Shown one piece after another: positions 1 to 64,000 of a stretch of DNA of 64,000 nt. The stretch is from Cyanophora paradoxa CCMP329 (taxonomy: Eukaryota > Plantae > Glaucophyta): the NCBI GenBank assembly GCA_004431415.1, contig QPMI01000241.1, positions 1-64,000 of the forward strand, read 5' to 3'. Every line of letters starts with the position of its first letter. The stretch's first letter is position 1. The position numbers and the translations under genes are program-made. The notes beneath the pieces were generated by a model that saw nothing but the letters and a program-made list of their open reading frames with translations, did no database searches and was not told the DNA's origin.

Positions 1-12141: not shown

Positions 12142-12978
12142 ATGGCAGAGGCACCCACACCAATAGAGCGAATTATAACACCACAGCTATCATTAGCTGC
12201 CCCAGCAAACCATGTTCTACAGCATGCTACCTTTGATGATGTAGAGGGTCTCCAATCGACAGAGGTCCAACCTACAATGAACACCTTTGGTTCCACCCAT
12301 AAACTGAGATTACAGGAACTCAGATGTGATAAAAATAATGGAATAGTTAAGACAACTAAGCTACTTGTCACAAATGCAAACTTTTCTGCTCATTATGGAG
12401 ACCCAGATAGCTATGGAGATCCTCTGTCTACTTATTCTTTTGAATCTAGGTCGGGAGCTATTAACTGCAAATCGGGGGGAGCTTATATTGGTGATGGTCT
12501 TAGGGTTGGTGGGGCTGTTGGAGCGCCTCTATTTGTGAATGATCAACCCAATCCCATTGATCCCAACACAAGAATTCGAACCTATGTCCCCAGCATGAAT
12601 GCCCCATACATTATAAAGATATTCCCAATTGTTGTGAATGAACAAACAGCAGTAGTAGACTCTCTTGTTGAAATTGGTGACCACTACAAGGTAGTTGTGG
12701 ATATCCCACCAGATGTTTATGCTGTTTGTCAAGTTGAAGGTGGAACTCCCAACTTTGCAGTAGTGATCACCCCATATGATAATTTTGGAATTGCTTATCA
12801 TGGAGTCAATTTCGGTTTGGAAGACTATCAGTTTCTGGTTAGAGCCACCAAGTTTGGTATCTACAAGTGTGTGATGTTTGCAGAGAGAACCGATTTTATT
12901 GCAAAGCAGAATACCTATGCTGAATACTATGGGACAAATCGATATTTCCCCATTTTTGGGCAGGATACTGCTCCATAA
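12142..12978 (+). CDS. Viral protein, paralog B (possible fibre/virion protein)
   Basis: Intact 278-aa ORF with N-terminal half clearly homologous to 11273-12118. Confidence 0.75.
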   Translation: MAEAPTPIERIITPQLSLAAPANHVLQHATFDDVEGLQSTEVQPTMNTFGSTHKLRLQELRCDKNNGIVKTTKLLVTNANFSAHYGDPDSYGDPLSTYSFESRSGAINCKSGGAYIGDGLRVGGAVGAPLFVNDQPNPIDPNTRIRTYVPSMNAPYIIKIFPIVVNEQTAVVDSLVEIGDHYKVVVDIPPDVYAVCQVEGGTPNFAVVITPYDNFGIAYHGVNFGLEDYQFLVRATKFGIYKCVMFAERTDFIAKQNTYAEYYGTNRYFPIFGQDTAP

Positions 12979-13000
12979 GAATATTGGTTATATATAGAGT

Positions 13001-13273
13001 ATGGATAGTAAAACAAAAAAGTTTATTGATGCTGCTATGTCAGTCCATGGTAAAGATAAATTCGATTACAGTGAGACACATTACATCAAAGCTCAAGAGA
13101 AAGTATCTGTTAGATGTTTGCAGTGTAATAAGGTAATCCTTACCTATCCCTTTAATCATGTGAAGGGATCAGGGTGTAGGGAATGCAACAAAAAGCACTC
13201 TCAGGCTTACAGGAAAAGGGCTACTTCATCAATAACAGTGGAATATAGGGATGTTTGCATTAGGTTCGATTAG
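13001..13273 (+). CDS. DUF723-like zinc-ribbon protein (homing-endonuclease-associated repeat, no nuclease domain)
   Basis: FIDAAMSVHGKDKFDYSETHY...KVSVRCxxC...PFNHVKGSGCREC pattern. Confidence 0.7.
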   Translation: MDSKTKKFIDAAMSVHGKDKFDYSETHYIKAQEKVSVRCLQCNKVILTYPFNHVKGSGCRECNKKHSQAYRKRATSSITVEYRDVCIRFD

Positions 13274-13302
13274 GTTTAATTAATTTTTCTAAGGTATTCT
13301 TA

Positions 13303-13701
13303 ATGGAGACTCAATACAGAGGCTTTCATGTTATGCTTGATTACAAAGCTAAATCAGCTATTGCAACAGGACATGAGCATGTTAGCTTCCTAGGTAATTG
13401 GATTATGGGAACCCTTGAACAAGCTATATTGAGACAAGGTATTAGGATTGTTCATAAACACTGTGAAATATTTGATGGCAAAGTATCACCTCCTGGTTTT
13501 GCATTGGTTCTGCTATTAGATGAAAGCCATTGCACAGCTCATTGTTATTCCAATGAAGGCATGTTAGCAATTGATATATTCAGTTGTGGTAAAGAAGCTC
13601 AGCATAAAACACAAGCAGTTGCAGATGAGATCGATAAAACAATGAATTTCCTCACATTTGAGAAGACTGAGAGACATAAACATGATAGATTCCCGTTTTG
13701 A
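13303..13701 (+). CDS. speD: Prokaryotic-type pyruvoyl S-adenosylmethionine decarboxylase proenzyme (SpeD/SpeH family)
   Basis: 132 aa; GFHVMLD...PPGFALVLLLDESHCTAHCYSNEGMLAIDIFSCG contains the ESH self-cleavage site and the DIFSCG motif. Confidence 0.88.
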   Translation: METQYRGFHVMLDYKAKSAIATGHEHVSFLGNWIMGTLEQAILRQGIRIVHKHCEIFDGKVSPPGFALVLLLDESHCTAHCYSNEGMLAIDIFSCGKEAQHKTQAVADEIDKTMNFLTFEKTERHKHDRFPF

Positions 13702-13976
13702 TGAGTTTCTATTATGGTGATCAGGGTGATTTACCTTTTTTATTACAATGGCAATCGTTAAAAAAGGATATAATATATCCTTTCCTACAATAGCTTTCTA
13801 CAATGATTTTCTTTCTACAGTAGCTTTTGTTACAATAGAATTCTACTGTATGATGTAGCCGAAATATGAATGCACCCTACATTAAGCAATGTCAAGTATT
13901 TCGAATACTATTCGATTTCCTTACAATAACACTCAGCATCTCCCCTAGATTCCCCCTATTATATTATATTTATATT

Positions 13977-14693
13977 TAAGTGGACTCAAGGTTGACTCAT
14001 ATTAATCGTAAAAGTAGTAATAGTATATGGATTTTGTTACGAATTCAATGCAAGGGTTGACTAAGTGGGTTGAGTTGACTCAAATTTCACAGGAAATATT
14101 TGGGACCTAAAGTTTTCTAAAAAGGATTTGAAAAAATGTGTCAACTCCCCCCACTTAGTCAACCCTGACCATAAACAGTAAGGATTTGAGCTAACAAGTA
14201 TCACAAAGTGAACATTTTGAGTCCACTTAGAAGATCCACCTAACAATTTAGAGTCAAATTTACTTGGGAATTCGATTTGTATGAAAAAGTGAGTCCACCC
14301 TGACCATATTCAATAAGCATTCCTCTTAATCCCCTTGTTTATATTTACATTGATTAATATTTAATACTAAGTGGACTCATGGTTGATTCATATTAATCGT
14401 AAAAGGAGTAAATGTATATAAAAATGTGACCATTTCAATGCTAAGGTTGACTAAGTGGGTTGAGTTGACTCAAATTTCAGAGGAAATTTTGAGATCCAAA
14501 GAATATTCTATAAAAGATTTTGAAAAATGTGTCAACTCCCCCACTTAGTCAACCCTGACCATATACAGTAAGCATAAGAACTTAAATGTATCACAAAGTG
14601 AACATTATGAGTCCACTTAGAAGATCCACTTTTGAAATATAAGTTGATTTTGCTTGAAATTTCAAAGTTGATCTAAAAGTGAGTCCACCCTGA
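13977..14693. repeat. Two diverged ~325-bp direct repeats (period ~390 bp) with internal inverted repeats, viral subterminal region
   Basis: Copies at 13977-14303 and 14368-14693. Copy 1 has AGGGTTGACTAAGTGGG (14053-14069) and its reverse complement (14150-14166); copy 2 has a near-identical pair. Confidence 0.85.
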
Positions 14694-15081
14694 TTGATTA
14701 TGGTAACAAAGTTGACTAAGTTGACTAAGTTGAGTCATCTTAAGAAATTCAAGGAGACTAAGAGTTCAAAATGTTTATGAAAAGTGAGTCAACTTAGACC
14801 ACTTATGGTAACAAAGTTAAATATTTAATTGATTTAATAGGAAAAGAACATGATTTAATCGAATTTATTGATATAATTCCGATTAGATTCATTTAGGATT
14901 CAATTAAGATTAATCGAAGTTATAGATATAATTCCGATTAACTACAATTAAGATACAATATCGATTAATCGAGTTTATCGATATAAAATCGATTAAATTA
15001 ATTGAAAATGCATTTAAAAATATGAAAATTCATGTGAAAATTCAAATAAATTAATCGATTTTATTGATATAACATCGAATC

Positions 15082-15154
15082 ACACATATGAATATTCATA
15101 TTTTAATCCTGAGGCGGAACGCCGAGGGATTAAAATATGAATATTCATATGTGT
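15082..15154. repeat. Terminal hairpin of the virus (28-bp perfect arms, each with an internal 16-bp palindrome)
   Basis: ACACATATGAATATTCATATTTTAATCC (15082-15109) is the exact reverse complement of 15127-15154. The spacer contains GGCG-GAA-CGCC. Confidence 0.92.
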
Positions 15155-18100
15155 CTCAGCGTCTCTTGTCTACTTCTCGGGAAGCGCGACAGGCTCTCCC
15201 GTTACGACAACAACTGGAGCCTCGTCAACCCTTACTTCTTCAGGAACAGTAACTGTAGAGTCCTTGTACGGTCTGTGACCGCCATTTGATCCACTGGTGA
15301 CGCCCCGGAGCCCTTTTCACTCTGCGCGCAGCCAAGTCGGTGGCGACGCCGTCGGTGGCGGTCTCGTTGAGCGGGGCGACGGCGGTTTCGGCGGCAGTGT
15401 CCTGGAGCACGACGGGGGCGTCGAGCAGGGAGCCAACGTACGCGAACGTGACCGTGAGCTGCTCGAGCGACGGCGCGGCGGGCTCTGCGTCGACGGCGGC
15501 GGTGACGTCGGGCGCGGGGACGGGCTCGGCCACTGTGGAGGTCAGCGCGGGCTCCGGGACGTGGGATACGGCGTCGCACGTGACGAGCTGCGCGGCGACG
15601 GTGTACTACTCGTACGCGGGGGCGGCGTCGAGCGCCACAGCGTACTCGACGGGTGCGCGGGCGGGGCGGGCGAGAGGCCAGGGGCGGGGGCTGATGCGGG
15701 GCGCGGGGCGCAGTGGACGCAAAGACGGTGGCGAGCGTGGCGGTGGGGACGCCGACCCCGGAGTCGACGACGTCGGTGACGGTGCCCGTGACCTGGGCGC
15801 TGTCGGCGGCGGGGTACAGCGGGAGCGGCGTGGCGCCGACGTACGGGGCGCTGGAGGTGAGCTGCTCTGGGCGGGCGTGACGCGGACGGGCTCGCTGGCG
15901 AGCGGCGCGATCGCGGCGGGGGCGACGAGCGCCGACGTGACGGTCTCGGGCTCCCCGAGATGAGCGCCTCGTACGAGATCACGTGCAGCGGCGCGAAGCT
16001 GACGGCGAACGCTGGAACCGTGACGGGCGCGGCGCCGACCTTCACGCCAGGCGCGCGGCGACCACGGCGAGCTCGAACTCGGGGACGGTGGACTCGCTGT
16101 TCGGTGCGCAAGCCCGGGGTCGGAATAGAGCCGCGGGGCGCCTCGCTGGGGCCCTGACCCGCGCTCGCAGCCAAGTCGGTGGCGACGCCGTCGGTGGCCG
16201 TCTCGTTGAGCGGGGCGACGGCGGTTTTGGCGGCAGTGTCCTGGAGCACGACGGGGGCGTCGAGCAGGGAGCCAACGTACGCGAACGTGACCGTGAGCTG
16301 CTCGAGCGACGGCGCGGCGGGCTCTGCGTCGACGGCGGCGGTGACGTCGGGCGCGGGGACGGGCTCGGCCACTGTGGAGGTCAGCGCGGGCTCCGGACGT
16401 GGGATACGGCGTCGCACGTGACGAGCTGCGCGGCGACGGTGTACTACTCGTACGCGGGGGCGGCGTCGAGCGCCACAGCGTACTCGACGGGTGCGCGGGG
16501 CGGGGCGGGCGAGGGGCCAGGGGCGGGGCTGATGCGGGGGCGCGGGGCGCAGTGGACGCAAAGACGGTGGCGAGCGTGGCGGTGGGGACGCCGACCCCGG
16601 AGTCGACGACGTCGGTGACGGTGCCCGTGACCTGGGCGCTGTCGGCGGCGGGGTACAGCGGGAGCGGCGTGGCGCCGACGTACGGGGCGCTGGAGGTGAG
16701 CTGCTCTGGGGCGGGCGTGACGCGGACGGGCTCGCTGGCGAGCGGCGCGATCGCGGCGGGGGCGACGAGCGCCGACGTGACGGTCTCGGGGCTCCCCGAG
16801 ATGAGCGCCTCGTACGAGATCACGTGCAGCGGCGCGAAGCTGACGGCGAACGCTGGAACCGTGACGGGCGCGGCGCCGACCTTCACGCCAGGCGCGGCGG
16901 CGACCACGGCGAGCTCGAACTCGGGGACGGTGGACTCGCTGTTCGGTGCGCAAGCCCGGGGTCGGAATAGAGCCGCGGGGCGCCTCGCTGGGGGCCCTGA
17001 CCCGCGCTCGCAGCCAAGTCGGTGGCGACGCCGTCGGTGGCCGTCTCGTTGAGCGGGGCGACGGCGGTTTTGGCGGCAGTGTCCTGGAGCACGACGGGGG
17101 CGTCGAGCAGGGAGCCAACGTACGCGAACGTGACCGTGAGCTGCTCGAGCGACGGCGCGGCGGGCTCTGCGTCGACGGCGGCGGTGACGTCGGGCGCGGG
17201 GACGGGCTCGGCCACTGTGGAGGTCAGCGCGGGCTCCGGGACGTGGGATACGGCGTCGCACGTGACGAGCTGCGCGGCGACGGTGTACTACTCGTACGCG
17301 GGGGCGGCGTCGAGCGCCACAGCGTACTCGACGGGTGCGCGGGGCGGGGCGGGCGAGGGGCCAGGGGCGGGGGCTGATGCGAGGGCGCGGGGCGCAGTGG
17401 ACGCAAAGACGGTGGCGAGCGTGGCGGTGGGGACGCCAACCCCGGCGTCGACGACGTCGGTGACGGTGCCCGTGACCTGGGCGCTGTCGGCGGCGGGGTA
17501 CAGCGGGAGCGGCGTGGCGCCGACGTACGGGGCGCTGGAGGTGAGCTGCTCTGGGGCGGGCGTGACGCGGACGGGCTCGCTGGCGAGCGGCGCGATCGCG
17601 GCGGGGGCGACGAGCGCCGACGTGACGGTCTCGGGGCTCCCCGAGATGAGCGCCTCGTACGAGATCACGTGCAGCGGCGCGAAGCTGACGGCGAACGCTG
17701 GAACCGTGACGGGCGCGGCGCCGACCTTCACGCCAGGCGCGGCGGCGACCACGGCGAGCTCGAACTCGGAGACGGTGGACTCGCTGTTCGGTGCGCAAGC
17801 CCGGGGTCGGAATAGAGCCGCGGGGCGCCTCGCTGGGGGCCCTGACCCGCGCTCGCAGCCAAGTCGGTGGCGACGCCGTCGGTGGCCGTCTCGTTGAGCG
17901 GGGCGACGGCGGTTTCGGCGGCAGTGTCCTGGAGCACGACGGGGGCGTCGAGCAGGGAGCCAACGTACGCGAACGTGACCGTGAGCTGCTCGAGCGACGG
18001 CGCGGCGGGCTCTGCGTCGACGGCGGCGGTGACGTCGGGCGCGGGGACGGGCTCGGCCACTGTGGAGGTCAGCGCGGGCTCCGGGACGTGGGATACGGCG

Positions 18101-19851
18101 TCGCACGTGACGAGCTGCGCGGCGACGGTGTACTACTCGTACGCGGGGGCGGCGTCGAGCGCCACAGCGTACTCGACGGGTGCGCGGGGCGGGGCGGGCG
18201 AGGGGCCAGGGGCGGGGGCTGATGCGGGGCGCGGGGCGCAGTGGACGCAAAGACGGTGGCGAGCGTGGCGGTGGGGACGCCGACCCCGGAGTCGACGACG
18301 TCGGTGACGGTGCCCGTGACCTGGGCGCTGTCGGCGGCGGGGTACAGCGGGAGCGGCGTGGCGCCGACGTACGGGGCGCTGGAGGTGAGCTGCTCTGGGG
18401 CGGGCGTGACGCGGACGGGCTCGCTGGCGAGCGGCGCGATCGCGGCGGGGGCGACGAGCGCCGACGTGACGGTCTCGGGGCTCCCCGAGATGAGCGCCTC
18501 GTACGAGATCACGTGCAGCGGCGCGAAGCTGACGGCGAACGCTGGAACCGTGACGGGCGCGGCGCCGACCTTCACGCCAGGCGCGGCGGCGACCACGGCG
18601 AGCTCGAACTCGGGGACGGTGGACTCGCTGTTCGGTGCGCACGCCCGGGGTCGGAATAGAGCCGCGGGGCGCCTCGCTGGGGGCCCTGACCCGCGCTCGC
18701 AGCCAAGTCGGTGGCGACGCCGTCGGTGGCCGTCTCGTTGAGCGGGGCGACGGCGGTTTCGGCGGCAGTGTCCTGGAGCACGACGGGGGCGTCGAGCAGG
18801 GAGCCAACGTACGCGAACGTGACCGTGAGCTGCTCGAGCGACGGCGCGGCGGGCTCTGCGTCGACGGCGGCGGTGACGTCGGGCGCGGGGACGGGCTCGG
18901 CCACTGTGGAGGTCAGCGCGGGCTCCGGGACGTGGGATACGGCGTCGCACGTGACGAGCTGCGCGGCGACGGTGTACTACTCGTACGCGGGGGCGGCGTC
19001 GAGCGCCACAGCGTACTCGACGGGTGCGCGGGGCGGGGCGGGCGAGGGCCAGGGGCGGGGGCTGATGCGGGGGCGCGGGGCGCAGTGGACGCAAAGACGG
19101 TGGCGAGCGTGGCGGTGGGGACGCCGACCCCGGAGTCGACGACGTCGGTGACGGTGCCCGTGACCTGGGCGCTGTCGGCGGCGGGGTACAGCGGGAGCGG
19201 CGTGGCGCCGACGTACGGGGCGCTGGAGGTGAGCTGCTCTGGGGCGGGCGTGACGCGGACGTACCCCGGCACTTTTGGCTCACCCACGCATTGCGTCGAA
19301 ATTTGAGTCATTTTTCGACGCAGTGCTCCGAAATTTCACGCAATGCTTGAAAATGCGTCGGGGTTTCAAGCAGCGCTTGAAACCCCACGCAGTGCGACGC
19401 AGCTGCCCGAAACTTCGAAGCACCGCGACTGCGCCAAATTCCCACTGCGTCTGGCTGCGTCGAGCGATGCAGCCTCAGGGCCTGGCAGCGCTAGCAGGCG
19501 CTATAGCTAGTACTAGTAGCTCGTAACCCATGCGGATTGCGGATTCAATGATTGCAGCGCGCGCGCTCGGGATCCACTGGGGCAGATCCGAGTGCGCGGG
19601 CGGATTGCAGCGCGCGCGCGGCTGTACCAGTACCGCAGTACTAGTATATACGTACGTGCATGCTTAGTTTGCTCGCGCTTCTGGCCGCTGGGCCGCGGCC
19701 GGGCCACAGCGGCGACAGGCCCGTGGCCAGCTATTGTGAATCTGTGGCATGCGCTGTTCATAAAAAGATGATGAACTGGAAGTATACAGGCTGTCCGGGA
19801 TCCGAAATCTATCACACGCACCAGCCCCTGAAGCCCGAATCCGAGCGCTAG

Positions 19852-22800
19852 CTAGTTGCCGAGAAAACGAAAACTAACTGCAATCAGCTGCCGAACAGCG
19901 GGAAGTGCTGCTGTCCTGCCTGCAGCATCGTCCGCCGGCGGCACAGGCAGAATGCGCCCTCGCCGCACTCGCTGCGGCAAGTCACCGCGCTCGCTGCGCT
20001 CAGAATAAGCGGACTCCTAGCTTAAAGAGAGAAGTGGGAAGCAAGGGGACGTCTGCGCACCGAGGAGAGGGTAGCAGTCCCGCTTCCTCCGCATCCAGCA
20101 TCCCTTGCCCGTGCCCGACGTCGAAGGCAGAGCGCTCGCTGCGCACGGAGAGGAATGTCAATCTAATGAAAAGAGAATGCGCGCCGATTAACAGACCGCA
20201 CCTGCGGCCGAGCGCCCACACCATGGACTGGAAGAGCGCCTCCTCTGGCCAAAAGGGCGGAGGCGTTGATGGCGCTCGCCGCGCTGCGGCATCACGGTCA
20301 GCGCGCGGATCGAACGAAGATAAGCGAGTGGTGACCGGCAAACGGACCGCTGTGCACCACAGCAGGGTGAGTGAGCAGCAGGCCGGCTCGCGCCGCGTCC
20401 GGGCCGGTCCGGCATCCCTCGACCGCGATGCCGAAGCTGCGTTCGGAGCGTCAACCGAAAGAAGAGAAGAATGCGCGCCGGCAAACGACCGCACCTGCCG
20501 CACCTGCGCCCAGCGGCCGCAAGCACAAGAACTCCGAGGCCGCGGCCGTCCAGAAGCCACGCGTCCGAGAACGGCACCCGCTCCGCTGCGCACGCGGCCG
20601 GCGTCACAAAAACATCAACGCGAGAGTAGCGGAAACAAGAGCGAGCACCTGGCCTGCGGGAGAAGACGCTAGGCGAACTGGATGGTGGTGCTCTGCTCGC
20701 GCGGGCCAGTCACCCCGTTCCCTGGACCGCCAGCGGAATGAGGGATTGGGGCAAAGGAGATGAAACGAAAAAGCACCTTGCTTCGCATCGGCAGCCGCCT
20801 TCTCCTTTTTGCGCGAGCCGACCAAAAGAAGGAACACTTGGCGGCGGCGGCCGGGCTAAGAATGCAGATCAAGGGCGCTTGAAGAGGCAAGAACGACGCG
20901 TACACGAGCGCTCTTCGCCACGAGCGGGCGCCCGCCGCCCTGGGGCAGCGCTCTGCTTTTGAAATCAGGCCGGCGACAGGCGGGGACGCGAGAGGATGCA
21001 AGTAGGCACCTTCGAACGTCGTTCGCGCTCGAGGCTCGTCAAGTTCGCGGCAGCTGTGCGGACTCCGTTTGACCTGTTTGAAATTGTGGAGTAAGGGAGA
21101 CCAGGATGCGCTGCGGTGGAGAGCCCAGCGCCGACGCACCGAGATTGCATTGCGTCCCGTGCTGGAGGCCGCAGCCAGTTCTTGCCCTGCGTGCTCTTCA
21201 AAGTGCAAGGCCGGAATTCGGGGTACACAGCTGTTGGGCGAAAGCGGCAGCGACACCAACAGCGATATCGATCGAGGATGCTTGAGGTTGCCCTTCGGCT
21301 CAGCTTTCCGAGGAAGCCTGAGCGGTCCCATGCTCCTTCGCAGCTCGCTCGGCCGCGGTGCCGAGCACGTTGGCGGAAGCTCGCAGATGCGGCGCGCGGC
21401 CCTTTCGTTAGCTATAGCTAGGCGCATGTGGCCCGTGTTCTCGCAGCTGCATGTCTATGCCCTGGCGTGGCCGTGTTTCCGTGCGGCGCCGCGTTCACGG
21501 CCTGCCTTCCTCCCACAAACCGACGACGTGCGTCTATGCCGTGCCCTCCGCGTTCCACGCGTGACGTACAGCTCACTCGATTTCGCAGGGATCGCCGGCG
21601 GTGAGCCCCGTCGGCCCAGTTGGTTGGCCCTGCGCCCAAGCCGAGCCAAGGTGCGGCGGCCGCCTGGCCGGGAACGGGGGGACAGGCGAACTGCCGCACG
21701 CTTCTCGCTGTTGATCTCTCCTTCGTAGCGGGCGATGGAGTGCCTGCACGCCGCTGGCGGCGAGCGCGCCCTGCCGAGCGCGTCGCCATCGCCGGGGGTG
21801 GGCCACCGGACCATAGCTTTGCGTCAGCGGCGCGCGAACGCATGTCTCACGATTCTTGCTTGCGTTCCAGGCGCTGGATCGCGCGCGCCGTCTCCAGGCT
21901 CCGAATTCTGGACCCCTCTTCCACAGCTTGGTGAGGCTCAGGCCTAGACGAGGTGAGTTGAGCGGTCTGTGTGCGTACGCGTCGCTGACAAGGCGCTCCT
22001 GTCGCGCAGGATGATCGAGTCCCGGGGCGATGGTCGGAGGGAGCGGAGGGCGGCAGCATGGATTGCACGGCGGGGCGTAGGATCGGCGGGCGGCGGCCCG
22101 GGGCGCACGCCTCGCGCGCCGCCGGCTGCCCGCCCGCCCCGGCCCGCCCCGGCGCCGTCGCTTCGCCCGCCCCGGCGCCTTCGCCCCGCTCCGCCCCGTC
22201 GCTTTCGCCCCGCCCGCAGAGTCGGTGCGCCGTGCTGAGCGCCCTGCCGGCACAGCCCGGCCTGCCTGCTGCTGACGCCCTCGCAGCTCTCGAGGATTTT
22301 GAATTTTCGGGGCGTCCCGCTGCCGCGGGAGAGGATCTTCGAGCGCCCCGCCGCCCCGCCGTCCTCAGGGGACAGCGCCGGGGGTCGCGGAAGCTCAGCA
22401 GGCGGCGGCGCGGCTCACCTGGCGGGGCGGAGGCGCGGCGGGCGGCGGCACGGCTCGCCGGGAGGGGCGGCGGCGCGGCGGGCGGCGCGCAGCTCGCCGG
22501 GCGGGGCGAGGGTGCGGCGGGCGGCGGCGAAGCTCGGCGGGCGGGGCGCGGGAGCGGCGGGCGGCGGCGCGGCTCGCCAGGCGGGGCGGAGGCGCGGCGG
22601 GCGGCGCCGCGGCTCGCGGGGCGGGGCGGAGGCGCAGCGTGCTGCGGCCCGGCTCGCCGCACGGGGTGGAGGCGCGGCTGGCGGCGGCGCGGCTCGCCAG
22701 GGGGGCGGAGGCGCAGCAGGCGGACAGGACGGCAGGCGCGGCGGGCGGCGGCGTGGCTCGCGGGGCGCCGCGGTGGCGCGACGCGGCTTCGATTCGTGAT

Positions 22801-25800
22801 CACTGATCATGAGCGTGATGATCTCTTGTCATTCAATTTAAACAGATCCGAGGCTGCGCTGCCCTGCAACTTGGCACAAATGAAGTGTTGGCAATTGGGG
22901 CCCACTATTGCTTGGCGAGGCACCAGCACCTTTTCAGCGCTTGCCACTATTAAAATCAAATCTAGCGCCTTTGATATAGTCCAGGTACGCTTCTCCAGTC
23001 AGTGAAAAGGCCGGGATCTTTTCCTGGCTTCATGATCAATTCTCATGATCATCATGAACACTGCATGCATGGGTGCTCAGATCCTCACTGCGAGCCAAAT
23101 TGAAACTCGGGGCCCATATTGCATACGCCCGCGAGCATGCTGTTGGGGGTTCTCGAGGGCGCTGGATTTGATTATGAAGTCGGTTGAAGACAGATCCGAG
23201 GCTGCGCTGCCCTGCAACTTGGCACAAATGAAGTGTTGGCAATTGGGGCCCACTATTGCTTGGCGAGGCACCAGCACCTTTTCAGCGCTTGCCACTATTA
23301 AAATCAAATCTAGCGCCTTTGATATAGTCCAGGTACGCTTCTCCAGTCAGTGAAAAGGCCGGGATCTTTTCCTGGCTTCATGATCAATTCTCATGATCAT
23401 CATGAACACTGCATGCATGGGTGCTCAGATCCTCACTGCGAGCCAAATTGAAACTCGGGGCCCATATTGCATACGCCCGCGAGCATGCTGTTGGGGGTTC
23501 TCGAGGGCGCTGGATTTGATTATGAAGTTGGTTTAAGACAGATCCGAGGCTGCGCTGCCCTGCAACTTGGCACAATTGCAAATGAAGTGTTGGCAATTGG
23601 GGCCCACTATTGCTTGGCGAGGCACCAGCACCTTTTCAGCGCTTGCCACTATTAAAATCAAATCTAGCGCCTTTGATATAGTCCAGGTACGCTTCTCCAG
23701 TCAGTGAAAAGGCCGGGATCTTTTCCTGGCTTCATGATCAATTCTCATGATCATCATGAACACTGCATGCATGGGTGCTCAGATCCTCACTGCGAGCCAA
23801 ATTGAAACTCGGGGCCCACATTGCATACGCCCGCGAGCATGCTGTTGGGGTTCTCGAGGGCGCTGGATTTGATTATGAAGTTGGTTTAAGACAGATCCGA
23901 GGCTGCGCTGCCCTGCAACTTGGCACAAATGAAGTGTTGGCAATTGGGGCCCACTATTGCTTGGCGAGGTACAAGCACCTTTTCAGCGCTTGCCACTATC
24001 AAAATCAATTCTAGCGTTTTTGATATAGCCTAGATACGCTTCTCCAGTCAGTGAAAAGGCCGGGATCTTTGCTGGGCCTCATGATCATGATCAGTGATCA
24101 TGATCATCATGAGCACTACACCGCCTGGCGACCCGCGCCACCGCCCGCCGCGCCTCCGCTCCGCCCCGCGAGCCGCGCCGCCACCCTGAGCCCCCGCCCC
24201 GTCCGACGAGCCGCGTCGCCGCCCGACGCGTTTCCGCCCCGCCCCGCGAGCCGCGGCGCCGCTCGCCGCGCCCCGCCCCGCCCGGCGACCCGCGCCGCCG
24301 CCCGCAGCGCCTCCGACCTGCCCGGCGGGCCGCGCCTCCGCCCGCCGCGCTCCGCCCGCCCCGCGAGCCGCGGCGCCGCCCGCCGCGCCTCCGCCCCGCC
24401 CGCGAGCCGCGCCTCCGCCCGCCACGCCTCCGCCCTGCCCGGCGAGCCGCGCCTCCGCTCGCCGCGCCTCCGCCCCGCCCGCGAGCCGCGGCGCCGCCGC
24501 CGCGCCCCCGCCCCGCCCGCGAGCTGCGCCGCCACCCGCTGAGCCCCGCCCTGCCCGGAAAGCCGAGTCGCTGCCCGACGCGCCTCCGCCCCGTCCGGCG
24601 AGCCGCGTCGCCGCCCGCCGAGCCTCCGTCCCGCCCGCGAGCTGCGCCGCCGCCCCCGCGCCCCCGCCCCGCCCAGTGAGCCGCGCCGCCACCCTGCCCG
24701 GAGAGCCGCGCTCGCCGCGTCTCCACCTGGCCGGAGGGAGCTGTGCCACCACCGCTGTCTCGCTGAACCCGCCAGGCAAGTTAAGCGGGGGAGAGAGGGG
24801 GAGGGAGGGAGAGCCGTGGGCGAGGGGAGGGCATACTCCGAGGGCGCTTCGGCGCGGCGGCGGCAGGGCTCTTGCGGCCGCGGGGTGCACAGGCAGCCGC
24901 GAGGGCGGGCGCGGGGCGCTTGTCGTTGTGCGGCGCGGCGGGGGCGGCGGGGCGCTCGAAGATCCTCTCCCGCGGCAGCGGGACGCCTCGAAAATTCAAA
25001 ATCCTCGAGAGCTGCGAGGGCGTCAGCAGCAGGCAGGCCGGGCTGTGCCGGGCAGGGCGCTCGGCACGGCGCACCGTCTCTGCGGGCGGGGCGAAAGCGA
25101 CGGGGCGGGGCGGGGCGACGGCGACGGGGCCGGGCGAAGCGACAGCGCCGGGGCGGGCCGGGAGCCGGCGGGGCTGCACGGGGCTGCACGGGGCGTGCGC
25201 CCCGGGCCGCCGCCCGCCGATCCTACGCCCCGCCGTGCAATCCATGCTGCCGCCCTCCGCTCCCTCCGACCATCGCCCCGGGACTCGATCATCCTGCGCG
25301 ACAGGAGCGCCTTGTCAGCGACGCGTACGCACACAGACCGCTCAACTCACCTCGTCTAGGCCTGAGCCTCACCAAGCTGTGGAAGAGGGGTCCAGAATTC
25401 GGAGCCTGGAGACGGCGCGCGCGATCCAGCGCCTGGAACGCAAGCAAGAATCGTGAGACATGCGTTCGCGCGCCGCTGACGCAAAGCTATGGTCCGGTGG
25501 CCCACCCCGGCGATGGCGACGCGCTCGGCAGGGCGCGCTCGCCGCCAGCGGCGTGCCGGCACTCCATCGCCCGCTACGAAGGAGAGATCAACAGCGAGAA
25601 GCGTGCGGCAGTTCGCCTGTCCCCCGTTCCCGGCCAGGCGGCCGCCGCACCTTGGCTCGGCTTGGGCGCAGGGCCAACCAACTGGCCGACGGGGCTCACC
25701 GCCGGCGATCCCTGCGAAATCGAGTGAGCTGTACGTCACGCGTGGAACGCGGAGGGCACGGCATAGACGCACGTCGTCGGTTTGTGGGAGGAAGGCAGGC

Positions 25801-27334
25801 CGTGAACGCAGCGCCGCACGGAAACACGGCCACGCCAGGGCATAGACATGCAGCTGCGAGAACACGGGCCACATGCGCCTAGCTATAGCTAACGAAAGGC
25901 CGCGCGCCGCATCTGCGAGCTTCCGCCAACGTGCTCGGCACCGCGGCCGAGCGAGCTGCGAAGGAGCATGGGACCGCTCAGGCTTCCTCGGAAAGCTGAG
26001 CCGAAGGGCGTCCTCAAGCATCCTCGATCGATATCGCTGTTGGTGTCGCTGCCGCTTTCGCCCAACAGCTGTGTACCCCGAATTCCGCGGCCTTGCACTT
26101 TGAAGAGCACGCAGGGCAAGAACTGGCTGCGGCCTCCAGCACGGGACGCAATGCAATCTCGGTGCGTCGGCGCTGGGCTCTCCACCGCAGCGCATCCTGG
26201 TCTCCCTTACTCCACAATTTCAAACAGGTCAAACGGAGTCCGCACAGCTGCCGCGAACTTGACGAGCCTCGAGCGCGAACGACGTTCGAAGGTGCCTACT
26301 TGCATCCTCTCGCGTCCCCGCCTGTCGCCGGCCTGATTTCAAACGCAGAGCGATGCCCCAGGGCGGCGGGCGCCGCTCGTGGCGAAGAGCGCTCGTGTAC
26401 GCGTCGTTCTTGCCTCTTCAAGCGCCCTTGATCTGCATTCTTAGCCCGGCCGCCGCCGCCAAGTGTTCCTTCTTTTGGTCGGCTCGCGCAGAAAGGAGAA
26501 GGCGGCTGCCGATGCGAAGCAAGGTGCTTTTTCGTTTCATCTCCTTTGCCCCAATCCCTCATTCCGCTGGCGGTCCAGGGAACGGGGTGACTGGCCCGCG
26601 CGAGCAGAGCACCACCATCCAGTTCGCCTAGCGTCTTCTCCCGCAGGCCAGGTGCTCGCTCTTGTTTCCGCTACTCTCGCGTTGATGTTTTTGTGACGCC
26701 GGCCGCGTGCGCAGCGGAGCGGGTGCCGTTCTCGGACGCGTGGCTTCTGGACGGCCGCGGCCTCGGAGTTCTTGTGCTTGCGGCCGCTGGGGCGCAGGTG
26801 CGGCAGGTGCGGTCGTTTGCCGGCGCGCATTCTTCTCTTCTTTCGGTTGACGCTCCGAGCTCAGCGAGCGCTGCGCCGTCGCGGCGACCGCGTTCCGGGC
26901 GCTCTCAATCTCGGTGTGGGCGCTCGGCGACAGGTGCGGTCTGTTTATTGGCGCGCGTTCTCTCTTCTTTTGATTGAGATTCCTCTCCGTGCGCAGCGAG
27001 CGCTCTGCCTTCGACGTCGGGCACGGGCAAGGGATGCTGGAAGCGGGGACGGGCCTCCTGCTCTCTCCTTGCTGCGGTGCGCAGACGTCCCTTGCTTCCA
27101 CTTCTCTCTTTATGCTAGGAGCCCGCTTATCCTGATGCGCGCAGCGCAGCGAGCGCGGCGACGTTCCGCAGCGAGTGCGGCGAGGGCGCATTCTGCCTGG
27201 GCCGGAGGCGGGCTGCTGGCGATCGGCTGGGCATGCGCAGGCGGCGGACGATGCCGCAGGCAGGACAGCAGTACTACCTGCTGTTCGGCAGCTGATTGCA
27301 GTTAAACGTTAGTTTTCCTTTTCTCGGCAACTAG
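19852..27334. repeat. Long internal inverted repeat (arms ~19852-22810 and ~24085-27334)
   Basis: The same ORF texts appear on opposite strands (e.g. 20604..20837- vs 26463..26696+). Arm ends are CTAGTTGCCGAGAAAA / TTTTCTCGGCAACTAG. Confidence 0.9.
22843..24070. repeat. ~348-bp tandem repeat x3.5 in the loop of the fold-back element
   Basis: CAGATCCGAGGCTGCGCTGCCC starts at 22843, 23191, 23539 and 23892. Confidence 0.92.
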
Positions 27335-30300
27335 CGCGGGGGACGACGCCGCTTGCAGGTCATTGCGTATTGTGTAAAGCCCTTACAGCCTAAGTTGCAG
27401 GCGGGGCAGATTGGGGCAGATGAGCTCGAGGGCGCCGCGCACGATCGGCCACGAGGCCGCTAGCTGTTTCACAGTGTGCGCACATCTACACGAGGGCGCC
27501 GCGCGGGCTCGGGATTGGCCCCACGAGGGCGCTGAGCTGTGTGCGCATGCGCACATGTACTACGGTACGACCTAGGGGCGCCGGCGCCACGCGTACGCGT
27601 GCCCCGTCGAGCTTGACGACCGACTCTCTCTCTCGGCGAGCTCGCCGAGTCGAGCCGCGTCGAGCTCAGGCCCATAGCAACGAGCTCGACGACCGTCGAC
27701 CGGTACCGGCCACGCTGCTGGCTATAGCTACGTATACGCCGGCGCAGTGCGTCGGACACTGCGTCCAGCTGCGTCGAGCGGCGCAGTGCGTCAAACTTCG
27801 AGTGCGTCGAGCGACGCAGTTTCGTGAAACTTGGCGCACTGCTTGAAACTGCGTGGAGATTTCGAGCAGTGCTTCATTTCCGACGCAATGCTTGAAATTC
27901 CCACGCAATGCTTGAAATTTCCGACGCAATGCGTGGGTGAGCCAAAAGTGCCGGGGTAGCGGACGGGCTCGCTGGCGAGCGGCGCGATCGCGGCGGGGGC
28001 GACGAGCGCCGACGTGACGGTCTCGGGGCTCCCCGAGATGAGCGCCTCGTACGAGATCGCGTGCAGCGGCGCGAAGCTGACGGCGAACGCTGGAACCGTG
28101 ACGGGCGCGGCTCCGACCTTCACGCCAGGCGCGGCGGCGACCACGGCGAGCTCGAACTCGGGGACGGTGGACTCGCTGTTCGGTGCGCAAGCCCGGGGTC
28201 GGAATAGAGCCGCGGGGCGCCTCGCTGGGGGCCCTGACCCGCGCTCGCAGCCAAGTCGGTGGCGACGCCGTCGGTGGCGGTCTCGTTGAGCGGGGCGACG
28301 GCGGTTTCGGCGGCAGTGTCCTGGAGCACGACGGGGGCGTCGAGCAGGGAGCCAACGTACGCGAACGTGACCGTGAGCTGCTCGAGCGACGGCGCGGCGG
28401 GCTCTGCGTCGACGGCGGCGGTGACGTCGGGCGCGGGGACGGGCTCGGCCACTGTGGAGGTCAGCGCGGGCTCCGGGACGTGGGATACGGCGTCGCACGT
28501 GACGAGCTGCGCGGCGACGGTGTACTACTCGTACGCGGGGGCGGCGTCGAGCGCCACAGCGTACTCGACGGGTGCGCGGGGCGGGGCGGGCGAGGGGCCA
28601 GGGGCGGGGGCTGATGCGGGGGCGTGGGGCGCAGTGGACGCAAAGACGGTGGCGAGCGTGGCGGTGGGACGCCGACCCCGGAGTCGACGACGTCGGTGAC
28701 GGTGCCCGTGACCTGGGCGCTGTCGGCGGCGGGGTACAGCGGGAGCGGCGTGGCGCCGACGTACGGGGCGCTGGAGGTGAGCTGCTCTGGGGCGGGCGTG
28801 ACGCGGACGGGCTCGCTGGCGAGCGGCGCGATCGCGGCGGGGGCGACGAGCGCCGACGTGACGGTCTCGGGGCTCCCCGAGATGAGCGCCTCGTACGAGA
28901 TCACGTGCAGCGGCGCGAGGCTGACGGCGAACGCTGGACCGTGACGGGCGCGGCGCCGACCTTCACGCCAGGCGCGGCGGCGACCACGGCGAGCTCGAAC
29001 TCGGGGACGGTGGACTCGCTGTTCGGTGCGCAAGCCCGGGGTCGGAATAGAGCCGCGGGGCGCCTCGCTGGGGGCCCTGACCCGCGCTCGCAGCCAAGTC
29101 GGTGGCGACGCCGTCGGTGGCGGTCTCGTTGAGCGGGGCGACGGCGGTTTCGGCGGCAGTGTCCTGGAGCACGACGCGGGCGTCGAGCAGGGAGCCAACG
29201 TACGCGAACGTGACCGTGAGCTGCTCGAGCGACGGCGCGGCGGGCTCTGCGTCGACGGCGGCGGTGACGTCGGGCGCGGGGACGGGCTCGGCCACTGTGG
29301 AGGTCAGCGCGGGCTCCGGGACGTGGGATACGGCGTCGCACGTGACGAGCTGCGCGGCGACGGTGTACTACTCGTACGCGGGGGCGGCGTCGAGCGCCAC
29401 AGCGTACTCGACGGGTGCGCGGGGCGGGGCGGGCGAGGGGCCAGAGGCGGGGCTGATGCGGGGGCGCGGGGCGCAGTGGACGCAAAGACGGTGGCGAGCG
29501 TGGCGGTGGGGACGCCGACCCCGGAGTCGACGACGTCGGTGACGGTGCCCGTGACCTGGGCGCTGTCGGCGGCGGGGTACAGCGGGAGCGGCGTGGCGCC
29601 GACGTACGGGGCGCTGGAGGTGAGCTGCTCTGGGGCGGGCGTGACGCGGACGGGCTCGCTGGCGAGCGGCGCGATCGCGGCGGGGGCGACGAGCGCCGAC
29701 GTGACGGTCTCGGGGCTCCCGAGATGAGCGCCTCGTACGAGATCACGTGCAGCGGCGCGAAGCTGACGGCGAACGCTGGAACCGTGACGGGCGCGGCGCC
29801 GACCTTCACGCCAGGCGCGGCGGCGACCACGGCGAGCTCGAACTCGGAGACGGTGGACTCGCTGTTCGGTGCGCAAGCCCGGGGTCGGAATAGAGCCGCG
29901 GGGCGCCTCGCTGGGGCCCTGACCCGCGCTCGCAGCCAAGTCGGTGGCGACGCCGTCGGTGGCGGTCTCGTTGAGCGGGGCGACGGCGGTTTCGGCGGCA
30001 GTGTCCTGGAGCACGACGGGGCGTCGAGCAGGGAGCCAACGTACGCGAACGTGACCGTGAGCTGCTCGAGCGACGGCGCGGCGGGCTCTGCGTCGACGGC
30101 GGCGGTGACGTCGGGCGCGGGGACGGGCTCGGCCACTGTGGAGGTCAGCGCGGGCTCCGGGACGTGGGATACGGCGTCGCACGTGACGAGCTGCGCGGCG
30201 ACGGTGTACTACTCGTACGCGGGGGCGGCGTCGAGCGCCACAGCGTACTCGACGGGTGCGCGGGCGGGGCGGGCGAGGGGCCAGGGCGGGGGCTGATGCG

Positions 30301-33300
30301 GGGGCGTGGGGCGCAGTGGACGCAAAGACGGTGGCGAGCGTGGCGGTGGGGACGCCGACCCCGGAGTCGACGACGTCGGTGACGGTGCCCGTGACCTGGG
30401 CGCTGTCGGCGGCGGGGTACAGCGGGAGCGGCGTGGCGCCGACGTACGGGGCGCTGGAGGTGAGCTGCTCTGGGGCGGGCGTGACGCGGACGGGCTCGCT
30501 GGCGAGCGGCGCGATCGCGGCGGGGGTGACGAGCGCCGACGTGACGGTCTCGGGGCTCCCGAGATGAGCGCCTCGTACGAGATCACGTGCAGCGGCGCGA
30601 AGCTGACGGCGAACGCTGGAACCGTGACGGGCGCGGCGCCGACCTTCACGCCAGGCGCGGCGGCGACCACGGCGAGCTCGAACTCGGGGACGGTGGACTC
30701 GCTGTTCGGTGCGCAAGCCCGGGGTCGGAATAGAGCCGCGGGGCGCCTCGCTGGGGGCCTGACCCGCGCTCGCAGCCAAGTCGGTGGCGACGCCGTCGGT
30801 GGCGGTCTCGTTGAGCGGGGCGACGGCGGTTTCGGCGGCAGTGTCCTGGAGCACGACGGGGCGTCGAGCAGGGAGCCAACGTACGCGAACGTGACCGTGA
30901 GCTGCTCGAGCGACGGCGCGGCGGGCTCTGCGTCGACGGCGGCGGTGACGTCGGGCGCGGGGACGGGCTCGGCCACTGTGGAGGTCAGCGCGGGCTCCGG
31001 GACGTGGGATACGGCGTCGCACGTGACGAGCTGCGCGGCGACGGTGTACTACTCGTACGCGGGGGCGGCGTCGAGCGCCACAGCGTACTCGACGGGTGCG
31101 CGGGGCGGGGCGGGCGAGGGGCCAGGGCGGGGGCTGATGCGAGGGCGCGGGGCGCAGTGGACGCAAAGACGGTGGCGAGCGTGGCGGTGGGGACGCCAAC
31201 CCCGGCGTCGACGACGTCGGTGACGGTGCCCGTGACCTGGGCGCTGTCGGCGGCGGGGTACAGCGGGAGCGGCGTGGCGCCGACGTACGGGGCGCTGGAG
31301 GTGAGCTGCTCTGGGGCGGGCGTGACGCGGACGGGCTCGCTGGCGAGCGGCGCGATCGCGGCGGGGGCGACGAGCGCCGACGTGACGGTCTCGGGGCTCC
31401 CCGAGATGAGCGCCTCGTACGAGATCACGTGCAGCGGCGCGAGGCTGACGGCGAACGCTGGAACCGTGACGGGCGCGGCGCCGACCTTCACGCCAGGCGC
31501 GGCGGCGACCACGGCGAGCTCGAACTCGGGGACGGTGGACTCGCTGTTCGGTGCGCAAGCCCGGGGTCGGAATAGAGCCGCGGGGCGCCTCGCTGGGGGC
31601 CTGACCCGCGCTCGCAGCCAAGTCGGTGGCGACGCCGTCGGTGGCGGTCTCGTTGAGCGGGGCGACGGCGGTTTCGGCGGCAGTGTCCTGGAGCACGACG
31701 GGGGCGTCGAGCAGGGAGCCAACGTACGCGAACGTGACCGTGAGCTGCTCGAGCGACGGCGCGGCGGGCTCTGCGTCGACGGCGGCGGTGACGTCGGGCG
31801 CGGGGACGGGCTCGGCCACTGTGGAGGTCAGCGCGGGCTCCGGGACGTGGGATACGGCGTCGCACGTGACGAGCTGCGCGGCGACGGTGTACTACTCGTA
31901 CGCGGGGGCGGCGTCGAGCGCCACAGCGTACTCGACGGGTGCGCGGGGCGGGGCGGGCGAGGGGCCAGAGGCGGGGGCTGATGCGGGGGCGCGGGGCGCA
32001 GTGGACGCAAAGACGGTGGCGAGCGTGGCGGTGGGGACGCCGACCCCGGAGTCGACGACGTCGGTGACGGTGCCCGTGACCTGGGCGCTGTCGGCGGCGG
32101 GGTACAGCGGGAGCGGCGTGGCGCCGACGTACGGGGCGCTGGAGGTGAGCTGCTCTGGGGCGGGCGTGACGCGGACGGGCTCGCTGGCGAGCGGCGCGAT
32201 CGCGGCGGGGGCGACGAGCGCCGACGTGACGGTCTCGGGGCTCCCCGAGATGAGCGCCTCGTACGAGATCACGTGCAGCGGCGCGAAGCTGACGGCGAAC
32301 GCTGGAACCGTGACGGGCGCGGCGCCGACCTTCACGCCAGGCGCGGCGGCGACCACGGCGAGCTCGAACTCGGAGACGGTGGACTCGCTGTTCGGTGCGC
32401 AAGCCCGGGGTCGGAATAGAGCCGCGGGGCGCCTCGCTGGGGGCCCTGACCCGCGCTCGCAGCCAAGTCGGTGGCGACGCCGTCGGTGGCGGTCTCGTTG
32501 AGCGGGGCGACGGCGGTTTCGGCGGCAGTGTCCTGGAGCACGACGGGGGCGTCGAGCAGGGAGCCAACGTACGCGAACGTGACCGTGAGCTGCTCGAGCG
32601 ACGGCGCGGCGGGCTCTGCGTCGACGGCGGCGGTGACGTCGGGCGCGGGGACGGGCTCGGCCACTGTGGAGGTCAGCGCGGGCTCCGGGACGTGGGATAC
32701 GGCGTCGCACGTGACGAGCTGCGCGGCGACGGTGTACTACTCGTACGCGGGGGCGGCGTCGAGCGCCACAGCGTACTCGACGGGTGCGCGGGGCGGGGCG
32801 GGCGAGGGGCCAGGGGCGGGGGCTGATGCGGGGGCGTGGGGCGCAGTGGACGCAAAGACGGTGGCGAGCGTGGCGGTGGGGACGCCGACCCCGGAGTCGA
32901 CGACGTCGGTGACGGTGCCCGTGACCTGGGCGCTGTCGGCGGCGGGGTACAGCGGGAGCGGCGTGGCGCCGACGTACGGGGCGCTGGAGGTGAGCTGCTC
33001 TGGGGCGGGCGTGACGCGGACGGGCTCGCTGGCGAGCGGCGCGATCGCGGCGGGGGTGACGAGCGCCGACGTGACGGTCTCGGGGCTCCCCGAGATGAGC
33101 GCCTCGTACGAGATCACGTGCAGCGGCGCGAAGCTGACGGCGAACGCTGGAACCGTGACGGGCGCGGCGCCGACCTTCACGCCAGGCGCGGCGGCGACCA
33201 CGGCGAGCTCGAACTCGGGACGGTGGACTCGCTGTTCGGTGCGCAAGCCCGGGGTCGGAATAGAGCCGCGGGGCGCCTCGCTGGGGCCCTGACCCGCGCT

Positions 33301-36300
33301 CGCAGCCAAGTCGGTGGCGACGCCGTCGGTGGCGGTCTCGTTGAGCGGGGCGACGGCGGTTTCGGCGGCAGTGTCCTGGAGCACGACGGGGGCGTCGAGC
33401 AGGGAGCCAACGTACGCGAACGTGACCGTGAGCTGCTCGAGCGACGGCGCGGCGGCTCTGCGTCGACGGCGGCGGTGACGTCGGGCGCGGGGACGGGCTC
33501 GGCCACTGTGGAGGTCAGCGCGGGCTCCGGGACGTGGGATACGGCGTCGCACGTGACGAGCTGCGCGCGACGGTGTACTACTCGTACGCGGGGGCGGCGT
33601 CGAGCGCCACAGCGTACTCGACGGGTGCGCGGGGCGGGGCGGGCGAGGGGCAGGGGCGGGGCTGATGCGGGGCGCGGGGCGCAGTGGACGCAAAGACGGT
33701 GGCGAGCGTGGCGGTGGGGACGCCGACCCCGGAGTCGACGACGTCGGTGACGGTGCCCGTGACCTGGGCGCTGTCGGCGGCGGGGTACAGCGGGAGCGGC
33801 GTGGCGCCGACGTACGGGGCGCTGGAGGTGAGCTGCTCTGGGGCGGGCGTGACGCGGACGGGCTCGCTGGCGAGCGGCGCGATCGCGGCGGGGGTGACGA
33901 GCGCCGACGTGACGGTCTCGGGGCTCCCCGAGATGAGCGCCTCGTACGAGATCACGTGCAGCGGCGCGAAGCTGACGGCGAACGCTGGAACCGTGACGGG
34001 CGCGGCGCCGACCTTCACGCCAGGCGCGGCGGCGACCACGGCGAGCTCGAACTCGGGGACGGTGGACTCGCTGTTCGGTGCGCAAGCCCGGGGTCGGAAT
34101 AGAGCCGCGGGGCGCCTCGCTGGGGGCCCTGACCCGCGCTCGCAGCCAAGTCGGTGGCGACGCCGTCGGTGGCGGTCTCGTTGAGCGGGGCGACGGCGGT
34201 TTCGGCGGCAGTGTCCTGGAGCACGACGGGGGCGTCGAGCAGGGAGCCAACGTACGCGAACGTGACCGTGAGCTGCTCGAGCGACGGCGCGGCGGGCTCT
34301 GCGTCGACGGCGGCGGTGACGTCGGGCGCGGGGACGGGCTCGGCCACTGTGGAGGTCAGCGCGGGCTCCGGGACGTGGGATACGGCGTCGCACGTGACGA
34401 GCTGCGCGGCAACGGTGTACTACTCGTACGCGGGGGCGGCGTCGAGCGCCACAGCGTACTCGACGGGTGCGCGGGGCGGGGCGGGCGAGGGGCCAGGGGC
34501 GGGGGCTGATGCGGGGGCGCGGGGCGCAGTGGACGCAAAGACGGTGGCGAGCGTGGCGGTGGGGACGCCGACCCGGAGTCGACGACGTCGGTGACGGTGC
34601 CCGTGACCTGGGCGCTGTCGGCGGCGGGGTACAGCGGGAGCGGCGTGGCGCCGACGTACGGGGCGCTGGAGGTGAGCTGCTCTGGGGCGGGCGTGACGCG
34701 GACGGGCTCGCTGGCGAGCGGCGCGATCGCGGCGGGGGCAACGAGCGCCGACGTGACGGTCTCGGGGCTCCCCGAGATGAGCGCCTCGTACGAGATCACG
34801 TGCAGCGGCGCGAAGCTGACGGCGAACGCTGGAACCGTGACGGGCGCGGCGCCGACCTTCACGCCAGGCGCGGCGGCGACCACGGCGAGCTCGAACTCGG
34901 GGACGGTGGACTCGCTGTTCGGTGCGCAAGCCCGGGGTCGGAATAGAGCCGCGGGGCGCCTCGCTGGGGGCCCTGACCCGCGCTCGCAGCCAAGTCGGTG
35001 GCGACGCCGTCGGTGGCGGTCTCGTTGAGCGGGGCGACGGCGGTTTCGGCGGCAGCTGCAGTGTCCTGGAGCACGACGGGGGCGTCGAGCAGGGAGCCAA
35101 CGTACGCGAACGTGACCGTGAGCTGCTCGAGCGACGGCGCGGCGGGCTCTGCGTCGACGGCGGCGGTGACGTCGGGCGCGGGGACGGGCTCGGCCACTGT
35201 GGAGGTCAGCGCGGGCTCCGGGACGTGGGATACGGCGTCGCACGTGACGAGCTGCGCGGCGACGGTGTACTACTCGTACGTGGGGGCGGCGTCGAGCGCC
35301 ACAGCGTACTCGACGGGTGCGCGGGGCGGGGCGGGCGAGGGGCCAGGGGCGGGGGCTGATGCGGGGGCGCGGGGCGCAGTGGACGCAAAGACGGTGGCGA
35401 GCGTGCGGTGGGGACGCCGACCCCGGAGTCGACGACGTCGGTGACGGTGCCCGTGACCTGGGCGCTGTCGGCGGCGGGGTACAGCGGGAGCGGCGTGGCG
35501 CCGACGTACGGGGCGCTGGAGGTGAGCTGCTCTGGGGCGGGCGTGACGCGGACGGGCTCGCTGGCGAGCGGCGCGATCGCGGCGGGGGCGACGAGCGCCG
35601 ACGTGACGGTCTCGGGGCTCCCCGAGATGAGCGCCTCGTACGAGATCACGTGCAGCGGCGCGAAGCTGACGGCGAACGCTGGAACCGTGACGGGCGCGGC
35701 GCCGACCTTCACGCCAGGCGCGGCGGCGACCACGGCGAGCTCGAACTCGGGACGGTGGACTCGCTGTTCGGTGCGCAAGCCCGGGGTCGGAATAGAGCCG
35801 CGGGGCGCCTCGCTGGGGGCCCTGACCCGCGCTCGCAGCCAAGTCGGTGGCGACGCCGTCGGTGGCGGTCTCGTTGAGCGGGGCGACGGCGGTTTCGGCG
35901 GCAGCTGCAGTGTCCTGGAGCACGACGGGGGCGTCGAGCAGGGAGCCAACGTACGCGAACGTGACCGTGAGCTGCTCGAGCGACGGCGCGGCGGGCTCTG
36001 CGTCGACGGCGGCGGTGACGTCGGGCGCGGGGACGGGCTCGGCCACTGTGGAGGTCAGCGCGGGCTCCGGGACGTGGGATACGGCGTCGCACGTGACGAG
36101 CTGCGCGGCGACGGTGTACTACTCGTACGCGGGGCGGCGTCGAGCGCCACAGCGTACTCGACGGGTGCGCGGGGCGGGGCGGGCGAGGGCCAGGGGCGGG
36201 GGCTGATGCGGGGGCGCGGGGCGCAGTGGACGCAAAGACGGTGGCGAGCGTGGCGGTGGGGACGCCGACCCCGGAGTCGACGACGTCGGTGACGGTGCCC

Positions 36301-39300
36301 GTGACCTGGGCGCTGTCGGCGGCGGGGTACAGCGGGAGCGGCGTGGCGCCGACGTACGGGGCGCTGGAGGTGAGCTGCTCTGGGGCGGGCGTGACGCGGA
36401 CGGGCTCGCTGGCGAGCGGCGCGATCGCGGCGGGGGCGACGAGCGCCGACGTGACGGTCTCGGGGCTCCCCGAGATGAGCGCCTCGTACGAGATCACGTG
36501 CAGCGGCGCGAAGCTGACGGCGAACGCTGGAACCGTGACGGGCGCGGCGCCGACCTTCACGCCAGGTGCGGCGGCGACCACGGCGAGCTCGAACTCGGGG
36601 ACGGTGGACTCGCTGTTCGGTGCGCAAGCCCGGGGTCGGAATAGAGCCGCGGGGCGCCTCGCTGGGGGCCCTGACCCGCGCTCGCAGCCAAGTCGGTGGC
36701 GACGCGTCGGTGGCGGTCTCGTTGAGCGGGGCGACGGCGGTTTCGGCGGCAGTGTCCTGGAGCACGACGGGGGCGTCGAGCAGGGAGCCAACGTACGCGA
36801 ACGTGACCGTGAGCTGCTCGAGCGACGGCGCGGCGGGCTCTGCGTCGACGGCGGCGGTGACGTCGGGCGCGGGGACGGGCTCGGCCACTGTGGAGGTCAG
36901 CGCGGGCTCCGGGACGTGGGATACGGCGTCGCACGTGACGAGCTGCGCGGCGACGGTGTACTACTCGTACGCGGGGGCGGCGTCGAGCGCCACAGCGTAC
37001 TCGACGGGTGCGCGGGGCGGGGCGGGCGAGGGGCCAGGGGCGGGGGCTGATGCGGGGGCGCGGGGCGCAGTGGACGCAAAGACGGTGGCGAGCGTGGCGG
37101 TGGGGACGCCGACCCCGGAGTCGACGACGTCGGTGACGGTGCCCGTGACCTGGGCGCTGTCGGCGGCGGGGTACAGCGGGAGCGGCGTGGCGCCGACGTA
37201 CGGGGCGCTGGAGGTGAGCTGCTCTGGGGCGGGCGTGACGCGGACGGGCTCGCTGGCGAGCGGCGCGATCGCGGCGGGGGCGACGAGCGCCGACGTGACG
37301 GTCTCGGGGCTCCCCGAGATGAGCGCCTCGTACGAGATCACGTGCAGCGGCGCGAAGCTGACGGCGAACGCTGGAACCGTGACGGGCGCGGCGCCGACCT
37401 TCACGCCAGGCGCGGCGGCGACCACGGCGAGCTCGAACTCGGGGACGGTGGACTCGCTGTTCGGTGCGCAAGCCCGGGGTCGGAATAGAGCCGCGGGGCG
37501 CCTCGCTGGGGGCCCTGACCCGCGCTCGCAGCCAAGTCGGTGGCGACGCCGTCGGTGGCGGTCTCGTTGAGCGGGGCGACGGCGGTTTCGGCGGCAGTGT
37601 CCTGGAGCACGACGGGGCGTCGAGCAGGGAGCCAACGTACGCGAACGTGACCGTGAGCTGCTCGAGCGACGGCGCGGCGGGCTCTGCGTCGACGGCGGCG
37701 GTGACGTCGGCGCGGGACGGGCTCGGCCACTGTGGAGGTCAGCGCGGGCTCCGGGACGTGGGATACGGCGTCGCACGTGACGAGCTGCGCGGCGACGGTG
37801 TACTACTCGTACGCGGGGGCGGCGTCGAGCGCCACAGCGTACTCGACGGGTGCGCGGGCGGGGCGGGCGAGGGGCCAGGGCGGGGGCTGATGCGGGGGCG
37901 CGGGGCGCAGTGGACGCAAAGACGGTGGCGAGCGTGGCGGTGGGGACGCCGACCCCGGAGTCGACGACGTCGGTGACGGTGCCCGTGACCTGGGCGCTGT
38001 CGGCGGCGGGGTACAGCGGGAGCGGCGTGGCGCCGACGTACGGGGCGCTGGAGGTGAGCTGCTCTGGGGCGGGCGTGACGCGGACGGGCTCGCTGGCGAG
38101 CGGCGCGATCGCGGCGGGGGCGACGAGCGCCGACGTGACGGTCTCGGGGCTCCCCGAGATGAGCGCCTCGTACGAGATCACGTGCAGCGGCGCGAAGCTG
38201 ACGGCGAACGCTGGAACCGTGACGGGCGCGGCGCCGACCTTCACGCCAGGCGCGGCGGCGACCACGGCGAGCTCGAACTCGGGGACGGTGGACTCGCTGT
38301 TCGGTGCGCAAGCCCGGGGTCGGAATAGAGCCGCGGGGCGCCTCGCTGGGGGCCCTGACCCGCGCTCGCAGCCAAGTCGGTGGCGACGCCGTCGGTGGCG
38401 GTCTCGTTGAGCGGGGCGACGGCGGTTTCGGCGGCAGTGTCCTGGAGCACGACGGGGGCGTCGAGCAGGGAGCCAACGTACGCGAACGTGACCGTGAGCT
38501 GCTCGAGCGACGGCGCGGCGGGCTCTGCGTCGACGGCGGCGGTGACGTCGGGCGCGGGGACGGGCTCGGCCACTGTGGAGGTCAGCGCGGGCTCCGGGAC
38601 GTGGGATACGGCGTCGCACGTGACGAGCTGCGCGGCGACGGTGTACTACTCGTACGCGGGGGCGGCGTCGAGCGCCACAGCGTACTCGACGGGTGCGCGG
38701 GCGGGGCGGGCGAGGGGCCAGGGGCGGGGGCTGATGCGGGGGCGCGGGGCGCAGTGGACGCAAAGACGGTGGCGAGCGTGGCGGTGGGGACGCCGACCCC
38801 GGAGTCGACGACGTCGGTGACGGTGCCCGTGACCTGGGCGCTGTCGGCGGCGGGGTACAGCGGGAGCGGCGTGGCGCCGACGTACGGGGCGCTGGAGGTG
38901 AGCTGCTCTGGGCGGGCGTGACGCGGACGGGCTCGCTGGCGAGCGGCGCGATCGCGGCGGGGGCGACGAGCGCCGACGTGACGGTCTCGGGGCTCCCCGA
39001 GATGAGCGCCTCGTACGAGATCACGTGCAGCGGCGCGAAGCTGACGGCGAACGCTGGAACCGTGACGGGGCGGCGCCGACCTTCACGCCAGGCGCGGCGG
39101 CGACCACGGCGAGCTCGAACTCGGAGACGGTGGACTCGCTGTTCGGTGCGCAAGCCCGGGGTCGGAATAGAGCCGCGGGGCGCCTCGCTGGGGCCCTGAC
39201 CCGCGCTCGCAGCCAAGTCGGTGGCGACGCCGTCGGTGGCGGTCTCGTTGAGCGGGGCGACGGCGGTTTCGGCGGCAGTGTCCTGGAGCACGACGGGGGC

Positions 39301-42300
39301 GTCGAGCAGGGAGCCAACGTACGCGAACGTGACCGTGAGCTGCTCGAGCGACGGCGCGGCGGGCTCTGCGTCGACGGCGGCGGTGACGTCGGGCGCGGGG
39401 ACGGGCTCGGCCACTGTGGAGGTCAGCGCGGGCTCCGGGACGTGGGATACGGCGTCGCACGTGACGAGCTGCGCGGCGACGGTGTACTACTCGTACGCGG
39501 GGCGGCGTCGAGCGCCACAGCGTACTCGACGGGTGCGCGGGGCGGGGCGGGCGAGGGGCCAGGGGCGGGGGCTGATGCGGGGGCGCGGGGCGCAGTGGAC
39601 GCAAAGACGGTGGCGAGCGTGGCGGTGGGGACGCCGACCCCGGAGTCGACGACGTCGGTGACGGTGCCCGTGACCTGGGCGCTGTCGGCGGCGGGGTACA
39701 GCGGGAGCGGCGTGGCGCCGACGTACGGGGCGCTGGAGGTGAGCTGCTCTGGGGCGGGCGTGACGCGGACGGGCTCGCTGGCGAGCGGCGCGATCGCGGC
39801 GGGGGCGACGAGCGCCGACGTGACGGTCTCGGGGCTCCCCGAGATGAGCGCCTCGTACGAGATCACGTGCAGCGGCGCGAAGCTGACGGCGAACGCTGGA
39901 ACCGTGACGGGCGCGGCGCCGACCTTCACGCCAGGCGCGGCGGCGACCACGGCGAGCTCGAACTCGGAGACGGTGGACTCGCTGTTCGGTGCGCAAGCCC
40001 GGGGTCGGAATAGAGCCGCGGGCGCCTCGCTGGGGGCCCTGACCCGCGCTCGCAGCCAAGTCGGTGGCGACGCCGTCGGTGGCGGTCTCGTTGAGCGGGG
40101 CGACGGCGGTTTCGGCGGCAGTGTCCTGGAGCACGACGGGGGCGTCGAGCAGGGAGCCAACGTACGCGAACGTGACCGTGAGCTGCTCGAGCGACGGCGC
40201 GGCGGGCTCTGCGTCGACGGCGGCGGTGACGTCGGGCGCGGGGACGGGCTCGGCCACTGTGGAGGTCAGCGCGGGCTCCGGGACGTGGGATACGGCGTCG
40301 CACGTGACGAGCTGCGCGGCGACGGTGTACTACTCGTACGCGGGGGCGGCGTCGAGCGCCACAGCGTACTCGACGGGTGCGCGGGGCGGGGCGGGCGAGG
40401 GGCCAGGGGCGGGGGCTGATGCGGGGGCGCGGGGCGCAGTGGACGCAAAGACGGTGGCGAGCGTGGCGGTGGGGACGCCGACCCCGGAGTCGACGACGTC
40501 GGTGACGGTGCCCGTGACCTGGGCGCTGTCGGCGGCGGGGTACAGCGGGAGCGGCGTGGCGCCGACGTACGGGGCGCTGGAGGTGAGCTGCTCTGGGGCG
40601 GGCGTGACGCGGACGGGCTCGCTGGCGAGCGGCGCGATCGCGGCGGGGGCGACGAGCGCCGACGTGACGGTCTCGGGGCTCCCCGAGATGAGCGCCTCGT
40701 ACGAGATCACGTGCAGCGGCGCGAAGCTGACGGCGAACGCTGGAACCGTGACGGGCGCGGCGCCGACCTTCACGCCAGGCGCGGCGGCGACCACGGCGAG
40801 CTCGAACTCGGGGACGGTGGACTCGCTGTTCGGTGCGCAAGCCCGGGGTCGGAATAGAGCCGCGGGGCGCCTCGCTGGGGGCCCTGACCCGCGCTCGCAG
40901 CCAAGTCGGTGGCGACGCCGTCGGTGGCGGTCTCGTTGAGCGGGGCGACGGCGGTTTCGGCGGCAGTGTCCTGGAGCACGACGGGGGCGTCGAGCAGGGA
41001 GCCAACGTACGCGAACGTGACCGTGAGCTGCTCGAGCGACGGCGCGGCGGGCTCTGCGTCGACGGCGGCGGTGACGTCGGGCGCGGGGACGGGCTCGGCC
41101 ACTGTGGAGGTCAGCGCGGGCTCCGGGACGTGGGATACGGCGTCGCACGTGACGAGCTGCGCGGCGACGGTGTACTACTCGTACGCGGGGGCGGCGTCGA
41201 GCGCCACAGCGTACTCGACGGGTGCGCGGGGCGGGGCGGGCGAGGGCCAGGGGCGGGGGCTGATGCGGGGGCGCGGGGCGCAGTGGACGCAAAGACGGTG
41301 GCGAGCGTGGCGGTGGGGACGCCGACCCCGGAGTCGACGACGTCGGTGACGGTGCCCGTGACCTGGGCGCTGTCGGCGGCGGGGTACAGCGGGAGCGGCG
41401 TGGCGCCGACGTACGGGGCGCTGGAGGTGAGCTGCTCTGGGGCGGGCGTGACGCGGACGGGCTCGCTGGCGAGCGGCGCGATCGCGGCGGGGGCGACGAG
41501 CGCCGACGTGACGGTCTCGGGGCTCCCCGAGATGAGCGCCTCGTACGAGATCACGTGCAGCGGCGCGAAGCTGACGGCGAACGCTGGAACCGTGACGGGT
41601 GCGGCGCCGACCTTCACGCCAGGCGCGGCGGCGACCACGGCGAGCTCGAACTCGGAGACGGTGGACTCGCTGTTCGGTGCGCAAGCCCGGGGTCGGAATA
41701 GAGCCGCGGGGCGCCTCGCTGGGGGCCCTGACCCGCGCTCGCAGCCAAGTCGGTGGCGACGCCGTCGGTGGCGGTCTCGTTGAGCGGGGCGACGGCGGTT
41801 TCGGCGGCAGTGTCCTGGAGCACGACGGGGGCGTCGAGCAGGGAGCCAACGTACGCGAACGTGACCGTGAGCTGCTCGAGCGACGGCGCGGCGGGCTCTG
41901 CGTCGACGGCGGCGGTGACGTCGGGCGCGGGGACGGGCTCGGCCACTGTGGAGGTCAGCGCGGGCTCCGGGACGTGGGATACGGCGTCGCACGTGACGAG
42001 CTGCGCGGCGACGGTGTACTACTCGTACGCGGGGCGGCGTCGAGCGCCACAGCGTACTCGACGGGTGCGCGGGGCGGGGCGGGCGAGGGGCCAGGGGCGG
42101 GGGCTGATGCGGGGGCGCGGGGCGCAGTGGACGCAAAGACGGTGGCGAGCGTGGCGGTGGGGACGCCGACCCCGGAGTCGACGACGTCGGTGACGGTGCC
42201 CGTGACCTGGGCGCTGTCGGCGGCGGGGTACAGCGGGAGCGGCGTGGCGCCGACGTACGGGGCGCTGGAGGTGAGCTGCTCTGGGGCGGGCGTGACGCGG

Positions 42301-45300
42301 ACGGGCTCGCTGGCGAGCGGCGCGATCGCGGCGGGGGCGACGAGCGCCGACGTGACGGTCTCGGGGCTCCCCGAGATGAGCGCCTCGTACGAGATCACGT
42401 GCAGCGGCGCGAAGCTGACGGCGAACGCTGGAACCGTGACGGGTGCGGCGCCGACCTTCACGCCAGGCGCGGCGGCGACCACGGCGAGCTCGAACTCGGA
42501 GACGGTGGACTCGCTGTTCGGTGCGCAAGCCCGGGGTCGGAATAGAGCCGCGGGGCGCCTCGCTGGGGGCCCTGACCCGCGCTCGCAGCCAAGTCGGTGG
42601 CGACGCCGTCGGTGGCGGTCTCGTTGAGCGGGGCGACGGCGGTTTCGGCGGCAGTGTCCTGGAGCACGACGGGGGCGTCGAGCAGGGAGCCAACGTACGC
42701 GAACGTGACCGTGAGCTGCTCGAGCGACGGCGCGGCGGGCTCTGCGTCGACGGCGGCGGTGACGTCGGGCGCGGGGACGGGCTCGGCCACTGTGGAGGTC
42801 AGCGCGGGCTCCGGGACGTGGGATACGGCGTCGCACGTGACGAGCTGCGCGGCGACGGTGTACTACTCGTACGCGGGGCGGCGTCGAGCGCCACAGCGTA
42901 CTCGACGGGTGCGCGGGGCGGGGCGGGCGAGGGCCAGGGGCGGGGGCTGATGCGGGGGCGGGGCGCAGTGGACGCAAAGACGGTGGCGAGCGTGGCGGTG
43001 GGACGCCGACCCCGGAGTCGACGACGTCGGTGACGGTGCCCGTGACCTGGGCGCTGTCGGCGGCGGGGTACAGCGGGAGCGGCGTGGCGCCGACGTACGG
43101 GGCGCTGGAGGTGAGCTGCTCTGGGGCGGGCGTGACGCGGACGGGCTCGCTGGCGAGCGGCGCGATCGCGGCGGGGCGACGAGCGCCGACGTGACGGTCT
43201 CGGGGCTCCCCGAGATGAGCGCCTCGTACGAGATCACGTGCAGCGGCGCGAAGCTGACGGCGAACGCTGGAACCGTGACGGGTGCGGCGCCGACCTTCAC
43301 GCCAGGCGCGGCGGCGACCACGGCGAGCTCGAACTCGGAGACGGTGGACTCGCTGTTCGGTGCGCACGCCCGGGGTCGGAATAGAGCCGCGGGGCGCCTC
43401 GCTGGGGGCCCTGACCCGCGCTCGCAGCCAAGTCGGTGGCGACGCCGTCGGTGGCCGTCTCGTTGAGCGGGGCGACGGCGGTTTCGGCGGCAGTGTCCTG
43501 GAGCACGACGGGGGCGTCGAGCAGGGAGCCAACGTGCGCGAACGTGACCGTGAGCTGCTCGAGCGACGGCGCGGCGGGCTCTGCGTCGACGGCGGCGGTG
43601 ACGTCGGGCGCGGGACGGGCTCGGCCACTGTGGAGGTCAGCGCGGGCTCCGGGACGTGGGATACGGCGTCGCACGTGACGAGCTGCGCGGCGACGGTGTA
43701 CTACTCGTACGCGGGGGCGGCGTCGAGCGCCACAGCGTACTCGACGGGTGCGCGGGGCGGGGCGGGCGAGGGGCCAGGGGCGGGGGCTGATGCGGGGGCG
43801 CGGGGCGCAGTGGACGCAAAGACGGTGGCGAGCGTGGCGGTGGGGACGCCGACCCGGAGTCGACGACGTCGGTGACGGTGCCCGTGACCTGGGCGCTGTC
43901 GGCGGCGGGGTACAGCGGGAGCGGCGTGGCGCCGACGTACGGGGCGCTGGAGGTGAGCTGCTCTGGGGCGGGCGTGACGCGGACGGGCTCGCTGGCGAGC
44001 GGCGCGATCGCGGCGGGGGCGACGAGCGCCGACGTGACGGTCTCGGGGCTCCCCGAGATGAGCGCCTCGTACGAGATCACGTGCAGCGGCGCGAAGCTGA
44101 CGGCGAACGCTGGAACCGTGACGGGCGGGCGCCGACCTTCACGCCAGGCGCGGCGGCGACCACGGCGAGCTCGAACTCGGAGACGGTGGACTCGCTGTTC
44201 GTGCGCAGCCCGGGGTCGGAATAGAGCCGCGGGGCGCCTCGCTGGGGCCCTGACCCGCGCTCGCAGCCAAGTCGGTGGCGACGCCGTCGGTGGCGGTCTC
44301 GTTGAGCGGGGCGACGGCGGTTTCGGCGGCAGTGTCCTGGAGCACGACGGGGGCGTCGAGCAGGGAGCCAACGTACGCGAACGTGACCGTGAGCTGCTCG
44401 AGCGACGGCGCGGCGGGCTCTGCGTCGACGGCGGCGGTGACGTCGGGCGCGGGGACGGGCTCGGCCACTGTGGAGGTCAGCGCGGGCTCCGGGACGTGGG
44501 ATACGGCGTCGCACGTGACGAGCTGCGCGGCGACGGTGTACTACTCGTACGCGGGGGCGGCGTCGAGCGCCACAGCGTACTCGACGGGTGCGCGGGGCGG
44601 GCGGGCGAGGGGCCAGGGGCGGGGGCTGATGCGGGGCGCGGGGCGCAGTGGACGCAAAGACGGTGGCGAGCGTGGCGGTGGGGACGCCGACCCGGAGTCG
44701 ACGACGTCGGTGACGGTGCCCGTGACCTGGGCGCTGTCGGCGGCGGGGTACAGCGGGAGCGGCGTGGCGCCGACGTACGGGGCGCTGGAGGTGAGCTGCT
44801 CTGGGGCGGGCGTGACGCGGACGGGCTCGCTGGCGAGCGGCGCGATCGCGGCGGGGGCGACGAGCGCCGACGTGACGGTCTCGGGGCTCCCCGAGATGAG
44901 CGCCTCGTACGAGATCACGTGCAGCGGCGCGAAGCTGACGGCGAACGCTGGAACCGTGACGGGCGCGGCGCCGACCTTCACGCCAGGCGCGGCGGCGACC
45001 ACGGCGAGCTCGAACTCGGAGACGGTGGACTCGCTGTTCGGTGCGCACGCCCGGGGTCGGAATAGAGCCGCGGGGCGCCTCGCTGGGGGCCCTGACCCGC
45101 GCTCGCAGCCAAGTCGGTGGCGACGCCGTCGGTGGCGGTCTCGTTGAGCGGGGCGACGGCGGTTTCGGCGGCAGTGTCCTGGAGCACGACGGGGGCGTCG
45201 AGCAGGGAGCCAACGTACGCGAACGTGACCGTGAGCTGCTCGAGCGACGGCGCGGCGGCTCTGCGTCGACGGCGGCGGTGACGTCGGGCGCGGGGACGGA

Positions 45301-48300
45301 CTCGGCCACTGTGGAGGTCAGCGCGGGCTCCGGGACGTGGGATACGGCGTCGCACGTGACGAGCTGCGCGGCGACGGTGTACTACTCGTACGCGGGGGCG
45401 GCGTCGAGCGCCACAGCGTACTCGACGGGTGCGCGGGGCGGGGCGGGCGAGGGCCAGGGGCGGGGCTGATGCGGGGGCGCGGGGCGCAGTGGACGCAAAG
45501 ACGGTGGCGAGCGTGGCGGTGGGGACGCCGACCCCGGAGTCGACGACGTCGGTGACGGTGCCCGTGACCTGGGCGCTGTCGGCGGCGGGGTACAGCGGGA
45601 GCGGCGTGGCGCCGACGTACGGGCGCTGGAGGTGAGCTGCTCTGGGGCGGGCGTGACGCGGACGGGCTCGCTGGCGAGCGGCGCGATCGCGGCGGGGGCG
45701 ACGAGCGCCGACGTGACGGTCTCGGGGCTCCCCGAGATGAGCGCCTCGTACGAGATCACGTGCAGCGGCGCGAAGCTGACGGCGAACGCTGGAACCGTGA
45801 CGGGCGCGGCGCCGACCTTCACGCCAGGCGCGGCGGCGACCACGGCGAGCTCGAACTCGGAGACGGTGGACTCGCTGTTCGGTGCGCACGCCCGGGGTCG
45901 GAATAGAGCCGCGGGGCGCCTCGCTGGGGGCCCTGACCCGCGCTCGCAGCCAAGTCGGTGGCGACGCCGTCGGTGGCGGTCTCGTTGAGCGGGGCGACGG
46001 CGGTTTCGGCGGCAGTGTCCTGGAGCACGACGGGGGCGTCGAGCAGGGAGCCAACGTACGCGAACGTGACCGTGAGCTGCTCGAGCGACGGCGCGGCGGC
46101 TCTGCGTCGACGGCGGCGGTGACGTCGGGCGCGGGGACGGGCTCGGCCACTGTGGAGGTCAGCGCGGGCTCCGGGACGTGGGATACGGCGTCGCACGTGA
46201 CGAGCTGCGCGGCGACGGTGTACTACTCGTACGCGGGGGCGGCGTCGAGCGCCACAGCGTACTCGACGGGTGCGCGGGGCGGGCGGGCGAGGGGCCAGGG
46301 GCGGGGGCTGATGCGGGGGCGCGGGGCGCAGTGGACGCAAAGACGGTGGCGAGCGTGGCGGTGGGGACGCCGACCCCGGAGTCGACGACGTCGGTGACGG
46401 TGCCCGTGACCTGGGCGCTGTCGGCGGCGGGGTACAGCGGAGCGGCGTGGCGCCGACGTACGGGGCGCTGGAGGTGAGCTGCTCTGGGGCGGGCGTGACG
46501 CGGACGGGCTCGCTGGCGAGCGGCGCGATCGCGGCGGGGCGACGAGCGCCGACGTGACGGTCTCGGGCTCCCCGAGATGAGCGCCTCGTACGAGATCACG
46601 TGCAGCGGCGCGAAGCTGACGGCGAACGCTGGAACCGTGACGGGCGCGGCGCCGACCTTCACGCCAGGCGCGGCGGCGACCACGGCGAGCTCGAACTCGG
46701 AGACGGTGGACTCGCTGTTCGGTGCGCACGCCCGGGGTCGGAATAGAGCCGCGGGCGCCTCGCTGGGGCCCTGACCCGCGCTCGCAGCCAAGTCGGTGGC
46801 GACGCCGTCGGTGGCGGTCTCGTTGAGCGGGCGACGGCGGTTTCGGCGGCAGTGTCCTGGAGCACGACGGGGCGTCGAGCAGGGAGCCAACGTACGCGAA
46901 CGTGACCGTGAGCTGCTCGAGCGACGGCGCGGCGGGCTCTGCGTCGACGGCGGCGGTGACGTCGGGCGCGGGGACGGGCTCGGCCACTGTGGAGGTCAGC
47001 GCGGGCTCCGGGACGTGGGATACGGCGTCGCACGTGACGAGCTGCGCGGCGACGGTGTACTACTCGTACGCGGGCGGCGTCGAGCGCCACAGCGTACTCG
47101 ACGGGTGCGCGGGGCGGGGCGGGCGAGGGGCCAGGGCGGGGCTGATGCGGGGCGCGGGGCGCAGTGGACGCAAAGACGGTGGCGAGCGTGGCGGTGGGGA
47201 CGCCGACCCCGGAGTCGACGACGTCGGTGACGGTGCCCGTGACCTGGGCGCTGTCGGCGGCGGGTACAGCGGGAGCGGCGTGGCGCCGACGTACGGGGCG
47301 CTGGAGGTGAGCTGCTCTGGGGCGGGCGTGACGCGGACGGGCTCGCTGGCGAGCGGCGCGATCGCGGCGGGGGCGACGAGCGCCGACGTGACGGTCTCGG
47401 GGCTCCCCGAGATGAGCGCCTCGTACGAGATCACGTGCAGCGGCGCGAAGCTGACGGCGAACGCTGGAACCGTGACGGGTGCGGCGCCGACCTTCACGCC
47501 AGGCGCGGCGGCGACCACGGCGAGCTCGAACTCGGAGACGGTGGACTCGCTGTTCGGTGCGCACGCCCGGGGTCGGAATAGAGCCGCGGGGCGCCTCGCT
47601 GGGGGCCCTGACCCGCGCTCGCAGCCAAGTCGGTGGCGACGCCGTCGGTGGCGGTCTCGTTGAGCGGGGCGACGGCGGTTTCGGCGGCAGTGTCCTGGAG
47701 CACGACGGGGGCGTCGAGCAGGAGCCAACGTACGCGAACGTGACCGTGAGCTGCTCGAGCGACGGCGCGGCGGGCTCTGCGTCGACGGCGGCGGTGACGT
47801 CGGGCGCGGGACGGGCTCGGCCACTGTGGAGGTCAGCGCGGGCTCCGGGACGTGGGATACGGCGTCGCACGTGACGAGCTGCGCGGCGACGGTGTACTAC
47901 TCGTACGCGGGGCGGCGTCGAGCGCCACAGCGTACTCGACGGGTGCGCGGGGCGGGCGGGCGAGGGCCAGGGGCGGGGCTGATGCGGGGCGCGGGGCGCA
48001 GTGGACGCAAAGACGGTGGCGAGCGTGGCGGTGGGGACGCCGACCCCGGAGTCGACGACGTCGGTGACGGTGCCCGTGACCTGGGCGCTGTCGGCGGCGG
48101 GTACAGCGGGAGCGCGTGGCGCCGACGTACGGGGCGCTGGAGGTGAGCTGCTCTGGGCGGGCGTGACGCGGACGGGCTCGCTGGCGAGCGGCGCGATCGC
48201 GGCGGGGGCGACGAGCGCCGACGTGACGGTCTCGGGGCTCCCCGAGATGAGCGCCTCGTACGAGATCACGTGCAGCGGCGCGAAGCTGACGGCGAACGCT

Positions 48301-50460
48301 GGAACCGTGACGGGCGCGGCGCCGACCTTCACGCCAGGCGCGGCGGCGACCACGGCGAGCTCGAACTCGGAGACGGTGGACTCGCTGTTCGGTGCGCACG
48401 CCCGGGTCGGAATAGAGCCGCGGGGCGCCTCGCTGGGGGCCCTGACCCGCGCTCGCAGCCAAGTCGGTGGCGACGCCGTCGGTGGCGGTCTCGTTGAGCG
48501 GGGCGACGGCGGTTTCGGCGGCAGTGTCCTGGAGCACGACGGGGGCGTCGAGCAGGGAGCCAACGTACGCGAACGTGACCGTGAGCTGCTCGAGCGACGG
48601 CGCGGCGGGCTCTGCGTCGACGGCGGCGGTGACGTCGGGCGCGGGACGGGCTCGGCCACTGTGGAGGTCAGCGCGGGCTCCGGACGTGGATACGGCGTCG
48701 CACGTGACGAGCTGCGCGGCGACGGTGTACTACTCGTACGCGGGGCGGCGTCGAGCGCCACAGCGTACTCGACGGGTGCGCGGGGCGGGGCGGGCGAGGG
48801 GCCAGGGCGGGGCTGATGCGGGGCGCGGGGCGCAGTGGACGCAAAGACGGTGGCGAGCGTGGCGGTGGGGACGCCGACCCCGGAGTCGACGACGTCGGTG
48901 ACGGTGCCCGTGACCTGGGCGCTGTCGGCGGCGGGGTACAGCGGGAGCGGCGTGGCGCCGACGTACGGGGCGCTGGAGGTGAGCTGCTCTGGGCGGGCGT
49001 GACGCGGACGGGCTCGCTGGCGAGCGGCGCGATCGCGGCGGGGCGACGAGCGCCGACGTGACGGTCTCGGGCTCCCCGAGATGAGCGCCTCGTACGAGAT
49101 CACGTGCAGCGGCGCGAAGCTGACGGCGAACGCTGGAACCGTGACGGGTGCGGCGCCGACCTTCACGCCAGGCGCGGCGGCGACCACGGCGAGCTCGAAC
49201 TCGGAGACGGTGGACTCGCTGTTCGGTGCGCACGCCGGGTCGAATAGAGCCGCGGGGCGCCTCGCTGGGGCCCTGACCCGCGCTCGCAGCCAAGTCGTGG
49301 CGACGCCGTCGGTGGCGGTCTCGTTGAGCGGGCGACGGCGGTTTCGGCGGCAGTGTCCTGGAGCACGACGGGGGCGTCGAGCAGGGAGCCAACGTACGCG
49401 AACGTGACCGTGAGCTGCTCGAGCGACGGCGCGGCGGGCTCTGCGTCGACGGCGGCGGTGACGTCGGGCGCGGGGACGGGCTCGGCCACTGTGGAGGTCA
49501 GCGCGGGCTCCGGGACGTGGATACGGCGTCGCACGTGACGAGCTGCGCGGCGACGGTGTACTACTCGTACGCGGGCGGCGTCGAGCGCCACAGCGTACTC
49601 GACGGGTGCGCGGGGCGGGCGGGCGAGGGCCAGGGGCGGGGCTGATGCGGGGCGCGGGCGCAGTGGACGCAAAGACGGTGGCGAGCGTGGCGGTGGGGAC
49701 GCCGACCCCGGAGTCGACGACGTCGGTGACGGTGCCCGTGACCTGGGCGCTGTCGGCGGCGGGGTACAGCGGGAGCGGCGTGGCGCCGACGTACGGGGCG
49801 CTGGAGGTGAGCTGCTCTGGGGCGGGCGTGACGCGGACGGGCTCGCTGGCGAGCGGCGCGACCGCGGCGGGGGCGACGAGCGCCGACGTGACGGTCTCGG
49901 GGCTCCCCGAGATGAGCGCCTCGTACGAGATCACGTGCAGCGGCGCGAAGCTGACGGCGAACGCTGGAACCGTGATGGGCGCGGCGCCGACCTTCACGCC
50001 AGGCGCGGCGGCGACCACGGCGAGCTCGAACTCGGAGACGGTGGACTCGCTGTTTGGTGCGTGCTGCAAAGAGAGTGGCTTCGGCGCGCTTCTTAATCAG
50101 GATTTCCTTGCAGCCAAATCGGTCGTGGCGATTGGTATTTCGAGTGTTTCCGTCATCAACGAGACTTCAGTTCGCGTCGGAACTCTTTCCTGGACACTGT
50201 CTTCCTTGGGAATCGATGGCTCTCCAACTAATCTTACGCTTTATATCACATGCATTAATAATATGGCTTCCAGCATTCATATCGATTACCTTCAGGCAGG
50301 AGTCACCTCAAGTACCGAAGCTCTTCTGGAGTCTTTACTGTGGGATACTGCACAGCATGCTACGACTTGTACTGCTGTACTTACTTACTCGAATCAAGAG
50401 AAAGTCACGACTGAAACGGTAGTCGTTTCAGCAACAGCTCCTACGCCCAGCCCGTCGCCG

Positions 50461-52920
50461 ACGGAGACGCCGAGCCCGAGCCCGTCGCCCAGCCCGTCGC
50501 CGACGGAGACGCCGAGCCCGAGCCCGTCGCCCAGCCCGTCACCGACGGAGACCCCGAGCCCGAGCCCGTCGCCCAGCCCGTCGCCGACGGAGACGCCGAG
50601 CCCGAGCCCGTCGCCCAGCCCGTCGCCGACGGAGACGCCGAGCCCGAGCCCGTACGCGTCGCCCAGCCCGTCGCCGACGGAGACGACGAGCCCGAGCCCG
50701 TCGCTCAGCCCGTCGCCGATGGAGACGCCGAGCCCGAGCCCGTCGCCCAGCCCGTCGCCGACGGAGACGCCGAGCCCGAGCCCGTCGCCCAGCCCGTCGC
50801 CGACGGAGACGCCGAGCCCGAGCCCGTCGCCCAGCCCGTCGCCGACGGAGACGCCGAGCCCGAGCCCGTCGCCCAGCCCGTCGCCGACGGAGACGCCGAG
50901 CCCGAGCCCGTCGCCCAGCCCGTCGCCGACGGAGACGCCGAGCCCGAGCCCGTCGCCCAGCTCGTCGCCGACGGAGACGCCGAGCCCGAGCCTGTCGCCC
51001 AGCCCGTCGCCGACGGAGACGCCGAGCCCGAGCCCGTCGCCCAGCTCGTCGCCGACGGAGACGCCGAGCCCGAGCCTGTCGCCCAGCCCGTCGCCGACGG
51101 AGACGCCGAGCCCGAGCCCGTCGCCCAGCCCGTCGCCGACGGAGACGCCGAGCCCGAGCCCGTCGCCCAGCCCGTCGCCGACGGAGACGCCGAGCCCGAG
51201 CCCGTCGCCCAGCCCGTCGCCGACGGAGACCCCGAGCCCGAGCCCGTCGCCCAGCCCGTCGCCGACGGAGACCCCGAGCCCGAGCCCGTCGCCCAGCCCG
51301 TCGCCGACGGAGACGCCGAGCCCGAGCCCGTCGCTCAGCCCGTCGCCGACGGAGACGCCGAGCCCGAGCCCGTCGCCCAGCCGGTCGCCGACGGAGATGC
51401 CGAGCCCGAGCCCCTCGCCCAGCCCGTCGCCGACGGAGACGCCGAGCCCGAGCCCGTCGCCCAGCCCGTCGCCGACGGAGACGCCGAGCCCGAGCCCGTC
51501 GCCCAGCCCGTCGCCGACGGAGACGCCGAGCCCGAGCCCGTCGCCCAGCCCGTCGCCGACGGAGACGCCGAGCCCGAGCCCGTCGCCCAGCCCGTCGCCG
51601 ACGGAGACGCCGAGCCCGAGCCCGTCGCCCAGCCCGTCGCCGACGGAGACGCCGAGCCCGAGCCCGTCGCCCAGCCCGTCGCCGACGGAGACGCCGAGCC
51701 CGAGCCCCTCGCCCAGCCCGTCGCCGACGGAGACGCCGAGCCCGAGCCCTTCGCCCAGCCCGTCGCCGACGGAGACGCCGAGCCCGAGCCCGTCGCCCAG
51801 CCCGTCGCCGACGGAGACGCCGAGCCCGAGTCCGTCGCTCAGCCCGTCGCCGACGGAGATGCCGAGCCCGAGCCCGTCGCCCAGCCCGTCGCCGACGGAG
51901 ACGCCGAGCCCGAGCCCCTCGCCCAGCCCGTCGCCGACGGAGACGCCGAGCCCGAGCCCGTCGCCCAGCCCGTCGCCGAGGGAGATGCCGAGCCCGAGCC
52001 CCTCGCCCAGCCCGTCGCCGACGGAGACGCCGAGCCCGAGCCCGTCGCCCAGCCCGTCGCCGACGGAGACGCCGAGCCCGAGCCCCTCGCCCAGCCCGTC
52101 GCCGACGGAGACGCCGAGCCCGAGCCCCTCGCCCAGCCCGTCGCCGACGGAGACGCCGAGCCCGAGCCCGTCGCCCAGCCCGTCGCCGACGGAGACGCCG
52201 AGCCCGAGCCCGTCGCCCAGCCCGTCGCCGACGGAGACGCCGAGCCCGAGCCCGTCGCTCAGCCCGTCGCCGATGGAGACGCCGAGCCCGAGCCCGTCGC
52301 CCAGCCCGTCGCCGACGGAGACGCCGAGCCCGAGCCCGTCGCCCAGCCCGTCGCCGACGGAGACGCCGAGCCCGAGCCCCTCGCCCAGCCCGTCGCCGAC
52401 GGAGACGCCGAGCCCGAGCCCGTCGCCCAGCCCGTCGCCGACGGAGACGCCGAGCCCGAGCCCGTCGACCAGCCCGTCGCCGACGGAGACGCCGAGCCCG
52501 AGCCCGTCGCCCAGCCCGTCGCCGACGGAGACGCCGAGCCCGAGCCCGTCGCCCAGCCCGTCGCCGACGGAGACGCCGAGCCCGAGCCCGTCGCCCAGCC
52601 CGTCGCCGACGGAGATGCCGAGCCCGAGCCCGTCGCCCAGCCCGTCGCCGACGGAGATGCCGAGCCCGAGCCCGTCGCCCAGCCCGTCGCCGACGGAGAC
52701 GCCGAGCCCGAGCCCGTCGCCCAGCCCGTCGCCGACGGAGACGCCGAGCCCGAGCCCGTCGCCCAGCCCGTCGCCGACGGAGACGCCGAGCCCGAGCCCG
52801 TCGCCCAGCCCGTCGCCGATGGAGACGCCGAGCCCGAGCCCGTCGCCCAGCCGGTCGCCGACGGAGATGCCGAGCCCGAGCCCTTCGCCTAGCCCGTCGC
52901 CGACGAAGACGCCGAGCCCG
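50461..52920 (+). repeat. 42-bp coding minisatellite x~58 encoding [14 protein letters not shown] (extensin/mucin-like stalk)
   Basis: ACGGAGACGCCGAGCCCGAGCCCGTCGCCCAGCCCGTCGCCG units, in frame in ORF 49606..53457. Confidence 0.95.
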
Positions 52921-55900
52921 AGCGTGTCCCCCGGCGCGAGTCCATTTTCAAGCCCGAGCCAGTCTCCAAGCCCGTCTCCGACCAAGATGCCGAGTACACG
53001 TTCCTCCCCAAGCCCCAGCGCCTCACCGCAGCCGGGCGTGGCTTTGACTGTTACTGGGACCCCTTCCCCGACTCCCGTCACCAACGTGGCAGCCGAAGGC
53101 GTGGATGCATTCGGTGCGGCAGCATCCACCTGCGTCGGTGTACATGTGCTCGCGCCATGCGCTAACGCGCCGCAGGGTGTCGGCTCCCTCCGGAGTGGGT
53201 GCGCTACACGCTCCTCAACGCAACAGCGGCGCTCCTGCAGTGGGGCCCCACGCAGGCCCCCTTCTCGGCTCCTGCCGCTGCCACTAACGTTGGGGCTGAC
53301 GACCCTATCGAGGATGGCCTCGGCTACTCGCGGCAGTACGGCGGGTGTCGCCTCTGGGCCCTTGCCGCGTTTGCCCGCGGGTCGGCTGCCGACGCAGAAA
53401 GGCCGCGCTGGACCTCGCCGCCCCTCTCGTCGCTCCTTTCCGACCGCCTCGTCGTGACGACGGCAGACCGCGCTTTCGCCACAGCCGTTGTCTACGACGT
53501 GCGCGTGGCCCTCGTCTGCTCCGGCGGGCAGCCCTGCAGGCTCGGCACCGCCGGCGGTGCCCTGCAGTTCCCCTCTGGTCCCGCCCTCGCGGCCCCGGGC
53601 GGCCTCGCGGCAGCCTCCCCGACATCGGTCTCCGTCGCGTGGGCGCCCTTCGCCTTTAGCGCCGACCTTTTCTCGCCCTCGGCGCCCCTGCGCGGACACG
53701 AGTTCGGCGGCGCCTACGCCGTCCCCGGCTCCTCCTTCCTCGCCGTCGCCCTGAGCCTCGCCCCAGGCGCGCCCTCCGACGTGCCAGCGGCCTCGCGGGC
53801 AGCGGCGGGGAGCCCGGCGACCGTGGAGGGCCTGCAGCCGGACACGCCGTACCTCTTCTACGTCGAGCAGCGTTTCCTTGTTGACGTCGGCCCGGGCTTC
53901 GCCGCCGCCTCCGCCCGCGCGTTCTTCCGCACGCCGGCCGCCGCCGGCGCCGCCAACGCCTCCTCGGGCCAGACCGACCTCGACATCCCTGTGGCGGCCC
54001 TCTTCCCCGTGGCCGAGCTCGGTGCGCCCCTCGCGAGCGCTTCTCCCTTCCCCCGAGATCTGCCGCGCCCCCGCCTCACCGCTGGCGGCCCGCCAGAGGC
54101 GCTTGTGGACGCGCTCTTCCTGCCCTCGGCGGCCCCGGGGGCGGGGGCCGGCGCCGGGGCGCCCTCCGCGGGCTCCCTCGAGAGCGCCCCGGCGTGGACG
54201 CTGACCGTCGCCCTCGCCAACGTGCCCTGCTCGTCGCTCACGTCGGACCTCGCCCGCGCCATCCTCGCCGACCTCCGCGCCGTGCGCCGCCCTCCCCCGA
54301 CCTCGCCAGCGCCGCGCCCGACCTGCTCCGCCCGCCCACCCGCACGCAGGCGCTGAACGCCTCGCGGGAGGAGATGAAGTACGCCACCATCCGCTGCGTC
54401 GCAGCGGGCGCCGTCGTCGCCGCCGGCCGCCGTCTCCGGCAGTCCGCCGACGGCGCCGTCCAGGTCCGTCCGTCCCTTGTTGGAGCGAGCGCGCGGCCTC
54501 CGACGCGGCGCTGGCCCCGCCCCGCAGGTCTCGTTCATCGTGCGGGGCGGGGGCGAGGCGAAGGCGGCCGCCCTCGACGCCTCCCTCGCCGCCCTCGCCG
54601 CCTCCGCCCAGGCCGGCACCCTCCTTCTCCCTCCGCCAGCGTCGCCGCCGGCTACACGATCCGCACCGGCGCCGCCTACGTTCAAGCGGGCGTCTCCGCC
54701 ACCGCCGCCGCCCGCCCGCGGCGCGCCCCGCTGCCGGCTCGGCCGCCAGCCCCGCCGTCGCCCTCGTCGCGGGATCGTCGGCGGGGTCGGCGGAACGGCG
54801 CTGCTTGTCGCCGGCGCGGCGGTTGCGTGGCGCCGCCGCCGCCGCGCGCGGCTCGCGCGCGCCCTGCACGCCAGCGAGAAGTACGCCCCTGCCTTGCCGG
54901 TGGGTGCGGAGGCAGTGGATCTGGACACAAGCGTTGCTGCCGCGGCTGCCGCGGCTGCCGCTGCCGCGACTGCAGCACCGCCCTCGGGCGCTCTGCGAGG
55001 GAAGCGCTCCTCCGTTGCTCCCGCCCTGCCAGCGGACACGGACCTCCTCTCGCCCGCGGGCGACGCCGCCGCCTCGCCGCCCGACAAGAAGAGGGGCTTC
55101 CGCTTCCGGTACCGCGCGGGAGCGGCCGAGGGCGATGGCGAGGGGCAGCAGGGGGAGGCCGCCGCCTCCCCGGAGCGCGAGCCGACGCCCGTCGAGAGCT
55201 TCCGCCGCCCGCTCACCACGCGCCGCGCCCCGCGCCTCGGCGCTGAGGAGCCGCCGGCCGTCCCCGGCTCCTCCGGCGCTGGTGCCGGCGCGGCGGGCTC
55301 GGAGACGGAAGGAGAGGCGGGGAGCCCCGACGAGCAGGGGCGGCGGGGTCGGCGGCGCACGGCGAAGACGCCGCGGCGGCTGCCGCCGATCCGGGCCCCG
55401 ACGCACCTGCCGCCGCTCCCCGTGGGCGAGGCCTCGGCCGTCCCCACCGCCCGCCTCCACCTCGCTCTTACCTCACGCCTCGGCTCCAGGTGCCCCCGCT
55501 CCTCGAGCTCGCCCCCGAGCCCGGCCCACTGTACATGTCCTGACGCCTCCGCCCACAGCGGCTCTCTGGACCTCGGCCCCTCCTCGCGCCGGCAGCGTCC
55601 GTGCGCGTGTTCGCGCCGGTCGAGGCCGCCGGGGCCGGCGAGCCGTCGCCATCCCCGCCGCCTGCGGTGGCCGTTGAGCCGCACCCCGCGTCGCCCCCGC
55701 CCTCACCGCCTCCCCTGGCACCCTTCGCGCCTCCCACCGAGGCGGCCCCCACCCGCGCGCCCTCGCGGGCTGAGGCGGCGCTGGCCCCGCCCTCCCCCAA
55801 CCCTGCGAGATCCTCGGGGCGCAGCCTCGCCCCGCCCTCGCCCAGCGTCGGGCTCATGATCGACCTGCCGCCTTCCAGCGTCGCCGGCTCCTCGGGGCGC

Positions 55901-58900
55901 GCCCACTCGCTCTTCCTCACGCCGCCGGACGAGCCGGCCGCCGACGCCTTCCGTCAGCGCTCCCCTCGGGCTTCCCCGCCCCGCCGCCGGGGCGCAAGTA
56001 CTCGCCGCGGCGCGCCCGCTCCTCCATCTCGCTCATCGCGGAGAGCTCCGACGGCGCGCCCGGCGGGGCGGCGGCGGCGGCGGGCGGCGACCGCTGCCGC
56101 CCTCGGCCTCCTCCGCCTCCTTCTCGGCGTCGCCCTCGCCGACTCGCCGGCGGCCGGCCTCGCCTCGCGGCCCTCCGCCCCCGCCCGCCGCGCCTCCATG
56201 GTCGACGTCCCCGCCGCGCCGCCGCCTGCAGCTGCGCCGCCGCCCACGGAGGCTTCGAGCGGCGCACCGGGCGCGGGGCCCGGGCCGGGGGCGCGGCTGC
56301 GGCGCTCGCAGAGCGTGGTGCAGTACGGCGATCGCGAAGCGCTGTACGCACGGCCGCAGCCCGAGGCCGGCACCCTCGACGTCTCCCTCCGCCGCCCCGC
56401 GGCCCCGGCGGCCCCCGCCGGCGTCTACACCGGCTCCTCCCTCCCATCGCCTCCCTGCACTCGGCCCTCGCCGCCCCGCCGGGGCCCCGCCCCGCCGCAC
56501 CTCGCCGGCGACCTCGGAGGGCGGCGCGGCGCCGGTGGGGCCGGGGGCGGCCCCGGGCCCCGCGCCGGGCGCTCGCGCAGCGTCCAGTACCTGGGGCCCG
56601 AGATGGAGCCGCTGGAGGGCAGCGCCCCGGCCCCGCCGGCCGCCCCGCCGCCCCGGGGGCCCCAGCTCCGGGGCCTCCCCTTCGCCGCCGCCGCCCGCGG
56701 GCGCCTCCGCTCCTCGAGCGTCGTGGAGGGCGCAATCGCGGAGGCGCGCGCCCCCGCCGCCTCCCGGCCGCCCCGGCCATCGCGGACTACGCGCGCCCGC
56801 GCCCGGGGATCGGCGTCCTTGACATCGCCGTCAAGCGTTCCTTCCTCAGCGAGGCGCCTGCCACCCGCTCCGCCTCAGCCACCGCCCTCGCCGGCGCTAT
56901 AGCTAGCGGCCGCGGGCCGCCCCATCGGCGCCCCGCGGCCGGCTTCGCCGCCGCCGCTGATCGTGGCGACGCTGCCGCCGCCGCCGCCAGAGGAGGAGCT
57001 GGCGCAGGCGCCCAAAGCCGCCCGCCTGCCGCGCACCCGCTCCGAGTTCCTTCGCGGGTCGACCCTCGAGCCGGCGCCGGGCCCCCGCCGGGCCGGGCTT
57101 CCCCGAGCGCGGCGCGCAGCCCCGAGCACTCGCGCTCCCCGCACCGCGGCCGCGTTCCCATCGGCCAGACGCAGAAGTACCGCACGACGTTCCTCACGCT
57201 CTCCGATGACCGCGGGCCGTAATTATTTATAACCGTAGACGTAGCGCAGGCCTAGGCGCCAGGTCCGCCTCAGCCATATGCATGGCCAGCTCCGACCCCT
57301 CTTTTCCTTTTCCTGGCGGCTGCAGGCCGTTGCGTGTCGCTTTATATTTTTCGGCAGGCTGGTATTTGTTGTGGATGTTAATATTTCTTCTGCTTTATTT
57401 CTCCAATGTTTGTCGACATTACCTCAGGATCAGCGCACACGCATATATTTAGGGGCTTTTAATAGTCTAGGGCACATATGCATGCGTATGGTTTTGAAAC
57501 CAGATCGTTATCGGAATTACAGAAAGTCTTGACTGCAAGCCGCTGAGCTCGAAAAGCCTTTGAAGGCATTCGACTTCTTTTCCGGGGGATCCGGACGCAA
57601 AGTGAAGAAAATCCCACCTCGCCTGCTTAAGGATTAATATTGCTGCGCTCAAGCTTGTCAAGTTTGGGATTGCTGCGCTCAAGCTCGTGCTTGCCAAATG
57701 GAGCTGTCGCGTACGAGATTAGACGGGTGGCCGATGCGTACGCGTACTACGGCACTGACGCTGATCGCGACATCGGCCCTAGCAGCACTGCTGTACTGTC
57801 CGACGGTCTGTCTGTATGCGTCCATCAATTGATCGCACTGCGATGGTGCGGGGGCCGCCGCCGGGGGCGCAGCCGCGGCGGGAGGGCCGCGGCGCTCCCG
57901 GAGCTCCCGCCGCCGACCCCTCACGTGCTCAGCAGAGCTCGACTCGCCGGCGAGTCGCCGCCCTCGACTTGATCAGACAGGCGGACGCCAGTGCTTTCTT
58001 TTTCTTTTGTTTGAGAGGAAAAAGACGAAGGCGGCGCGTACGCCAACCCTCTCTATCACAAATTGTGGTGTTGAGACACCCGATTGGATGCTCAAGTGGC
58101 TTCCACCCGTGGAGTGCAGCGGGCTTCCACCACCGGCTCGCGTCTTCATGATCACGCGACGACCCCACCCAGGTAAGTATGATTTGCTCCACCGTCCCAA
58201 CGGGGTCTATCGAAAGAGGGGGGCGCGATCGCGAGCCCCGAGGTGGGAGTCCGTGGGACACCTGCCCAGGCCCCCCCCGGGCCCCGTCGCGTGCAAATCC
58301 AGCTAGCTATAGCTATAGCTGTCGATGTCAACAGCATGAATCGGTATCGTTCGAATTCCCGGCCCAATCTCGCGCGCACGCGCGCGCGTGATCATGAATC
58401 GAAGCTCAGCGGCTTGAGGGATATCGATATCGATAAGCTTGCCGCAGTGCACTCAACTGAAAGGATATCGATAAGCTTGCAATTGCCAGCTGAGTACTAG
58501 TGATCATATCATAGTACGTCGCGCCGCCGACTCGCGCGCACGTGCACTCGTGATCGCGATCGATCGAGAGTGCATGTGCACACATGTACATGGCCAATCC
58601 CTATCGATCGCGATCGCGAGCTACCGGACCGGAATAGCTAGAATAGCTAGCGCGCGGCGCAGCGGCGCCGCGGCGGTTAGCCGCTGAGCGCGCTTCGAAT
58701 TCGACATAAGCCGCGCCGCTAGCGCTAGCGCTGAGCTCATGATCAAGCTATATAGAGCTACAGCTAGCGCTAGCGGCTGCCGGCGGCGGTGCGCCGCGGC
58801 TGCGCGCATGCATGATCAATTGCAAATTAAACTGGAGGAATAGCTAGCTAGCGCTAGGCTCCGCTAGCGCTTTAGGGAAAATCCCACGAACGTGCACATG

Positions 58901-60112
58901 TACAGAAAAAATTTCAAGTTCCCCCTTTTTGGCGTTCAATCTCTTTTTTCATTTCTGAATTCGAAATTCCCCGATCGAGGGGTACCGCGGCCGGCACGAC
59001 ACGGGTCGCGCGGCCGCGGCCGGGCCCCGGGGGCGCGCGGCGGGCGCCGGCGGCCCGAGGCCCCGAGCGGCCCGTTCCTGAAGTACGCAGTGAATTCGAA
59101 GCGAATTCGTATGCAGCGAATTCGAAGGCAGCGAAGGGAGAGCGTTTGAAGGCCGGAACTAGCTATAGAGGGCCGGGGGCGGAGCCTTCGGAGCGGCAGC
59201 AGCGTGTATACGAAGCAGAGATCCCACTCGATCGGGTGAAAAGGAGCATCGCCCGTCGCGATCGCCGCTTTCCGGATCCGGTCCGATAGAATGCGCGCGA
59301 AGCGACCATCGATATCCTGTGCGCACGCGCGCATGCCCTTCTGCGCAGTCTCACGGCAGCGGCCGGCTCCATCACCCGTGACCGATATCCTTAGCGCGCC
59401 GCGAGTTCGGCGGATCGGATCGATGGCCCGCGCGCGCTGCAGCTGCGGCGCGCGCGCGAGCAACAGATCGATGGCAGATATCCTTAGCGCGCCGCGAGTT
59501 CGGCGGCATATTGATGGCGCGCGCTGCGGCGCGTCGCGATCGCGCCGCGGGGCGCCGGCGGGACGTCGGCCGCGGGGCGCCGGGCGCCGCGGCGCCGGCC
59601 GCGCGGCGTCGACCGCGGCCGCGGGGCGCCTCCCTGGGCCCGCGTGCCGGCGGCGCCGCTGATGGCGGCGGCGCTTCTCGCGCTTCTCGCGGTGGCAGTG
59701 GCCGCAGGCGAGCCCTCGAAGCCCGACGGCGCCGGCAAGGCGCGCCAGCTCCGGTCCGATCGCGAGCTCGAGGACGCCGATCGCGATCGCGAGCTGCCTA
59801 TTCGAATTCGCGACGTCGACCTCTAAGCGTGGTGCGCCCTGGCCCGGCGCCCCCACTAGTACTCCCCGCTTCGCCGCCCCGCGTGCTTTCTACCGCTTCC
59901 CTTCACCTTCCTACACACCAGCTCCCGTCATCCTATAGCTAGCGTGCAGGCCTCACTCCCCCCATTCACCCAACCCCACCCCCGCCCCCACCCCGACCCC
60001 CGCGACCCCGCCTCCTCCTCCCCCTCTCCCCTACGTATATACCCCCACCCCTGCCTCTTTCCATCCCTTGCAACCCCGCCCTCAAGCGCCTCCTGGCCGT
60101 CGCCCTCCGCAG

Positions 60113-63100
60113 GAGCTCGCGTCGATCAACTGGATCTACATGCGGCCGACGGACAGCTTCGAGGACGGCATCTCGAAGATCAACACCGTCGCCCAGGCGC
60201 GCGCGCGCGCCTCGGCCGCGCTCTCTCGCTGTCACCTCCGAGCTCGAGGCTCATGATCACGGGGGCGCGGGCAGATGGACCTCGACCTGATCCGCCTCCA
60301 CACCCGCCTCCTCGTCCGCGCCAAGGAGTGTGCGCTCGAAGAGAACGGGGGCCCCGGCCCCGCCTATAGCTAGCCTTCTCCGATCCCTGTGCAGTCTGAG
60401 CCCGGGAGGCAGGGGTGGAGTCCGGGTCGCACAAGAACTCGTCGAAGCTGCTCACGGGGCGCGACCTCCGCGAGGCCCTCGACTGGCGCGAGCGCGTGCG
60501 TCCGCCCCGCGCGGACCCCGCCCCTGATCTAGCCTCGCGCCTGCCATGGCCAGCTGCAAGCTCGGCTCGCCTTCTTTCAGACGGCAGCCGCGGGCGCCGC
60601 TAGCGCTCCCCCTGCCCGCGTCCGACGGCCCGTGGCCATGCATATGGGCACAGGTCAAGGAATCCAGCCGGCAGTCGGTGAATTCGAAGCTGCTGGAGGA
60701 ACAGAACAAGTTCATCAACGCGAGCCGCAGGCGGTCCAAGGTGCGGGTTTCTAAATCTGAGACGTCTAGACGGTAAAGACCTCCAAGATTCAATTCTTAC
60801 GCCCGATCCTTGTATCGATCGCCCGACACCGACGCCGGCGCCCCTTAGCCCTTCTCCCGCCCGCCCCACACCTTTTCCAATTTATAATCAATCTGATTCT
60901 ACCCCCCGCGCGCTCAGGTGAGGAAGGCGATCCTGATCACCGTCTCGGCGATCGCAATCTTTGCGATCATCGCCGGCCTCATCGCCGCCATCATCGCCGG
61001 TGCGCATCCGCCCGCCCCGCATGCGCAGCGGCGGAGGCGCGCGCGCGACGCCCCCGTCGATCTGGTGGGTCCGATCCTGGCCGGCGCAGCGATCGAGGCG
61101 ACCAAGGCGAAGAACGAGGCGGAGACGGCGAAGAACGAGGCGATCCGGCAGGAGGGCATCGCCAAGACCGCCCTCGCCGTGCGCTTCTTCGTCGACTTTG
61201 AGAGATGAAATCGGAATTGGAAGCTTTCAACGGCTTTCATCGCATGCTCTGCGTCGCCCACCTAACACTCTAGATCTGCCCCCGTGTGCTTGCAGGACCT
61301 GAGTGTCTCCAACGCCAAGCTGAGCGCGACCTACGCCGACCTGAGCGTCTCCAATGCGAAGCTGAACGCGACATACGCCAACCTGTGCGCCCGCCCGCCT
61401 TTTTCTCGAATACTCTGCAGATCTAGAATTCACTCGCACTTGGCTCACGCGCGCGCGCGCCGGCGTTAACGTTGCTCGTTTCTCTCGCGGCAGAACCGTG
61501 GCCTACTCGCAGCTAGAGCAGCAGAACATACTCATCAACAAGCAGAAGGAGGAGATCCTGCAAGCGTACAAGGACCTGCAGGAGTCGCTGCGGTCGTCGA
61601 GCCAGCGGCGGTCGGCTCGGCGCGGGCCTACTTCGAGGAGGACAAGCAGCTCGCCGTGCTGCTCGGCGTCCTCGCCACCAACTCCACCCAGGTCCCGCCC
61701 CGCGAGCTCGCGATCGCCCCGCAGCTGATCGAGCTCCGAGCGCGCTGCTGACGCGCGCGCTCCGCGTCGCGGCCGGCGCAGTTCACGTCGAGCACGCAGA
61801 ACCTCGTGGCGGCGCACAACGCCCTCCGCGACTTCATCTACGACACCCAGGCGCCCGCCCGCGCCCGGCCCCCTAGCTATAGGCCTGGGGGGCAAAGTCG
61901 CTCGGAAGCTCAAGGCTCAGATCCGCGCAGGGGACATACCTGGAGGGGAGCTCCCTCGAGTCGAGCACCACGACGGGGGCCGGGGCCGGCCGGCGACACG
62001 CGCTGGCGGACCCGGCCGCGGGCGGCCACGGGGTCGCCTCGGCACCAGGCGCAAGCGGGGGCGCGAGGCTGCGTGGCAAACGGGAGGAGGGCGGGGCGTG
62101 GGGGAAGGGGGGCCGGGGCCTCCGATTCAGCCGGGACCTGCTGGCGGGGGCGGACGCGACGCGGGCGCTCAACCTGCGCGAGCTCGCGTCGCCATCCAAG
62201 CAGCAGTACACCCTCGTCTTCCCCATGGTGCAGTCCGCGACAGGAGCCGCACGTGGGCTCTCGCCGACGGGGCGGGGGCGGGGCGGGGCGGGCAGGTGGC
62301 CTTCTCGGACAACAACGATCGCGAGTTCCTGGCGAACGTCGTGCTCCTCAAGTGGCGCGAGGCCCGCGACCTCGAGTCCGACGTCATCAAGGCGCCCGCC
62401 CCGCCAAGCTGAAGGGCGCCTCCCCCGGCCCCGCTGATGGCGCCGGCCGCGGCGGGCGGGCGGCAGGTGCGGATCGCGGCGAACGTGTGGAACGTGGCGA
62501 ACGACCGCCTCTCCCGCCCCTCCATCAAGCGCACCGCCGACAGGACGTACACCGGCCACACGGTCCGCTCCCGCGCGCCCTTGCCGGCCGCCTCCGAGTT
62601 CCTTAGCGAGGGCCCGGGGCAGGAGAGCGTCCGGACGCCGCCCGTGAAGCGCTTCATTCCGATCGCGGAATACGTGCGCGCCGGCACCCATGCATATGGC
62701 CAGCGCGCAGGCCCGAGCCCGCGCGCCCGTCTCCTCTGACGCCGACGCCGGCTGGCGATCGCGGGCAGGAGGTCGAGGCGGACCTCGACGGCTTCATGGA
62801 CGCCGTCGTCGACTTCAGCGGTGCCGCCGCTTTTCGCATTAAAACATATCGGCCTCGTCGCCGCTTCTGTTGGCATCAGCGCCGCTTCTGACGTTTACAC
62901 TATCTATAGCTATAGCTATAGCTATGATTTCGTTCGCTCCGCACCATTCTCGCCCCTTCTGAGCTTGAGTCGGGCGCAGGCAACGTCTTCCTGCGGACTG
63001 TGAGCTTTATCAGCGACGGGCAGGAGGTCACGCAGGCGTTCACGAAGGACCGCTTCTACGTGAACCTGCCCAACGGCACCTGGACCAAGTACGACGCCGC

Positions 63101-64000
63101 CGTCACGCCCGGTGCGCCTGGATTCGCAGAGTCGTGGAACCCGAGGTCGACGTCGTCTGAGTGCAAAACTTTGCGCCTCAGGCAAGACGCTCACGGCGCT
63201 TTCGTTCCAGAACAGTGCGTGGTTTCTAACGTCAACGTCGATGCTTTCGCGAGTTGCACTCGGCGTGCACGTGATTGCGCCCTGCAGACGATCTCCGGCT
63301 CGTCAGCCAGATCGAGGACTGGACGTCCTTCCCCGGCACCAACTTCCTCGCGCCCGGGGCGGAGGAGTGGCGCCCCAAAGACGACCGAGACCTCAAGGGC
63401 ATCCAGGTGCGTGCGCAGTGCATCAGACCTAGACCGACTGCGTAGAGCTTGCTCAGTACGGAAGCTTGCAAACTCAAGTTGCATTATTGATCATGATATC
63501 GATGCATATATATGGGCGAGCAGGTGCTGCTGAGCTCGTCCACGTGCCGGATCAACGACGGGCCGGAGGCCATCTTCGCCTGGCCCCGCAACTCCAAGGA
63601 CCACTTCAACTTCATCTACCTCGTGCGCGCACGCCCCGCGCCCCTCGCCACGGTGGGAAAGTAGGGCGACCCGCGCCGCGGCCGCAGTACGCGTACGATG
63701 CGAAGGACGCAACGACGCCCCTCAAGCTGTGGGCGCGCTTCAACGTGGAGGCCGTCATGAACGAGCTGCGTGCCCAGAAAGGCTCGGATTGGGGCTACAA
63801 CAACGAGCGCATGGTGGCGCGCGGCGACTGCTCCGCACTCTTCATCGTCAAGAACGACAAGATCAAGGTGCGCGCAGTTCGCGGACTTAGATGTACTAGC
63901 TGCAATCCAATCCGATGATCGTTCCATCCCAAGCGCTCTGACACGCAAGCGATGCGCGTTCTGCAGGTCGGGGGAGATGAGCAGGGCAACTCGGACACGG
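60113..64000 (+). CDS. Multi-exon host gene resembling bacterial TIR/nSTAND-associated helical linker + TM + coiled coil + probable beta-propeller; 5' end unresolved, 3' end off window
   Basis: Spliced reading: ELASINWIYMRPTDSFEDGISKINTVAQ|MDLDLIRLHTRLLVRAKE|WVESGSHKNSSKLLTGRDLREALDWRER|...FINASRRRSK|VRKAILITVSAIAIFAIIAGLIAAIIA|...QLAVLLGVLA...AHNALRDFI. Short introns, mostly GTGCG...GCAG. Confidence 0.7.

What the first reader, a model, noticed from the sequence alone, without database searches (positions are those of the whole stretch)
15082..15156. Virus ends in a nested hairpin exactly at the host junction
Seen: 28-bp perfect arms, each containing the 16-bp palindrome ATATGAATATTCATAT, a short mismatched stretch, and a GGCG-GAA-CGCC mini-hairpin. 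Host exon sequence starts immediately after; the exact end could be 15152-15156. Known: canonical Polintons have simple TIR ends for protein priming, whereas hairpin termini occur in self-priming or rolling-hairpin genomes and resolvase targets. Inference: this element may replicate or integrate through a hairpin telomere, a different mechanism from Polintons.
Basis: partly seen in the sequence, partly recalled or inferred. Interest (0 to 1): 0.8.

Follow-up and report, generated by a model that had tools for sequence, protein, structure and literature searches.

The report
G·A-capped hairpin tip, integrated virus
A virus-like element present in dozens of copies in a likely algal genome ends at its host junction in a 73-base fold-back sequence that nearly always faces the same way and likely lets the free viral DNA end prime its own copying, a kind of end already described, untested, in a 2026 preprint.

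Summary
The hairpin is real: 28-bp perfect arms (15082-15109, 15127-15154) around a 17-nt spacer, z = -13. It is the true end of a multi-copy, AT-rich, likely Polinton-like virus. In public DNA runs of the organism the terminus is tens of times deeper than single-copy flanks, shared contigs stop at 15154, and six different flanks follow. It is not a fold-back artefact, not a concatemer or protelomerase palindrome, and not a loxP-like crossover site. The tip (T·G, tandem G·A/A·G, GAA triloop) is predicted to be stable only on the 3'-ending strand. The spacer has one orientation in run X4 (about 90-100 ends, inverted share under about 5%); one inverted junction appears in X3. This argues against AAV- or poxvirus-like flip/flop. 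Best reading: a single-strand 3' fold-back end that likely primes replication and is joined to host DNA at its last base. The left end, target-site duplication, replicase and integrase lie outside the window and are untested. Terminal palindromes and the priming model are already in a July 2026 preprint (Halocafeteria). The scan found this kind of end before on other DNA, including another element of this genome.

The parts
15082..15109 (+). Inner arm of terminal hairpin (28 bp), with 16-bp palindrome at 15086-15101
15110..15126 (+). Asymmetric 17-nt spacer: T·G, tandem G·A/A·G, 4-bp GC stem (15113-16/15120-23), GAA triloop (15117-19); predicted stable on the + strand, whose 3' end is at the junction
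   Evidence: sheared GA-AG stacking from PMC8163305 passages
15127..15154 (+). Outer arm (28 bp), with 16-bp palindrome at 15135-15150; 15154 is the last base shared by the copies
15020..15047 (.). Two degenerate copies of the 16-bp palindrome (2 and 3 mismatches), inside an imperfect inverted repeat 14958-15006/15041-15089
   Evidence: 4 matches in window, 0.02 expected
13702..15081 (.). Non-coding AT-rich (30% GC) subterminal region with 390-bp (13977-14693) and 55-bp (14855-14998) repeats; likely the terminal inverted repeat, other end not seen
15155..15270 (+). Predicted host exon piece cut by the insertion; diverged first unit of the 844-bp repeat gene
   Evidence: X1 contig of depth 33 covers 15126-15323 without differences
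15271..15331 (+). Predicted 61-nt GT..AG host intron
110..1316 (-). Frameshifted capsid-like gene; homologous along its length to a 456-aa EukProt Cyanophora paradoxa protein (P0004); capsid identity rests on recalled motifs only
   Evidence: folds inconclusive
1421..3328 (.). Two divergent, frameshifted genes with minor-capsid-like motifs (recalled; no database match)
4520..4759 (-). Patatin-like phospholipase fragment
   Evidence: Pfam PF01734 E 3.7e-4, below curated cut-off
7271..10924 (+). Tail-fibre-like protein with C-terminal Peptidase_S74 chaperone domain
   Evidence: Pfam E 2.2e-15; PHROG tail fibre E 7.7e-28
11234..12978 (+). Two paralogous unknown ORFs (33% identical); 2 relatives at 63-64% in public assemblies
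13303..13701 (+). S-adenosylmethionine decarboxylase-like ORF, last gene before the terminus
   Evidence: Pfam E 3.7e-11

Best explanation
The 73-base palindrome is the last sequence of a multi-copy, likely Polinton-like virus, and on the strand that ends 3' at the host junction it is predicted to fold into a G·A-capped hairpin that likely primes copying of the free viral DNA and would be joined to host DNA at its last base by an end-joining integrase. Shown: exact shared end at 15154, many flanks, one spacer orientation in X4. Inferred: the released or displaced strand snaps back and its paired 3'-OH is extended. An asymmetric step (strand-specific resolution, or an integrase or packaging step that accepts only the G·A form) keeps one orientation. 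The integrase joins the 3'-OH, and host repair copies the hairpin out into the duplex palindrome seen here.
For: Perfect pairing up to the last shared base gives a primer-ready 3' end. The unpaired positions read GA opposite GA and the loop reads GAA on the 3'-ending strand; the other strand has C·A, TC/TC and TTC. Tandem GA-AG stacks unusually well in DNA (PMC8163305 passages), and only GNA triloops form mini-hairpins (PMC13037366 passages). My rough arithmetic puts both motifs on one strand at about 1 in 2000 by chance, chosen after the fact. Junctions are precise: shared contig 15119-15154 in X3 and X4 and six flanks diverging within 0-4 bases of the arm edge. In Halocafeteria such tips go with non-pPolB replicases, RVE integrases and TSDs.
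Against: Simple hairpin-transfer replication inverts the spacer, but X4 shows no inversion: contig 15081-15115 is unbroken at depth 2210; simulated probability 0 of 150 at 25-50% inversion, upper 95% bound about 5-7%. The model therefore needs an extra asymmetric step. The closing pair of the triloop is G-C, not the canonical C-G of GCGNAGC (abstract). No replicase, nickase or integrase lies in the window (Pfam and PHROG scans), the left end is unseen, and no free viral DNA was examined. Four copies of a 16-bp dyad fit duplex protein binding equally well.
Confidence: 0.45

Rival explanations
1. The palindrome is a recognition signal, not a primer: a primase-helicase or the integrase binds the dyad array or the folded template end, and synthesis starts de novo or with a terminal protein on open linear ends.
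For: Explains the fixed orientation without an extra step. Four copies of a 16-bp dyad lie within 130 bp of the end. Mini-hairpins occur at primase origins of phage G4 and ssiA (PMC13037366 passages). Inverted repeats are proposed as joint origin and integration sites in PLVs (PMC11296320 passages).
Against: A fully paired 3'-OH on any exposed strand would be extended by a polymerase whether or not it is a binding site (inference). Duplex binding does not need pairing to the very last base or a one-strand G·A cap.
Confidence: 0.33
2. The palindrome arose once by accidental fold-back repair of an end and was passed on passively to all copies.
For: Named as the alternative in the Halocafeteria preprint. 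No excess conservation of the hairpin over the neighbouring 298 bp could be shown. A single-copy end truncated inside the loop exists in 4 of 4 runs.
Against: The structured G·A tip on one strand is not expected from an accident, and terminal palindromes recur in five Halocafeteria subtypes.
Confidence: 0.08
3. Covalently closed hairpin telomere or symmetric rolling-hairpin end (poxvirus, AAV or N15 style), resolved by a resolvase, Rep or protelomerase.
For: One X3 contig (454 nt, depth 3.3) joins a GC-rich flank to arm plus two spacer letters in the inverted orientation. In X3 the inside depth is 103 against 50 going into the forward spacer, and 5 of its 13 rows were not listed, so a larger inverted share in that run is not excluded.
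Against: X4, which shares at least two insertion flanks with X3 or X1, has no such junction among about 90-100 ends. No inside sequence is mirrored beyond the outer arm, and the centre is an asymmetric spacer, not a perfect dyad.
Confidence: 0.08
4. Tyrosine-recombinase crossover site of loxP type (two binding arms around an asymmetric spacer).
For: Arm-spacer-arm layout; YR is common in PLVs and leaves no TSD (PMC12220804 passages).
Against: Crossover in the spacer would leave half-sites at the junctions. The copies keep the whole palindrome and the flanks start at the outer edge.
Confidence: 0.04
5. Assembly or library fold-back artefact.
For: The window has many frameshifts, as in long-read assemblies. 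The window's own flank was seen in only 1 of 4 runs.
Against: Short-read contigs of 4 of 4 runs laid carry the hairpin at high depth. The X1 contig joins 29 element bases to 169 flank bases without differences, just under the tool's 31-letter rule for a bridge. No mirrored inside sequence.
Confidence: 0.01

Closest known systems
Terminal palindromes of endogenous virophages (subtypes 1, 2, 5, 6) and PLV subtype 4 of Halocafeteria seosinensis (bioRxiv 10.64898/2026.07.28.741278; section 7 read in full, plus passages)
   Same: Palindrome at the very end of an AT-rich integrated virus next to host DNA (52 nt in subtype 5); hairpin priming proposed and untested; accidental annealing named as the alternative.
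   Different: Here 73 nt with a one-strand G·A cap and nested 16-bp dyads, in a likely glaucophyte. Spacer orientation was measured here ('flip' occurs 0 times in the preprint's main text). TIR, TSD, replicase and integrase are known there and unseen here. The preprint's supplements could not be seen and may hold palindrome sequences.
Parvovirus rolling-hairpin telomeres (PMC12297876 passages)
   Same: 3'-terminal imperfect palindrome that folds and primes synthesis.
   Different: Element is over 15 kb, integrated in many copies and likely dsDNA. No Rep seen in the window, and no flip/flop mixture in X4. Only the orientation-conserving left end of heterotelomeric parvoviruses such as MVM (recalled, no call) behaves this way.
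Canonical Polintons/Mavericks and PgVV-type PLVs (PMC10120064, 10.1101/2022.07.28.501842, PMC12220804 passages)
   Same: AT-rich insert in a GC-rich protist genome, long repeat-built non-coding end, fibre and lipase genes.
   Different: 'hairpin' occurs 0 times in the first two texts and 'palindrom' 0 times in the first and third. The capsid-like protein had no family match, so the group is unassigned.
Mriyaviricetes / Gamadviridae and NCLDV-like PLV clusters (PMC11253617 part 2 of 7; 10.64898/2026.06.19.733378 parts 1-3 of 5)
   Same: Small protist viruses with NCLDV-like capsid; many carry HUH nickases that could resolve hairpins.
   Different: No HUH, VLTF2/3 or RuvC gene found in the 15 kb in view; capsid class not established.

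Membership tests
Palindrome-tipped endogenous PLV/virophage (Halocafeteria type) | Palindrome forms the terminus, directly next to host DNA, in the copies | tested here: met
Palindrome-tipped endogenous PLV/virophage (Halocafeteria type) | Same palindrome at both ends (TIR) and a target-site duplication | not testable with these tools
   left end outside window; no whole genome held; no related loci
Palindrome-tipped endogenous PLV/virophage (Halocafeteria type) | Non-pPolB replicase and RVE integrase | not testable with these tools
   none among the ORFs scanned in 1-15154; rest of element unseen
Polinton-like virus | Double jelly-roll major capsid, minor capsid, A32 ATPase | tested here: inconclusive
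   capsid-like gene has 2 full-length relatives, no Pfam, PHROG or PDB match; models pLDDT 34-35; fold search no E<=0.001; ATPase not in window
Polinton/Maverick | pPolB plus RVE integrase, TIR, 5-6 bp TSD | not testable with these tools
   genes and left end outside the window
Homotelomeric parvovirus / AAV-type rolling hairpin | 3'-terminal palindrome able to fold | tested here: met
Homotelomeric parvovirus / AAV-type rolling hairpin | Flip and flop ends in similar numbers | tested here: not met
   X4 inverted share under about 5-7%; X3 shows 1 inverted junction and is ambiguous
Protelomerase or poxvirus-type closed telomere (concatemer junction) | Inside sequence mirrored on both sides of the palindrome centre | tested here: not met
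   outward extension 0; no strand-change joint listed
Tyrosine-recombinase site of loxP type | Crossover within the spacer, half-sites at junctions (recalled definition) | tested here: not met
   junctions at the outer arm edge
Helitron | 3' end CTRR with a GC-rich hairpin about 10 nt upstream (recalled definition) | tested here: not met
   end reads TGTGT and the AT-rich hairpin is flush with it
Mriyaviricetes (Gamadviridae) | HUH endonuclease, VLTF2/3, RuvC, NCLDV-type MCP | not testable with these tools
   none in the part in view; definition

The most novel reading that the evidence does not exclude
A group of integrating dsDNA viruses replicates without a terminal protein from G·A-capped 3' hairpins, using an orientation-conserving resolution step unknown outside heterotelomeric parvoviruses, and integrates by joining the hairpin's own 3'-OH to host DNA.
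Probability: 0.25. Interest if true: 0.75.

Novelty: new member of a known kind. Interest (0 to 1): 0.42.

Why it matters
How Polinton-like viruses without protein-primed polymerase copy their ends is open. This element offers a short, precisely mapped end in tens of copies in an organism with many public sequencing runs. Its one-orientation spacer is a constraint any model must meet: it argues against plain AAV- or poxvirus-style flip/flop and points to an asymmetric step or a recognition role. The 73-mer can be tested directly in vitro.

Tried and rejected
No whole genome was held, so the other end, TSD and remaining genes are open. All 8 viral-contig scans gave no relative: exact arm 0 hits; six protein or alignment queries none; the 17-nt spacer gave 9 hits, 0 of 9 inside a long hairpin. 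The metagenome scan for two 16-bp dyads gave 10 loci, all unrelated tandem repeats with other spacings and no blastn match to the element; the tblastx step printed nothing. Capsid fold: both models pLDDT under 35, fold search meaningless; the protein atlas did not complete. The capsid fragment search for longer proteins gave 0 of 372 candidates; 57 of the 59 hits match only short, mostly repeated stretches and were set aside. Rfam matches to miRNA precursors are far below gathering scores and reflect the hairpin only. No RNA holder listed. The window's flank 15184-15323 had no cover in X2, X3, X4; a hole proves nothing. Depths are contig means and GC bias is likely, so end counts are orders of magnitude only. 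Element body depth was not measured, so two ends per copy is not shown. An Illumina adapter tail at 15106 in X4 was ignored.

Full report
Observation. The sequence at 15082-15154 is as described. The arms are perfect for 28 bp, do not extend outward, and enclose a 17-nt spacer; each arm holds a 16-bp palindrome. It is the longest of 3 perfect inverted repeats (arms of 14 bp or more, loop up to 60) in the window. It folds at -30.6 kcal/mol with z = -13.3 and 0 of 200 shuffles as stable, and would be expected about 1e-9 times in 15 kb. Two degenerate copies of the 16-bp dyad lie at 15020 and 15032 (4 matches, 0.02 expected).

Left side. Bases 1-15154 are AT-rich (40% GC in the genes, 30% in the last 1.4 kb). 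They encode a tail-fibre protein with an S74 chaperone domain, an AdoMet decarboxylase, an F5/8 domain and a patatin fragment. A frameshifted gene at 110-1316 matches along its length a 456-aa protein labelled Cyanophora paradoxa in EukProt (61% over the searched stretch). I read it as a major capsid protein from recalled motifs only: Pfam, PHROG, PDB and two AlphaFold models did not confirm it. No replicase, integrase, HUH or resolvase gene was found in this part. The element is likely a Polinton-like virus of unassigned group in a glaucophyte-like host (inference).

Right side. 15155-15270 translates in frame as a diverged copy of the exon of the 844-bp repeat array and is followed by a 61-nt GT..AG intron at the position of the 67-nt intron of the array units. 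The insertion thus cuts a predicted host exon.

Is it the true end? One search listed 24 runs of one organism, 14 holding half or more of the words. I laid 4 of them (X1 and X3 are one sample) and then 2 of those again on a narrower stretch. Depth falls from thousands to 33 or 0 after 15157. The shared contig ends at 15154 in X3 and X4. Six different flanks, the window's included, diverge within 0-4 bases of the arm edge. Contig depth ratios give about 60-65 ends in X1 and about 90-105 in X4 (135 against the lower single-copy value); these are rough because of GC bias. The X1 contig joins 29 element bases to 169 flank bases with no difference, just under the tool's 31-letter bridging rule; the window's flank was not covered in the other 3 runs. 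One single-copy end truncated within the loop at 15119 occurs in 4 of 4 runs. The runs share insertion flanks, so they are separate libraries of one lineage, not separate populations, and one may be the source of the window.

Orientation of the spacer. Contig edges behave as 31-letter graph nodes (the X3 contig 15082-15148 ends where the truncated copy joins). In X4 the contig 15081-15115 runs unbroken from inside base through arm into the spacer at depth 2210, between neighbours of 2300 and 2138 (8 of 42 rows listed). A simulation with random sequences of the same geometry gave such an unbroken contig in 0 of 150 trials at 25% or 50% inversion, and in 4% of trials at 5% inversion with 95 ends; the upper 95% bound is about 5-7%. 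The caveat is that graph simplification could drop weak links. X3 speaks partly against this: one 454-nt contig (depth 3.3) shows a flank joined to arm plus two spacer letters in the inverted sense, and depth is 103 inside but 50 into the forward spacer. With 5 of 13 rows unlisted I could fit both a rare and a near-half inverted share. Since X4 lacks any such junction, I take the X3 case as a library template switch, a rare inversion or a strain-specific copy (inference).

Anatomy of the tip. On the + strand, which ends 3' at the junction, the fold is 28 Watson-Crick pairs, T·G, GA opposite GA, four G-C pairs and a GAA loop; the other strand has C·A, TC/TC and TTC. The folding program scores the strands almost alike (-30.6 and -29.5), but tandem GA-AG stacks exceptionally in DNA (PMC8163305, passages), and only GNA triloops form mini-hairpins, which occur at primase origins (PMC13037366, passages). 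The closing pair is G-C rather than the canonical C-G. The tip therefore looks selected as single-stranded DNA on the 3'-ending strand (inference).

Mechanism. Most likely the free or displaced strand folds back and its paired 3'-OH primes synthesis; an end-joining integrase links that 3'-OH to host DNA and repair copies out the hairpin (0.45). Fixed orientation is the weak point, because copying a hairpin once inverts it; an asymmetric resolution or a selective integrase is required. The main rival, a recognition signal for primase or integrase on open ends, explains the orientation for free (0.33). Symmetric closed telomere (0.08), accident (0.08), loxP-like site (0.04) and artefact (0.01) fit poorly.

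Comparison. The Halocafeteria preprint (10.64898/2026.07.28.741278; section 7 in full; passages) reports palindromes at TIR tips next to TSDs in four virophage subtypes and one PLV subtype, linked to non-pPolB replicases and RVE integrases, and draws the hairpin-priming model. Other papers seen: PMC10120064 (passages; no mention of Cyanophora, hairpin or palindrome in the main text), 10.1101/2022.07.28.501842 (passages), PMC11253617 (part 2 of 7 and passages), 10.64898/2026.06.19.733378 (parts 1-3 of 5), PMC12220804, PMC10288648, PMC11296320, 10.64898/2026.10.13.758929 and PMC12297876 (passages). No supplements were read; those of the preprints could hold palindrome sequences or Cyanophora elements. 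Nine searches turned up no count of tip orientation and no G·A-capped tip in a PLV, within the held library and the listings shown. Earlier scan notes describe the same kind of end in chytrid and protist genomes and a 95-nt G·A-capped tip on another element of this genome; they are unchecked leads, and I had found the preprint and searched for the G·A motif before seeing them.

Verdict. A real, exact, multi-copy terminal hairpin; a new member of a recently described kind, with a one-strand G·A cap and near-fixed orientation as added detail. Function inferred, not shown. Interest 0.42.

Noticed in passing
window 19262-27958: An 8.7-kb second insertion in the repeat gene, with 37-bp perfect terminal inverted repeats, a 7-bp target duplication (GCGGACG) and long internal inverted repeats (about 19875-22720 against 24120-27300) around a short tandem array; looks like a non-autonomous fold-back DNA transposon.
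   Followed up: partly
window 15155-50400: Predicted giant host gene of about 30 near-identical 844-bp exon/intron units (75% GC) coding Ser/Thr/Ala/Val-rich repeats; the first and last units are diverged and much lower in GC (54%, 47%), as expected if homogenisation drives GC up in the middle.
   Followed up: partly
window 50326-53000: Array of 42-bp repeats inside long ORFs on both strands (49606-53457 +, 50394-55460 -), no Pfam match.
   Followed up: no
runs X1-X4, joins at window 15119: A single-copy end that keeps only half the loop and the outer arm, preceded by AT-rich sequence not found in the window; possibly a deletion derivative or recombinant.
   Followed up: partly
window 13001-13273 and 13303-13701: A small endonuclease-associated domain ORF and an AdoMet decarboxylase-like ORF are the last genes before the terminus.
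   Followed up: no
window 5536-10924: Three fibre-related ORFs share domains (36-54% identity), with 12-aa His-Thr-His repeats at 7910-8400.
   Followed up: no
window 14053-14166 and 14445-14556: Each 390-bp subterminal unit carries its own imperfect inverted repeat (35-bp arms, 86%).
   Followed up: no
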